Source of the DNA: an uncultured Chloroflexia bacterium | Lineage (GTDB): Bacteria > Chloroflexota > Limnocylindria > Limnocylindrales > CSP1-4 | DNA: 64,000 nucleotides | Direction of reading: 5' to 3' | Assembly: GCA_963741915.1 (NCBI GenBank) | Contig: CAVUJW010000009.1 | Span: forward strand, 61,960 to 125,959 | Shown: positions 1 through 64,000 of the stretch, piece by piece | Position numbering within the stretch: the stretch's first letter is position 1 | Layout: every line of letters begins with the position of its first letter | The notes under the pieces: model-generated | The model's input: the letters and a program-made list of their open reading frames with translations, nothing else | What the model was told of the DNA's origin: nothing | The model's database searches: none | Position numbers and translations under genes: made by a program

Positions 1-288
1 GCGCGGACTGTGCTCGGCCGCCGCGTTCATCAGGACGGCGGCGCGCGCCAGGTCGTCGTTGGTCGGCGAGACGAGCCGGATCGACCCGGCGACGATCGAC
101 TCGATCACCGCCTGCGTCGCCGCCATGCCCAGCTCGCGCTGGAGCAGCACGTCGAGCTCCGCGAGACCCAGGGCGCCCAGCAGCAGCGGCTCGTCCGCCC
201 GCTCGAACCAGCCGACCGCCGCGCGGTGATTGAGGTCGGCGGCGTCGGCGGCCGCGAGGATCGCCGAGGGATCGAGCAGGATCGCCAT
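1..288 (-). CDS. PIN-domain toxin (VapC-like), 3' end truncated at window edge
   Basis: Reverse translation begins MAILLDPSAILAAADAADLNHRAAVGWFER...AELDVLLQRE...SPTNDDLARAAVL, with conserved acidic residues at PIN positions. Its start overlaps the stop of the upstream antitoxin by 1 nt (ATGA). Confidence 0.5.
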   Translation of the reverse strand, partial: MAILLDPSAILAAADAADLNHRAAVGWFERADEPLLLGALGLAELDVLLQRELGMAATQAVIESIVAGSIRLVSPTNDDLARAAVLMNAAAEHSPR

Positions 289-536
289 CAGCGGCTGCCG
301 GTCCGGCGACCCGCCTCCCGCCGCGTGATCGAGCGACCGTCGAGCGACAGCCGCCCATGCGCGCTGCGCCCGATGCCGAGGAACGGGAACGCCGGCGTGG
401 CCTCGTGGCCGTCCAGCCACGCTTCGACGGCCGCCGCGATCACCGAGGTCTTGGTGGTTCGCTGACGCCGGACGTGGCGGTCGAGCCGGTCGAGAAGGTC
501 GGCATCGAGCAGGATCGTGGTCCGGACGGTCGTCAT
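288..536 (-). CDS. Ribbon-helix-helix antitoxin (VapB/CopG family)
   Basis: 82-aa ORF MTTVRTTILLDADLLDRLDRHV...AAAVEAWL has the typical RHH N-terminus. It sits upstream of and overlaps the PIN gene. Confidence 0.55.
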   Translation of the reverse strand: MTTVRTTILLDADLLDRLDRHVRRQRTTKTSVIAAAVEAWLDGHEATPAFPFLGIGRSAHGRLSLDGRSITRREAGRRTGSR

Positions 537-621
537 ATGACGTCATATCTACCACGGTGGACAGACCGCTGTCACGTCCATCACCATCCGCGGCACCCCT
601 CGCGATCCCAGGAGAGCCGCC

Positions 622-1794
622 GTGAGCCGTTTCGAGCCCAACCTGCGCATCCCCGGACCCACCGCGCTCCCGCCCTCGGTTCGCGAGGCCGGCGGGCGCC
701 AGATGGTCAATCACCGAGGCGACGAGTTCAAGGCGCTCATGCGCCGGGTCGAGGCCGGGATGCGGCCCTACTTCGGTACCCGGCACGAGGTGATCCTGCT
801 CACCTGCGCGGGCACGGGGGCCCTCGAGGCCGCCGTCGTCAACGTGCTCTCGCCGGGCGATCCGGTGCTGGCGGTCACGATGGGCGCGTTCGGGGACCGG
901 TTTGCCAAGGTGGCCGAGGTCTACGGGGCGGCGGTGACCCGGCTCGAGGTCGAATGGGGCGAGGCAGCCGGCACCGACGAGGTCCGGGCCGCCGCCTGCG
1001 GCCATCCCCGGGCTCAAGGCGGTGCTGCTGACCCACAACGAGACCTCGACCGGGCGTGACCAACGACATCGCCGCGCTCGCCGCGGCGGTCCGCGACGTC
1101 GCCCCGGACGCGCTGCTCCTCGTCGACGCGATCTCGGCCCTGGGCGCCGTCCCGTTCGACGATGGACGGCTGGGGCCTGGACCTCGTGGTCACCGGGTCC
1201 CAGAAGGCCTGGATGGCGGCGCCCGGGCATGGCGATGGCCGCCGTCGGCCCGCGGGCGTGGGCCGCGGCCGAGACGGCCCGGATGCCCCGCTTCTACCTC
1301 GACCTGCGGCGCCACCGTGAGAGCGCCAGCCAATGGCGAGACCCCGTGGACGCCCGCGGTCGCCGTCCTGTACCAGGTCGACGAGGGGCTCCGGCTGATG
1401 CAGGCCGAGGGCGACGGCGTGTTCGCGCGCCACGAGCGTGCGCCGCGGCGACCCGGGCCGGCCTCCGGGCGCTCGGGTTCGAGCTGCTGGCGCCGACGAC
1501 GTCGCGTCGCGGACGGTGACCGCGGCCACGATCCCGGAAGGGCTGGACTGGAAGGCGTTCAACGCCGCCGCCCGGGCGCGCGGCCTCGTGCTCGCGGGCG
1601 GCCAGGGCAAGCTCAAGGGCAGGATCTTCCGGGTCGGCCACCTGGGGTCGGTGACCGGCGACGACATCCTGGCCGCGATCGGCGTCCTGGAGGAGGTCGC
1701 GATCGAGCACGGGCTCGATGTCCGGCCGGGGGCCGCGGTGGCCGCCGCGCAGCGGGCGATCATCGGTCGCCGGCATGCCCGCGGCGGCCCGGGC
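622..1794 (+). CDS. Class V pyridoxal-phosphate aminotransferase (phosphoserine/serine-glyoxylate aminotransferase-like), multiple frameshifts
   Basis: Segments NHRGDEFKALMRRVEAGMRPYFG, LLLVDAISALGAVPFD, DLVVTGSQKAWMAAPG and IFRVGHLGSVTGDDILAAIGVLEE lie in three different frames. It is adjacent to serA. Confidence 0.6.
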
Positions 1795-3380
1795 ATGAGG
1801 GTCCTGGTCGTCGAGCCCCTGGCGTCGCAGGGGCTCGAGCTGCTCCGGGCCCACCACGAGGTCGACGAGCAGCTGGGGCTGCCGGCGGACGAGATCGCCG
1901 CGATCCTGCCCGAGTACGACGCGCTGGTCGTCCGCAGCCAGGTCAAGGTCGACGCCGACCTGATCGCGGCCGGCACCCGGCTGATCGTCATCGGTCGGGC
2001 GGGCGTCGGCGTGGACAACGTCGACCTCGAGGCCGCGACCCGCGCCGGGATCACCGTGGTCAACGCCCCGACCGGCAACACGATCGCGGCCGCGGAGCAC
2101 ACGCTCGCGCTCCTGTACGGGCTGGCCCGGCGCACGGCGGCAGCCGACGCCTCGATCCGGCGGGGCGAATGGAAGCGGTCGCAGTTCACCGGCGTCGAGC
2201 TGCGCGGCAAGACGCTGGGCATCGTGGGCCTGGGCAAGATCGGCCAGGCGATCGCGGTGCGCGCACGGGCGATGGAGATGACGGTCATCGCGTCTGACCC
2301 GTTCGTGACCCCCGACCAGGCCGCCAACCTGGGCGTCGGAGCTGGTGGCGTTCGACGACCTCGTCGCACGCGCCGACGTCATCACCGTCCACGTGCCGAT
2401 GAGCCGGGCCACCCGGGGGCTGATCGACGCCGCGGTCATCGAGCGCATGAAGCCCGGCGTGATGCTGCTCAACGTCGCCCGCGGCGGCATCCTCGACGAG
2501 GGAGCCGTCGCCGAGGCGCTCGGTGCCGGGCGGATCGCGGGTGCGGCGTTCGACGTGTTCGAGCACGAGCCGCCCACCGGCTCGCCGCTGCTCGATGCTC
2601 CCAACACGGTGCTCACGCCCCACCTCGGGGCGTCCACCGCGGAGGCACAGGTGGCCGTCGCCGAGGAGGTCGCCGAGCAGATCCTCGAGGTGCTCGACGG
2701 GCGGCCGGCCCGGTACGCGGTCAACGCGCCGCTGCTCACGCCCGAGACGGCCCAGGCGATCGCGCCCTACCTGCCGCTGGCCGAGATCCTGGGCCGGTTC
2801 CTGGCCCAGCTCGCGCGAACGGCCCCGCACACCCTGACCCTCGAGATCGCCGGCGAGCCCGCCGCGTTCGACGCCTCGTCGCTGGTGGCGGCGGTCCTGC
2901 GCGGCCTGCTCGAGACGGCGACGACCGAGCGCGTGAACCTGGTCAACGCGGGGGCGCATGGCGAAGGCGCGCGGCATCACGGTCATCGAGCGCAAGACGC
3001 CCAACGCCGGAGCCTTCGCGTCGCTGCTGACGCTGTCGGCCGAGACCGACGGCAGCCCCGTCACCGTGGCCGGCACCGTGGCCAACGGCGAGCCCCGGAT
3101 CGTGCGGCTCGACGAGCACACCATGGACCTCGCCCCCGCCGACTCGATGCTCATCACCCGCCACCAGGACCGGCCCGGCAGCATGGGCCGGATCGGCATG
3201 CTGCTGGGCGAGGCGGACGTCAACATCAGCGCGATGACGCTGGCCCGGTCGGCGCCGCGGGCCGACGCGTTCATGGTCCTCGCCCTCGACGACGATGTGC
3301 CGGCGGCGGTCGTCGACGCCATCCGCGCCCACCCGGCCGTGCTCGACGTGTGGACGATCCGCCTGGGCGGGGAACGGTGA
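1795..3380 (+). CDS. serA: D-3-phosphoglycerate dehydrogenase, with frameshifts near 2340 and 2950
   Basis: MRVLVVEPLASQGLELL...GRAGVGVDNVDLEAATRAGITVVNAPTGN...GKTLGIVGLGKIGQ...VNISAMTLARS includes the NAD-binding GxGxxG motif and a C-terminal ACT domain. There is strong collinear similarity to mycobacterial SerA. Confidence 0.8.
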
Positions 3381-4238
3381 CCGAGGGCGCCCCGGGCCGG
3401 GGCACCCACCCGGCACTGCCGCCGCCGATCCCGGACGGTCTCGATGCGACGCTGGTGCTGCTGCGCCACGGCGAATCGGAGTGGATCCGCCAGGGCCGGT
3501 TCCAGGGCCAGGCGGAGACGCCCCTGTCCGAGGTCGGACGCCGGCAGGCGCGGCTGGCCGCGGAGCGGCTCGCCCGCCCGCACGCCTCTCCCGCCCTGCC
3601 GGTGCCGGACGGCCGGCCGCTGGAGATCGTCCACTCGCCGCTCGCCCGGACCGCCGAGACGGCGGGTGCCGTTGCCGACGCGATGCGCGCGGCCGACGCC
3701 GGACCGGGCGGCGTCGCCGTCCGCCCCGAGCCCGGGATCACCGAGATCGGCCAGGGCGACTGGGAGGGCGAGACCCACGACGAGATCATGCGCCGCTGGT
3801 CAGCGGAGCTGGCCGCGCTGGCGCCGCCGCCCGCACGAGGCCTGGGCCCCCGGCGGCGAGTCGCTGGCCGACGTCCGGGCCCGCGTCGCGCCGGCGCTCG
3901 CGCTCGTCCTGGAGCGCCTCGGTCGCGACTTCCCGAGAGGCACGCTCGACCGGCCGCAGGTCGGCGGCTACCGGGGCGTCGGCGCGGGTCCCGGCCAGCC
4001 GTGGTCGATCCTGGTCGGCCACGACGGCGTGTTCAAGATCGTGATGCTGACGCTGTTCGGCCTGCCGCTCGACCGGTTCTGGATGTTCACCTTCGCCCTG
4101 TGCGGGATCACCGTCGTCGAGATCCGCGGCGGGCGGGCGGTGGTCCGGGCGCACAACCTGACCGAGCATCTCGTGCCGCTGCTGGACGAGGAGGCCCGGG
4201 CGGCCGCCGATCGGCGGGCGCGCTCCGGAGCCCTGTAG
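3376..4238 (+). CDS. Histidine phosphatase / phosphoglycerate mutase family protein, frameshift near 3830
   Basis: [37 protein letters not shown] contains the RHG catalytic motif. GTG start overlaps the serA stop (GTGA). Confidence 0.6.
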
Positions 4239-4288
4239 CGCGAACCCCAGCCCCGACGGCAGGGCCGGCCGCGTGGCTCGCTGCGAGC

Positions 4289-6587
4289 CTACGTGCGTCG
4301 CCCCCGGCGGCGTCCGCCGCGATGAGCGCGACGAAGCACCAGCCGGAGCAGCGAGATCCGCAGCCGCCGCGTCGCGTCGCGCAGGGCCTGGAGGCGGTCG
4401 CCGCCCAGCCGGAGCTGCGCATAGGCGGTCTCCACCTTGGCGTCGGCGACGGTCTTGAGGTCGGCGCGTGCGACCGGCACCAGCTCGCCCAGCGAGGCCG
4501 CGTACTCGTACACGGTCTCGGTGGGTCGCGGCCCGAAGCCCAGCCTGGCGGCCGCGTGCGACATCGTGCGCCACGCCGCGTCGGGGGTGACCTCGTCGAC
4601 GCGGCCCCCGCAGCCACGCCGCCAGCGCGACCCCGCCGACGAGCAGCACCAGCAGCACCGTCAGGACGAGGAACACGCCGCGATCCCCCGGCTGGTTGAG
4701 CGTGACCGGGCCCTGCGGCCCGCTGTCGCCGGTGGCGCCCTGGGGTCGTCGCGTCGGGTCGAGCACATTGGCGCCGTCCGCCGGCTTGCCGGGGCTCGCA
4801 CTCGGGACCGGCGGGCCCTCGCGGATCTCGGACGGCCGGCCGACGCTGCCGGTCGGATCGAACGGGATCCAGCCGTAGCCCGGGAAGTAGACCTCGACCC
4901 ACGCGTGCGCCCCCTTGTTGCGGACCGTCTCGGTCGTCCCGGTCCGGTCGCCGGGCAGGAAGCCCTGGACCAGGCGGGTCGGGATCGGGCTGCCGGGCAG
5001 CGCGGCTCGCAGCAGGATCGCCATCGTCGAGGCGTAGTGGAGGCAGTACCCCTGCTGGGTCTGGGCGAAGCACTCGACGGCGCTGGGCGAGCTGCACTCG
5101 ACGTCGCGGATGTCGGTGTTGTAGGTGAAGTGCGAGGGGTCCCGCAGGTAGGTCTGGATGGCAACCGCGATGTCGTACGGGTTGTCCGTCCGGGCCGTGG
5201 TCAGGATCTTGCTCAGCAGCGCCGAGGCCGCCGGCCCGATCGCTCCGTCGGGGACCCCGGTGTACTGGGCGAGGATGTCGGCCGGGTACTCCTGCGACGC
5301 CGCCCGCAGCCGGTTCGCGCTGATCACGTCCTCGTCCGACAGCCGGAGCAGGCTGGCGTCGACGGTGTAGCTCATCCCGCCGTTGGGCAGCTCGACCCCC
5401 GAGAACCACCCCGACTCGCCCGTCAGCAGGACGTCGGTCGAGGTGTCCGCGCTGGTCGGCGTCCCGGGGCTGAGCAGGGCTCGATCGACGAACGTGTCGG
5501 GCTGGATCGTGACCTGGATCTGGGTCGTCTCGTCCGGCGACGGATCCTCCGGCGTGCCGGCCAGCAGCGGCGTGCCGGCGGCGATCGGGACGCTGGTGAT
5601 CCCGGTCTGCTGCCAGCCGTTGAGCACGAACGTGTCGTAGGTCGCCGCCCGCCAGTACATGTCGCCGGCATCGGCGGGCACGGTGGCCTGGAACGCGACC
5701 CCGTCGTCGCTGAACCACTTGCCGGCGATCCGGGCGGTGGAGCCGAACGTGACGCCGCCGCCGCCGCGAAGGTCGCCGCCGACGGGAAACAGCCGGCTGA
5801 TCGTCTCGGCGACATCGACCAGCTGAGCATCCATCCCGTGCCACGCGCCGGCCAGCGGCGCCGATGCGGCCCGTTGGGTGAGCACGAGCGAGCCCAGCAG
5901 CGCGGCCAGGATGAACACGGTCCCGCCCCGCAGGTAAAGCGCCGAGATCGTGCCCGGATCGCCGATCTGGCGCCGGATCCAGGTGGTCCGCTCGTCGAAC
6001 GCGTGCATCTCGATCAGCAGCAACAGCGACATCGCCGTGAACAGCACCAGGTAGACCAGCTGGTCGCGACTGGTGAGCGCCATGTTGGCGATCAGCACCA
6101 GCCCGACGACCACGACGCCGTTGAGCGGATGGTGATGCCCGAACACGGCGTAGGCGGCGAACTGCGCCGTCGCCCACACGATGGCGCCCAGGACCAGGAT
6201 GTAGTGGACCTCCTGGTCGGTGAACGGCAGCCCGCGCCACGCGATGTCGAGGTACGCCTCAACCGTGCCGTGGGCGGTCGCTTGGAACGCGTCGGCGATC
6301 GACGAGCCGGGCAGGACCGCCCAGCCGGCGACGATCGGGATCACCAGGCCCGCGAACACGGCTCCGACGAGGTGGGTCGTCCAGCGGCCCCATCGGGCCT
6401 TGGCGCCGACGAACCCCGATGCCACGCCCAGCAAGGCGCACGGGACGAGCCCATCGGTGAGCGCCTGCCGCCCGTTGACCCAGGCCGGGTCGTCGATCGC
6501 CTTGGCCAGCACGATCGAGATCAGGATCACCAGGCCCAGCGTGAGCCAGCCTTCCTCGGGTCGGAGCCGCGACCGCTCCGTGATCAT
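4289..6587 (-). CDS. Transglutaminase-like membrane protein (TgpA-like), frameshift near 4600
   Basis: Multiple N-terminal TM helices. Transglutaminase core [31 protein letters not shown]...[22 protein letters not shown]-terminal TM followed by a [12 protein letters not shown] tail in a second frame. Confidence 0.8.
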
Positions 6588-7798
6588 CGGGCAAGGGCCT
6601 CGGCGAGCGGCCGGTCCGGCCCGACCACGAAGGTCGGCAGCTCGAACTCGGCCAGGGCGTGGCGCACCGCGCGCACGCGCTGGTGCTGGAGCTCCGCGCC
6701 CATCGCGTCCGGGTTGGGCGCGAACGCGGCCTGGTCGAGCAGGACGACGACGGCGCTGATGCCGCGGCCGCGGAGCGTCGCGAGCGGGCGGATGAACCCG
6801 GGGTCGGTCGAGGCCGTGATCACGATCGCGGTCATCCCCCGCCGCAGCCGGTTGAGCCCGGTGATCAGGCCCTCGGCCAGCGGCACCCGCCCGTCCGCCT
6901 CCACGGCCGCGAGCAGCTGGAGGATCTTGAGCCGCTGGCGGCCGCCGCGATCGGCAGGCAGCACCGTCAGCCGGTGCGCGTTGACCGTCAGCCCCACGGC
7001 ACGGTTCTCGCCCAGGGCCTTGTCGGCGATGGACGCGGCGGCCCGCACCGCCACCTCGGTCGTCGACCGCTCGCCCTCCCCGGCCTCGGCGGCCGCCTCG
7101 AGGTCCAGGAACAGCCACGCGTCGGCGGTCTGCTCGAGCTCGAACTCCTTGACCTGGATCTCGCCCAGCCGTGCCGTCGTGCGCCAGTGGATCCGGTTCA
7201 TCGAGTCGCCCGGGGCGTAGGGCCGGACGGTCGTCGCCAGCGGGGTCGTCTGCAGCGTGCGCTCGGGCGACGCATGGGCGCCCTCGATATTGGCCGGTGG
7301 GAGCCGCCACAGCGGCAGGACCTCGATCCGCGGGTAGACGACCAGCGTCACCCCCTGCCCCACCGCGGCGGCCGCCTCGAAGAACCCGAACGGATCACCG
7401 GTCCGGATCATGAGCGGCTCGATCCGGAAGTGCCCCCGGCGCATGAGCGGCGCGCGGACCAGCCAGCTGCGCTCCTGTCGTCCACCCAGCGACAGCGCCC
7501 GGCCGGGCAACCCGCCCGGCAGCGTGGTCGGGTTGTGGACCTCGAGCCACGGCTTGCGGATCCGCCCCGTGTTGCGCAGCGTGTAGGTGACCCGCAGCCG
7601 GTCGCCGACGTGCCCGCTCAGCTGGGACACGGCGTAGCCTGCTTCGAGGTCGGACAGCCCCAGCCGGGTCAGGATGTAGCTCCCGCCACCCACCAGCAGC
7701 CCGACGTAGACCAGGAAGAACAGGAACGGCAACCCGGTCGAGAACGCCGCGACGAGGAGGACCACGGCGAGGACGAGGAGCTGGAGCCGACGGAGCAC
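6584..7798 (-). CDS. DUF58 domain protein (VWA-like), MoxR operon partner
   Basis: 404-aa intact ORF with N-terminal TM pair and a DUF58-like region. Its stop overlaps the TgpA start (ATGA). Confidence 0.7.
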
Positions 7799-7837
7799 GA
7801 GGCTCGAACCTCCGTTCGACGAGGGCGCGGATCCTGG

Positions 7838-8824
7838 TCAGCCGGCCGTGGGGCTCGGGGTGACCTCGCGCGGGCCGCCGGTCTGGCGGGCGGCCTCGAT
7901 CGGTGTGCTGTCCAGCAGCTCGCGCACGACGTGGGCGGCGCTCACGTCGTGGATCGAGGCGCTGGTCTTGATGATCACGCGGTGTGCCAGCGCGGACTCG
8001 GCCAGCGCCTTCACGTCGTCGGGGATGACGTAGTCGCGGCCCAGGAGGCCGGCCAGGGCCTGCGAGGCCCGGTAGAGAGCGATGGAGCCACGCGGGCTCG
8101 CGCCGAGGTAGACATCGGGGTGGGAGCGGGTCGCGGACACGAGCCGCACGATGTAGTCGCTGACCGCCGGGTCCACGTAGATCTCGCGGACACCGGCCTG
8201 GAGCTCGCGCAGCTCGTCCACCGAGCACACCTCGGTCAGGTCCTCGAGGGGATGCGTCCGCTTCTGCTCGTCGAGGATCACGATCTCGTCGAGCAGCTGC
8301 GGGTAGCCCAGCCGGATGCGGAGCATGAACCGGTCCAGCTGCGCCTCGGGCAGCGCGAACGTGCCCTCGTACTCGATCGGGTTCTGGGTGGCGATGACCA
8401 GGAACGGGTCGGGCATCCGGTGGGTGACGCCATCGATCGTCGCCTGGCGCTCTTCCATGCACTCGAGCAGGGCGCTCTGGGTCTTGGGGGTCGCCCGGTT
8501 GATCTCGTCGGCGAGGACGACCTGGCTCATGATCGGGCCGGGCCGGAACTCGAACTCCTGGGTCTTCTGGTTGTAGATCGAGAGCCCGGTCACGTCGGAT
8601 GGCAGCAGGTCCGGGGTGAACTGGATCCGCCGGAACGAGCACCCCAGGCTCCGGGCGATCGCCTTGGCGAGCATGGTCTTGCCGGTGCCCGGAACGTCCT
8701 CGATCAGGAGATGCCCCCGGCACAGGAGGGCCACGAGGGCCAGGCGCACCTCGTGGTGCTTGCCCACGATCACGCGTTCGACGTTGGCCAGGACCCTGTC
8801 GCCGACCTGCTGGATGCTGCTCAT
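7838..8824 (-). CDS. MoxR-family AAA+ ATPase
   Basis: Walker [24 protein letters not shown] and Walker [21 protein letters not shown]. The MoxR C-terminal region is intact and the product is about 329 aa. Confidence 0.85.
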
Positions 8825-8988
8825 CGAACTCCCGTCGCGTGCGACCGCCGGGTCTGGCGGCTGTCCCGCACCGGGCGATGCCGCCGGGTGCGTCCCTCCA
8901 ATGACGTCGCACAACGGGGATCGGGGCGCGGCGACGTCGTGCCTCTGGTCCAGTGTACGACCCGACCGCGATTCCGGTTCACGGGCGG

Positions 8989-9198
8989 TCAGCCGCGGAA
9001 CAGCGTGAGCCCGCCCACCCACAGGACCATCAGGCAGCCCACCACGCCCATCACGCCCAGGTACGGCTCCCCGCCCAGGAACGAGGCGCCGGCGACCAGC
9101 GCGAACATCGCGGCGATCAGGACCGCGATCACGGCCAGCCCGACGCGCTCCACCATCGGTCGCGGCGGACGATCGGGCCCCGTGGGCGGAGGCGCCAT
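8989..9198 (-). CDS. Small membrane protein (hypothetical)
   Basis: 69-aa ORF with two hydrophobic helices. Its ATG overlaps the pbpA stop (ATGA), which suggests translational coupling. Confidence 0.4.
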
Positions 9199-10650
9199 CA
9201 GGGCTGCCCGTACAGCTGGAAGTAGCGGCCGAGCAGGGAGCCGGCCAGCGGCGCCGCCCGCTCGCCGCCGCGACCGCCCTGCTCGACCACGACGGCGATG
9301 GCCACCCTGGGATGGTCGACCGGGGCGAAGCCGATGAACCAGGAGTTGGGCTCGCCCGTGCCGCCCAGCTCGGCCGTCCCCGACTTGCCCGCGGTCGGGA
9401 TGCCCGGGACGGCGGCGCCGGAGGTGAACAGCCGCCCGAGGTCGCCCTCCACCGCCTGCTCCATCGCGGCCTGGATCGACTGGGCGTCGGCGGCCGACAG
9501 CACCCGCTGCCAGGTCTGGGGACCGATCGTCCGGGCCCCCGGGCCGGTGCCCGTCAGGGCGCTCACGAGGTAGGGCTTCATGAGCACCCCGTCGTCGGCG
9601 ACGGCCGACGCGACGAGGGCCATCTGGAGCGGCGTGACGAACGTCTGGCCCTGGCCGAACGACGCGGCGGCCAGCTCGACGTCATCGCGAACCCGCCCGG
9701 CGCGCTGCCGTTCCCCGACGTGACTCGGCTGACTGCGGTCGGCAGGTCGAACGGGATGGGCGCCCCGAAGCCCAGCCGGCCGGCCGTGTCCACCAGGCTG
9801 GCGCCACCGGTGGCGAGGCCCGTCGAGCGCATACCAGATGTTGCAGCTCACCTCGGTTGCGCCGACCAGGTCGAGCGGCGTGTCGCCGGTCTGGGGATGA
9901 TGGCCGTCCTTGATCCGGAACCCGCTCACCAGGAGGCCCCTGCGCTCCGCTCCCGGCTGCTGCGGGTACGTGGTCTGGGGCGTGATCGCGCCCGTGTCAG
10001 CCCCGCGATCGCGGTCACGATCTTGAACACCGATCCCGGGACGTACCGGCCGAGCGTCGCCCGCGGCAGGAGCGGGTTCGAACCGTCGGTGCGCAGCTGC
10101 TCGAACGCGGCGCCCGCCGTGGCCGGGTCGGCGATCGCCGAGGCGTCATAGGTGGGCGTGGATGCGAGCGCCAGGACCTGCCCGGTGGTCGGGTCCAGCA
10201 TCACCACCGCGCCGCGATCCCGGCCCAGGCCGTTGACGGCGGCCCGCTGCAGCCGCAGGTCCAGGGTCAGCTGGAGGCCGAGCGGGTCGCGATTGCTCGG
10301 CGCCCAGCTTGTCCAGCAGCCCGTCGAACGGGTCCGACCCCGACAGGCCCAGCAGCTCGGCGTTGTAGGTGCGCTCGAGGTCCGCGGTCCCGAACTGCCG
10401 CGAGGCATAGCCGACCACGTGGCTGATCGAGTCGTCCCGGTACTCGCGGACGGCCTCGCCATTGGCGTCGCGCGAGCTGCGCGCGAGCCAGCGCCCGTCG
10501 CGATCGACGATCGGACCCCGCAGCGCCCGGCGCGCCACGGCGATGACTGCCGGGTTGTCGGCCGACCTCGAAAGGCGCTGCGCCTCCACGACCTGCCACC
10601 AGCCGGCGCCCAGCGCGAGCACCGCGAACGCGGTCGACCAGGGCGACCCC
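9198..10650 (-). CDS. pbpA: Penicillin-binding protein (PbpA-like D,D-transpeptidase), at least 3 frameshifts
   Basis: The SxxK active site [10 protein letters not shown] and the C-terminal TAGKSGTAE...NSWFIGFAP...[14 protein letters not shown] are split over ORFs 9198-9929, 9926-10462 and 10146-10622. Confidence 0.75.
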
Positions 10651-10694
10651 CGTTCGCAGCACGTTGCCGCCGATGGACCGGCCGCTGGCGCCGC

Positions 10695-12240
10695 TCACCG
10701 GGCCGGTGCTCCGGCCTGCGCGCCGGCGCCCGCCCCGCCGCTTCCGGTCGCCACGGGCGCGCCGGCCCCGCCGCTTCCGGTCGCCCGGCGACCGCGGGCG
10801 CGCCGCATCCCCGGCAGCCACCGGCGGGTCCGCGGCGGGGGCGGCGGCTCCGCGCCCGGGTCGGACAGCGCGAGCAGCAGCCCGATCACGAGCGCGTTGG
10901 CGAGCAGCGACGACCCGCCGTACGAGATGAACGGCAGCGTGATCCCCGTGAGCGGGATGAGCTTGAGGTTGCCGGCCGCGATGATGAACGCCTGGACCGC
11001 GACCACCAGCGCGAGCCCGGCGGCGAGCAGTGCCCGGAACTCGTCGTGCGGCGGCGGCCGCGATCCGCAGCCCCCGCTCGACCACGACCAGGTACAGCCC
11101 GAGGATCGCCAGCAGTCCGATCAGGCCGAGCTCCTCGCCCAGCGCGGCCAGCGGGTAGTCGGTGTGCACCGCCGGGATCGGCAGGCGGCCGCCGATGGTG
11201 GGCAGCCCCGCGCCCAGGCCGACCCCGAGCAGGCCGCCCCGGGCGAAGGCGTACAGCGCCTGGACCGTCTGGAAGCCGGCACCCAATGGATCGCGGAACG
11301 GATCGAGCCAGTTGTCGACCCGCTGCTGGACGTGCCCGAACAGGTTGTACAGGGCCCACGATCCGACCAGGAACAGGATCGTCCCGCCCACCACGTACGA
11401 CGGCCGGCCCGTCGCGACGTACAGCAGCGCCAGGAACACGGCGAAGAACAGCAGCGCCGCGCCCAGGTCACGCTGCACGACCACGATGCCCAGGGCGATC
11501 GCCCACATGGCGACCATCGGGGCGAGGTACGGGATCGGCGGCAGGCGGAGCGGCCCCAGGCGCGTGCTCTCGTCCGCCAGCAGCGAGCGGTTCTCGCTCA
11601 GGTACCCGGCGAGGAACACGACCAGGATCACCTTGAGCAGCTCCGATGGCTGGCCGGACAGGGGCCCGATCGAAAGCGTCAGCCGGGCCCCGTTGACATC
11701 GCTGCCGAACACGAACGTCAGCAGCAGGAGCACGATGCCCACCGCGGCCCAGGTGTACTTGTAGGTCCGCAGCCAGGCGTCCGACCGCACGGCGAGCGCG
11801 AGCGCGCGCGATCACGGTGAGCGCGATCAGCAGCCAGCCGAGCTGCAGCTGGCCGAGCCCGAACAGCGCATCCCCGAACGATTGGGTGACCAGTGTCTGC
11901 GGGCAGCCGCTGCATCAGCAGCAGGCCGATACCGCCCAGCAGCGCGACGGCCGGCAGCAGCACCTGGTCCGTGCGCCGTCCCGCGAGCACGAACGCGACG
12001 TGGACCACGAACAGCGCGCCCAGGTACACCAGCAGGGCGCGCGGGTCGGGCGGCACGAAGTCGAGGGCATGGACCGCGTGCCCGGCGGCGAGCGTGCGCT
12101 CCACGCGCTGGGTGGCACCCAGCGATGCGGCGCCCACGACCAGCGCGAGCGACGCCAGGCCGAGCAGCGCGAGCTCCGTCGGGCGCGGTCGGGGACGGAT
12201 CCGCCAGCCGGGGACGCATCGGCCGGTCGGGCCTGCGCCA
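10695..12240 (-). CDS. rodA: SEDS family peptidoglycan polymerase (RodA/FtsW), frameshifts
   Basis: N-terminal TM (TELALLGLASLALVV...LLMQRL), core (SGQPSELLKVILVVFLAGYL...GLGAGLP...PAVHTDYP) and C-terminus (GITLPFISYGGSSLL) are in different frames. Confidence 0.75.
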
Positions 12241-12690
12241 AGGCGCTCATCCGGCGACCCCGGTCCAGTCGGAACCGTACCTCGCCCACCTGGAGCTCGT
12301 CGCCGAACCCGAGCGGCCGAGCCGGGTCCACCGGCACACCGTTGACGAACGTGCCGTTGGTGCTGCCGAGGTCCTCTACGTACCAGGCCCGGCCACGGAA
12401 GGTCAGCACCGCGTGCTCCGACGACGCGAACGGGTCGTCGACGACGATGGTGTTGTTGACGTCGCGGCCGAGCGTGGTCACCGCGTCCAGCGGGAACGAC
12501 GTCCCGGCCGGTGGCTCGCCGTTGGGCGAGGCGAGCACGACGAGCCGGCCGAGCTCCGCCGGCCCACGGGACGGCCGCGCGGAGGTCGCGCAGCAGCACC
12601 CGCGCCACGGCGAACAGGAACGACGTACAGCAGGACCAGGAACAGGATCCGGACCAGCCACAGCGTCAGGACGAAGCCGTCCACGGTCAG
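12240..12690 (-). CDS. fhaB: FHA-domain membrane protein (FhaB/FipA-like), frameshifted
   Basis: N-terminal TM VLTLWLVRILFLVLLYVV. C-terminal FHA domain LGRDVNNTIVVDDPFASSEHAVLTFRGRAWYVEDLGSTNGTFVNG. Confidence 0.65.
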
Positions 12691-13669
12691 CCGGGCAGCG
12701 ACTCGACGACGAGCACCGTGTCGCCGACCTGGAGCCGGTCGCCCAGGCCCAGCGCGATCTCGTCCACCCGGATGCCGTTCACGCGGCTGCCGTTGGTGCT
12801 GCCGAGGTCCGTGTAGACGAGCGTCCCTGGCGCGTCTGCAGCCGGCCGTGGTGCCGGGACACCCGCGCATCGGCGAGGACCAAGCGGTTGTCGCGGGCGC
12901 GGCCGAGCGTCAGCGGGCGGGCCGTCGACCACGACGGCCGCTCGCGGCCGTCGCGGCCGGGTCACGCGGAGCATCGCGCGCGCGCCCGACGGCGCCGGGC
13001 GGCGGAACACGAGTGTCTGGGTGCCGTCACCGCGGATGCCCCCGCCGGCCGCGTCGGCCTCGCCAGCGCCCCAGGTGCCGCCGTCGGGTCCGGCGCGTCG
13101 CCGGGCTCCAGCGGTGCGGGCGCTGGCCGCCCGCGAGGCGACAGCCGGGGCCCGCCCGGACGCCGCCGGCGCGGTCGCGAACGCGCCGGTCGGGCCCGGA
13201 TCGGCGATGGTCACCGGCCTCGGGGGGATCGGCGCAGGCTCGGCGGGGCGTTGCCCGCCGGCCGATACCGGGCGCGTCCGGCCGTGCGGCCGCGAGCGAC
13301 TCGATCGCCGGTGTCGACCTCGACGCGTCCCCGCGGCACCGAGGGGTCGGCGACCAGCGCGACCTGCGGACGGCCCGGGAGGTGGTAGGCGTGGGCCCGC
13401 GCGAACGCCAGCGCCGCGTCGGCGAGCCGGCCCGCCAGGGCTCGGGCGTCCTCGACTCGGCGCCACGTCGGCCATGTCCGCGGGGTTGAGGCGGACGCGG
13501 TACCGGGCGGGGACCGTGGTGCGGGCGCCACGCCCGGATCGCGCGCCGCTCCATCGCGCGCTCGACCCGGCGCTCGAGCTGGATGGCCTGCACCTGCGTC
13601 CGGAACAGGCGGGCGGTCGAGCGCTCGAAGAGCTGCTCCAGGAGCTGCTCGATGTCGGCGAGGGTGGCC
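12687..13669 (-). CDS. fhaA: FhaA-like protein (DUF3662 N-domain plus C-terminal FHA), frameshifted
   Basis: N-terminus MATLADIEQLLEQLFERSTARLFR and YRVRLNPADMADV are DUF3662-like. C-terminal FHA LTLGRARDNRLVLADARVSRHHGRLQTRQG / TLVYTDLGSTNGSRVNG. Confidence 0.65.
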
Positions 13670-13835
13670 ATGCCGGTGCTAACCGTACCAGACCACCCGG
13701 CGGCGCCACTCCGGCGGGACCAACGGCGGGCCGACCCGGTACCTCGGTCGGAGGGAGGTTCTGGACCACGTGGGTATACTCTGGCCCTGCCCGGTCCGGT
13801 TCGACCGGGCGTGTTCGTGCGTTCCCGGGGGTCGG

Positions 13836-15390
13836 ATGACGGAGATCCTCACCGAGTCGTTCTGCGAACGGTGCGGCACCCGCTACACGTTCGAATCCGG
13901 CGCACCGCGTCGCTCGCGGCTGGGCCGTGTCCGCACGCTGTCCAAGGGCCTGCGGAACTTCGTCCTCTCGGACGAGATCGACGTTCTCCGAGGCGATGGC
14001 CGACGCGCGGAGCGAGGATGAGCTCGCCGCCACCGCGCACCAGCTGGACGCCTTCCACAAGACCTTCAACTTCTGCCTGACCTGCCGCCAGTACACGTGC
14101 GGCAACTGCTGGAACACCGCGGAGGGCAGCTGCCTCACCTGCGCGCCGGTCCCGGGCATGGAGGACGCCGTGGCCGCGGCCGCCGTTGGCGGCTCCAACG
14201 GGCACGATCATGCCGACGTCGCGCTCGACGAGGCCTGGCCGGAGGCGGACCTGACGCGGGTCGCGGCCGTGCTCGGCCCGATCGGGGCCTCGCCGGTCGC
14301 TCCGCCAGCCGGCGAGCCGCTGGATGCGGAGATCGACCTCGCGGCCGTCGAGCCGCCCCTCGCCGCCAGCGCGGATGCCGGCCCGATCGAGGCGCCGGGG
14401 GCGGAGGTTGCGCCGACCGATGGCGCGGGCCACGAGATCGCGGCGTTCGAGGCGCCGGCGGCCGAAACGGCGGAGTCCGGGGAGGCCGAGATCGTCGAGG
14501 CGGGCGGCGCGACGGTCATCGGCATGGCCCCCGGGCAGAGCCTCGCCGACGCGGTCGCCGCCTACGAGGCCCAGCTCGCGGCCGACGAGGCCGGCGCGGC
14601 CGCAGCGGTCGCCGGCGAACCCGGAGCCGAGCCCGTCCCCGCCGCGGCGGCCGCCGAGCCGGAACGCATGGCCGCGCCGGAGGCGATCGCAGAGCCGGAA
14701 GCCACGGTCGAGCCGGAGGCGATCGCAGAGCCGGAGGCCACCGTCGAGCCGGAGGCGGGCCTGGTGGCGCTCGCGCCTGAGCCGGAGCCGGTCGCGCCTG
14801 AGCCGGAGCCGGTCGCGCCTGAGCCGGAGCCGGTCGCGCTCGAGCCGGAAGGGGTCGTGCTCGAGCCGGAGCCGGTCGCGCCGGCCGTGCCCGCGATCGC
14901 GGAGCCCGCGGCGGTGCAGCCGGAGGCCGAGCCGCCGGCCGTCCAGCCTGCCGCGGCGACCGCGGCCGACGTGATCCCGCAGCCGACCTGGCCGGCTCCC
15001 GCGTCGCCGGCTCCCGCGTCGCCGGCTCCCGCGACGCCCGCCGGTCCATCGAGCCCCGAGGCACCGGCGGCGCCCGCGGTCGCACCCTGGCTGACCGTCG
15101 CCCCGGACGACGGCTCGGAGCCCGGTCCCCCCAGTGGCCGGCGGTTCCCGCATGGCGTGCCGCCTCGGCGCAGCGCGATTACCCCACCACGCTCGCCGGT
15201 CGCCCGCTGCTCCCCGACCGGGACGCGACGGCGCTCTGGGCGGCGTCCGCCCGGGAGGTGCTGGGGGCCGTCCCGGCGGGCCTCCCCGACGCCCCCGCGC
15301 CGCCGACCGCGCAGCCCTGCGTCCAGTGCGGGCTATCGCTCTCGGCCAACGCGCGGTTCTGCAGGCGCTGCGGCACGCGCCAGGGCTGAG
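13836..15390 (+). CDS. Zinc-ribbon protein with central acidic Pro/Ala/Glu-rich tandem-repeat region, frameshift near 13990
   Basis: N-terminal CERCGTRY...CLTCRQYTCGNCW...CLTC and C-terminal CVQCGLSLSANARFCRRCGTRQG zinc ribbons. Internal 21-nt (PEPEPVA) and 36-nt (AEPEATVEPEAI) coding repeats. Divergent from fhaA. Confidence 0.55.
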
Positions 15391-15402
15391 CCGGCGCCTC
15401 CG

Positions 15403-16338
15403 TCAGCCGGCCGAGGGCTCGGGCGGCGCCGTCCGTTCGCGAGCCGCCCGGAACGCCACCAGGCGCACCCTGGTCCACGACGCTCCGAGCAGCAGGACGT
15501 TGAAGCTGATCGAGAGCCAGGCGAGGATCGCGAACACGGCGACGAGCGCCCCGAACAGCGCGGCGACCCCGACCAGCCGCGGCGCGATGAACGTGAACGC
15601 CTGGGCGATGAGCGCCAGCACCAGGCCGGCCAGCAGCGCCGGCGGGAGCAGCACCCGGGCCGGCACGAGGGTCGCGGGGACGAACCGGTAGACGAGCCCG
15701 GCGCCGGCGACGAACAGCAGGAAGGAGGCCAGCGGCGAGGCGAGCTGGAACGCGGTCCGGGCGAGCCCGCCGATCTCGCTGCCGCCCGGCGCGATGTCCA
15801 GCAGCCAGGACGCGATGGAGCCGGCCACGAGCGCGGCGATCGGGGTCGCGACGATCAGCGCGGACACCAGCAGCCCGCGCACCGTGCGCTCCAGCCCGCT
15901 GCGCGGCCGGGCCGTGCGGAACACCCTCGACAACGCGAAGTCGAGCGCCGCGTAGAAGCGGCTGGAGCCCCACAGCAGCCCGACGATCGCGACGACCCCG
16001 GTCGGGACGGCGCCGGCGGAGACCTGCTCGAACGCCTGGCGGGCAACCTCCTCGAGCGGCGGCACCGCCCTCGCGATCGCGGCCACGACCTGCTCGCGGA
16101 TGGAGGGGTCGTCGACCACCAGCCCCACCAGCGACAGCATCAGCAGCAGGCCCGGCAGCACCGCGAACAGGGCCGCGTACGCGAGCCCGCCGGCGACCAG
16201 GCCCCCGCCGGCGCCGTCGTACGCGTCCAGCACCGCGAGCAGGGTCTGCACCGCGGGCACGCCGCCCACCCGTCGGGCGACGCGGGTCGCGAGGTCTCGG
16301 AGGCGGTCGACCCGGCCCTCCTCGCCGGCCTCGCTCAT
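15403..16338 (-). CDS. YihY/BrkB family inner-membrane protein
   Basis: 311-aa intact ORF with 6 predicted TM segments and YihY-like conserved regions (GLAYAALFAVLPGLLL...SRFYAALDFALSRVF). Confidence 0.75.
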   Translation of the reverse strand: MSEAGEEGRVDRLRDLATRVARRVGGVPAVQTLLAVLDAYDGAGGGLVAGGLAYAALFAVLPGLLLMLSLVGLVVDDPSIREQVVAAIARAVPPLEEVARQAFEQVSAGAVPTGVVAIVGLLWGSSRFYAALDFALSRVFRTARPRSGLERTVRGLLVSALIVATPIAALVAGSIASWLLDIAPGGSEIGGLARTAFQLASPLASFLLFVAGAGLVYRFVPATLVPARVLLPPALLAGLVLALIAQAFTFIAPRLVGVAALFGALVAVFAILAWLSISFNVLLLGASWTRVRLVAFRAARERTAPPEPSAG

Positions 16339-16342
16339 GCCA

Positions 16343-16582
16343 TCAGCGGCTGAGGTCCTCGAACAGCCCCGGCTGGACGTCCTCGGCGTGCACCCGTCGC
16401 GGCGCGGTGACCAGGGCCTGGACCTCGCCTCGGCGGACGAACCGGCGTCCGCCGAGCTTGATGCTGGACAGGCGGCCGGTGCGCGCCCAGGCGCCGATGG
16501 TCTCGGGCCGGAACCGCACGTTCGCGGCGGCCAGGATCTCGGCGGCCTCGCTGAGGGTGATCCAGTCGGCCGCGGACGGCAT
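16343..16582 (-). CDS. Helix-turn-helix DNA-binding protein (excisionase/MerR-like HTH_17)
   Basis: MPSAADWITLSEAAEILAAANVRFRPETIGAWARTGRLSSIKLGGRRFVRRGEVQALV. The upstream FmdB ORF continues in frame into it. Confidence 0.55.
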   Translation of the reverse strand: MPSAADWITLSEAAEILAAANVRFRPETIGAWARTGRLSSIKLGGRRFVRRGEVQALVTAPRRVHAEDVQPGLFEDLSR

Positions 16583-16589
16583 CGGCCTC

Positions 16590-16911
16590 AGCCCCTCCCG
16601 CACCGCTCGTGGAGGCCGCACCCTTGTCCTTCGCCGCGGGTGCCTTCGTCCCGTCGCCCGTGGGCGCGTCCGACTTCGGACTCCCCCGACGACCCGCCCG
16701 ACGACCCGGCCGACGCCTTCGTCGCCCGACCCTCCCCGGTCCTTCTTCGCCCAGCCGGAGCCCTTGAAGTGGATGGTCGGCGGGGCGAACAGCTTGCGCA
16801 TCGTCCCCTCCCTGCCGCAGGACGGGCAGAACTGCGGACCGGGGTCGTTGATCCCGTGGAGGATGTCCACGCGGTGGCCGCAGCGGTGCAGATGTAGTCG
16901 TAGATGGGCAT
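16590..16911 (-). CDS. FmdB-family zinc-ribbon regulatory protein, frameshift near 16870
   Basis: MPIYDYICTAC...ILHGINDPGPQFCPSCGREGTMRKLFAPPTIHFKGSGW is a classic FmdB CxxC...CxxC ribbon. A Gly/Arg-rich tail runs into the HTH ORF. Confidence 0.6.
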
Positions 16912-16946
16912 GGCGGTGAGAGATCCCGTTCCAGTCGGTCAGCCGG

Positions 16947-17702
16947 TCAGCCGCGCAGCAGGCGCATGCCGCACTTGGGACAGTAGAACGCTCGCTCGTG
17001 GCCCGAGGCGAAGCCGCAGTGGGCGCAGACGAGGCCGCCGCGACCGGCGGCGGGCACCGGTCGCTCCACGGCGGTCAGGCCGAGCGCGTACTGGTTGGCG
17101 AGGATGTTGGTCAGCAGCCCGCCCAGGATCCGCTGCGCCGATCCGGTCCGTGTCGCCGCGGACGCCGCGGCCGCCCCAGCCGACGACGCCGCGCACGATC
17201 ATGTCGCCGGTGGCCTCGTCCCAGTGCGATGCCACGCCGCCGACGATCGCGTTGTACTCGGGGTAGCCCGAGGTGTCGGTCTCGCCGTCGAGCAGCGCGC
17301 AGGCGAAGGTGTCGAACGCGAGGTCGATCGCGTCGATCGACTCGAGGACGACCAGGGCATGGCGGGTGACCGGGCTGAGCTCGTGGTGGGCGTTGAGCCA
17401 CTGCATCGCCTCGGACGGCCGGGCGATCTGGGGCATCGCCTGGCTGAACTCGAGTCGGGAGCGGCTCGACGACCTCGACGTCGCTGCTGGGCGATGCCCC
17501 CGAGCATCGCGGGCAGCTCGGCCAGCGCCCGCGGCCCTGCCTGCAGCCGGACGCCCTCGGTGCTCTTGCCGGCGTAGTACAGCTTGAGCTGGTAGTCCTG
17601 GGCGACGACCTCCTCCGGCAGCCCGATGACCGTGGGCTGTCGCGTGGCCTGCACGGGCTTGTCGTTGTCGCCACCACGGCGCTTCAGGAACTCGAGCGGC
17701 AC
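16947..17702 (-). CDS. Hypothetical protein with C-terminal zinc ribbon (possibly DUF3027-like), 2 frameshifts
   Basis: C-terminus GLVCAHCGFASGHERAFYCPKCGMRLLRG*. The body is split over ORFs 17199-17702 and 16939-17436. Confidence 0.4.
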
Positions 17703-17781
17703 TGGGTCCTCCGGGACGCGGCCTGCTGATTGGCCCGCATGATCGTATCAGCGCGTACGCCCGGTTGGCACCGGGTGCCGC

Positions 17782-20520
<2,739 letters not shown>

Positions 20521-20789
20521 ATCGATCGCTCCCGGTTCGGCGGGCGTCGTGCCCGGAGACGGAACGGCCCCGTCGTCCAGCGGACGAACGGGGTCGTGGT
20601 ACCACCTGCTGGTTCGACGCCGGGGCCCCGCCGCTCATCGCGGCCGGCGCAGGTCCGGCATCCTCGCGGCACGCTATCGGGTGCTGGCCGCACGGCTCGC
20701 GAGCGACCTTCGCGCCCGTCGTGCCCGCGCGGCTCGCACCATCCCGCGCTCGCTCCCGGGCCGTTGTCGGGCCTACTCCTCTCGGTCGT

Positions 20790-21361
20790 CGCCGTGAGGG
20801 CCGGAGTGTAGCACACGCCGCTCCGGGGATCTCCAGACGGGCGGCGGCCGCCCCGTAGATCGCGCCCAGGAACCGGCTCGGCACGCGGTGCAGCAGGTAA
20901 GGCGCCCCGAAGCCGGCCTGCGGCGCCAGGCGCTGCCAGCGCCGGAACGAGATCGGGTGGGGAACGTACGGGTTGCCGTGGTCGGCGTCGTACTCGACCA
21001 CCACCAGCCGTCCGCCGGGGGCCAGCGCTGCGTGGACGGCACCCAGCAGCGGCATCGGGTCCGCGACGAAGTGGAGGCTGTTCGCGGCCAGCACCCCGTC
21101 GAACGGGCCCGACGGGAGGTCCAGCGTGAAGTCGGCGATCACCGTGTGCACCGGCGTCCCCGGAAAGCGTGCCGCCGCCCGCGCGGCGAGGTCGGTCAGC
21201 GCCCAGCGGTCGCGGTCCAGCGCGAGGATGTGGCCGGTCTCGCCCAGCAGGTCCGCCAGCGCGAGCGTGAACTCGCCGTCGCCCGAACCGAGCTCCAGCC
21301 AGTGGGGTCCCGCCCCGGCGACGCCGGCGCGGATGAGGGCCACGTGATCGGCATGCTGCAT
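20790..21361 (-). CDS. Class I SAM-dependent methyltransferase; 3' end uncertain
   Basis: HWLELGSGDGEFTLALADLL (motif I), ILALDRD and GGRLVVVEY. Confidence 0.55.
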
Positions 21362-21394
21362 GGCGCCATCATCCCCGAACGCCGGGGCGTCCGC

Positions 21395-21837
21395 CTAGGC
21401 CTGCCGGCGGGGCTCCGTGGCGTCGGCCCGAGCGCGCAGGTCGAGCTCCCGGTTCGCCGAGCGCAGCCAGTCCGCGGCGCCGAGCAGGAACGGCACCGCC
21501 CCCACGATCGCGAACCACGGGCCGAACGCGCCGGCCAGGCCGATCACCGCGACCCCGAAGCCCACCGCGAGGGGCGCGGAGCTGCGGGTCGGGACCGGAC
21601 CCGACTCGTCACCGAACGGGCCGTCCGGGCGGCCGGGCTCGGCCGGCGCCTCCTCGTCCGTCCCGCGGGAACCGGCCGGCTGGCCGCCGCGCAGGACCAG
21701 GAACGCCGCGCCGGTGGCGACCCCGAACCCCAGCAGCAGGACCGTGCCCGCGGCCTCGTAGCTGACGAACCAGTACACGAGCCCGGCGGCCAGCGCGAAC
21801 AGCGACAGGCGGCCGAAGAACCGGACCTCCTCGGTCA
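21395..21837 (-). CDS. ctaF: Cytochrome c oxidase subunit IV (actinobacterial CtaF-like)
   Basis: 147-aa two-helix membrane protein [28 protein letters not shown]. Its ATG overlaps the ctaD stop. Confidence 0.55.
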
Positions 21838-23496
21838 TCAGCCGTCACCTCCGCCGCCGGCGCCGGCCTCGGGGACCGTCCGCTCCCGGGCCGCCATCCG
21901 CGCGTCGAACACGGGGCGCAGCGACCGGATCGGCGGCAGGCGGTCGAAGTTGTGGTGGGGTGGCGGCGAGGAGGTCGCCCACTCCAGCGAGTTGCCGCCC
22001 CACGGGTCGTCGGGCATGTCGGCCGGGCGGCGCAGCGCGGCCCACACGGCACCCAGGAACGGCAGCATCCCGGCGGCCAGCACCAGCGCGCCGATCGTCG
22101 AGATCAGGTTGAGGTCGGTCCAGCCGCGGTCGGGCGAGTAGTCGGCGATCCGGCGCGGCATGCCTTCGGCGCCCAGCAGGTACTGCGGCACGAAGGTCAG
22201 CGCGAACCCGATCAGCCAGGTCACGAAGTGGACCCGGCCCAGCCGCTCGCTGAGCATCCGGCCGGTCAGCTTGGGGAACCAGAAGTAGATCCCGGCAAAG
22301 CCGGCGAACATCGACCCGCCGATCAGCACGTTGTGCAGGTGGGCCACCACGAAGTAGGTGTCCTGCGCCTGGTAGTCGATGGGCGGCGAGGCAAGCATGA
22401 CGCCCGTGATCCCGCCGATCGTGAACACGTACAGCAGCCCCAGGCACCACAGCATCGGCACCGAGAACCGCAGGCTGCCCCGCCACATGGTCGCGATCCA
22501 GTTGAAGATCTTGATCCCGGTGGGCACCGCGATCAGCAGCGACATGATCGAGAAGAACGGCAGGTCCACCCGACCGGTCGTGAACATGTGGTGGGCCCAG
22601 ACGCCCATCGACAGCCCGGCGATCGCGATCGTCGCGAACACCAGCAGCCGGTAGCCGAACAGCGGCTTGCTGGAAAACACCGGCACCACCTCGCTCACGA
22701 TCCCGAAGTACGGCAGGATCAGGATGTAGACCTCGGGGTGGCCGAAGAACCAGAACAGGTGCTGCCACAGGATCGGGTCGCCGCCCTGGCTCGGGTCGAA
22801 GAAGCCGCCGCCGAGGTGGCGGTCGATGAACAGCATCGCGAGCGCGGCCGTGATCGACGGGAACGCGAACAGGATCAGGATCGACGTCACCAGGATCGTC
22901 CAGGTGAACATCGGCATCCGGAACATCCGCATCCCCGGCGCGCGCCGGGTGTAGATCGTGACCAGGAAGTTGAGCGCCCCGAGGATGCCCGACACCCCGA
23001 CCAACGCGACCCCCACGATCCACAGGTCCATGCCCGGGTTGGGCGAGTACGACGGACCCGACAGGGGCGCGTAGCCCGTCCAGCCGGCCGCCGCCGCCCC
23101 GCCGGTGGTGAGGAAGCCGGACATCACGATCAGGCCACCGAACAGGAACAGCCAGAACGACAAGGCGTTGAGGCGGGGGAAGGCCATGTCCGCGGCGCCG
23201 ATCTGGAGGGGCATGATCGCGTTGGCGAACCCGATCGCCAACGGCCCGGCGAAGAACAGCAGCATCAGGGTGCCGTGCACGGTGAACAGCTGGTTGTAGG
23301 TGGTCGCTGACACCAGCTGCTGGCCGGGGGCCGCCAGCTCCAGCCGAATGACCTCCGCGATCGCTCCCCCGGTCAAGGCGAACCCGAATGCCGCGGCAAT
23401 GTACATCGCCCCGATCCGCTTGTGGTCGGTGGTCGTCAGCCACTCCAGGAGGCCGACCTGGGGCGTGGCGTGGAGGCGGGCTTCGATCGAGGTCAT
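21838..23496 (-). CDS. ctaD: Cytochrome c oxidase subunit I
   Basis: Intact 552-aa ORF containing [18 protein letters not shown] and other haem-copper oxidase signatures. Confidence 0.9.
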
Positions 23497-24275
23497 GGCG
23501 CGGCGCTCCCACCGGCGGCGTGGGCGGCCAGCCAGGCCTGGAAGTCGGCCTGGGGGACGGCCCGGATCGTGAACAGCATCTCGTCATGGCCGATGCCACA
23601 GAACTCGGCGCACGCGCCCGGATACACGCCGGGTGCCGTGATCCTGAGGTCGAACAGGGTCGGCCGCCCGGGGATCGCGTCGCGCTTGAACAGGAACTGC
23701 GGGACGAACCAGGCGTGGTTCACGTCCAGGGATTCGAGCGTGACGTGGATCGGCGTGTCGACCGGGAGCACGATCTCGGGGGGCTTCGTGCCGTCGCCGG
23801 TGACCGTGACCCCGGCATCCGGGTAGCTCGTCTGCCACTGCCAGCGGAAGGCGGTCAGGTGCAGGTTCACCCCGCCGGGCTCGACCGTGTCGACCGCCGC
23901 CAGCGTTCGGACGGTGAGCCCGAACAGGACCAGGACCGTGATGAGCGGGATGACCGTCCACACCGCCTCGATCCGGAGGCTGCCGCTGGTCTGGGGCGGG
24001 AGCCGGTCGTCGCGCCGCCGGTAGCGCAGGATCGCGAACGTGACCAGGCCCCACACGATCCCCGCGACGATGATGCCGCCCGCGACGAACACCAGGTACA
24101 GGTCCGAGATGTCCTGACCCTGGGTGGTAGCGGGCGTGGGTATGCAGCCACCCAGGGCGACGGCGAGCAGGGCCAGCGCCGGCAGCGCGAGCGCCCGCAG
24201 CGCCCGAGCCCGCAGCGCCCGAGCCGGCAGCGTCCGAGCCGGCAGCGCCCGAACCCCGGGCAGGCGACGCCTCAT
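23493..24275 (-). CDS. ctaC: Cytochrome c oxidase subunit II
   Basis: 260 aa with two TM helices and the CuA site HAWFVPQF...[12 protein letters not shown]. The stop overlaps the ctaD start. Confidence 0.85.
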
Positions 24276-25777
24276 CGCTCCGCCTCCGCCTCGCTGAACC
24301 CGCCGGCCGCGTTGCGCACCAGCAGGACGCTCGGTGGCTCCTCGGGCGCGCCCTCGCCCTCGCGCCGCTCGTGCGCGGCGCGACGGTCACGGGCCACGCG
24401 ATAGACCACCAGCCAGGTGAGGATCGGCGCGACGACCAGCAGGACCCGGAACACGATCGTGATCCCTTCCACGGGCACGTCCAGGATCACGGCCAGCACG
24501 TCGTTGCCGCCGGCGATCGTGAGCACCAGGAACAGGGCCACGCCCGCGGCACCGGTCGCCGTCCGGATCGGCGTCCGCCACGGCGGGTCGAGCAGGTTGT
24601 GCTCGGCGTGATCGCCGGTCAGGCGCGCCTCGAGGAACGGCCACACCACCAGCGCGCCGACGAGCAGCCCCGGGATCAGGATCCCGGGCACAAACGGCGA
24701 CGGGATCGTCACGCCCAGGATGGTGGGTTCGATGGGCAGGCCGAGGCGGAGGGCGCCCTCGAGCCAGCCGACGTACCAGTCCGGCTGCGCCGGGACGGTC
24801 GCGATGTAGGGCACGTACGGGCCATAGAGCCAGATGGGGTTGATCTGGATCAGCCCGGCGACCAGGACCACGACCGCCGCGGTCAGGAAGAACAGGCCCA
24901 GCGAGCGGAACACCTGGCCCGGCCAGAACGGCAGCCCGACGACGTTGTCCTCGCGCGCGGCACCGCCCCGATACTGGGTGTGCTTCTGGAACCACAGCAG
25001 CGCGAGGTGGACGGTGATGCCCCCCACCAGCAGCCCGGGCAGGAGCATCACGTGGAACACGAACAGCCGGCTCAGGATGTCGGCGGTCGGGTACTCGCCG
25101 CCGAAGAACAGCGACGCCACCCACGGCCCCACGAACGGGATCGACAGCATCACCGAGTCGATGATCCGGAGGCCGGTGCCGGAGAGCAGGTCGTCGGGCA
25201 GCGAATAGCCGGTGATCCCCTCGCCCAGCGCGAACATCAGCAGCCCCAGGCCGATGAGGTAGTTGAGCTCGCGCGGCCGCCGGAACGCGCCGGTGAAGAA
25301 GATCCGGGCGAGGTGCGCGGCGATCGCGCCCAGGAAGATCAGGGCGGCCCAGTGGTGGACCTGCCGCATGAGCAGGCCTGCCTGGACGTCGAATGACAGC
25401 CGCATGATCGAGGCGAAGGCGGCCGACATCGGGGTGCCCACCAGCGTCTGGTAGGAGCCGTCATACGTGACCTGCCGGGCGTCGGGCGTGTAGAAGAACG
25501 TGAGGAAGGTGCCGGTCGCGAGCAGGATCACGAACGCGAACAGCGCGATCTCGCCCAGCAGGAAGCTCCAGTGGTCCGGGAACACCTTGGCCATCGCGTG
25601 GCGCACGGTGTCCGCGAGGCCCGTGCGCCGGTCGACCCAGGCGACCAGCCGCTCGAGCTCCGTGTCCCGCTCGGGCGCCCCCGCGTTTTCCCGCGGCGCT
25701 CCGTCCGCCCGGTCCTGCGGCGCTCGGCCCGCCTGGTCCTGCGGCGCTCCGTCCGCCTGGTCCTGCGGCTCAGCCAC
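24272..25777 (-). CDS. qcrB: Ubiquinol/menaquinol-cytochrome c reductase cytochrome b subunit
   Basis: 501 aa with cytochrome b motifs (VHHWAALIFLGAIAAHLARIFFTGAF, FVFHVMLLP). GTG start. The N-terminal APQDQADG is repeated three times. Confidence 0.85.
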   Translation of the reverse strand: MAEPQDQADGAPQDQAGRAPQDRADGAPRENAGAPERDTELERLVAWVDRRTGLADTVRHAMAKVFPDHWSFLLGEIALFAFVILLATGTFLTFFYTPDARQVTYDGSYQTLVGTPMSAAFASIMRLSFDVQAGLLMRQVHHWAALIFLGAIAAHLARIFFTGAFRRPRELNYLIGLGLLMFALGEGITGYSLPDDLLSGTGLRIIDSVMLSIPFVGPWVASLFFGGEYPTADILSRLFVFHVMLLPGLLVGGITVHLALLWFQKHTQYRGGAAREDNVVGLPFWPGQVFRSLGLFFLTAAVVVLVAGLIQINPIWLYGPYVPYIATVPAQPDWYVGWLEGALRLGLPIEPTILGVTIPSPFVPGILIPGLLVGALVVWPFLEARLTGDHAEHNLLDPPWRTPIRTATGAAGVALFLVLTIAGGNDVLAVILDVPVEGITIVFRVLLVVAPILTWLVVYRVARDRRAAHERREGEGAPEEPPSVLLVRNAAGGFSEAEAER

Positions 25778-26624
25778 TGGTCATGTTCCAGAACGCCGGC
25801 CCGACCGGCTCCGGAAAGTCGCCCAGCGCGATGAACGTCCCGTCCGGCTGCAGCTGGATCGGCAGCTGGGGCAGCGGCCGGGAGGCCGGCCCGAACACCG
25901 GTTGGGCGCCGTCGAGGACGTCGAACGTGGACTGGTGGCAGGGGCAGATCAGGCGGTGCTCGGCCGCCCGGTACAGCCCGACGGCGCAGCCTGCGTGCGT
26001 GCACAGCTTGGAATAGGCGACGTAGCCCTCCGGGGCCCACGCCATCCGGTCCTGCGCCAGCCGCAGCAGCCCGGGCGCGACCCGGATCAGTAGCGTCTGC
26101 CCGTCGGCGGAGCCGGCGAACCCTTCCGGGAAGGCCGTGACGATTCCCTCGACCGGCAGGTCGTCGGCGCGGATCGGGTTGCCGTCGAGGCCCACCAGCC
26201 GCAGCCCGCGACGCCAGGGCGTCTCGAACAGGCTCCGGCCCGGCGCGGGCCCCAGCGACAGGACGGGGATCGCGAGCGCCGCGGCGAGCCCGGCAAGCGC
26301 GCCGCCCAGCGCCCGGACGAGCAGCGTTCGCCGCGTGATCGACGCCTCCTCGTCGAGGATCTCGCGCTCGGCGTCCAGGTCGGCGGCCGCCTCGACCGGA
26401 TGGCGTGGCTCGATCTGCAGCCGGCCCGAGAGCAGCCAGTGCGACCAGGCAATGATCCCGATGCCGATGCCGCCCAGCGAAATGGCGAGCAGGACGCCCT
26501 CGACCTGGGTCTGCCCGCCCGCGATGTACACGCCCAGGAGCGCCACGCCGGCCAGGCCGGCGATCCCGAACGCGAGGGCGATCCCGCGCTCCACGCGCCG
26601 GGAATCCTGCGGTCGGTCGCTCAC
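25770..26624 (-). CDS. qcrA: Rieske iron-sulfur protein of bc1 complex
   Basis: CTHAGCAV...CPCHQSTFD Rieske 2Fe-2S boxes with an N-terminal TM helix. Confidence 0.85.
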   Translation of the reverse strand: MSDRPQDSRRVERGIALAFGIAGLAGVALLGVYIAGGQTQVEGVLLAISLGGIGIGIIAWSHWLLSGRLQIEPRHPVEAAADLDAEREILDEEASITRRTLLVRALGGALAGLAAALAIPVLSLGPAPGRSLFETPWRRGLRLVGLDGNPIRADDLPVEGIVTAFPEGFAGSADGQTLLIRVAPGLLRLAQDRMAWAPEGYVAYSKLCTHAGCAVGLYRAAEHRLICPCHQSTFDVLDGAQPVFGPASRPLPQLPIQLQPDGTFIALGDFPEPVGPAFWNMTSG

Positions 26625-27469
26625 TCGGGCTCTCCGGCGTTGCGCCGGACGGCGACCCAGCCGGCGACCAGCAGCAGGCCGAGCAACGCCATCCCGGCCA
26701 CGAACCCTTCGGTCACTGGGCCCATGGCCGGCGCGGTCGCACCGCCCGGGTGGGGTGCGTCGCGCAGGAACCGGACGTAGGCGGCGAGGTCGTCCACCTC
26801 CTGCGGGGAGAACGAGAACCTGGGCATCGGGCCCGGGCCCGTGATCACCGCCTCGCCCACCGTGGTGGGATCCGCGTTGGTCAGGTTCGGGGCCACGAAG
26901 CCGCCGCCGACCGATCCCCCACCCCCCGCCGGGCCATGACAGGCGGCGCAGTTGGCGACGAACAGGTCGCGACCCTTGTTGGTATCCGCGCCGTCGACCA
27001 CGACCGACGGGATGTCTGGCCCGTTCCCCAGCGAGGCGACGTAGCCGACCAGCGCCTGGATGTCGGCATCACCGAACTGGGGCGTGCGACGCCGCGCCGG
27101 CGCGCCCGGGTCAGCGAGCGGCATGCGACCGGTGCGCAGGACGAAGTCGGCGAGCGCGGCCCCGGCCGAGCGGATGTCGGGTCCGATGCCGGTTCCGGCG
27201 CCCTGGGGGCCATGGCAGGCGGCGCAGCTGGTCAGGAACAGCTGCTCGCCGCGCGATGCCACCGTGACGGTCGCCTGGCGGGCGGTGGGGGCCGACGAGG
27301 AGGATGCGCCGAGCACGACGTTCGCCGCCGCGAAGGCCAGGGCCAGCAGGCCCATGATCGCGGCGTAGCCCACGACCACCCGGCGACCGGACGGCGATCG
27401 CCTGCTGGCGGGCCGCTGCGCGGCAGCTGGATGGGGTCCGGCGGGGGACGCGGTCGCGCGGTCTACCAT
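26621..27469 (-). CDS. qcrC: Di-haem cytochrome c subunit of bc1 complex
   Basis: Two CAACHG haem-binding motifs, one N-terminal and one C-terminal TM helix. Confidence 0.8.
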   Translation of the reverse strand: MVDRATASPAGPHPAAAQRPASRRSPSGRRVVVGYAAIMGLLALAFAAANVVLGASSSSAPTARQATVTVASRGEQLFLTSCAACHGPQGAGTGIGPDIRSAGAALADFVLRTGRMPLADPGAPARRRTPQFGDADIQALVGYVASLGNGPDIPSVVVDGADTNKGRDLFVANCAACHGPAGGGGSVGGGFVAPNLTNADPTTVGEAVITGPGPMPRFSFSPQEVDDLAAYVRFLRDAPHPGGATAPAMGPVTEGFVAGMALLGLLLVAGWVAVRRNAGEPE

Positions 27470-27591
27470 CGACTCCTGGCTGGCATCGACTCCGGGCTGG
27501 CTCGGGTGGTCTCATCCTACCCCGAACCACGAATCCGTCCGGTCAGGCGCAACGGGATCCGGGCGCACGATCGGCTCCACGGGAAGGCACG

Positions 27592-27945
27592 ATGCTCGTC
27601 GGACTCCACTTCGTCCTGGGACTCCTGACCGCGGCAGGCGGCGTCGCCGTCGCGATCGTCGTGGTGATCGGTGCCGCTCGCCGCCAACCCCTGCGGTTCG
27701 CCCTCGACCGGGCGATCCTGGCCGCGCTGGTCGTCGTCGTCGTCGGCGCCCTCAGCGGGCTGGTGATCCTGGGCACGGGCGGGCGGCCCGACGATCCGCT
27801 CCACCTGCTGTACGCGGGCGTGGCGCTCGCGGTCCTCCCGATCGCCCGCCTGTGGGACCGGCTGACACGCTGGCGCGCCTCGGCGGTCGGCATCGGCGGC
27901 GTGCTGCTCGCCCTGCTCGTGCTGCGGCTGTTCCAGACCGGTTGA
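27592..27945 (+). CDS. Small integral membrane protein (hypothetical)
   Basis: 117 aa with 3-4 hydrophobic helices. Confidence 0.4.
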   Translation: MLVGLHFVLGLLTAAGGVAVAIVVVIGAARRQPLRFALDRAILAALVVVVVGALSGLVILGTGGRPDDPLHLLYAGVALAVLPIARLWDRLTRWRASAVGIGGVLLALLVLRLFQTG

Positions 27946-27954
27946 GGCGCGTGG

Positions 27955-28130
27955 TTCCTCGTCGGCGTCGGTCGCCCGCGTCGTCGGTCGCCCGCGTCGT
28001 CGGTCGCCCGCGTCGTCGGTCGCCGGCGTCGTCGGTCGCCGGCGTGGTCAACCGGCGGTTCGCGGCGTCGGTCGCCGGCGTGGTCAGCCGGTGATTCGCC
28101 GCCTCGGTCGCCCGCGTCGTCAGCCGGCCG
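27955..28130. repeat. Degenerate tandem array of a roughly 16-nt unit (GTCGTCGGTCGCCSGC), about 6-9 copies
   Basis: Visible directly in sequence: gtcgtcggtcgcccgc x3, gtcgtcggtcgccggc x2, then diverged copies. Intergenic between convergent genes. Confidence 0.7.
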
Positions 28131-28893
28131 TTCGCGTCGTCGTGCTCGGGCGGCGCCAGGCGTAGAGCCGGCCGGCCTCCGCGTCGGCCCATACCAGCCC
28201 GGGCGCGGCCGGCGGCTCCGAGCCGGCCACGAGGGCGCGTTGCCAGCCCAGGCTGCTACCCGGAAACCGGGCGGCGAACACCTCCGGGTACCGCGCCACG
28301 ATCGCGCGGTTCCGGCGCGTGTCCCGAACCACCCAGACCATGCCGACCACCGCATCCGGCACGCCCCAGCGAGCCGCCGCGAGCTCGGACGCCTCGGCCC
28401 GCTTGCGCGCCGACGAGCGCGCGGCTGCACCGACGTCACCGATGGTGTTCCAGCACTCCACGACCACGAGCCGGCGTCGGCGGTCATCGGCCAACGCGAC
28501 GTCGATCGACCGCCACGGCTCGGCCGGCTTCGTGGGCAGCTCGACGAGCCCACGGTACCCGACGGCGCGCCCGAGCCGCAGCACGAGCTCCTGCAGCGCC
28601 AGGTGGCCCGCATCCACCGTCTCGGCCCGGGGGTCGCGCTGGAAGGCAACGACCACCGGCATGCCCAGCGCGAGGCCGATCCGCTGCCACGCATCGATCG
28701 TCAGGCCACCGCCTCGTCCCAGCTCCGCCCGGCTGATGGTCATCCGCCCGAGCCCCGTCCGTGCGCCGAGCTCCTGCTGCGTCAGCCGGCGGACGACGCG
28801 AGCGTCGCGCACGACCAGGCCGATCCGGGCGAGCTGCTCGCGATTGCGACGGTCCGCCTCGACCGCGAGGTTCGTGCGCCTGCGTCCGGACAT
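28120..28893 (-). CDS. XRE-family HTH transcriptional regulator with uncharacterized C-terminal domain
   Basis: N-terminal LTQQELGARTGLGRMTISRAELGRGGGLTIDAWQRIGLAL is an HTH_3 fold. About 257 aa. Confidence 0.6.
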   Translation of the reverse strand: MSGRRRTNLAVEADRRNREQLARIGLVVRDARVVRRLTQQELGARTGLGRMTISRAELGRGGGLTIDAWQRIGLALGMPVVVAFQRDPRAETVDAGHLALQELVLRLGRAVGYRGLVELPTKPAEPWRSIDVALADDRRRRLVVVECWNTIGDVGAAARSSARKRAEASELAAARWGVPDAVVGMVWVVRDTRRNRAIVARYPEVFAARFPGSSLGWQRALVAGSEPPAAPGLVWADAEAGRLYAWRRPSTTTRTAG

Positions 28894-29062
28894 GATCGGC
28901 TCATGTTCATCGTCAGCGCTTCACGGAGACTTACCTCGCCCGCCGTCACCGATGCATCGCTTCGTGCACGCCGGATGTGCAGCGTCCGGGCGAAGCCCGG
29001 GTCCCGGCAGCACCGGGCGCGGTTGACCGCGACCCAGCCCTGGAAATGCACATGGGACGATC

Positions 29063-29340
29063 ACGCGGCCAGATGGCCCGGCCCTGGGCGCACGCGGCGC
29101 GGCGGGACGGCCCTGGGCGCACGCGGCGCGGCGGGACGGCCCTGGGCGCACGCGGCGCGGCGGGACGGCCCTGGGCGCACGCGGCGCGGCGGGACGGCCC
29201 TGGGCGCACGCGGCGCGGCGGGACGGCCCTGGGCGCACGCGGCCGGATGGCCCGGCCCTGGGCGCACGCGGCCGGATGGCCCGGGCCGGGGCGCACGCGG
29301 CGCGGCGGGACGGCCCTGGGCGCACGCGATCGCACGGGTC
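29063..29340. repeat. Tandem array of a 29-bp unit (CCCTGGGCGCACGCGGCGCGGCGGGACGG), about 9.5 copies with two variant units
   Basis: Unit starts at 29082, 29111, 29140, 29169, 29198, 29227 and 29256, with exact 29-bp periodicity. Period is not a multiple of 3 and there are no spacers. Lies between the clpX 3' end and the XRE gene 5' end. Confidence 0.85.
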
Positions 29341-29385
29341 GATGCGGGAACGCGCGTGGTGCCGGGCTGGCCCCGGACCGCCCGC

Positions 29386-30699
<1,314 letters not shown>

Positions 30700-30711
30700 G
30701 GGTCCCCTGCG

Positions 30712-31396
30712 CTATCGGTCGGCGGCAGGCCCGGGCTCGCCCGGGTCCAGCGCCTTCCCCCCTGCTGCCTTGCCACCCGACAGCTCCGCATCGTGCGCCT
30801 GCGCGATGAGCGAGTCGCCGGTCAGCGTGTACACCGCGTCGATGATGCCATAGTCCTTCGCCTGCTCGGGAGCCATGAAATAGTCCCGATCGGTGTCCTT
30901 GACCACCTTGTCCAGCGGCTGGCCCGTGTGGCGGGCGAGGATCTCGTGGTTGACCTGGACCAGGTACTCCCACTCGCTGCATCTGGATCACGGCGTCGGG
31001 CGCGTTGCCCCGGAAGCCGCCCGAGCCCTGGTGGATCATGACCCGGCTGTTGGGCAGCGCGTAGCGCTTGCCCTTCGCGCCGGCGGCCAGCAGCACCGCC
31101 GCCATCGACGCCGCCATGCCGATGCAGATCGTGCTCACCGGCGCCCGCAGGTACTGCATCGTGTCGTAGATCGCGAGGCCGCTGGTCACCACCCCGCCGG
31201 GCGAGTTGATGTACAGGCTGATGTCCTTCTCGGGATCCTCGGACTCGAGGAACAGCAGCTGCGCGATGACGAGGTTGGCGAGGTGGTCGTCGATCGCGTC
31301 GCCGAGGAAGATGATCCGCTCGCGGAGCAGGCGCGAGTAGATGTCGTACGCGCGCTCCCCGCGGCTGGTGGACTCGATGACCATCGGGACGAGCAT
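30712..31396 (-). CDS. clpP: ATP-dependent Clp protease proteolytic subunit, frameshift near 30980
   Basis: [56 protein letters not shown] plus C-terminal [23 protein letters not shown], in two frames. Confidence 0.85.
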
Positions 31397-31417
31397 CGTG
31401 GGTCTCTCCTGGGCTGG

Positions 31418-32867
31418 TTCAGGCGTCGCCGGCATCAGCCCGCGGCGGCGGGTTCGGGCACCCGGGATCGCCCCGGGATCGGTGGCGTCGATCGAGGCCG
31501 CCGCCTCGGCTTCGGGCGCGTCGACGGCGGACGGCGCGTCGTCCTCGAGATGCGGCAGCGCCGGATGCTCGGGATGGGCGGCCAGCCAGCGGTCCACCAG
31601 CGTCTCGACGACCCGCGTCCGGCGCAGCGTGCTGCGGATGAAGCTGCGTCCGCGCTCGGACTCGAAGTAGCGGACGGTCTTCGGGTCCTCGTAGCGAGCC
31701 CGCGCGCAGCTCGACCTGCGCCTCGACCTCCGCGTCGGGCACCGTCGAGGCCCTCGGCCTCGGCGATCTTCGACAGGACGAGGAGCACCTTGGTCCGCTG
31801 CTCGGCGCGCGGCCGGAACTCGGCGTGCAGGTCCGGCCTCGGTCTGCTCGGTCGCCTTGAGGTAGGCCTCCTCGCGCGATGCCCTGGCGGGCGAGGGTCG
31901 TCCGGAACTCGTCGTGCATCACCTCGACCTCCTGGTCGACCAGGATGTCCGGGAGGTCGATGGTGGCGTTGGCGACGGCGTAGTCGATGATCTGGTCGCT
32001 GAACTCGTGGCGCGCCCGATCGAGCGCGTTGCGCTCGAGCCGCTGGGCGACGTCCGCGCGCAGCTCGGCGAGGTCCGCGTAGTCACCCATGCGAGCGGGC
32101 GAACTCGTCGTCCGCCTCGGGCAGGACCTTCTCGCGCAGCTCCTTGAGCGTCGACCTGGAAGTGGGCCGGCTGGCCGGCCAGCGACGGCTCCGGGTAGTC
32201 GTCCGGGAACGTGATGTCGAAGTCCGTCGTACTCGCCGGGCCGGAGCCCCACGAGGTTGGCCTCGAAGCCCGGGATCAGCCGATCCTCGCCCAGGATCAG
32301 CGGCATCCGCTCGGCCTCGCCGCCGTCGAACGGCTGGCCGTCCCTGGTGCCCGGCGAACCCGATCACCGCCCAGTCGCCGTTCTGGGCGCCACGGTCCTC
32401 GACGGCCGCCAGGGTGGCGTTCTGGTCGCGCAGCTCGTCGATGACCTTGTCGACCTTCGCGTCGTCGACCGTCTCGATCTCGGGCGCGAAGTTGAACTCG
32501 GTGTAGTCGCCCAGCTGTGACCTCGGGCCGGACCTGGACGGTCGCCTTGAAGCGGAGCGGCTTGCCCTCCTCGGCCTCCACGACCTCGACGTCGGCGTTC
32601 GTCAGGGGCAGGATCTCCTGCTCGACCAGCGCCTCGCGGTAGGCGTCCTGGACCAGGTGCTCGACCGCCTCGTCGAGCACCGCGCCGCGGGCCGAGGACG
32701 CGCTCGAGGATCGGGCGCGGGGCCTTGCCCGGGCGGAACCCGGCAACCCGCGTGCGGCGAGACAGGCGGCTCACGGCGTCGCGGACGGCGCGGTCGAGGC
32801 GCTCGGGCGGCACCTCGACCTCGAGCAGGATCGAGCTCTTGGGGGCGGGGGTGGCGGTCACGTTCAT
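31418..32867 (-). CDS. tig: Trigger factor, multiple frameshifts
   Basis: N-terminus [28 protein letters not shown]...[13 protein letters not shown] and PPIase/C-terminal segments ([28 protein letters not shown]) in different frames. Conserved tig-clpP-clpX order. Confidence 0.8.
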
Positions 32868-32985
32868 CGCCGGGCGAGTATAGGGTGGGTCGGCCGGGGG
32901 GCGCGAAGGTGCACGGCGGCCGGATCGTGGAAGGCGGGAGGCAGGCTCGTCCCGCTCGGCGGTCCCGGCCGGTAGACTCGCCGCC

Positions 32986-33026
32986 ACGGGCGAGTGGCGG
33001 AATGGCAGACGCGCCGGCCTTAGGAG
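32986..33026 (+). repeat. 41-bp direct repeat identical to the 5' half of tRNA-Leu (acceptor 5' arm, D-arm, anticodon stem 5' side plus loop); putative att site / left island boundary
   Basis: 32986-33026 is 41/41 identical to 49162-49202. The flanks diverge immediately on both sides. Confidence 0.8.
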
Positions 33027-33745
33027 CGATTCCTGCCCTGCTCAGTGCGCCGCGATCACGGAGTGATGCTAACGAGTCCGAGTTATGTGCGCGCCTCACA
33101 CGCACGGATTTCGGCTGCTTCCTTCGGGTGATGCGAGGACAAGGGCGACGCTCGGCGCAACTCCCCATCGCTGCGGCGAGGCGTCCTGTGCACGCCGCGC
33201 GACGATGCCGATGCACCCGACTCTCGAAATACCAGGAACTGCACGTAGGACAGACGGTACGGCTTGACCGGTCTGTAGGGTGAGGCGGCCCAGCAACTAT
33301 TGGCTGGAGGCGAGGGCGTCTCTGGCCGGCTGCCGCTATGAGGACAGCAGAGTTGGTCGGAGTCGCAAGGCTCGACCGCGAGACCCGCCGCCTCACCGGC
33401 CTCAACGGTCACCACTACGTGTCCCGTCCTTCCTGAATGATCTGCGAGGACAAGCCGTGAGTTCTTCGTGCGGACTGGGTGCGACCCGCACGGAGGCAAA
33501 TCGGCTGCCGCATTGCCATGCGCGAGGTCCGTACCTCGCTGAGCCGCTCGAGATCATCTCGGTCGGGGGCTCCAGATTTACACGAAATTCGAGGGCCGAG
33601 ACTGTTCGGATTTCTTGAGGCGGCTGACGACTCGCCGGGAAAGTTATGATTGACCGCCGCCCAAGGTTGAACTAGAGTGAGCCCACGAGCCGGAACGGCG
33701 CTCGATCGACGCCCGGGAGGCTCGATCTGCGGAAGGGGGTCACGC

Positions 33746-34123
33746 ATGCGACGATCGCTCATCTCCCTGTTCTCTGGCCGTCGCCCTGCTAACACTCGCG
33801 GGGAGTCCCGCCTTGGCCGTGAGCGCCAACATCAACCCGGCCACCCAGAGCCACGCCCACAATGTCTCCTCGAGCTGGACGGGGTCGTGGACCGGCCGAA
33901 TTAAAGCTTCGACACCATCTTCTGGTACGGCGACGGGACCGGGCTCGAGGTCGTTACGAACAACCTGTCGCGAAACTACTCGCACGGCTATTCACCGTGC
34001 CCGGGCGACCCGACAACGTATTACCAGCTCCTCCAGGTCTGGGACAACGTCGGGCACGGCACGGGCAAGCTGTACGCGTCGAGCACGAGCAGCGCGCACG
34101 AGAACGCCGGCACCCCCTGCTGA
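33746..34123 (+). CDS. Small secreted protein (hypothetical), 1-2 frameshifts
   Basis: Strong SD GGAAGGGGG 6 nt upstream of ATG. MRRSLISLF then a signal-like LAVALLTLAGSPALAVSA. The mature part FDTIFWYGDGTGLEVVTNNLSRNYSHGYSPCPGDPTTYYQLLQVWDNVGHGTGKLYASSTSSAHENAGTPC* has protein-like composition. GC is about 60%. Confidence 0.4.
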
Positions 34124-34150
34124 GGACGGTCCGAGCGTATCCTGTCGAAC

Positions 34151-36888
34151 ATGGCGGAGGGTCTTCCCGGGCCGCTGACACGGCTCCGGCGAGATCCTCT
34201 CGCCGTCGTGGCCGTCGTGCTCGTCGCGCTGCTTGCCTCAACGACGGCCGGCATCCATGAGGCGGCAACGATCCGGGTGGCCGCCGTCGTTGATGCCCAC
34301 TGGCGCGGCGCCTACGACATCCTCGTAAGGCCAGCGGGAGCGCGTCTCGACCTCGAGGCCACGAATGGCCTCGTCGAGCCGAACTTCGTTGGATTCACGG
34401 GTTCGGGCGGGATCGGCTTGGACGAGCTCTCGGAGATCCGGAGCGTGGCCGGCGTCGAGCTGGCTGCGCCGATCGGTTTTGTGGGCTATGTGCGCAGCCT
34501 GGCACCGGCCGTCGTTATCGAGCTCGACCAACTGCCGGCGCGACCGACTCTCTATCGAATCGGGCTCGTGTCGACCACCACGGATGGCCTCAACAAGCAG
34601 CTCGTCCAACGCGAATCCGGCGAGATCCTGCTCGGGCCGCCGGCGGCTGGCGATCGTCCTGCTGCCAACTGGGCGTCGAATTTCGGCGATGTCGACGCGA
34701 ACCAGGATCCCGATGGCCGATGGATCGTCGACATCATCACCAAGCGAGCGCTCCTGGGCTCGCTGGTGCCCGTGCTCGCCGTGGACCCCGCCGCCGAGGA
34801 CGAGCTCCTGGCCGGGAATGCACCGTTCCTCGAGCCGCTGCGCCGCGCCGGATCGATCGATCGCACTGCAGGATCCTTCGACGCTGACCTGATCGATCCC
34901 GCCTTCCGGCAGGCCACCGGCCAGCTCCGGTCGATCCAGTCGCCCGGCAACGCGTTCCCCTCGGACCGCATGCTGCCAGTGATTCCGCTTGTCGTGAGCA
35001 GCCGCCAGGTGGCAGCCCTCACAGTCGACCTCACGGTGGATCAGCTGGGCGCGCCCATGCCAGGCTACCCGCCGGGCGGCCTCGCCGCGGCTGAGGCGGA
35101 GGCAGGGTCCGGAACGACTCGGATCGGGACAGCGGCGGGTGATGCGGGCAGCAGCCTCGCTCCGCTGCGGGCACCGTCCCTGTGTCGTCCCGTGGCCGAA
35201 TTCGCACGCGACCTGCGGCGTGGCGAGCCTGTTCTCGACCTCCAGCCTCGACGGACGCTTGATGGAGCGACCCACCTACGTTGTGGCGGCGTCGTCCGGC
35301 CCGGACGGCGGAGCGCCGGCGTTCCGGATCGAGCAGGTCGGGACGGTGGATCCCGACGACGATCCCACCACGCCCGACTTCCGGATGGGCGATCTCGCGT
35401 CGACCGGGGCGTTCCCCGCCTACCGCAAACTGAGGCAGGTTCCGCTCGCAGTTTCCAAGATCCCGTTCTCGCCCCACGCCAACATCCGGGAGCCATTCAT
35501 CCTCGCACCGGTCGGCACCTTCGACGCGACCGCGGTCAAGGTCCCCGACGATCCAATCGACTACGTCCCGCTCGGGGCCTACGACCCCTCCGACACAACC
35601 TACATCGCCGATCCGAGCGGAGCGATTGGCACCCCTACTTCGATGCGTTACCCGCTGCTGCCCGACGGTCTCGTGACAACGCCCCCCCTTGCAATCACCG
35701 ACATTAGGGGCGCGCAGGTCCTCCGCGGCGACTCACCCATCGACGCTGTCCGCGTCCGGGTCGCCGGCATCAACGACTTTGGACCGGCGTCGCAGGCCAG
35801 AATTGAAGCCGTCGCAGCGGCGCTCAAGCGGCTGGGATTTCGACGTCGACATCGTCGCCGGCTCGTCACCCAGGCAGTCGATGTGTACGTCCCGGCCTAT
35901 CACGTTAATCGCGACCCGGCGGGCGATCTCGGCTGGGTCCGGCAGCACTGGACGACCATCGGCGCGGCCGCGCGTGTCACGCACGGATTCGACGCCTCGG
36001 ACCTCGCCTTGCTCATGCTCAGCGCCGCTGCTGCCGCAATCTGGGCATTCGCTCTCGCCGGCCTACGGGCAGAACGCCGGGTCCGCGACGCCGCGATCTT
36101 GACCGCGATCGGCTGGAGTCGGGCAAAGATCGTCCGCTGGCTCACAGGTGAGCCGGTCCTCGGGGCGATCGCCATTGCTGCGCTCGGCATCGTCGGTTTC
36201 GTGGCTGGCGGCGGCAGCCCCGAGGCGGTGGCGGTGGCGGTGGCAATGGCGGTCCTGTGGTTCCTCGCCGGCATTCTTGCGGCCCTGGATGCGGTCCGGC
36301 GGGCGCGGCCGAGCAGCCTTGGGGCGGTTGGAGGCCGGAGCGGGGTCGCACTCCGGATCGGTGTCTCGGACACGCCGACCTACGCGATTTGCGCGGCGAT
36401 CGCGCGGTGGCCGTGGGTGGCGGCCATAGCACTGGGTCTGGGCGCGGCGGGTGCGGCCGTCGCCCTCGGGCTCGCGCTCGTGGCCGGCCTTAGCACACGC
36501 ATCGGCCCGACCCTCCTCGCGTCCGCGGCCAGCGCCGCCGCGGCACTCTACCAGCCAGTCATGCTCACCGCGATCGGGGCGGGCTCCGTGTTCTTCGTCG
36601 TCGTCGCCTTCCGCATGGACCGCCGGCGTCGGGCGCCCGAAGCGCTGATCCTGGTCGTCAGCGGCTGGTCGAGCCGACAGGTTCGGCGCCTGCTCTGGGC
36701 GGGGCTCCTCCTGCCGGCGATCGGCGGTGCCGCCATCGGGGTGGTTGCCGTCGTCGCCCTGGCCGGACCGTTCGAGATCGCAAACCCGGCGCTGCCGGCG
36801 ATCGGTGCCGCCGCGCTGGCCGGGGGCGCGGCGCTCTGGGGCGATCGTCGTCGTCCGTCGTATCGGTGCAAGTCCTGGGGACATCAGA
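34151..36888 (+). CDS. Large ABC transporter permease with roughly 700-aa extracytoplasmic domain and two FtsX-like modules, frameshifts near 35250 and 36870
   Basis: N-terminal TM, long ectodomain, then ILTAIGWSRAKIVRWLTGEPVLGAIAIAALGIVGFVAGG (FtsX-like) and a second module LILVVSGWSSRQVRRLLWAGLLLP. The stop overlaps the ATPase start (TGATG). Confidence 0.6.
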
Positions 36889-37589
36889 TGATGTTGCGAG
36901 AGGCGGATCCCGCGGCGGATCCTAGGCTCGAGGTGACCGGCGTCGAATTGAGCTACCGGCTCCCGGGCGGCGAGCTGCTCCACGTGCTGCGCGGGGTCGA
37001 TCTCGCGGTCGGGTACGGCGAACTGCTCTGTGTCGCCGGCCGGTCCGGATCAGGCAAGACCTCCCTGTTGTATGTCGCGAGCGGGTTGTTGGCCCCGGAT
37101 CACGGCGTCGTGCGATGGCTGGGGGAGGACATCACGCGGCTGACTGCCGCGGAGGTCACCCAACGGCGGCGACACACCATCGGCTTCGTGTTCCAGACCG
37201 GCGGCCTGGTCGACCTGTTGACCGCAGCCGAGAATGTCGCGCTGCCCGGGCTCGCGGACGGCCGCGATCATCGCAATTCGCACGATCGTGGCGATGTTCG
37301 CGCGCGAGTCGCCAGCCTTCTCGAGGAGTTCGACCTATCTCAGCGCGCGCGCCACTTTCCGGCGCAGCTCTCGGGAGGCGAACGGCAGCGCATAGCAGTC
37401 GCGCGGGCACTCTTCGCGGATCCGCCGGTGCTGATCATCGACGAACCGACCGCCAGCCTCGATGCTGCGTCGGCCGAACACATGGTCGAGTTGCTCCGAG
37501 GGATCCGCGACACGGGCCGGGCGGTGCTCGTCGCCTCGCATGACGAGCATGTCATTCGCGGGGCGGATCGCCTCGTGCACCTAGACTGA
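36888..37589 (+). CDS. ABC transporter ATP-binding protein (MacB/LolD-type)
   Basis: Walker A GRSGSGKTSLL, Q-loop, signature LSGGERQRIAVARAL, Walker B VLIIDEPTASLD and the H-motif VLVASHD. Confidence 0.85.
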   Translation: MMLREADPAADPRLEVTGVELSYRLPGGELLHVLRGVDLAVGYGELLCVAGRSGSGKTSLLYVASGLLAPDHGVVRWLGEDITRLTAAEVTQRRRHTIGFVFQTGGLVDLLTAAENVALPGLADGRDHRNSHDRGDVRARVASLLEEFDLSQRARHFPAQLSGGERQRIAVARALFADPPVLIIDEPTASLDAASAEHMVELLRGIRDTGRAVLVASHDEHVIRGADRLVHLD

Positions 37590-37899
37590 TGTTGAACGAG
37601 CTGCGTCTATGCTCGACTGGCGCCTAGCAGTCTCTTGGACGTGGTGCGCGGCCGGATACCGGGCGACCGGAGGAGCAGGGCCCGGCCGTGGAGCCCATTC
37701 CTATGCTTGAACGAATGCCGGACCCGGAGAGCCACGCCGTTGTGGCTCGGCAGCGCCGTCTGGATGGAGCAAGTACTCCTGCACTTCGACGCTATTGGTG
37801 CTCCGCGCCGTCTGACTGCGACGCGCCCGCCTCATCGACCGACTCCGGGTCGGTTCTATGCCAGCGAGCCCTGGCTGCGCGGATCGCATGTTGCTGAGC

Positions 37900-38968
37900 G
37901 CAGGTTGCGGGCGCGCTTCAGGATCTCGTTCTCTGGAAGGCCAGAGTGGAATCGGCGTGCCTCGGCGACGAAGCGATCGTCCGCGGCCGCGCGTGCAGCA
38001 GCCGTGGCGGCGCTGCGATCCCGGACACGCGCCCAGCGCTCGTGGGCAGCCAGGCGGGCGAGGGAAGCGCGATCCCCCGTACCAAGTGGGCGCTCGGCCC
38101 GGTCAGGCGGCTTTGGGCCCGTGGGAGCCCCGGCGCGACTGGCTCAACTTCAGCGCCTCGTCGGCCTCTTCGGCGGCGCCATCGCCGAGAAAATTGCCAG
38201 CCAGGCGTCGGTGCCGACCGGCGTCGGGCACCGCCGCGGCATTGGATCCGACAGGATGTCGCCGAGCGCTGCCCGGCGACCACTGGGGAACATTGGGACA
38301 GTGGCGCACGCTAGGCCGGCCGTTTGAAGCTCGCCGAGACGAGTGCCCGGTGCTCGTCCGTCGAGGCCCTGGTAGCCGCCACCTCGCTTGGCCACGCGGG
38401 CGACGAAGTCGACACGCGCTCTGCTCGGCGTGATGAAGACGACGTGCCAGCCCGAGCGGCCGGCGAGAGCATCGGAATAACGCGCGAGTTTGTCGCGGAT
38501 GTCCTGGCCGTGCTCGGTCGCCTCGTCGATCTCGAGGCAGAGGACGGCCGAGCCCGACTCCGCCCGGAGGGCGACGACGCTATCGGGGTAGACGCCGGGC
38601 AAGAGGTCGGACGCCATATACTCGGAATACCAGACTTGGACAAGCGGGCGACCGTCGCCGGTCGGGGCGCGTACGAGTGCGCAGCCGGTCTCGACCGACG
38701 TTGAGCGAGTGACGGAGCTGGGTCCCGGCGCGGAAGCGCGTGAGCGAGTCGTAGTGGAGGCGGCGGCGGCCCTTGGCCGCGACGCGGAAGGCGAGGGTGA
38801 ACCTCCGCGGGTCGTCGGCGGTAGGACGGCGCGATCGAGATAGCCAAGCTCGTACAGGGCGGAGAAACGTTCCTGGGCGGTCTGGCGGCGTCGGTAGACG
38901 AGGGTCGTCAGCTGGCTGGTGGTTGCGAAGAGGCGGCCGGTCGCGACCGTTCCACCCGTGAGATGCAC
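37900..38968 (-). pseudogene. Replication-relaxation family (Replic_Relax-like) protein, degraded copy 1
   Basis: TSQLTTLVYRRRQTAQERFSALYELGYLDRAVLPP...LLPGVYPDSVVAL...AVLCLEIDEATE...KLARY with several frame changes. Confidence 0.5.
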
Positions 38969-38974
38969 CGCAAG

Positions 38975-39566
38975 GCTGCCCGGCTCCCATCCGGAAAGAC
39001 ATTCGACGCCTGGGAACCGAAAGCCTCGGCGATCCCAGGTGAGGCTCAGTGGGCGCTGCGGACCCTCGACTGGATCGGGCGGGCTGAGAACCTCGTCCTG
39101 GTCGGTCCGTCAGGGACCGGGAAGTCCCATTTCGCCGAGGCGATCGCCCACGCGGCCATTGATCGGGATCTACGCGTGAGCTGGTTCAGTCTCGAGACGC
39201 TGACCGCGACGATCGCCGGGTCCAAGGTCGACGCCTCGATGCACACGGTCGTCGATCGGATCGTCCGATCTGAATTCGATCGTGGTCGACGACATCGGCC
39301 TGCTGCCGGCCGGAGCCGACGAGGCCGAGGCCCTCTATCGCCTCGTCGACGCGGCCTATGAGCGCCGCTCGCTGATCATCACCTCGAACCTGCACCCTGC
39401 CCGCTTCGACTCGATCTTCCCGAAGGGCCTCGCGACGGCGGCCGTCGACCGTCTGCTCCACCACGCCCACGTCATCGTCACCGAGGGTCAATCGCACCGT
39501 CTGACCGAGGCGCTCGAGGGTCGTGGCGTGGAGCCGCTCGATGCATCGTCGGACGAAGGCACTTGA
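38975..39566 (+). pseudogene. istB: IS21-family IstB helper ATPase, N-terminally truncated, internal frameshift
   Basis: Walker A LVLVGPSGTGKSHFAEAIAHAA, then VDDIGLLP...ERRSLIITSNLHPARFDSIFPKGLATAAVDRLLHHAHVIVTEGQSHRL. No istA present. Confidence 0.75.
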
Positions 39567-39704
39567 GAGGTCTCACTGTCCTGCGTGGTCTCCGACGAAG
39601 CCTCTATCGGGATCATCATCGGACCCGGGCTGGGGATGACGACCAAAATGACCTGACGACCCCTTCTCGCATACCCTGCCGATCAACCGGAGAGGTGGCA
39701 ATTC

Positions 39705-40220
39705 GTGTCCGAGACCATGATCGACGAGGCGCGCCGGCGCAACGTTGAGCTCGACGCCGTCAATGGCCGGAATCTGGAAGCGATCGACGCGTTCGGCTGG
39801 GCCCTGGTGATGGTCGGACCAACGCGGAACGAGCGGTTCGTTCCCTTCGCCTACACGATTGGTCTGTCTCGGCTGGACTCGCCGGAGGTGATCATCATCG
39901 GGATCGACCCTTCACCGGCCGGTCGCATTCTGAACGACATTGGCACCATCGCGCTCAACGGCAAGAGGATCGACGTGGGCCCTCTCCCCGGGATTCTCGG
40001 TGGTGACTACATCCTCGATCTGCGGGAGATGGGCGCCCTTCATTACGACGAGTATCTCGGCCGCCTGCTCTGGTTCCACAAGCAGTTCGGCACTGGCCGG
40101 CTGCGTGTCCTCCAAGCGGTCTGGCCGGACAAATTGGGACGCTACCCTAACGACCCGGGTCTAACAGACGAGGAGCGCGCCCGCTTTGTCGAAGGTGAGC
40201 CGCTGCTGGGCCGCGTCTAA
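39705..40220 (+). CDS. DUF4262 domain protein
   Basis: Intact 171-aa ORF GWALVMVGPTRNERFVPFAYTIGLSRLDSPEVIIIGIDPSPAGRILNDIG...RVLQAVWPDKLGRYPNDPG matches the DUF4262 pattern. GC is about 60%. Confidence 0.6.
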   Translation: MSETMIDEARRRNVELDAVNGRNLEAIDAFGWALVMVGPTRNERFVPFAYTIGLSRLDSPEVIIIGIDPSPAGRILNDIGTIALNGKRIDVGPLPGILGGDYILDLREMGALHYDEYLGRLLWFHKQFGTGRLRVLQAVWPDKLGRYPNDPGLTDEERARFVEGEPLLGRV

Positions 40221-40474
40221 GACTGGGCCAGATACGTGGTGCTTCGAGCGGCGAGTCACCGTCGGTTGAATGACCTAGTCGCGAGCGAGGCATCAGCCAC
40301 GGGTCGCTGATCGCGCCTGTCGCAGGCCGCCGGACTTCCGGGTGGGCAGGTTCAGTGGCCGCCGGTGGGCAGATCCGATGGCCACGGCCGGGCAGGATCC
40401 GTGTCCGCCCTCAGGCAGTTCGACTTGGCCATTGACACTCCGATGTCAAGGGACATAAGGGACGGGAGGGTGGC

Positions 40475-40540
40475 GGCCACGAGATCTGGACAGGCGCGGA
40501 CACGGAACCTGGACAGTCGTGGCCACGAGATCTGGACAGT
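40475..40540. repeat. Two direct copies of 20-bp palindromic-core motif GGCCACGAGATCTGGACAG (BglII AGATCT core)
   Basis: Copies at 40475-40494 and 40521-40540. Related inverted copies at 42646-42664 and 42669-42687. Confidence 0.8.
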
Positions 40541-40938
40541 CAGAGGCCCCCGTACGAATCCTCCTCGTCCAGGTCGGCCAATTGGGCCGGGTGTAATGTG
40601 GTCGCGCCGACCCTTCGTCGGTGGAGGCGTGACACATGTTCTGGGACGATCTCGTGCGGCGGTGGCGACGTGAGGCAGGTGGGCTGAACCCACGGCTCCT
40701 CCAATCAGCGGCTGGGCATGTGGCTGTGCTGCCTGGGCCCAGGCCCCGCCGACGTTCCTGGGTCCGCTGGCTTCTCCTGATCGCACTCGGCGTTGTGCTG
40801 ATTGTGCTGCTCGGTCAGGTCGGTCACGGGCAAGCGGTCGCCGTAGTCGCTGCCACCTGACCTCGTCTGGTCGCGTTCGTCAGTCCGGCTGAGATCGCCT
40901 TGGGTTTCGTATACAGGGCCTCAGGCAGTAGCCCCTTG

Positions 40939-41214
40939 TCACTCAGGCTCGGCCGCCTCCAATGGCATCACGCCACGACCGTCGAGTGCCTCGGTGAGGC
41001 GATGCGACGTGCCCTCGGTGACGATGACGTGGGCGTGGTGGAGGAGCCGATCGACGGCGGCGGTCGCAAGGCCCTTGGGGAAGATGGTGTCGAAGCGGGC
41101 CGGGTGGAGGTTGCTCGTGAGGATGAGCGAGCGCCGCTCGTAGGCCGCGTCGACCAGGCGATAGAGGGCCTCGGCCTCGTCGGCGCCGACGGGCAGCAGT
41201 AGGGTCGGCGGCAA
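40939..41214 (-). pseudogene. istB: IS21-family IstB C-terminal fragment (second copy, inverted; about 85% nt identity to 39300-39540)
   Basis: LLLPVGADEAEALYRLVDAAYERRSLILTSNLHPARFDTIFPKGLATAAVDRLLHHAHVIVTEGTSHRLTEALDGRG. Confidence 0.75.
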
Positions 41215-41458
41215 GGCGCCGTGCGGCCTCTCAGCCGTCGGTCTCCTCGCCGCCGCCCTCCGAACCGGACGTGCGCGTTCCCGCGCATCCGGCTCTCCAC
41301 GAACACCCGGAGCAGGTATCGATCACGCGAACGCCTCAGCCAGCCGACCGAGGAACGCCGGATCGTCGTGCGACGTGCGCCCAAAGCGCGCGCCACTCGG
41401 ATCAAGCGTCCCCTCGTTCCATGGGGTCGAGATCCGCCCGCCCCGGAAGCGGTAGGCG

Positions 41459-41961
41459 ATGGTCGAGGCGATGCTTCTGGGCGGCCTGCGCCGCTCTGAG
41501 GTCCTCGGCCTCCGCCTTGCCGACCTCAACCCGGGTGAACGGCGGGTGTTCATCGCGGCGGGCAAGGGCGGTCATCAACGGGTCGTCCCGATCTCGGCCC
41601 GATTCTTCGAGAACTCGGCCGCGTATCTCGCGACCGAGCGTCCCGAGACCCGATCGGAGGCGCTCTTCGTGAGCCTGAAGGGGCACCGCCGGGGACAGCC
41701 CCTCTCGTCGGCCGGGCTCGACGAGATCCTCCGCGGTGCGCGCCGTCGAGCGAGTCTCGGACCGATCACCTGCCACCAGCTCCGCCATACCTGCCTGACC
41801 CGCCTGCGGGAGGCCGGTGCATGGCCCTGGAGGCCATCCAGGCCCGAGCCGGCCACCGCTCGATCGAGTCGACCCGCGTCTATCTGCACTTGACGAGCGA
41901 CTGGCTCGCCGACGAGTACGCTCGGGCGGTCGTGGCCATCGAGGCCGAGGTCGGCCGGTGA
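41459..41961 (+). pseudogene. Tyrosine recombinase (phage integrase family) C-terminal catalytic fragment
   Basis: LLGGLRRSEVLGLRLADL (box I Arg), CHQLRHTCLTRLREAG (box II His-x-x-Arg) and AGHRSIESTRVYLH (catalytic Tyr), with one frameshift. N-terminal core-binding domain is absent. Confidence 0.7.
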
Positions 41962-42253
41962 CCGCCCTCCGGCTGTCGCCGGCGCACGAGCGGCTTGTCG
42001 AGCGGTATGCCGAGGAGCTCTCCCGCGCCGGTACGACGATCGACCACTCCTGGCTGTGGGCGGCCGCGCCTTCTGTGCGCGTTTTCGGTGATGGCGAGAC
42101 TTGGTCCGCCCTCGGCGTCGCCGATCAGATCGCCCTCAGACATTGAAGATTTAAGCGCTTCGTCGCGTGGCTGATCGCGACCCGTCGCCTGCGGCCGAGC
42201 GCCGAGTACCTCGTGACTCGCAGGATCCACCTGGGCGACATCGTCGCCCGTCA

Positions 42254-42547
42254 TCATCCGGACTTCTTCGCCGAGGTCCAGCGCCACCGCAGCCGAGATC
42301 GGATTTCGGCCCGGCGTCGATCGGGCGCCAGTGGCGCGCGCTTACGCAGGTCTGCGCCCTCGCCCGGATCGAGGACCTGGTCGCGTCGCGCGGATCGACC
42401 GGTCGGCAGTCGGCCGGTCTCGCGCAGGCGGACATAGCGGGCGACGGTCATCGGCGAGCAACCGGCCAGGCGAGCCGCATCACGCAGGCTGCCCGTCAGG
42501 TCGAACGCCTCGAGGATCTCAATGATGTCTCCGGTATACCTTGCCAT
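42254..42547 (-). CDS. HTH domain protein (transposase-type N-terminal HTH, possible IstA remnant)
   Basis: MARYTGDIIEILEAFDLTGSLRDAARLAGCSPMTVARYVRLRETGRLP resembles IS21/IS481 transposase N-terminal HTH. Confidence 0.4.
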   Translation of the reverse strand: MARYTGDIIEILEAFDLTGSLRDAARLAGCSPMTVARYVRLRETGRLPTGRSARRDQVLDPGEGADLRKRAPLAPDRRRAEIRSRLRWRWTSAKKSG

Positions 42548-42645
42548 ATTGCCGCCCTCGGTTCCTGGGGTTCCACAACACCCTCAGTGAACCGGGGAGG
42601 GACGACTCAGCTCACGGCGCCCTCAGGCGACCGTCCGGCGAGCCC

Positions 42646-42687
42646 GTCCAGATCTGGTGGCCGCCACCGTTCAGATCTCGTGGCCGT
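42646..42687. repeat. Two inverted copies of the GGCCAC(G/C)AGATCTG(G/A)AC motif
   Basis: gtccagatctggtggccgc (42646-42664) and gttcagatctcgtggccgt (42669-42687). The reverse complement matches the 40475 and 40521 copies. A shared flanking block gcggacacgRaacctgRac is also conserved. Confidence 0.8.
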
Positions 42688-43086
42688 CAGCGTTCAGGTT
42701 CGTGTCCGCCTCCGTCCACATTCCCATGTCCGCTGGCACGAGACCACTGGCACGTCGCCGCGAGTGCGACAATCGCCCGCCCGGATCCGCAGGGGAGATC
42801 GGTCGCGGAGACGTACAACGGTTGTTCGATACCGGACCGCGTCAGCTCGGATTGGCAGCCGGCGTGGTGGGACCCCCGAGTAATTCCCCATCGAGCCTAC
42901 GCCCGTCCCGGCCGGCTGCCGGCGTTGGTCAAGCATTTGCTCTTGCCCGTGTCGAGTTGCTATTGACTTCCAACGAGTCGGGGGGGCACAGTGACCAGGG
43001 TTGTCCTAGAAGGTGCTGGAGGGGGATGTGCCAAGTCTTGAAGTTAGACGACCGGGACGCTGGTCCAAGTTGAGGCTCAGGCCGCG

Positions 43087-43662
43087 TTGGGCAATCAAGC
43101 TCGGTCTAGCACCAATCCTGATCCTCGTCTTCTTCCAGGCACCGCTTTCGGATATCACTGGGCAACCGACGGCTGGTCAGATCGACATACGGGATATCCA
43201 GCGGTCCCCAATGGCCTGAGCGCAATCAACAGCACATTTGGAACGCGCTGCACCAGTAACTTCATCTTCAACAAGTTCACGTGGCTGGCCGAGAACGCCA
43301 GCTGGAACGTGAACTTCCACAAGAAGCTCGGGGAGCGCCGACCCCAGGTTGGGTACGTGGGAAACGGCGGCGGATCGACGCAACCTCTTCTATGACGTCC
43401 GCGGACACATCGCGAACGGCCATATGACCGTCCTGGGCGGTATCGGGGGCATAACTGCCGGCTGCAGTCCGGCTCCACGACGCTCTGGAGCACCCACGCC
43501 TGGGGTATTGCCATCGACATCAACTGGAACCACGAGCACGTTGGTCACTGCCACAACCACACCATCCCAGCAAATGTCTCGAGCACGTTCCAGAATCACG
43601 GATGGGAATGGGGATTGGCGTTCTGCGACGCCGAGCACTTCCAATATGCGACGGGCTACTGA
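43087..43662 (+). CDS. M15-family zinc peptidase (VanY/endolysin-like D,D- or L,D-peptidase), about 3 frameshifts; start uncertain
   Basis: Exact SxHxxGxAxD motif (STHAWGIAID), followed by NHGWEWGLAF and the third Zn ligand region DAEHFQY, then stop. GC about 55%. Pieces are in ORFs 43087-43395, 43349-43735 and a third frame. Confidence 0.5.
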
Positions 43663-43847
43663 TATGACTACGGATTCGATCCGCCAAGCGCGGAATCATC
43701 CCTCGTTGCCGTCGCAGCCATGCTCGGGACCTTAGTTGGAGTCGCCACGGCCGCGCCGAAACCGCTCGCCGTAGCCGAAGCGCCTTTCGACGTGGCGCAG
43801 ATCACCGGAACGGGCGAGCGTCTGATCCTGGTCATCAGCGGCAGATT

Positions 43848-44303
43848 TTGACCAGAGAGGACGCCGAAAAGGGGGTGGCCGCCATTAGCTTCGGTGACAT
43901 GGCCGGCTTCTATGTCGACTTGACGGACAACTACAACGTCATCGGTGTCTATGGTCAAAAAGATCCGGACATTGTGCCGATCACGTGCGAAGACATTCCC
44001 CAGTCGGTCGGAGAATGCGAACCTGGCAGCATCATCGAGGCCCATCAGGCCGTTACGCTTCAATACCGCGAGCTGACCCCGGGTAAGGGCCTTGCACTCG
44101 ATCCGGACGACCCGGCGTGCGATTTGATCGGGCATCCGCCGTGTGTATCGAAGCGCCTGAATGCGCTTCTCACCGGATCCGATGAACAGCTCGAGAAAGG
44201 GAACTTCCTCGCTCTGTCGGCGTTCCGCACGCTGACTGGTGCGGAGGAGTTTGCCGAGCTGCTGGTGATCGCGGAGCAATTGTCAGTGTCATACGAGCAG
44301 TAA
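43848..44303 (+). CDS. Hypothetical protein (low GC, island cargo); possible upstream signal-peptide exon at 43729 if a frameshift is assumed
   Basis: Intact 151-aa ORF with balanced composition (MTREDAEKGVAAISFGDMAGFYVDLTDNYNVIGVYGQKDPDIVPITCEDIPQSVGECEP...). The upstream ORF MLGTLVGVATAAPKPLAVAEAPF is signal-like. Confidence 0.45.
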   Translation: MTREDAEKGVAAISFGDMAGFYVDLTDNYNVIGVYGQKDPDIVPITCEDIPQSVGECEPGSIIEAHQAVTLQYRELTPGKGLALDPDDPACDLIGHPPCVSKRLNALLTGSDEQLEKGNFLALSAFRTLTGAEEFAELLVIAEQLSVSYEQ

Positions 44304-45349
44304 AGGCCGGGGACACGTACGTCGGCCTCGGTGGGAAGCCCCGTCCAGGCACGGCGAAATCTAGGCCAGTGCTCAGTCCCTCAGTGATCCCGACAAGTAT
44401 CGAGCAGTAGGCTTCGAGCCCTCGCTTGGTTTGCGGTTCTAAGCGATCAGGCGCTCGCTCTGAGCGATCCCCGAGCCTTCGGGTGGTCAGGGCTATGCCA
44501 CCGCCGCCGAGCCCGAGCGCCTCGATTGCCTGGCGGAGACTGGCCACATGCCCCGAAGCAGTAAACGGATCAGGTCGTCCCGGACGACCTTCAGCTGATG
44601 AGACCGCTCAATTGTCGCGTCTGGTAGTCTGGCCCAGTGGCGTACGGGTCCAGTTCGCGGCGGTACCCGGATCGCGTCGAGTTGACGATCCTCTCGGGAG
44701 TCACAGGCCAGGCTGCCCGGCGCGGATACCGGTCGCCGCGTCGAACGTCCGCGGTAATTCGAGCGACAATGACCTCGCCCGGTTCCGGGACCCTGATTAC
44801 TCGGTGGCACGAAGCAGACGAACGTGCGCTCCGTGCGGTCGGTAGGCGGCGTTCTCGCGAGCCGGGTTAACGGAAACCGAGCTCGACGCCGTCTATTTGC
44901 CGAGGGTTAAGGTAAGGTCGCGCTGCGTTGCCGCCGCTCCAGGGCGTGGCCCGAGTCGACGATGGTAGACAGCAGTCCTTAGCAGGCGCCGCCAGACGAT
45001 TGGCCAACATGGGAATACGCTTTGACCGCTGCAGATCGAGGCCGACCGTTTCCTGCGCGAGACGATCGACCGGGTCCGCGACGCCGGCGCGAGCGGCAAG
45101 CCTCAGTCGCGCTTAGGTGCGCGGCACAACTTGCCAGGGGGCCGACACTATGTCCATTAAGCGGCGAGACAATCGATCGTCGGGTCGTGCCGTCGCCCGG
45201 CAGCATCGGCCTTCGACGGGCGGCTCCGAGTCGGGGGCTTCTGCCACCGCGCCCCCGGGCAGGTGCGGACCAGCATGCGCCGAGCACCGGGTTGCGGGCG
45301 CCGCTTCACGATCTCCTCGTCCGCGGGGCCGGGATGGAATTGGGGGCGA

Positions 45350-46420
45350 GCTTTCCACGATGAAGACGATCGTCGGCCGCCGTCCGGCCAGCGGTTGCCG
45401 CGCTGTCGATCTACCGAACACGCGCCCAGCGCTCATGGGCGAGCCAGGCCGGCGAGTCGAGGCACGATCTGTTACACGGAGAGTGCGGCCGGGCCTGTCG
45501 GGCCGAGGTGCCGGCTGATCGCTGCGCCGATGCACGGTCACCGCAGCGCCTCCTCCGTCTCCTCGGCACCGCCGGTACCGAGGACCTGGAGCCAGGCATC
45601 GGTGCCGAACCGGCGTCGCGCAGCGGCGCGGCGCGGGGTGCGGTGGCGAGTTCGCCGAGCGCGGAGTCGCCGGCCACCAATGAACAGCGGAGCCAAGATG
45701 TCATCCCGAGGCCGGAGCAGAAGAGCTTCGCCGAGCGCTAGCGCCCATGCGCGACCGGATCACGCCCGGATCGCCACCACCGCGCCGAGCAACGCGGGCG
45801 AGGAAATCGAAGCCGTCTGTCGGCTCGAGGACAACTGAAGAGCGACGTTCCGGCCGGAGCGGCCACGGAGGGCATCGCCGTAGCGGGCGAGCTCTGTCGG
45901 CAGGATTCTGCGGCCGTGCTCGGTCCCCTGGGTCGATCTCGAGGCAGAGGACTGCCGAGACGGTCGGTGCCTGGAGGGCGACGACGCTGTTGGGGTAGAC
46001 GCCGGGCAGGAGCTGCGCGGCGAGGTACATCGGGGTACGCGAGCTGGACCGGTGGCGGTCGGGCGGTGCGCGTGGCCCGGACGAGGGTGCAGAAGCGGTC
46101 TCGCGTCGTTGAGCGAGTGGCGAGAAGCTGGGTGCCGGCCCCGGAAGACGGGTTGAGCGAGAGGATGAGCCCAGACAGCATCGGGCCTCGGCCGACACGG
46201 CCGGAAGGCGTCTGGTACTCCGCCGCGGCTTGACGGTGGCAGGACGGCGCGATAGAGATTAGCCGACGATCTAGAGGGCGGAGAGGAGGTCTGCCTGCGG
46301 CGGTCTGGCGGCGCCGGTAGGCGAGAGTAGTGAGCTGAGGCCGTTGATGGCGACATCGCAGCGGTAGAGGAGTAGAAGGAGCAGGCCCGATCACAGTAGC
46401 GAAGGAGACCGGAGTCCATC
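45350..46420 (-). pseudogene. Replication-relaxation family protein, degraded copy 2 (paralog of 37900-38968)
   Basis: SSQLTTLAYRRRQTA...LYRAVLPPSSRGG...MYLAAQLLPGVYPNSVVALQAPTVSAVLCLEIDPGD. About 75-80% nt similarity to copy 1, including the downstream region (45418 vs 38028). Confidence 0.5.
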
Positions 46421-47999
46421 GCCGTCCGACGATCTGGTCACGGCGGCCAATGCGAGACGCCCGATCACGGAGTAGGGTCCCGCGGTCAAGGTCTCCCGCA
46501 TCCGCATAGCGATTCAGGGGCAGCCGATCGGGGCGCCGAAGACCCCGTCCCGCGACCCGCCAAACAACCAGTCCCACGTCATGCGGCAGACATGCCCGTC
46601 GGCGCGAGTCATCGATCACCTGACCCAGGCTGTTCGTGTTATCCAATTCGGGGCGACCTCGACCAAGGGCCTCAAGTCCTTCGTTTTCGAAGGCGGCCCG
46701 ACTCTTCAAGCTGCGAGTGGCGGGCCGGGACCGTGTCCGCGGGCGGGCGATCGAGCGGCGCGGCCGTCTGGCGCAGGGACGAGGCGTCGATCGACCGACC
46801 GGCCACGGCCGACCGGTCCGACGGCGCGGACCTTGACGATCAGCTACCCGGTTCGTCGTCAGCGACCAGTGGAGCGGTGAAGCTCCTCCTGGCTCGACGC
46901 GACGGGTGGCTGCAGTGGCAGCTCGGGTCCAGCCGAGAGCGGCGAGCGGACGATCGAGCGAGAGAGGCCGAGCCGCCTGCTCCGACCGTAGTCGCGAGCG
47001 ACGCGGCGGTGGGAGAGGGGGTTTAAGTCTATTGTTCAATCTATTGGGCCGACGGTCGACGTCCCAATTGACGCCCAGGACGACGTCTGCGACGCTACCG
47101 ATCGTGCTCGAGACAAAGCCAACCATACAACCTCAGCCGACGGACGGTCGGGACAGTCCAGACGCGCCGCCGAGCGCAGGATTGGCACCGAGCCCAGGAC
47201 GCCCTCGTCGAGACTACGCCATCGACAAGAGCTCGCCCGCCATGCCGGGAGGCCGACCCGAGGCGGATGCCTGGGCGGAGGCAGGCTGCCCGAACTGCGA
47301 GTTCACAGGCCAAGGCCGAGGATCTCGAGGCCCGTCTACTCGGACCGCGGACGCCGAGAGCGTGGCCCCCGGTGTAGCGGGTTCAACCGCTCGGCTGCGC
47401 ATGCGTCAGTCGTCGACCTCGACCCGACCGAGGGCCACGAGCAGGCGGGCTCCTCGAGCAGGCCCTCGTCAGTCAGCTACGAGGCGTTTCCGCCGCTCGG
47501 GCCTCCTTGACGGTCTGCCCCGTCAGCCGCGGCGCGCGAGCGGCGGCGGTATCTGCAGGGTGAGGATCGCGGTCCCGGCAGGAGAGGCTGGCCAGACGAA
47601 GGACGGGCCCCATGCCTATGTGCCCAGGTCTGGACAGTACTCGGTCCGCCAGGATCCGGGCATGCCGGCGTCCTGCCCGACGGTCGGATCACCTACCTCG
47701 CGGAGCCGCGGATCCGGTCAGCGGTCCACGCGGCATTACGACATCGCTTCGGGAACTCGACATCCGCGCCCTCTCGGACGGCGCCGCCGGTCGGGTAAGG
47801 CGGTTGGAGGCGGTTCGTGACCAGACGTGTCGGCCCGGCTGTCTGCAGAGCCACGCGATGAGCGGGCTGCCCACCCTCCTCGGGCCGGTGCATCCGCGAA
47901 TCACGTAGTGAGTAAGGTCTCAGGGCGATTCCCGCCTGAGCACGAATTTGTCTCGCGCCTGGTCAATCACCCATCTGTCATCTATGGCGATTGATGAGA

Positions 48000-49050
48000 G
48001 CACGTTGCGGACCGCGTTTGCGGGTCGCAGACACTGACGTGACCGCGGAGCGCCTTGCCATCGCGTCCCTCCCACTCTGTCCCTTCTGGGTCCTCTGGTC
48101 AGCGCTGGCGCGCGAGGCGGGTCGAGTCGGGCTGCGGTAGGCCGCACGCGCCCGCTCGGCCGCCGCCGATGCGCTCCATAGCGCGAGAGCATCGAGCGAT
48201 CCGCCCAGCCGCCCAGGACCATCACGTCGCCCTCGCTGTGGCCGCTTGCCAGCATGCTCGATCGCCCAGGTGTGGCGAAGCTGATGGGGGTGGACGCGGA
48301 GCCCGCCTGCGCGGCTCGACGGCCGATGGTGTGGTAGATCTCGTTGCCGGTCAGCGGCTGGCCCGTTCTCGCCCGCCACAGCGGCTCAGTCGGTCGCCGT
48401 GGGGCGCTCGGGGATGGCGCAGGTAGCGGAGCAGCGCCTTGGCGGTTGAGGCGCCGTAGACGACCGCCCTGCCACGTCGGCTCTTCGACGTCGAGGCCTC
48501 CACGAAGGCGACCTGTTGCGCGAGGTTCAGGTCCACGACCCGAGCCCGGCCAGCTCACCGCGGCGGATGCCCGTGTCGAGCATCAGGGACAGCATGGCCA
48601 GGTCGCGGCGGGCGATGAAGTCGGTCCCGGCGCAGGCGGCCAGCAGGCTCGCTGACCTCTTCGTCACGGAGCACCGCCGGGGGATTGACCGGCACCGATG
48701 GGGTCCGCATCTTCTCCATCGGCTTGCGCGCGATCTCGTCCTCGTCGACGAGCCAGCGCGAAGAACGGGCGCAGGGCGCGGAACAGGATGGAGACCGTGG
48801 CCGGCGCGTTGCCGCGCGCCTGGAGCTCCACGAGGAAGGCTTCCAGGTGCTCGCGGCGGATGGCGCCCAGCTCGCGCGGCATGCCCCTCTCGACGAGGAA
48901 GGGGTCGAGGCGATCGAGGGCCCGCAGGTAGGTGGCGATGGTCCGCGGCGCGCGGCCCACGCTGCGCAGGTGAAGGGTCCAGTAGTCGCGCGTGCTCGCG
49001 ATGGTCGGGCCGGACGCTAGACTAGGGGTCTCGGTGGTGGTCCTTGCCAT
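48000..49050 (-). pseudogene. int: Tyrosine recombinase/integrase (XerC/XerD-like SAM core-binding plus catalytic domain), multiple frameshifts, adjacent to tRNA-Leu
   Basis: N-domain YWTLHLRSVGRAPRTIATYLRALDRLDPFLVERGMP...REHLEAFLVEL. Catalytic HPHQLRHTWAIEHAG and LGGWADRSMLSRYGAH in different frames. Confidence 0.7.
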
Positions 49051-49162
49051 GGTGCGGGGCCTCTGTGTGACGAAAGGAACGAACACCCAGAGTTATACGC
49101 GCCTCATGCACTGTGCGCAAGCCCTCCACCGAGTTATACGCGACTCCTAAGCACAAAACCGC

Positions 49163-49250
49163 GGGCGAGTGGCGGAATGGCAGACGCGCCGGCCTTAGGA
49201 GCCGGTGTTCCGTGAGGAACGTGTCGGTTCGACCCCGACCTCGCCTACCA
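49163..49250 (+). tRNA. tRNA-Leu (anticodon TAG), type II with long variable arm, CCA encoded
   Basis: Manual cloverleaf: acceptor GGGCGAG/CTCGCCT (G1-U72), D-arm GCG-GAATGGCAGA-CGC, anticodon stem CCGGC/GCCGG with loop CTTAGGA, variable arm GTTCC-GTGA-GGAAC, T-arm GTCGG-TTCGACC-CCGAC, discriminator A, CCA. Confidence 0.85.
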
Positions 49251-49270
49251 CGAACGCGTCGCGCGACGCG

Positions 49271-49859
49271 TCAGGCGGCGCCCTCCGGGCCGTCGCCACC
49301 CGAGGCCTCGCGGGCGCGCCTCGCCCGCACCTTGTCGAGCTGGGCCTCGAAGCCCGGCCGGTCCGGCGAGAGCACCTGCTCCGCGAGCTGGCGGCCCACG
49401 CGCTGGGCGACGGGCTTGCCGACCAGCGCCAGCATCGCGGCGGTCACCCCGGCCAGGTCACGGTCCTTGCGCTCGGGCGCCTTCTCCTTGAGGTAGGCCG
49501 CGAACTCGCGTTCGATCGTGCCGCGGACCCGGGCACCGTCGGGGCCCAGCTTCTTGAGCGTCTTCTCGATCTCCTTGGGCAGCATCGACTTGGGCAGCGG
49601 ATCGGGCTTGCCGAAGATGGCGTTGCGGGCGCCCCGGAGCACCTTGGCCGGGCCCCCCAGCAGCAGGAAGCCGGCACCGGCCGCCGCGCCGGCCGTCCGG
49701 ACGGGGTTGCGCCGGATCTTGGCGCGGATGTCGACCGCCGCCCGGGCCGCGGCCTCGAGGCGCTCGAGCTCGTCGTCCAGGGCCGTGCGGGATGCCCGGG
49801 CCTCCGCGCGTGCCGCGATGACCTCGGGCCGGGTGGCCAGGACCTCCATGTCGGGGGTC
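49271..49859 (-). CDS. DUF3618-like coiled-coil protein (hypothetical)
   Basis: MTPDMEVLATRPEVIAARAEARASRTALDDELERLEAAARAAVD...GAGFLLLGGPAKVL. The start overlaps the upstream ORF stop (ATGA). Confidence 0.4.
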
Positions 49860-50640
49860 ATGACCGGGGCCCGAAGGGGATCCGCGCCTTCGCCCATTCG
49901 ATCGTCTCCTTCGTGGTGTCGATCGTCGCCTGCGGCCAGAATCGCGCCTTGAGGGCCTCGCCGTCGATGCCCTGGCGGGCCACGCGCGCGCCCATCAGCA
50001 CCGGCCAGGAGGCCAGTCCGACCGCGACCCCCACGGCGACCCCGGCCCGCCACCCGAACGAGATCGCGGAGAACGCGCCGACGGGCGCCCCGAGGAGCAG
50101 CCCGACGATGGTCCCGGCGATCACCGCCGCGACGCTGCCCACCGCCACACCCGCCAGGAAGCCGAGGATCGCTCCCGCCGCCGCGACCACGAGGACACCC
50201 GTCAGGAGCGGGCGCCAGGCCGGGTCGCCGAGGTTGGCGGCATCGCCGATCTGCCGCCACGCCTGGTTGGGGAGGCTCGGTCCCAGGAGGACCGCGATGA
50301 CGATGCCGATCAGGATCGCCACCAGCAGGTCCACCGCGAGGCCGCGCACCCGAACCACGATCAGGGCAAGCAGGATGACGACCGCGAGGATCAGCTCGGT
50401 CCCGTGCAGCAGGCCCCAGCCGATCGAGCCGAAGATCCACTCCCCGGCGAACAGGATCGTGCCGATCGGGAGCAGGAACGCCAGCAGGATCAGCAGCGCG
50501 ATGGCGACCCCGGCCAGCGCCGCCGCGCGGGCGACCTCGCCCTTGATCGCGTCGGCCTCGGCCCGACCCAGCGCGACGTGGGCGCGAGCCATCCGCAGGA
50601 TGGCCTCGCGGGTGGTCCCGAGCTGGTCGCGCAGGCCCTT
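49858..50640 (-). CDS. Holin-X / Phage_holin_3_6-like membrane protein, possibly two fused ORFs
   Basis: RMARAHVALGRAEADAIKGEVARAAALAGVAIALLILLAFLLPIGTILFAGEWIF matches the actinobacterial putative holin family. An additional C-terminal multi-TM region has no intervening stop. Confidence 0.45.
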   Translation of the reverse strand, partial: KGLRDQLGTTREAILRMARAHVALGRAEADAIKGEVARAAALAGVAIALLILLAFLLPIGTILFAGEWIFGSIGWGLLHGTELILAVVILLALIVVRVRGLAVDLLVAILIGIVIAVLLGPSLPNQAWRQIGDAANLGDPAWRPLLTGVLVVAAAGAILGFLAGVAVGSVAAVIAGTIVGLLLGAPVGAFSAISFGWRAGVAVGVAVGLASWPVLMGARVARQGIDGEALKARFWPQATIDTTKETIEWAKARIPFGPRS

Positions 50641-50835
50641 CGGCGGCCGCGGGGCGCCATCGGACGGCGGCCCGGGATCCTGGCGCACGGGTTCGGATGC
50701 AGTCCGATCGGGGTCCAGCGGTCGTCCTCCGGGAAACGGGTGGGCAGCTCGTCGGGGGGTGGGCGAATCATACCAGCGCCGACCGAGGGCCCGGCCGGCG
50801 GCCGACCGTGGGCCGGCCGGAGTACGCTCCCGATC

Positions 50836-52098
50836 ATGCACGACGTCCCCTCCTCCTCCTCCCCGTCGCGTGCCGTGCTGAGCGCGGAGCTGCTCGCGAT
50901 CGGCACCGAGCTGACGGTCGGCGAGACCGTCGACACCAACAGTGGCGAGCTGGCCCGGTCGCTGGGTGCCCACGGGGTGACCGTGACCCGGATCGCCGAT
51001 CTCCCCGACGACCAGGCGGTGGTCGTGGAGGCATTACGGACGGCGCTGTCGCGCGCCGATCTCGTGGTCACCACCGGCGGCCTCGGCCCCACGCCCGACG
51101 ACCTGACCCGGGAGGCCGTCGCCGAGGTGTGCGGCGAGCAGGTCACCGTGGACGCCGCCACGCTCGCCTGGCTGCGGGAGCTATGGCGCCGGCGCCGCCA
51201 GCCGTTTCCGGAGGCCAACGTCAAGCAGGCGTGGACGATCCCCTCGGCCACCGGCCTGCCCAATCCCAACGGCACCGCCCCGGGCTGGTGGGTCGACCGG
51301 CCCGACGGCCGGGTGATCGTGCTGCTGCCCGGCCCGCCGCGCGAGATGCGACCCGATGTGGGCCGACGAGGTCCTGCCCCGGCTGGCCGCGCGCGGCGTG
51401 GGATCGGACAGCGAGGTGCGCACGCTACGGTTGACCGGGATCGGCGAGTCGCAGGTCGTCGGAACGGCTGGGCGATGCGCTGCTGCGGGCGCGGAACCCG
51501 GTGGTCGCCACCTACGCCCGACACGAGGCGGTCGACGTCCGGATCTCGGCGCGCGCCGCCGACGGGCACACGGCAGCCGACCTGGCCGACGCCGCCGAGG
51601 CCGCCGTGCTGGCCGCCCTCCGCGACCATGTCTGGGCCCGCGGCGAGACGACCTGGGCAGCAGCGCTCGAGGACGCGCTCGGCGCGCGGGGCTGGACGCT
51701 GGCGACGTCCGGAGCGCGGCACCCGGGGTGCCTTGGTCTCGCTGCTCCGCGGGCTCCCGGCGATCGCGCCTGGCCGAGGTCGTGGATCGAGCCTGGCGGT
51801 CCGTCGTCGGACGGACCAGGCAAGCCCGATGGCGTGTCCGAGGCCGACCGGGTGCGCCGGGCGGCGGGTGCCGACGTGGGCCTTGCCATCCGGGTCGATC
51901 CCGCGCACGGCGACCTCGCGGTCCGGGTGGCGGTGGCGACGCCCGAGGGGTTCGCACGAGGAGCGCCGGATCGCGTTCATGCGCGGCAACCAGGGCGCCG
52001 ACCGGGCCGCGATCGCGGCCGCCTCGGTGCTGCTGGCGGTCGTCCGCGGCGCGGCCGGCGCCGGCCGCGCAGCGCGGAAGGACGCCGCCGCCCGATGA
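50836..52098 (+). CDS. cinA: CinA-family competence/damage-inducible protein (MoCF-biosynthesis-like N-domain plus CinA C-domain), multiple frameshifts
   Basis: LLAIGTELTVGETVDTNSGELARSLGAHGVTV...DLVVTTGGLGPTPDDLTREAVAEV...VIVLLPGPPREMRP, and C-terminal GALVSLLRGLPA / IAAASVLLAVVRG pieces. Confidence 0.75.
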   Translation: MHDVPSSSSPSRAVLSAELLAIGTELTVGETVDTNSGELARSLGAHGVTVTRIADLPDDQAVVVEALRTALSRADLVVTTGGLGPTPDDLTREAVAEVCGEQVTVDAATLAWLRELWRRRRQPFPEANVKQAWTIPSATGLPNPNGTAPGWWVDRPDGRVIVLLPGPPREMRPDVGRRGPAPAGRARRGIGQRGAHATVDRDRRVAGRRNGWAMRCCGRGTRWSPPTPDTRRSTSGSRRAPPTGTRQPTWPTPPRPPCWPPSATMSGPAARRPGQQRSRTRSARGAGRWRRPERGTRGALVSLLRGLPAIAPGRGRGSSLAVRRRTDQASPMACPRPTGCAGRRVPTWALPSGSIPRTATSRSGWRWRRPRGSHEERRIAFMRGNQGADRAAIAAASVLLAVVRGAAGAGRAARKDAAAR

Positions 52099-52099
52099 C

Positions 52100-52763
52100 C
52101 TAGCGCCGGGCGGCCCGCTGGAGCGCCGGCAGGTCCACGATCACGATCGCGTCGCGCTCGAGGCGGATCAGGCCGTCGTCGATCAGCCAGCCCAGCAGCT
52201 TGTTCACGCTCTGGCGGGTGCTGCCGACCATCGCCGCCAGCTCGCCCTGCGTGATGCGGCCCATCGAGCCGGAGCTCGCCCCCGGCCTGCGACCGACCCT
52301 GGTCCTCGGCCAGGCGCGCGAGACGCGACGCCGAGCCGGCCGGCGATGTCGAGGAAGTGCAGCTCCTCAACGTGATTGGTCAGCCGCCGCAGCTCACGGG
52401 CCAGCTCGGCCAGCACGTGGTCCCGGATCGCCGGCACCTCGTCGACAAGCTGGCTGGAACCGCGCCCGGGGCAGGATGAGCGTCTCGGTCGGCTCGACCG
52501 CGGTGGCCGAGGCGGAGCGCGGCGCGCCGTCCAGCAGCGCCAGCGCGCCGAAGAACTCCTCGGGCCGCAGCGTGGCCAGGATGGCCTCGACCCCGGTCTC
52601 GCTGGGGCTCGAGATCTTCACCCGGCCCGAAAGGATGATGTGCAGCGCATCGCCCGGGTCGCCCTGGTGGAAGATCACCTCGCCCCGCCGGTAGCGCCGG
52701 GTGCGAACGGTCGACGCCAGCGTGGCCAGGTCCTCCGCGCCCAGGTCGCGGAACAGGGGCATC
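52100..52763 (-). CDS. Crp/Fnr family transcriptional regulator, one frameshift
   Basis: cNMP-binding-like N-domain ([29 protein letters not shown]). C-terminal HTH ([26 protein letters not shown]). Confidence 0.75.
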
Positions 52764-52856
52764 GCCTCGAGCGCCGCGCGCAGCGCGGCGGGCTCGGCCG
52801 GCCGGTGGGTCTGGCTCACGACGGCGGCCCGTCCCGGTCGGTCGGCTGGGCGCGGC

Positions 52857-53934
52857 TCAGGAGATGGACAGCACGGGCGTCTGGGCACTGGCGGCGCGGA
52901 TGCTCATGCGCGCCGCGACCTGGCCGGCCATCGCCTCCAGGGCCACGGCCGCCGGGCCCGGCTCGCGCTGGGCGACCGCGGGGATCCCGGCGTCGCCACC
53001 CTGGCGGACGGTCACGTCGAGCGGGATCTTGCCCAGGAAGTCGAGCCCGTGCTGCTGCGCGAAGCGCTCGCCGCCCCCGCGCCCGAAGATCTCGGTCGTC
53101 TCGCCACAGTGGGGGCAAACGAAGGCGCTCATGTTCTCCACGACCCCAACCACGGGCACGTTCAGCCGCTGGAGCATCGCCAGGGCCTTGGCGACGTCCG
53201 AGAGCGCCACGTCCTGGGGCGTCGTGACGAGCACGGTGCCGCTGATCGGCACGGCCTGGGCCAGCGTCAGCTGGGCGTCCGAGGTGCCCGGCGGCAGGTC
53301 CACGACCAGGTAGTCCAGCTCGCCCCACTCGACGTCGCGCAGGAACTGCTGGATCGCGCCCCCGATGAGCGGCCCGCGCCACACGATCGGCTGGCCCTCG
53401 GGCACGAAGAACTGGATCGAGATGACCTTCACCCCGTGGCGCTCGAGGGGCATGATCCGGTTGCTCTCGCTCGCGGTCGGCGTGCCCTCCACGCCCAGCA
53501 TCATCGGGATGTTGGGGCCGGTGATGTCGGCGTCGAGCAGGCCCACGCTCGCGCCGGCGCGGGCGAGCGCCACGGCGAGGTTGACGCTGACCGTGCTCTT
53601 GCCCACGCCGCCCTTGCCGGAGGCCACCGCGATCACGTTCTTGACGCCCGGCAGGAGCTGCTCGGCCGTTCGCGGCGACGCGCGCCGGACGATGGCGCCC
53701 CAGGAGATGTCCACCTCGGCCACGCCCATCGGGGTCAGCACCCGCCGCACCTCGGCCTCGATCTGGTCCTTGAGCGGGCAGGCGGGCGTCGTGAGCTCGA
53801 TCGTGAATGCCACCCGGGTGCCGTCGATGACAAGGTCGCGGACCATGTTGCGGGTGACCAGGTCGCCGCCCAGCTCGGGCTCCTGGACGGTGCGAAGGGC
53901 GTCGAGGACGGCGGCCTCGGTGATGGCGCTCATC
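52857..53934 (-). CDS. apbC: Fe-S cluster carrier protein Mrp/ApbC (MIP18/DUF59 N-domain plus ParA-type ATPase)
   Basis: Intact. Deviant Walker [13 protein letters not shown] and the CPHCG motif. Confidence 0.9.
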
Positions 53935-54304
53935 GGGCTGTGCCTTGCTCCTGTTCGATGCGGGTCCCGGCAGGTTTCCGTCGGACCGGCCGCCGATATC
54001 GTACCCGCGATCAGCGGCGAGCCTTCCGACCGCGGGTCGCCGGCCGGGGCGGAACGCCGGAGGATGCCCGCTCGGGGAGGCCCGCATCGCCTCGAGACGT
54101 GCGAATCGGATCGCTGCCCCGCGCCCTCGCCACGAATCTCGCAACGACCGTCCCGCAAACCGCGCGGGATCGTCAAGTTGACACCCCCGACTTGACGCGC
54201 CTATCGTTCGAGACCCGAAGGGGCGTCGACGTGCAGCGTCCGCACGGCCGCGGGTCATTCATCCTCCCGCAGCCCCCCGAGTCGCATTCGAGGAGCGAAC
54301 CTCA

Positions 54305-55465
54305 CGTGCACGATGTCGACGTCCGACTGATCCAGGTCACCAAGGCCTTCGGCGACGTCCTGGCGGTCGATCACATCGACCTCGACGTCGAGGACGGCGA
54401 GTTCTTCAGCCTGCTGGGCCCGTCGGGCTGCGGCAAGACCACCACGCTGCGCATGATCGGCGGCTTCGAGCAGCCGACCGGCGGTCTGATCGAGCTCCAG
54501 GGCACAGGACGTCACCTGGCTGCCGCCGTACCAGCGCAACGTCAACACGGTGTTCCAGAACTACGCGCTGTTCCCCCACCTGACGATCTTCGAGAACGTC
54601 GCGTTCGGCCTCCGTCGCAGGAAGGTCAGCGAATTCGGAGATCAGGACGCGCGTGAGCGAGATGCTCCAGCTGGTCGAGCTGCCCGGCTACGAGCGCCGG
54701 AAGCCCAACCAGATCTCCGGCGGCCAGGCGCAGCGGGTGGCGCTCGCCCGCGCCCTGATCAACCGGCCGGCCGTCCTCCTGCTCGACGAGCCGCTGGGCG
54801 CGCTCGACCTCAAGCTGCGCAAGCAGATGCAGGTCGAGCTCAAGCGCATCCAGCAGGAGGTCGGGATCACGTTCATCTACGTGACCCACGACCAGGAGGA
54901 GGCGATGACGATGTCCGATCGGATCGCCGTCATGAACCGCGGTCACTACGAGCAGCTGGGTGATCCGGAGAGCCTGTACGAGCACCCGTCGACGCGTTTC
55001 GTTGCCGGCTTCCTGGGCGTGAGCAACCTGTTGCCCGGGCGGTTGGCGGGTGGCGACGGGGCGTACCGGGTGGTGCGGCTCGCCGACGACAGCGCCGTGC
55101 GGGTGCCCGCCGCGCTGACCAACGGCCGGGAGGCGGTCGAGATCGGGGTCCGCCCCGAGAAGATCCGCCTGACGGCCGCCGGCGAACGGGTGGCCGACGG
55201 CCTCAATCGCCTCTCAGGCACGATCGCGGACGCCTCCTACCTGGGCGTGAGCACCCAGTACCAGATCCGGACCGATGCCGGTCAGACCATCACGGTGTAC
55301 GAGCAGAACGTCGAGCGGACCCTCCACGGGTCCCTCCATCGCCGGGGCGAGCAGGTCCACGTGACCTGGGCGCCCGACCACACCTTCGTCGTCGCAATCG
55401 GGGGCGATGACCCAGACCCCGCGCCGGGTGACGACGCGGCCGTTCCCATCGGAGGAGCTCGATGA
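54305..55465 (+). CDS. potA: Spermidine/putrescine ABC transporter ATP-binding protein, frameshifts near 54500 and 54640
   Basis: Walker [15 protein letters not shown], signature [15 protein letters not shown], Walker [17 protein letters not shown]-domain. Confidence 0.85.
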
Positions 55466-56706
55466 GCGAACAGACGCACTCCATCGCCCCGTCACCGGTC
55501 ACGCGCCGGCGATTCCTGCAGGGCGCAGGCCTCGCGGGGGTGGGCGCATTCCTGGCCGCGTGCGGCACCGGCGGCACCGGCACCACGGCCCCCTCCTCGG
55601 CGCCGCCGACCACGGCTCCGGCGTCGTCCGCCCCGAGCAGCGCCACGCCCGTCCCCTCGCCCACCGAGCAGCCCACCGCCTCCGACGTCCTCAACTTCGC
55701 CAACTGGCCGCTGTACATCGACACCGACGACAACGACCCCACCAAGCACGCAAGCCTCGAGGAGTTCACGGCGCAGTACGGCACCAAGGTCAACTACTCC
55801 GAGGTGATCAACGACAACGAGGAGTTCTTCGGCACGATCAAGGCGCCGCTCGAGGCCGGCCAGGACACGGGCTGGGACCTGATCACGCTGACCCAGTGGA
55901 TGGCCGCCCGGCTCGTTCGCCTGGGCTGGCTCGAGGAGTTCGACAAGTCGGTCATCCCGAACTATGTCAACAACCTCGAGGATGCCTACGTCGGCCCGGA
56001 CTTCGACCCGGACAACAAGTACCACGCCCCGTGGCAGGCCGGCATGACCGGCCTGGGCTACGACAAGAAGGTCACCGGCGAGCTGACCACCATGGCGACC
56101 CTCTGGGACCCGAAGTGGAAGGGCAAGATCACCTACCTGACGGAGATGCGCGACTCGGTCGGCCTCACCCTGCTCAAGCTCGGCGACGACCCGGGGACGG
56201 TCACCGACGGCCAGTTCGCGGACGCGATCGCGGAGATGCAGAAGGCGCGTCGACGCGGGGATCGTCCGCCAGTTCACGGGCAACGAGTACGCCGAGAGCC
56301 TCGTCTCGGGGGACGTCGTGCTCGCGATGGCCTGGTCGGGCGACATCATCCAGAAGCAGCTGGCGACGGCCAAGCCTCGAGTTCACCGTGCCCGACCGAG
56401 GGCGGGATGCTGTGGTACGACAACCTGCTGATCCCCAAGGGGGCCGCCGCACAAGTACACGGCCGAGCTGTACATCAACTTCTACTACCAGCCGAAGATC
56501 GCGGCCGAGGTCGAGGCCTGGGTGAACTACATCTGCCCGGTCAAGGGCGCCAAGGACGAGATGCTCAAGATCGACAAGTCGCTCGCCAACAACCCGCTGA
56601 TCTTCCCGACGGCCGACGTGACGGCGCGGCTCAAGCAGTTCCGCTCGCTGACCGAGGCCGAGGAGTCGAGCTACAACGACCAGTTCTCGCAGCTGATCGG
56701 CGTCTG
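55462..56706 (+). CDS. potD: Spermidine/putrescine-binding periplasmic protein with Tat signal, about 3 frameshifts
   Basis: [20 protein letters not shown] is a Tat/lipobox-like leader. PotD-like body ([10 protein letters not shown]..., [13 protein letters not shown]). Confidence 0.8.
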
Positions 56707-56740
56707 ACCGATCCGCACCGGCGCGCGAGGGCGACCGGCG

Positions 56741-57762
56741 ATGGGTGTCCTGATCCAGCGATACAGCAGGGCGATCCCGTATCTGCTGCTGGCGCCCGGG
56801 CATCCTGTGGCTGCTGGTCTTCTACGCCTACCCGGCGCTCCAGATCTTCATCGCCTCGTTCTGGTCCGGGACGCTCGAGACGGGCTTCACGTTCTCGTTC
56901 TCGAACTGGACCACCTACACGGCCGCGCTTGACCGCTACCAGGAGCAGTTCCTGCGCTCGATCGTGTACGCGGGCTCGGCGACGATCCTCACGTTCCTGA
57001 TCGCCTATCCGCTTGCGTACACGATCGCGTTCCGGGGCGGCCGGTACAAGAACGTGCTGCTGTTCCTGGTCGTCGCGCCGTTCTTCACCAGCTTCCTGCT
57101 GCGCACGGTCAGCTGGAAGATCATCCTCGGTGACACGGGGATCCTGTCGGCCCGCTCAAGGACTTCGGCCTGCTGCCGGCAGCGACTTCCGGCTGCTGGC
57201 CACCCCGGTTGCGGTGATCTCCGGCATCACCTACAACTTCCTGCCGTTCATGACGCTGCCGATCTACGTCTCGCTGGAGAAGATCGACCGGCGGCTGGTC
57301 GAGGCCGCCCAGGACCTGTACGCGGGGCCGTGGCGGCCGGGTGGGACGATCGCCGGCGCGCTCGTGGGCGGGGGGCTGCTGGCGGTGCTCGGCCTGGGCC
57401 TTCAACTGGGCCTACCTGCCGATGGCCGCCGGCGGCGCTGGCGGCGGGTGCTGTCGTGGGCACGCTGTTCGTGTCGCAGTCGTTCCTGCGGGTGACGCTG
57501 CCGCTGTCGCTGCCCGGGGTGTTCGCCGGCTCGCTGCTGGTCATGATCCCGGCCATGGGCGACTACGTGAACGCGGCGCTGCTGGGCAACCCGAGCACGA
57601 ACATGATCGGCAACGTGATCCAGAGCCGGTTCCTGACCAACGCCGACTATCCGACCGCGTCGGCGCTCAGCTTCATGCTGATGGACGCTGATCCTGGTGG
57701 CCGTCGCGGTCTACGGCCGGCTGCTGGGCACCGAGAACCTGACCACGGGCCGAGGGCTGTGA
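56741..57762 (+). CDS. potB: Spermidine/putrescine ABC permease, frameshifts
   Basis: EAA-loop region LEKIDRRLVEAAQDLYAGPW and multiple TM segments. Confidence 0.75.
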
Positions 57763-57837
57763 GCCGGTGAGCGCACGACCGCGGTGACCCGGCCGCCGCC
57801 CCCCGCGCCCCGTCGGCGCTCGCCCGGCGCGGGCGAT

Positions 57838-58633
57838 GGTCACGAGTACCGCGCCGTTCGTGTACGTGTTCGCCGCGATCGGCTACCTGATGCTGCCGGT
57901 CGCCGTCATCGCGATGTTCAGCTTCAACGACCCGGTCGGCCGGAGCAATCTCGTGTGGCGCGGGTTCACGCTCAGGTTACTGGCTCGATCCGTTCGGCGT
58001 GCCCGGTCTGGGCGATGCCGTCATGGTCAGCCTCCAGATCGCGTTCGCTTCGACGTTCATCGCGACCGCCCTGGGGACCCTGATCTCGCTGGCCCTGGTC
58101 CGCTACCGGTTCCGCGGACGCGGCCCGATCGACGCGATGATCTTCCTGCCCATGGCGACGCCCGAGATCGTGATGGGCGCGTCGCTGCTCACACTGTTCG
58201 TGGCGATCGCCCAGCCGCCGTTCTTCCCGCTCAACTTCGCTCACGATCCTGATCGCCCACATCATGTTCAACATCAGCTTCGTGGTGGTTACCGTGCGCG
58301 CCCGCCTGGCCGGCCTCGACCGCAACCTCGAGGAGGCGGCGATGGACCTCGGCGCCAACGAATGGATGACCTTCTGGCGGGTGACCTTCCCGCTGATCCT
58401 GCCCGGCATCGTCGCCGCCGCGCTGCTCGCGTTCAGCCTCTCGATCGACGACTTCGTGATCACCAACTTCACGGCCGGGCGCACGGTGACGTTCCCGATG
58501 TTCATCTGGGGCTCGGCACGGATCGGCGTCCCCGTCCAGGTCAACGTCATCGGCACCCTGATCTTCGTGATCGGCGGTCGCTTCGTGGCCTGCTCAGCGT
58601 CGTGTTCCAGCGGCGCCGCCAGCGGCGCCTGAT
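57838..58633 (+). CDS. potC: Spermidine/putrescine ABC permease, frameshifts; 3' end approximate
   Basis: LDRNLEEAAMDLGANEWMTFWRVTFPLILPGIVAAALLAFSLSIDDFVIT. Confidence 0.75.
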
Positions 58634-58667
58634 CGCCGGTCCGGCCCGATCCAGCAGGAGTCCCGCG

Positions 58668-59997
58668 CATGGTCGACACGCGGTCCACCGCCGCGTCCCC
58701 TCCCCGATCGTGCGGTCGTGCCGCCGGTCTGGAGCCGGATCACCAACCTCGTCGTCGATCGCGGCGAGGGGTCGTGGCTGGTGACGACCGACGGGCAGCG
58801 GTACCTCGACTACACCTCGGGCATCGGGGTCACCAACACCGGCCATGCCCACCCGCGCGTCGTCGCGGCCGTCCAGGCGCAGGCGGCGAAGCTGCTCCAC
58901 GGCCAGCAGAACATCGTCTACCACGAGCCCGGGCTGCGCCTGTACGAGCGGCTGGCGCGGCTGCTGCCGGGCGGCCCCTGGGCTGCGTTCCTGTCCAACT
59001 CCGGCGCCGAGGCCGTCGAGGCCGCGGTCAAGCTGGCCCGGGTCGCGACGGGACGACCGGCGATCGTCGCGTTCCGCTACGGCTTCCACGGCCGGACCGC
59101 CCAGGCCATGGCGCTCACCGCGGCCAAGGACGTCTACCGCGGGCGCATTCGAGCCGCTGGCCGGGCTCCGTGTACCACGCCGCCTACCCGTACTGCTACC
59201 GGGCGCTCCGGGGGCGCGCACGACCCGTCCGCAGTGCACCTGCGACTGGGAGGTCGCAGCTGGACCTGCTGTTCCACCAGCTCGTCTATCCCGACCGGGT
59301 GGCCGGGATCATCGTCGAGCCGGTGATCGGCGAGGGCGGCTACATCGTGCCCGCCGCCGGGGTTCCTGCCGCGGCTGCGCGAGATCACGCGCCGAGCACG
59401 GGATCCTGCTCATCGCGGACGAGGTCCAGACGGGGTTCGGGCGGACCGGTGAGCTGTTCGCGGTCCGCCACTGGGACGTCGAGCCGGACATCCTGGTCAT
59501 GGCCAAGGGGATCGCGTCGGGGCTGCCGCTGTCGGGGATCCTCGCCCGGCACGGAGCTCATGGACCGGCTGCCGCCGGGATCGCACGGCGGCACGTACGG
59601 CGGCAACGTCGTCGCCTGCGCGGCGGCGCTGGCAACGCTCGACGTGATCGAGGACGAGGGCCTGGTCGCCAACGCCCGCGCCCGCGGCGCGCAGCTGCTC
59701 GACGGCCTGCGGCGGCGGCCGCGGGCCGGCCGCGCCGTGGGCGACGTCCGCGGCCTGGGCCTGATGGTCGCGCTCGAGCTCGTGCGGCCCGGCGAGGGTG
59801 ACGGCACGGGTGCCGGATCCCGCGCTGACCAGGCGGATCCAGGCGAGGCGTGCTTCGATCGCGTGCCTGCTGGTCCTGACCGCCGGCACGTACGTCAACG
59901 TGATCCGGATCATCCCGCCCCTGGTGACCACGGCCGATCGGAGGTCGAACAGGCCCTCGGAATCGTGGCCGAGGCACTGGACGCCGCCGGCGCCTGA
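58668..59997 (+). CDS. Class III pyridoxal-phosphate aminotransferase (GabT / putrescine aminotransferase-like), frameshifts
   Basis: [40 protein letters not shown], and the PLP-Lys region [14 protein letters not shown]. Confidence 0.8.
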
Positions 59998-60013
59998 GGC
60001 GGACGATCCGGGA

Positions 60014-60700
60014 GTGAGCGAGGGCGACCGGTCCCGACCCGGCAGCGCCGCCGACCCGGAGGCGGCGGCGCGGGCGCGCGTCGAGGGCCTGTTCGCCGCG
60101 TTCGACCGGCTCACGCCCGACGAGCTGGCCCGGATCGGGCTCCGGCGCGGCGACGAGGCCGACCGCGAGGCGCTCCTGTCCGCGGTGGGCTCGGCGGCCG
60201 CCGCCACCGATCGCGAGCGTCTCATCGTCGAGGCACGGGACGGGGCCCGGGAGGCGGTCCTGCGGCGCTACGCGGAGGGGACGCTCCACCCGACCTGGCT
60301 CGCGCTCAACTGGGGTCTCTCGCAGGGGACCGTCGAGGACCGGGTCGCGATCGTGGAGGCGCTGGCTGACGCGGCGGCAGCCGCGGTCGTCGCGGACGTC
60401 CTCGATCCGGAGGTGGCAGCGGCGCTGTCGCTGGACGCGGAGCAGGTCGTGGGCCTCGCCGCGGGCTCCGCATCGGACGGGGCATTGGCCCGGGCGCTCC
60501 AGCAACCGCTCGACCCGGAGCTGGGGCGGTCCCCGGCTCGGCGCCGGGCGTTCCTGCTGCTGCCGCTGGCCGCCGTGGTCCTCGGGGCGTTGGGGGCCGG
60601 AACCGCCCCCGGGCTGCTCGCCTTCGGGCTCGTCCTCCTGATCGCGGGCGCCATCGCGGTCGCCGCCGGTCGGCGGTCGCGCCCGCCCGCCCGCGGGTGA
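60014..60700 (+). CDS. Hypothetical protein with C-terminal TM anchor
   Basis: ORF with C-terminal hydrophobic stretch LLLPLAAVVLGALGAGTAPGLLAFGLVLLIAGAIAVAAG. GTG start. Confidence 0.35.
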   Translation: MSEGDRSRPGSAADPEAAARARVEGLFAAFDRLTPDELARIGLRRGDEADREALLSAVGSAAAATDRERLIVEARDGAREAVLRRYAEGTLHPTWLALNWGLSQGTVEDRVAIVEALADAAAAAVVADVLDPEVAAALSLDAEQVVGLAAGSASDGALARALQQPLDPELGRSPARRRAFLLLPLAAVVLGALGAGTAPGLLAFGLVLLIAGAIAVAAGRRSRPPARG

Positions 60701-61470
60701 GCCGCGTGGACGGAAGGATCCGCGTGGACCGAGAGATCCGACCCAACACGCTCGCGGCCCCGTGGGAGCGGGCGGCCCTTCAACGGGTCGAGGCCCTGTT
60801 CCGGCGGCTCGACCGGCTGCCGGTGGCGGACCTGCTGCTGGCGACCGTCAGCCCGGCCGCAGAGCCGGTCCGGCGCACGTCCCTCGCCGGCCTCGAGGGC
60901 GCCGCGAGCCAGCACGGCCGCGGCGGGCTCCTGGACGAGGCTCGGAGCGCCGTCCGGGACCGCATCCTGGCCCGGATCGCCGCGATCTACCCCATCGACG
61001 GCGGGACCGGCGTGCCCAGCCTTCGGTCGCGCGCCGAGGACGAGGCGCGCCTGGTGCTCGCGCTCCAGGACGCGGTCGCGGTCGCGATTGCCCAGGACCT
61101 CATCGATGCCGAGGACGCCGATCTGCTCGCCGGACCGGCCAGGCGCCTGCTCGGCATCCGTCCCGGACCCGTCCGCGAACGCGGCGCGGCCGACGGACAG
61201 CCGGACGAGCCCGCACCCGGGACGGCCTGGATGCCCAGCGAGCAGGACTGGGAGGCGGCCGCGACCGGTCGCGAGGCGGCCGTCCGCGATGCTCCGCTGC
61301 CCGGGGTCGTCGGCATGCGCGTGGGGTTCTTCGCGCTCGTGGCGCTGATCGGCGCGCCGGCGGCGCTGGGTGCCGGCATCGCGGCCGGCCAGCCCCTGCT
61401 GGCCGTCCTGGTGGCGGCGGCCGTGATCGCCCTGTGCTGGACCTTCGCGACCTACCGGTCGTCCCGCTAG
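60697..61470 (+). CDS. Hypothetical protein with C-terminal TM anchor (paralog of upstream gene)
   Basis: Same architecture and weakly similar soluble domain. GTG start overlaps the upstream stop. Confidence 0.4.
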   Translation: MSRVDGRIRVDREIRPNTLAAPWERAALQRVEALFRRLDRLPVADLLLATVSPAAEPVRRTSLAGLEGAASQHGRGGLLDEARSAVRDRILARIAAIYPIDGGTGVPSLRSRAEDEARLVLALQDAVAVAIAQDLIDAEDADLLAGPARRLLGIRPGPVRERGAADGQPDEPAPGTAWMPSEQDWEAAATGREAAVRDAPLPGVVGMRVGFFALVALIGAPAALGAGIAAGQPLLAVLVAAAVIALCWTFATYRSSR

Positions 61471-61510
61471 CGTGTCCGGCGGCCACGGCGCGAGGGGCTC
61501 GCTCCACCGG

Positions 61511-61714
61511 TCACCGGTCGAGGACCCGGTCGGCCTTGCGATCGATCTTCCGCTCGTCGGCCTTGGACAGGTTGCCCTTGTCCACCTGCTGCGAGGCGCG
61601 CGCCTTGGCATTCCGGGCGTGCGATTTGTCGGGCATCGGGTACTTGCGCTCCTCGGGCAGCCCGAACTGGGACGGCTTGAGGTTGTCGCGCTTCTTCTCG
61701 CTCAGGGTGCCCAT
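61511..61714 (-). CDS. Small basic hypothetical protein
   Basis: MGTLSEKKRDNLKPSQFGLPEERKYPMPDKSHARNAKARASQQVDKGNLSKADERKIDRKADRVLDR, 67 aa, lysine-rich. Confidence 0.35.
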   Translation of the reverse strand: MGTLSEKKRDNLKPSQFGLPEERKYPMPDKSHARNAKARASQQVDKGNLSKADERKIDRKADRVLDR

Positions 61715-61864
61715 CGACGGTCCTCCATGCGCGACCGGCTCGGCTGGCCGGTCCGGTTCGAGGCCCACCCTGGGGGCGGGCGACGAGCAGCCGCGCGCCA
61801 CGGACCACGCCATTGGGTTGCGTCCGCCTCGCACCCGGGCCCGACCGCCACCCGGCTCTGACCG

Positions 61865-62704
61865 CTACCCGCGCGCTCGCAGCCGGCGCAGGATCTCCTG
61901 GTGCAGCCGCCCGTTCGAGCCCACGAACGAGGCCGCGTCGATCCGCCGCTCGCCGTCCACGTCGGTGACCATCCCCCCGGCCTCCTCGATCAGCACCTGC
62001 GGCGCGGCCAGGTCCCAGCTGTGCATGCCGGTCTCGAGCATCGCCTCCGCCGCGCCCTCGGCGACCAGCGCGTAGCCCCAGAAGTCGCCGAACCCGCGCT
62101 CCCGCCAGGAGGCCGCGATCAGGGCGTCGAAGCCGGGCATCAGGCCGCTCTCCACGTTGTCCCGGCCGCTGCCGTAGACCAGCTGCGCATCCTCGATCGC
62201 GGCCACCCGCGACACGGCGATCCGGCGCTCCCCGTCCGGCCCCCGGTTCCACGCCCCGCCGCCGCGATAGGCGTACCAGCGCTCGCGCATCGCGGGCGCC
62301 GAGATGACGCCGACCTGGAGCTCGCCCTCGTGCTCCACGGCGAGCAGCGTCCCGAACAGGGGGACGCCGCGGATGAAGTTGTGGGTGCCGTCGATGGGGT
62401 CGATGAACCAGCGAGTGGCCGCGGCGCCCGCCGACGTGCCGTACTCCTCCCCCACCAGGCCGTGACCCGGGTACCGGGTCTCGATCCGGCCGCGGATCTC
62501 GCGCTCGATCGCCTGGTCCGCGACGGTCACGAAGGAGCGGTCGGGCTTGCGCTCCAGGACGAGGTCCCGCCGGAAGTGGGCGAGCGCGATGCCGTCGGCC
62601 ACGTCGCACGCCGCGAGCGCGAAGTCGAGCCACTCGCGCAACGTGGCCACGGCCGTGCGGGCGTGCGCCGCCGACCACTCCGGCCCGAACGGCGGGAGGC
62701 TCAT
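61865..62704 (-). CDS. Inositol monophosphatase family protein (SuhB / histidinol-phosphatase HisN-like)
   Basis: Intact. DPIDGT, WDLAAP and IMPase motifs. Confidence 0.85.
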   Translation of the reverse strand: MSLPPFGPEWSAAHARTAVATLREWLDFALAACDVADGIALAHFRRDLVLERKPDRSFVTVADQAIEREIRGRIETRYPGHGLVGEEYGTSAGAAATRWFIDPIDGTHNFIRGVPLFGTLLAVEHEGELQVGVISAPAMRERWYAYRGGGAWNRGPDGERRIAVSRVAAIEDAQLVYGSGRDNVESGLMPGFDALIAASWRERGFGDFWGYALVAEGAAEAMLETGMHSWDLAAPQVLIEEAGGMVTDVDGERRIDAASFVGSNGRLHQEILRRLRARG

Positions 62705-64000
62705 GAGCGGATCCGCGAGCCGCTGGGATCGTACAGCGGGTCCCTGACTGCCTCGAACCCGACCCACGCGTCGAACACGTCGATCTCGCCCCTTGTGCCG
62801 ACCCCGGCGTCGGGGGGCAGGTACGCGTAGGCGATGCTCCGGCCCACGGTGAACCCGTAGCCGCCCGAGGTGACGCGGCCCACGATCCGGCCGTCGATCC
62901 GCACGGGCTCGTTGCCCAGGCACACCGACCGCGGGTCGTCCAGCACCAGGCAGCGCAGGCGCCTCCGGGGCCCCGCCTCGCGCGCCCGGACCAGCGCCTC
63001 GCGACCCAGGAAGTCGCCCGGCTTGTCCAGTCGAACGGCGAAGCCGAGCCCGGCCTCGTAGGGCGTCTCCTCGGGCGTGATGTCGGCGGCCCAGGCGCGG
63101 TAGCCCTTCTCGAGCCGGAGCGCGTCGATCGCCCGGTAGCCGCCCGCCACCAGGCCGTGGGGGCGACCGGCCTCCCACACCGTGTCCCACAGCGCGCCGC
63201 CGTACTCCGCGGGCGCGTACAGCTCCCAGCCCAGCTCGCCGACGTAGGTCACCCGGACGGCGAGCAGCGGCACCGGACCGATCGTGACCTCGCGGGCGGT
63301 GAGGTACGGGAACGCGGCATCGCCCAGGTCATCGGTCGTGGTCGAGGCGAGGATGTCGCGGGCGCGCGGGCCCCACAGCCCGAACGCGACGCGTGACGAG
63401 GTGACGTCGCTCACCCGGACCGAGCCGTCGGACGGCGCATGGCGGGCGATCCAGGCGAGGTCGTGGTTGCCGAACGCGGTCCCGGTGACCAGCAGGAACC
63501 GATCGGCGGCCACCCGGGTCACCGTCAGGTCGCATTCGATGCCGCCCCGCCGGTTGAGCAGCTGCGTGTACACGACCGAGCCAGTCTCGCGGTCGACGTC
63601 GTTGGCGCACAGCCGCTGGAGCAGCGCGGCCGCTGCCGGGCCGGCGACCTCGATCTTGGCGAACGAGGTCTCGTCGAACAGCGCGGCGCCGTTGCGGGTC
63701 GCGAGCGCCTCGGCGCCGATCGCCGGGCTCCAGTGCTCGCCGGCCCAGCCGCGCGGTCGGAGCGCCTCCAGGGCCGCCGGGTCGGCGACGCCGGCGCCGG
63801 CGGCGTTGGGCTCGAACCAGTTGGGCCGCTCCCAGGACGACTTCTCGCCGAACGCCGCGCCCAGCGCGCGCAGCCGCTCGTACGCGGGCGAGACCCGCAG
63901 GGGCCGGCCGGCCTGGCGCTCCTCGTTGGGATAGTGGATGTCGTAGTAGGTGGCGTAGTTCTCGTACGACCGGGCGAGCGTGTACGCCCGGCTGCGGTAC
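62701..64000 (-). CDS. GcvT-family aminomethyltransferase-domain protein (dimethylglycine/sarcosine oxidase-type), 5' end truncated at window edge, frameshift near 63573
   Basis: C-terminal GcvT domain (GGIECDLTVTR, EAGLGFAVRLDKPGDFLGREAL, VTSGGYGFTVGRSIAYAY). The upstream portion continues in another frame to the window end. Confidence 0.65.
   Translation of the reverse strand, partial: YRSRAYTLARSYENYATYYDIHYPNEERQAGRPLRVSPAYERLRALGAAFGEKSSWERPNWFEPNAAGAGVADPAALEALRPRGWAGEHWSPAIGAEALATRNGAALFDETSFAKIEVAGPAAAALLQRLCANDVDRETGSVVYTQLLNRRGGIECDLTVTRVAADRFLLVTGTAFGNHDLAWIARHAPSDGSVRVSDVTSSRVAFGLWGPRARDILASTTTDDLGDAAFPYLTAREVTIGPVPLLAVRVTYVGELGWELYAPAEYGGALWDTVWEAGRPHGLVAGGYRAIDALRLEKGYRAWAADITPEETPYEAGLGFAVRLDKPGDFLGREALVRAREAGPRRRLRCLVLDDPRSVCLGNEPVRIDGRIVGRVTSGGYGFTVGRSIAYAYLPPDAGVGTRGEIDVFDAWVGFEAVRDPLYDPSGSRIRS

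Follow-up and report, generated by a model that had tools for sequence, protein, structure and literature searches.

Positions 32987-49250 of the window, the whole 64,000-nucleotide stretch analysed here, very probably hold an integrated member of a conserved, integrase-borne island family of the Limnocylindria that targets the anticodon-loop region of tRNA-Leu(TAG). Sequence comparison identifies it as a real integrative island whose family is conserved and belongs to the less common type, in which the 5′ half of the tRNA gene is rebuilt. In Islander, 159 of the 3,919 islands, a known minority, have a 5′ tRNA fragment (PMC4383910). The host is likewise identified as a member of the Limnocylindria (Chloroflexota), not an actinomycete, and its ClpX shares 84-89% identity with that of Limnocylindria MAGs.

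ARAGORN called a single tRNA gene in the window, tRNA-Leu(TAG) at 49163-49250 (+ strand), and Rfam concurred. This intact, rebuilt gene forms attR. The displaced 5′ half of the same gene, attL, lies at 32987-33027 (+ strand) and comprises tRNA positions 1-40 plus base -1, which takes in the 5′ half, the anticodon loop and two stem bases beyond it. It is identical to 49162-49202 at 41 of 41 positions, in the same orientation and at a spacing of 16,175 bp, and when the repeat is extended to 32984-33027, 43 of 44 positions match. The first-pass annotation had correctly reported this repeat, with coordinates (32986-33026) one base too low. By simple probability, an exact 41-mer repeat within 64 kb is not a chance event. 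The ~16.2 kb between attL and tRNA-Leu has a lower GC content, and the patchiness described earlier was confirmed: in 1-kb windows, the flanks have a GC of 0.72-0.78, which drops to 0.59-0.65 at 33-34, 39-41 and 42.5-45 kb.

Both flanks of the island are collinear over tens of kb with the genomes L002 and L004, in which the R gene, tRNA-Leu and tig are contiguous with no insert. DNA from these two genomes is ~78% identical to the window, so they do not represent the same species. Among occupied relatives, L001 encodes an intact 314-aa integrase (370-1314) located 108 nt from tRNA-Leu, which is followed by tig, while L086 and L094 contain complete smaller elements of 5,479 bp and 5,164 bp, with the integrase and arm motifs as in the window, the full tRNA at one end and a 40-41-nt copy of its 5′ half at the other. 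The attL side of L086 is flanked by R, and the tRNA side of L094 by tig. A metagenome scan found 24 contigs that encode a relative of the integrase, which sits beside tRNA-Leu(TAG) in all 13 of the contigs scanned for tRNAs. The empty sites and the complete relatives uphold the earlier proposal of an integrated element bounded by a tRNA and its displaced 5′ half. They also make it scarcely credible that a segmental duplication or a coincidental match, with no link to integration, accounts for the 41-bp repeat, an idea for which nothing speaks past the existence of the repeat. In the window, as in two independent relatives, the repeat runs from tRNA position 1 to two bases past the anticodon loop, and no additional flank is duplicated; together with the L086 and L094 ends and the empty sites, this refutes a duplication or chance origin.

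The arrangement resembles Islander class A islands (PMC4383910). An intact tDNA and a fragment of the same gene lie on one replicon in the same orientation (both +), the fragment represents the 5′ end and is placed upstream of the full tDNA, and a tyrosine integrase is found inside the interval by the rebuilt tDNA (49050-48100, minus strand, homologous to residues 1-292 of the L001 integrase). Identity between the two copies stops within the anticodon stem-loop, the island has a length inside the 2-200 kb range, and relatives lack the interval (L002 and L004, at the DNA identity given above). It differs from class A in having an uncultured Chloroflexota class as host, in a cassette that is inverted against conserved synteny, and in a short XerC/D-like integrase in which an NCBIfam search recognised no arm-binding domain, yet which is accompanied by three conserved direct arm motifs.

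A tRNA-Leu promoter-like box, GGTAGACTC (32971-32979, + strand), is still joined to the displaced 5′ half. The matching box cgcGGTAGACTCggggcc is found 5′ of the intact tRNA at the empty site of L004, as well as 5′ of the attL copy in L094, and the box in the window is predicted to be the native tRNA-Leu promoter. The element arm adjoining attL (33028-33109, + strand) shares 76-84% identity with its L086 counterpart and carries the motif GAGTTATGTGCGC at 33080-33092, which keeps a constant offset from the core (+92 from tRNA +1) in the window as well as in L086 and L094. The arm adjoining attR (49090-49143, + strand) has two direct copies of GAGTTATACGCG, at 49090 and 49131, which correspond to -73 and -32 from tRNA +1. 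Exact-pattern matching across 12 related loci found both positions occupied in nine; L001 and L097 match exactly at -73 only, while L093 and L094 feature variants at both positions. The shared arm motif, GAGKYATRCGCG, is represented at -73 and -32 on the attR side and at +92 on the attL side, with variants in some loci.

From the 5′-half repeat and the structures of L086 and L094, we deduce that the 5′ half of the attR tRNA and the DNA upstream of it derive from the element, while the 3′ half is chromosomal. The repeat copies of L094 differ at one D-loop base, which places the crossover 3′ of that base. In the proposed mechanism, attP would consist of an exact copy of tRNA positions 1-40 between conserved arm motifs, with the XerC/D-like integrase (~314 aa) encoded divergently, 110 bp from this tRNA copy. 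Recombination with the chromosomal tRNA, by a crossover that probably falls in the anticodon loop, would leave the native promoter and native 5′ half at the far end (attL) and would create, at the integrase end, a full tRNA from the element 5′ half and the host 3′ half (attR). Excision would release the element as a circle.

The integrase gene (48100-49050, - strand) encodes a XerC/D-like tyrosine recombinase of ~314 aa and is broken by several 1-2-bp insertions; a tblastn search with residues 1-292 of the L001 protein matched frames -2/-3/-2 of the window at 56-78% identity, and Pfam detected an N-terminal SAM-like domain. The best matches are to XerC (3.5e-38) and XerD (4.5e-37) in NCBIfam and to PDB entry 1a0p (8.5e-19), and the protein shares its two-domain layout with the XerC, XerD and XerA chromosome-dimer recombinases. 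In contrast to these, it scores far below the equivalog cut-offs (132 versus 335 bits), its gene is missing at the locus in empty-site genomes and it travels with a tRNA-derived attP. The last two features argue that it acts as an element integrase.

The first-pass annotation had called the element decayed. Conserved genes of the window contain ~30 window-specific 1-2-bp insertions and zero 1-bp deletions, with 1-bp insertions at 10 per kb in tig, one in clpP and 13 in a conserved gene at 17.8-20.8 kb. The frame breaks of the integrase follow the same insertion pattern as these housekeeping genes, and its ortholog is an intact ORF in L001 and at least 10 other contigs, so the description as decayed is largely unsupported. 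Since tig, clpP and others carry insertions of the same kind and density, most of the apparent frameshifts are most likely assembly errors, and the element may therefore be intact. If the frameshifts were real, it would be dead. Assembly noise across the window likewise makes the earlier pseudogene calls unsafe, and truly truncated mobile-element pieces are confined to 39-43 kb. We consider it improbable that the island is a genuinely decayed, immobile relic, with true pseudogenes for its integrase, relaxase-type genes and cargo and only att scars left. Such a relic would fit the several breaks in the integrase frame, as well as the IstB, IstA, recombinase and group II intron pieces at 39-43 kb, which go beyond 1-bp errors. 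However, 1-bp insertions of the same kind interrupt tig, clpP and further conserved genes at least as densely, insertions without deletions are a signature of error and not of natural decay, and both 41-bp att copies are still identical and flanked by intact arm motifs.

The integrase is followed in the element by a MazEF-like pair, variable cargo and a Replic_Relax gene that is accompanied by a conserved 101-aa protein. In the window, the pair consists of an antitoxin-like 110-aa gene (47027-47332, + strand; tblastn with the 110-aa ORFs of L086 and L082, 34-44%) and a MazF/PemK-like toxin gene (47409-47774, + strand) with 48% identity to a 138-aa L086 protein that matches PF02452 at 3.8e-20. 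The antitoxin role is predicted from the position of the 110-aa gene upstream of the MazF-like gene, and the pair would stabilise the element.

Two Replic_Relax modules are present. Copy A (38150-38968, - strand) belongs to PF13814, a MOBC-type relaxase family (Pfam 8e-08; 33 bits against a cut-off of 25.3), and is 61% identical to an L082 protein that itself scores 4.5e-14 for PF13814; scores of the relatives' proteins range from 4.5e-14 to 2e-17. Copy B (45541-46659, - strand) is syntenic with the gene of L082 and L084 and aligns with residues 2-359 of the L082 protein by tblastn (E 1.4e-22), and had no Pfam match at 0.01. The DNA at 45235-47843 is 76.5% identical to L082 2720-5212. The 101-aa protein, for which no family or PDB match was found, is also represented twice: copy A (37804-38092, - strand) is 66-82% identical to the L086 101-aa ORF in two frames, while copy B (45301-45440, - strand) is a fragmentary tblastn match to this ORF (62-64%, two frames). 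Replic_Relax proteins form the MOBC relaxase class (PMC5357655) and have a PD-(D/E)XK fold (PMC3424549). The gene was not found in the minimal relatives L086 and L094 and so does not define the family.

An exporter module occupies the attL side. Its first gene (33771-34120, + strand) encodes a small protein of ~123 aa with one frameshift, matched by tblastn with a 123-aa protein of L105 (58-77% identity over two frames), and this gene likewise precedes the permease in L105 and L106. The FtsX-family ABC permease that follows (34151-36908, + strand; Pfam FtsX) is ~890 aa long with a frame switch near 35183: residues 11-323 of the 890-aa protein P0001 align to 34244-35185 (frame +2) and residues 323-832 to 35181-36713 (frame +3), at 63% identity. 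What had been annotated as a secreted protein (34151-35707) is the N-terminal third of this permease, split off by the frameshift, and the remainder is part of an 816-aa ORF. The module ends with an FtsE/LolD/DevA-like ABC transporter ATPase (36909-37589, + strand; Pfam ABC_tran 7e-29; NCBIfam FtsE/LolD/DevA), 65% identical to the L105 ATPase. Further cargo comprises a DUF4262 protein (39657-40220, + strand; Pfam 6.5e-25) and, in the lowest-GC patch, a small VanY-like Peptidase_M15_4 ORF (43349-43735, + strand; Pfam 2.1e-08), the match mapping to 43471-43647 in a six-frame Pfam scan.

The genes listed in the first-pass annotation are all there, namely the tRNA-side integrase, a second recombinase fragment, two IstB fragments, two Replic_Relax-type genes and the DUF4262, M15_4 peptidase and ABC exporter cargo. 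Its suggestion that the region was the best candidate for an undescribed system did not hold: exhaustive Pfam, NCBIfam, PHROGs and PADLOC scans of the island returned only ordinary cargo and no undescribed system was found.

The truncated pieces at 39-43 kb begin with an IS21 IstB C-terminal fragment (39204-39566, + strand), which covers only positions 156-235 of the 238-position Pfam IstB_IS21 profile and pairs with 40955-41199 as a 245-nt inverted repeat (84%). The second IstB C-terminal fragment (40939-41199, - strand; profile 165-234) is abutted by domains V-VI of a group II intron, its 3′ end (41199-41297, - strand; Rfam RF00029, 53.1 bits against a gathering score of 40, E 3.6e-08); six-frame Pfam scans of the island found no reverse-transcriptase ORF or RVT domain. 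A second tyrosine recombinase, truncated at the N-terminus to its catalytic domain (41444-41893, + strand; Pfam Phage_integrase, 5.5e-22 / 2e-23), matches residues 147-260 of the L001 integrase by tblastn and shares only 35% identity with the integrase of the element itself. An IstA-like N-terminal helix-turn-helix remnant (42340-42520, - strand) is a weak match to Pfam HTH_29 (E 0.0064, under the family cut-off) and adjoins 23-nt repeats at 42639-42701, which are inverted copies of a cluster of GGCCACGAGATCTGGACAG-like repeats at 40370-40540. With IstB and IstA fragments adjacent, these are probably IS21-type multiple terminal repeats. An intact IS21 at 40370-42701 was considered and rejected; this stretch contains only IstB profile positions 165-234 and the weak IstA helix-turn-helix, with no rve domain, and its interior holds the tyrosine-recombinase fragment and the group II intron end. 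Since two diverged Replic_Relax/101-aa modules flank the IS21, group II intron and recombinase fragments, the 16.2-kb version looks like an accretion of two family backbones, which could have arisen by tandem integration followed by deletion. The exporter module, itself ordinary, is a further part of this picture.

The island is an ordinary kind of element, and among the known systems closest to it are streptococcal IMEs of the Rel_PF13814 class (PMC5357655), which share the combination of an integrase with a PF13814 protein and no conjugation pore genes. Like IMEs with a MOBC-type relaxase, members of the family are of small size, 5-16 kb, with toxin-antitoxin genes as well as accessory cargo; unlike them, L086 and L094 have no PF13814 gene, PLSDB plasmids contain no relative of the L082 Replic_Relax protein, and the relaxase is a putative one. 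The candidate integration/excision module comprises the integrase and both att sites, and family searches of the island and the relatives examined recognised no excisionase. ORF and six-frame Pfam scans covering nearly all of the island found no conjugative pore or coupling protein, as in IMEs. Mobilisation via the relaxase-like protein is a conjecture, because no oriT or conjugation machinery was found in the island.

An AICE/ICE framing had also been suggested. Small high-GC actinomycete elements such as pSAM2 and SLP1 likewise use tyrosine integrases and tRNA-gene sites, but they restore the 3′ part of the tRNA and encode FtsK-like Tra and Rep proteins. In the window it is the 5′ half that is rebuilt, Pfam scans detected no gene of either type and the host belongs to the Chloroflexota, not the Actinomycetota, so this framing is not supported. 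A prophage, phage satellite or AICE/ICE-type conjugative element is very improbable. A tyrosine integrase at a tRNA, together with toxin-antitoxin and relaxase-type genes, would be in keeping with one. Against this, no PHROG structural or lysis family was matched, the sole PHROG match being a weak one of the relaxase-type protein to 'replication initiation by nicking', IMG/VR holds no close relative of the integrase, and Pfam scans with near-complete six-frame coverage found no FtsK/SpoIIIE-type Tra, T4SS, coupling-protein or replication-initiator domains.

The one odd trait of the element is its orientation, which the integrated-island explanation does not predict. Compared with every related genome examined, the entire cassette (tRNA promoter, island and tRNA) shows an in-place inversion: both empty sites and all eight distinct occupied sites with readable flanks have the canonical orientation, with the order R, promoter and 5′ half, island, integrase, tRNA and tig. 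An empty site joining 32985 to 49203 had been predicted, and its content was as expected while its orientation was not, the tRNA being reversed with respect to both flanks in all relatives. The right edge of the inverted cassette is a perfect 18-nt palindrome read from the sequence, ACGCGTCGCGCGACGCGT (49254-49271), which separates the 3′ end of the tRNA from the stop codon of R, a convergent gene; a similar hairpin lies 3′ of the tRNA in L096. An assembly artefact masking a canonical genome is an unlikely reading. In its favour are the demonstrable noise of the assembly, the canonical order at all of these sites and a search of the breakpoints that revealed no repeats able to mediate an inversion. 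A misassembly would be expected to break in the 41-mer or at a contig end, however, whereas both junctions fall in short intergenic spacers outside the promoter and the tRNA terminator hairpin, which is where a viable real inversion must break, and over tens of kb on either side the sequence otherwise remains collinear with that of relatives.

The history of the locus also bears on how freely the family moves. Integrases diverge roughly in step with their hosts, 3′ remnants of integrase genes record repeated rounds of accretion, and in contigs with an integrase at least 95% identical to that of L001, the DNA past the integrase falls into at least five unrelated versions; cargo genes differ where annotated (L082, L086). 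On these grounds the integrase/attP module at tRNA-Leu(TAG) might be a long-term resident cargo-exchange platform of the Limnocylindria that does not move freely, a reading that we hold to be quite doubtful. Still on this reading, by rebuilding the tRNA 5′ half the module would also swap the promoter region of the tRNA and aim the native promoter into the island, and the additional flip of the whole unit in this genome could be due to selection on the captured tRNA unit or to a recombinase acting at it.

The only tRNA gene in the window, a tRNA-Leu(TAG) at 49163-49250 on the plus strand (called by ARAGORN, with Rfam in agreement), is partly duplicated at the far end of the island. Positions 49162-49202 match 32987-33027 at 41 of 41 bases, in the same orientation and at a spacing of 16,175 bp, and the match extends to 43 of 44 bases over 32984-33027. 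The repeat runs from the base preceding tRNA position 1 to position 40, and so takes in the 5' side of the acceptor stem, the D arm, and the anticodon arm as far as the second base of its 3' strand. The first-pass annotation had recognised this 41-bp repeat but placed it one base too low; its report of low GC in the interval was confirmed, with three patches of 0.59-0.65 in 1-kb windows against 0.72-0.78 outside. The tRNA half-repeat and its island are real, and chance is ruled out. Duplication of a chromosomal segment as the source of the second copy is extremely improbable, as the repeat is bounded exactly by the tRNA and related genomes carry empty sites.

When ClpX was searched against one genome per species, the matches were Limnocylindria/Chloroflexota MAGs (L001-L004, 84-89% identity), which rules out an actinomycete host. 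To the left of the island, tig, clpP and clpX occupy the minus strand, and the other flank begins with R (49271-50440, minus strand), a conserved gene that precedes tRNA-Leu in relatives. At the empty sites L002 and L004, R lies directly before tRNA-Leu(TAG) and is followed by tig, clpP and clpX, all co-directional. Between tRNA-Leu and tig, the L002 site carries four tandem copies of a 21-nt unit, ggcctggattggccgggtttc (7522-7600). Three further related loci (L003 1-1881, L005 and L006) have no tRNA-Leu upstream of tig, so this linkage has been lost more than once in the class. In L081, L083 and L084 (L084 5079-9805), 4.7 kb encoding a GGDEF-type protein, an HD-domain protein and large surface or repeat proteins separates the tRNA-Leu 3' end from tig; this spacer was rejected as a second island because no tRNA fragment lies at its boundary and its genes look ordinary.

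The integrase gene of the island (49050-48100, minus strand) lies beside the tRNA and encodes a short XerC/D-like tyrosine recombinase that scores far under the Xer equivalog cut-offs and has no recognised arm-binding domain. In the relative L001, the gene for an intact 314-aa integrase lies 108 nt upstream of tRNA-Leu in divergent orientation and tig follows the tRNA, and this integrase-tRNA stretch is 78.5% identical to 47898-49250 of the window. A metagenome scan with the L001 integrase identified 24 contigs encoding a relative, and the gene adjoins tRNA-Leu(TAG) in all 13 of those scanned for tRNAs. Contigs with an integrase at least 95% identical to that of L001 carry at least five unrelated versions of the DNA past the gene. 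Many contigs of the family (L082, L088, L090-L093) end within ~30 nt of the tRNA-Leu 3' end, which suggests branching of the assembly graph and hence population heterogeneity at this junction.

Two relatives are complete small elements. L086 comprises the tRNA, integrase, 4.4 kb of cargo, a 40-nt copy of the 5' half and then R, with a repeat spacing of 5,479 bp, and L094 comprises tig, tRNA, integrase, cargo and a 41-nt copy, with a spacing of 5,164 bp. In all three complete elements, including that of the window, the identity block spans tRNA positions 1 to 40-41. The two L094 copies differ at one D-loop base, which places the crossover 3' of that base; from this, we infer a crossover position consistent with exchange within the anticodon loop. 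Between the window and L086, identity is 76-84% across the 80 nt of element DNA beside the displaced half (attL). The motif GAGKYATRCGCG recurs as direct copies, two on the integrase side, at -73 and -32 from tRNA +1, and one on the opposite side, at +92; these positions are constant over the window and 12 related loci despite drifting neighbouring sequence, and the motif is exact at -73 and -32 in nine of the 12. A search near attL in the window, L086 and L094 recovered no small conserved gene resembling an excisionase.

Where the flanks of relatives are readable, at both empty sites and at occupied sites, the order is R, tRNA, tig, with the promoter, 5' half, island and integrase between R and the tRNA when the site is occupied, and R, the tRNA and tig all point the same way. 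The window flanks are collinear with L002 and L004 over tens of kb, whereas the segment between ~32950, just beyond the promoter box, and 49271, where an 18-nt palindrome follows the tRNA, runs the other way. This places the displaced half and its promoter against tig and makes the rebuilt tRNA convergent with R. The first-pass annotation was thus right to expect relatives with no island at this site, but the orientation that it predicted for the empty site did not hold because of the reversal. No direct or inverted repeats above shuffled controls were detected at the two breakpoints, which sit in the only two short spacers that spare R, the tRNA unit and tig. This placement fits a real inversion filtered by selection, either before or after integration. 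The poor quality of the window's assembly leaves some room for an assembly artefact, although we consider this unlikely. Synteny-based predictions of empty sites need to allow for local inversion.

That assembly quality also bears on whether the island is decayed, as had been proposed. In the window, tig and clpP are each broken across several reading frames, and alignment with four relatives identified window-specific single-base insertions: tig has 10 in 1 kb and clpP has one, a conserved gene at 17.8-20.8 kb has 13, and there are three at 50.8-51.7 kb and another three at 54.3-55.4 kb. In total, the conserved housekeeping genes of the window contain ~30 insertions of 1-2 bp, all outside homopolymers (examples lie at 17790-20814, 30976, 31708-32687, 51354-51716 and 54314-54638), and no 1-bp deletions. 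The integrase beside the tRNA shows the same insertion pattern relative to its L001 ortholog. This pattern is most likely the error signature of a noisy long-read consensus rather than biology, and the source assembly is most likely unpolished or of low coverage. A true relic with genuine frameshifts is quite improbable, given that the same insertions break housekeeping genes and that deletions are absent. Insertion errors across the window make frameshift-based pseudogene calls unsafe, so by-eye calls of pseudogenes or decay should be discounted here. GC3/frame-plot gene calling on the island was similarly too noisy to use, with frame changes every few hundred bases.

The listed contents of the 16.2-kb island were recovered, namely the integrase beside the tRNA, a second recombinase fragment, IstB remnants, two Replic_Relax genes, DUF4262, an M15 peptidase and an ABC exporter. 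The exporter is a three-gene module on the plus strand encoding a small protein (33771-34120), an FtsX permease of ~890 aa (34151-36908) and an ABC ATPase (36909-37589); the supposed secreted protein is the first third of this permease, and the module also occurs in ordinary chromosomal contexts of other Chloroflexota. A 101-aa conserved protein and a Replic_Relax protein are encoded together twice on the minus strand, at 37804-38968 and, as a diverged copy, at 45301-46659, and a MazEF-like pair at 47027-47774 is a predicted toxin-antitoxin system. Between these two Replic_Relax modules, a zone of mobile-element debris contains two mutually inverted IstB C-terminal fragments, a catalytic domain from a second, unrelated tyrosine recombinase, a helix-turn-helix weakly matching IstA, DUF4262, clusters of 23-nt repeats and, in the lowest-GC patch, the M15_4 peptidase. 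The segment 40370-42701 was rejected as an intact IS21 on the basis of Pfam scans. Abutting one IstB fragment are domains V-VI, the 3' end, of a group II intron (41199-41297, minus strand; RF00029, 53 bits), with no reverse-transcriptase ORF left at this remnant. These domains stop exactly at the start of a 245-nt IstB inverted-repeat arm, and the sequence suggests that the intron was formerly inserted in an istB gene.

Nearly the whole island was covered by six-frame and fragment-wise Pfam scans, which added nothing further. Unassigned ORFs of low GC in the 42-45 kb and 33-35.7 kb stretches had no PHROGs or PADLOC match, and PDB sequence searches gave none for the 101-aa and Replic_Relax proteins. 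The Pfam, PHROGs and PADLOC scans thus show only ordinary cargo in what had been flagged as a candidate undescribed system. Relatives have no more in common than the integrase/att module and, in some, toxin-antitoxin and Replic_Relax genes; their cargo varies and includes Fic, an ECF sigma factor with a Kelch protein, a set of glyoxalase, DUF998 and SnoaL, and another ABC exporter. Some retain leftover integrase fragments, including those 3' of an intact integrase in L082 (2345-2671) and L091 (3226-3858). The L082 leftover is a 233-nt integrase 3' end, 83% identical to 48099-48334 of the window. Such fragments fit repeated rounds of tandem integration with deletion afterwards. We infer that the window island probably arose from two backbones, joined when a tandem integration was trimmed by deletion.

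The window has a second variable region: the stretch of ~8.5 kb that separates clpX from the next conserved gene (20814-29386) has no counterpart in L001-L004, where these genes are almost adjacent. GC falls to 0.67 at 22-23.5 kb within it. A tandem array with a 29-nt period and ~12 copies (29033-29386) lies directly 3' of the clpX stop codon, and another, with a 16-nt period, lies at 27950-28061.

Overall, the locus is probably best explained as an integrative island of a conserved Limnocylindria family that targets tRNA-Leu(TAG). Tyrosine-recombinase exchange in the anticodon loop would insert the island, its own 5' half would restore the tRNA gene, the MazEF-like pair may stabilise it, and the Replic_Relax protein may mobilise it, with excision, nicking and transfer as putative steps. 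Replic_Relax (PF13814) is regarded as the MOBC relaxase class (PMC5357655) and has a PD-(D/E)XK fold (PMC3424549), and IMEs encoding such proteins have already been described (PMC5357655). A prophage or an ICE/AICE is very improbable on gene content, a Chloroflexota host and the absence of a close integrase relative in IMG/VR, and the suggested AICE/ICE framing was set aside on the island's content and a host that is not an actinomycete.

Limnocylindria are abundant in soil and freshwater; to our knowledge, the class has no cultured model and nearly no described mobile elements. The island represents a new family in an under-studied class, yet a known kind of element with ordinary cargo, and the analysis adds to Limnocylindria a conventional tRNA-Leu-targeting island family not described before, with its att sites, arm motifs and minimal members. 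Its main value lies in the corrected reading of decay, the family-level att definition and the in-place inversion. The geometry is that of a recognised minority in Islander, where 159 of 3,919 tRNA islands (about 4%) have a displaced 5' fragment (PMC4383910). It means that the 5' half of the rebuilt tRNA and the DNA upstream derive from the element; the promoter-like box of the native gene, GGTAGACTC (32971-32979), remains attached to the displaced half. Neither sigma-70 promoters nor terminators were detected in scans around the two att sites. Under this geometry it is the element, rather than the host, that would provide the DNA upstream of a seemingly conserved tRNA gene, with a regulatory consequence that is testable.

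Follow-up and report, generated by a model that had tools for sequence, protein, structure and literature searches.

A site-specific element upstream of tRNA-Leu(TAG) in a Chloroflexota genome and its clade of Xer-like integrases, with attachment sites carrying the 5' half of the target tRNA

The window analysed here, by which we mean the whole stretch of 64,000 nucleotides, very probably (we would put this reading at about 90%) contains a site-specific element of ~16.2 kb inserted in tRNA-Leu(TAG) by a member of a clade of Xer-like integrases, whose attP carries the 5' half of the target tRNA and whose crossover falls most likely in the anticodon loop. The element occupies positions 33028-49162 (~16.2 kb from repeat start to repeat start), stands out by its composition, with 59-70% GC inside the island vs 72-76% in the flanks, and is absent from the empty sites L096-L099. 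It carries the integrase, a small protein, a replication initiator, and cargo. In the mechanism that we propose, integration would leave the host 5' half of the tRNA, together with its native promoter, at the far end of the island (32988-33027), the integrated element would end up upstream of the tRNA gene, and the functional tRNA would consist of an element 5' half joined to a host 3' half and be transcribed from element DNA.

ARAGORN finds a single tRNA in the 64-kb window, a tRNA-Leu(TAG) at 49163-49250 on the plus strand, which matches the Rfam tRNA model with 53.6 bits. A repeat search of the window pairs 32984-33027 with 49159-49202, a direct repeat of 44 nt with one mismatch, within which 32987-33027 and 49162-49202 are identical over 41 nt, that is, from position -1 to position 40 of the tRNA. 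The copy spans the 5' acceptor strand, the D-arm, and the anticodon stem and loop (positions 32-38), and stops 2 nt past the loop, in agreement with an earlier note on this DNA, which had described the displaced copy as the 5' half of the tRNA; the extent given there was right, and its placement at 32986-33026 was one base off. Beyond the identity block, the left copy continues with GATTCC and the tRNA gene with CGGTGT. The 24-nt core of the repeat occurs at only two sites in the window, with 0 matches expected from 100 shuffles, and a search of the window with this core for a third, internal att copy, as a sign of tandem elements, returned none. The left copy (32988-33027), which begins at tRNA position 1, receives no tRNA call by ARAGORN or Rfam. 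Like the intact gene it is on the plus strand, at a distance of 16,175 bp on the upstream side. An intact tDNA and a fragment in the correct configuration, at a distance within the 2-200 kb range, with an integrase between them and an empty attB in related genomes, are what Islander defines as a tRNA island, and all of these are seen here.

The fragment is preceded by cggTAGACTc, with a TAGACT -10-like box at 32974-32979 inside the native tRNA-Leu upstream region (32869-32987, plus strand). Of 80 related loci, 53 have this box ahead of tRNA-Leu, as do the empty sites L095-L098, and its presence before 32988-33027 therefore identifies the fragment, which the repeat and the empty-site alignment define as positions 1-40 of tRNA-Leu(TAG) and as the attL core, as the original 5' half of the host gene. 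Judging from the sequence, the region 32869-32987 would now drive only the displaced fragment. At the other end of the island, the intact gene at 49163-49250 (attR), recognised by ARAGORN and Rfam and identical in 88 of 88 positions to the tRNA of L096-L099, is chimeric: up to the crossover, its repeat copy (49162-49202) comes from the element, whereas the host contributes the 3' half of the tRNA. The suggestion of the earlier note that the element supplies the 5' half of a chimeric tRNA is supported; the displaced piece keeps the native promoter.

Empty sites of the window's own lineage were obtained by a metagenome scan with the window-specific 3' half of the tRNA, which led to five contigs (L095-L099). 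Each has one intact tRNA-Leu(TAG), with all 88 nt the same as in the window, including G1.U72, and neither an integrase gene nor a separate 5' fragment. On either side of the island, L099 and the window are colinear, with L099 positions 1-452 corresponding to window 32446-32900 and L099 positions 587-3831 to window 49163-52245, and the left flank of L096-L098 is 86% identical to the window (L096 vs window 29361-32892). Because these contigs match on both sides, the window amounts to an empty site with a precise 16.2-kb insertion within the tRNA, and the alignment of L096-L099 on either side of this insertion bears out the claim that the element lies upstream of the tRNA. In this lineage (window and L095-L099), tRNA-Leu(TAG) has a G1.U72 wobble pair (49163 and 49245), and its variable arm and T-arm differ from those of more than 75 Limnocylindria genomes, with the same 5' half. 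We rejected the possibility that this pair and the unusual 3' half are errors or the mark of a foreign chimera, as the tRNA is identical in L095-L099.

A wider view came from a genome scan with Tig, which yielded 80 species-level Limnocylindria loci (L007-L086). Of these, 64 are empty, with a native promoter box (TAGACT in 53, TAGGAT-like in 11) and a single tRNA-Leu(TAG), and with no integrase gene and no extra copy of the 5' half; among all 80, no locus devoid of the integrase has an extra 5'-half copy. A fragment in island-free genomes, which the earlier note had named as evidence for a relic, was thus absent both here and in L095-L099. Four of the 80 loci have an intact integrase gene, and three or four are remnants that preserve only the P' arm and the first 20-25 integrase codons upstream of tRNA-Leu (L015 at ~780-936, L048 at ~9660-9890, L075 at ~870-1056, and possibly L062), where the element-derived upstream region appears to have been retained after island loss.

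The usual order in Limnocylindria (e.g., L011 7858-7941) has tRNA-Leu(TAG) in the same orientation as tig, which follows 15-25 nt downstream, with its ribosome-binding site directly after the tRNA. The window lineage (L096-L099) has tig divergent from tRNA-Leu, the opposite of more than 75 Limnocylindria genomes. An inversion of the whole promoter-fragment-island-integrase-tRNA block after integration was considered and rejected, as the two genes are already divergent in the empty L096-L099.

The integrase gene (47950-49052, minus strand) lies at the right end of the island, ~110 nt from the 5' end of tRNA-Leu and divergent from it, and was recognised by a Pfam SAM-like domain, a three-frame reconstruction, and its homologs. 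In the reconstruction, the HxxR and Y motifs read HPHQLRHT and RYGAS, and an alignment of nine sequences of the clade shows R161, K188, H254, R257, W280, and Y289 to be invariant, which is the R..K..HxxR..W..Y catalytic pattern that defines the tyrosine recombinase superfamily; the homologs carry PF00589. The reconstructed protein has 692 homologs at an E-value <=1e-10, the closest 60 of which are intact proteins of 312-316 aa with 70-84% identity, coming from Chloroflexota/Limnocylindria MAGs and from soil or sediment metagenomes. Its two domains, SAM-like core-binding and catalytic, resemble those of the XerC/XerD chromosome-dimer resolvases, which are also its best matches in NCBIfam and the PDB (XerD 1a0p being the closest structure). 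However, it scores far below the NCBIfam equivalog cut-offs (142.5 bits vs 335 for XerC, and 141.5 vs 330 for XerD), is borne by an element, is sporadic among species, and adjoins a tRNA att site: it is a mobile-element integrase and not a Xer orthologue.

The window is rich in single-base insertions, with 13 relative to L096 over clpX-clpP-tig (29361-32892, 86% identity). The gene for trigger factor, tig (31400-32868, minus strand), which forms the left chromosomal flank and was identified by Pfam Trigger_N and Trigger_C on separate ORFs and by three-frame reading, is readable only via ~10 frame changes, and the integrase gene needs ~7. The view of the latter as a pseudogene with seven frameshifts was dropped, given the ~10 changes in tig and the 13 one-base insertions vs L096. 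In such an insertion-rich assembly, frame changes are uninformative on pseudogenisation or activity of the integrase, and ORF-based inferences in the window are unreliable.

The att sites have a constant anatomy. The P arm (33028-33100, plus strand) consists of the conserved post-core sequence GCG ATTCCTGCCCTGC followed by an arm-type repeat, GAGTTATGTGCGC, at 33080-33092, and can be aligned to the sequence that adjoins the fragment inside the islands of L002/L007 and L087. Element DNA on this side of the core starts with GCC, or GCG in the case of the window; a stretch containing CCTGC comes next, and the P-side arm repeat stands 50-56 nt from the core. The P' arm (49090-49143, plus strand), between the start of the integrase gene and the tRNA, has arm-type repeats GAGTTATACGCGC at 49090 and GAGTTATACGCGA at 49131, and all filled loci show the same order upstream of the intact tRNA: GTTATACGCG, a spacer of ~30 nt, GAGTWATACGCG, a spacer of ~20 nt, and the tRNA. 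In the window, matches to the pattern RTTATRYGS are confined to 33082, 49092, and 49133, and L002 has them at the three equivalent places and nowhere else; the arrangement, with a single repeat in the P arm and two in the P' arm, is also seen in L087, L093, and L094. The P' arm is the presumed site of an element-supplied tRNA promoter. A scan of the junction showed no sigma-70 consensus promoter upstream of the chimeric tRNA, and consensus scans for promoters and terminators found nothing at either island junction.

Heterobivalent (lambda-type) integrases likewise act on an attP whose core is flanked by arm-type repeats. Unlike these, the integrase described here has no separate N-terminal arm-binding domain: only ~22-35 residues stand ahead of the SAM-like domain, and Pfam and NCBIfam searches found no further domain. 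An adjacent protein of 83-91 aa (phrog_2842) is a candidate reader of the arm repeats.

A survey of homologous integrases and their att sites, as the earlier note had proposed, shows the 5' geometry to be common to the relatives. In those with 40-84% identity, the integrase gene is divergent from the 5' end of a tRNA gene of one of six species: Leu, Lys, Met, His, Arg, and Val. At tRNA-Leu this is the case in L001, L002, L004/L005, L027/L088, L041, L067, L087, and L090, and in the closest relatives' contexts (L001, L002, L004/L005, L087, L088, and L090) the integrase gene lies ~110 nt from tRNA-Leu(TAG). The same half-tRNA repeat at tRNA-Leu, also anticipated, is present in L002 and L087. In L002, 7.3 kb is bounded by a direct repeat of 48 nt without mismatch (9849-9896 and 17131-17178), which takes in tRNA positions 41 to 1 and 7 nt of the leader; in L087, the 5' half reappears at 17296-17336, with 7.45 kb enclosed. 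Among relatives with an integrase of 50-54% identity, L093 has an 8.7-kb island with a 42-nt repeat at tRNA-Lys(CTT), L094 an 8.7-kb island with a perfect 44-nt repeat at tRNA-Met(CAT), and L092 the same arrangement at tRNA-His. L002, L087, L093, and L094 are the four complete islands with 5'-half repeats beyond the window. Relatives from IMG/VR with 40-49% identity have the integrase gene at the 5' end of tRNA-Arg(CCG) (L100) and tRNA-Val(GAC) (L106). At the far island end of L004 (~17440-17560), a P-arm-like sequence and an arm repeat are kept, without the displaced 5' fragment. For L027, L041, L067, L088, L090, L100, and L106, the DNA analysed covers the island from its integrase side, short of the far end.

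A free attP can be seen directly in L101, a 9.8-kb viral contig in which the integrase gene and arm repeats are followed by GGCGGAGTAGCTCAGTGGTAGAGCAGGGGACTCATAAGCC, the 5' half of tRNA-Met, and then by non-tRNA sequence with an arm repeat. ARAGORN makes no tRNA call on this contig, whose capsid gene shows a circular permutation compared with the integrated L094. The elements of L093 (10001-18579), L094 (10001-18526), and L101, of 8.7-9.8 kb, contain an HK97-type capsid gene and a primase/helicase gene, and look like capsid-encoding phage satellites; in L088, a small terminase and a prohead protease are encoded. In a neighbour-joining tree, the 5'-type integrases group together. In one member of the sister group (L103, 18-1058; 40% identity), it is the 3' end of tRNA-Arg(ACG) that adjoins the integrase gene, which is the classical polarity, with the same integrase-proximal repeat between the two, and 3'-end tRNA sequence is also seen in L109 (33% identity). 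The polarity thus seems to flip at greater evolutionary depth, L103 and L109 being read at the integrase-proximal end only.

Taken across the clade, attP would comprise 1-7 nt of leader and positions 1 to ~40 of the target tRNA, bordered by one RTTATRYGS arm repeat on the P side and by a pair of them on the P' side near the integrase gene. The identity ends at tRNA position 40 in the window, at 41 in L002 and L087, at 38 (41 with one mismatch) in L093, and at 40 in L094 and L101, so that in six independent elements and three tRNA species (Leu, Lys, and Met) the shared block stops within 0-3 nt of the end of the anticodon loop. To rebuild the gene, a match to the tRNA is required of an element just in the part 5' of the crossover, besides the overlap, and this constant 3' boundary leads us to infer an exchange in the 7-nt anticodon loop, for which the strands of the anticodon stem would most likely serve as core sites; the earlier proposal of a crossover in or near the loop is supported by the same boundary. 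As the identity covers the entire 5' half, and all the att pairs found are identical 5' of the boundary, with no attL/attR polymorphism, the sequence fixes only the 3' limit of the crossover, at or before position 38-41. The comparison of filled and empty sites, which the earlier note had proposed for mapping the crossover, establishes a precise insertion within the tRNA. By the same geometry, the element would also supply the leader and the promoter of the tRNA.

Several other explanations deserve consideration. Half-tRNA relics do occur in genomes, and the fragment of the window retains a native-looking promoter, as might be expected of the remains of an old tRNA duplication or decay with no relation to the island. 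Yet a single tRNA-Leu with no fragment is what the empty sites show, both the five of this lineage and the 64 in related species; the DNA missing from the empty sites is delimited exactly by the fragment and the tRNA of the window; and equivalent half-tRNA repeats bound integrase-bearing islands at Leu, Lys, and Met tRNAs elsewhere, which makes the relic explanation close to negligible. We give hardly more credence to a classical integration restoring the 3' half, with the 5' geometry created afterwards by inversion or misassembly. The error-rich window, its tRNA orientation relative to tig, and the tRNA 3' end next to the integrase gene in L103 would speak for it, but the divergent order of tig and tRNA is native to the empty L096-L099, in independent assemblies, and the 5' geometry is found again in numerous assemblies of independent origin, from short reads and from long reads alike, as well as in the free attP.

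The 5' polarity could also be real and the strand exchange lie elsewhere in the shared 41 nt, such as the D-arm or the acceptor stem; with identity from -1 to 40 and no polymorphism between attL and attR, the sequence alone permits any position. A more 5' exchange would give no reason for attP to match onward to position 40, yet six elements match perfectly to 38-41 and then diverge; in addition, the anticodon stem supplies the inverted-repeat core typical of tyrosine recombinase sites, and anticodon-centred sites are the commonest class (PMC4383910). We consider such a displaced exchange unlikely. It is, by contrast, very improbable that the att sites belong to the second recombinase of the island (41450-41960) or to another function, with the integrase at 48-49 kb as a passenger. 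A second Phage_integrase domain does lie inside the island, but only the clade of the 48-49 kb integrase co-occurs with 5'-half att sites in other genomes, its integrase gene always lies ~110 nt from the tRNA 5' end with conserved arm repeats between, and the relatives' islands have no homolog of the second recombinase. Integration of the element through its own Xer-like integrase, with a 5'-half attP, is the reading that we retain.

Within the island lie a cargo gene for a fused FtsX-like permease and ABC ATPase (35139-37589, plus strand; Pfam ABC_tran 6.9e-29, FtsX 4e-6) and a module of a small protein and a Replic_Relax-type replication initiator (37901-38968, minus strand; tblastn to the 87-aa protein of L004, Pfam PF13814 with 5e-8, and PHROG 'replication initiation by nicking'), the small protein being a homolog of the integrase-adjacent gene in relatives. 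A second, paralogous small-protein and Rep module (45367-46337, minus strand) was recognised by the repeat families D1, D2, D7, and D8 at a spacing of ~7.4 kb, and the two (37974-38914 and 45367-46337) have 72-87% nucleotide identity; with no internal att copy, this duplication is not a simple tandem array. Searched against the window by tblastn, the proteins encoded in the islands and flanks of the relatives gave almost no matches apart from the 87-aa protein. The second, unrelated tyrosine-recombinase catalytic domain (41450-41960, plus strand; Pfam Phage_integrase 1.4e-21, with the frames read) gives no match to a query from the integrase clade, shows no N-terminal domain upstream, and is probably part of a nested or cargo element rather than the att-defining integrase. 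A group II intron domain V/VI match (41199-41297, minus strand) reaches 53.1 bits in Rfam (gathering score 40), and a 245-nt inverted repeat (39300-39544 and 40955-41199, 84% complementary) flanks a DUF4262 gene (39705-40220) and abuts this match; together they may represent a mobile element nested in the island, or part of an intron. At 40465-40539 there are three 23-nt tandem repeats (GGACAG...CTGGACAG); these and their inverted copies, 2.1 kb off at 42639-42701, border the region of the second recombinase. With a second recombinase, the remains of a group II intron, and a duplicated Rep module, the island is composite, and may no longer be mobile as a unit.

Regarding known systems, an anticodon-loop ('A') sublocation class of tRNA-targeting integrases was reportedly described by Williams in 2002, with the sublocation said to be constant within an integrase clade. 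The window island is like this class in having one block boundary at the anticodon stem-loop, with the symmetric stem as the core, but it is the mirror image of the usual members, as its block extends from the loop over the 5' part of the gene and not over the 3' part. With such a block, the element must also supply the leader and the promoter.

The Islander collection (Hudson, Lau and Williams 2015, PMC4383910) counts 3760 islands, ~96%, with a 3' fragment, against 159 in which the fragment is a 5' one, and the 'configuration filter' of Islander explicitly accepts a 5' fragment upstream of the tDNA. The anticodon-centred site is the commonest sublocation there, in 2083 of 3919 islands (PMC4383910). 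When the earlier note called both the sublocation and the orientation uncommon, it was right about the 5' polarity, which is rare (159 of 3919, ~4%), but not about the anticodon sublocation. The polarity is therefore rare but already catalogued, and the window island, a tyrosine integrase island between an intact tRNA and a co-oriented upstream 5' fragment like the 5'-fragment islands of Islander (PMC4383910), represents a recorded configuration and no new kind of system. Integration at the 5' end of a host gene, with the 5' portion restored, is also described for the dusA-specific integrases (Farrugia et al. 2015, PMC4482086), for which the target is protein-coding and the integrase family different.

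Compared with the counts in the Islander paper (PMC4383910), the present analysis concerns one coherent integrase clade in Limnocylindria-like Chloroflexota, to which comparative evidence ties the 5' polarity across at least six tRNA species. It adds a directly observed attP, arm repeats without an arm-binding domain, and remnants keeping the element upstream region. Through its empty sites, filled sites, and free attP, the clade offers a multiply replicated example of the rare 5'-restoring islands, in which polarity, like sublocation, tracks the integrase clade, with a possible flip in the sister lineage of L103. In practice, island finders and annotators expecting only 3' fragments would misplace such an island to the wrong side of the tRNA, and 5'-type integrases could be useful for insertion upstream of tRNA genes.

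For the biology of these bacteria, an insertion on the 5' side would make the host tRNA dependent on element DNA for its promoter and leader. A broader idea, which we put forward only tentatively and consider rather doubtful as yet, is that the 5' polarity is a fixed property of the Xer-like clade and that the element thereby takes over the transcription of the host tRNA. If this were true, the arm repeats, in the absence of an arm-binding domain in the integrase, might serve as promoter or operator, and in most Limnocylindria the element upstream region would also drive the tRNA-tig(-clpP) unit; the remnants in L015, L048, and L075 would then suggest a takeover that is permanent after the rest of the island has been deleted. 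The remnants suggest, in any case, that the dependence of the tRNA on element DNA can outlive the element itself.
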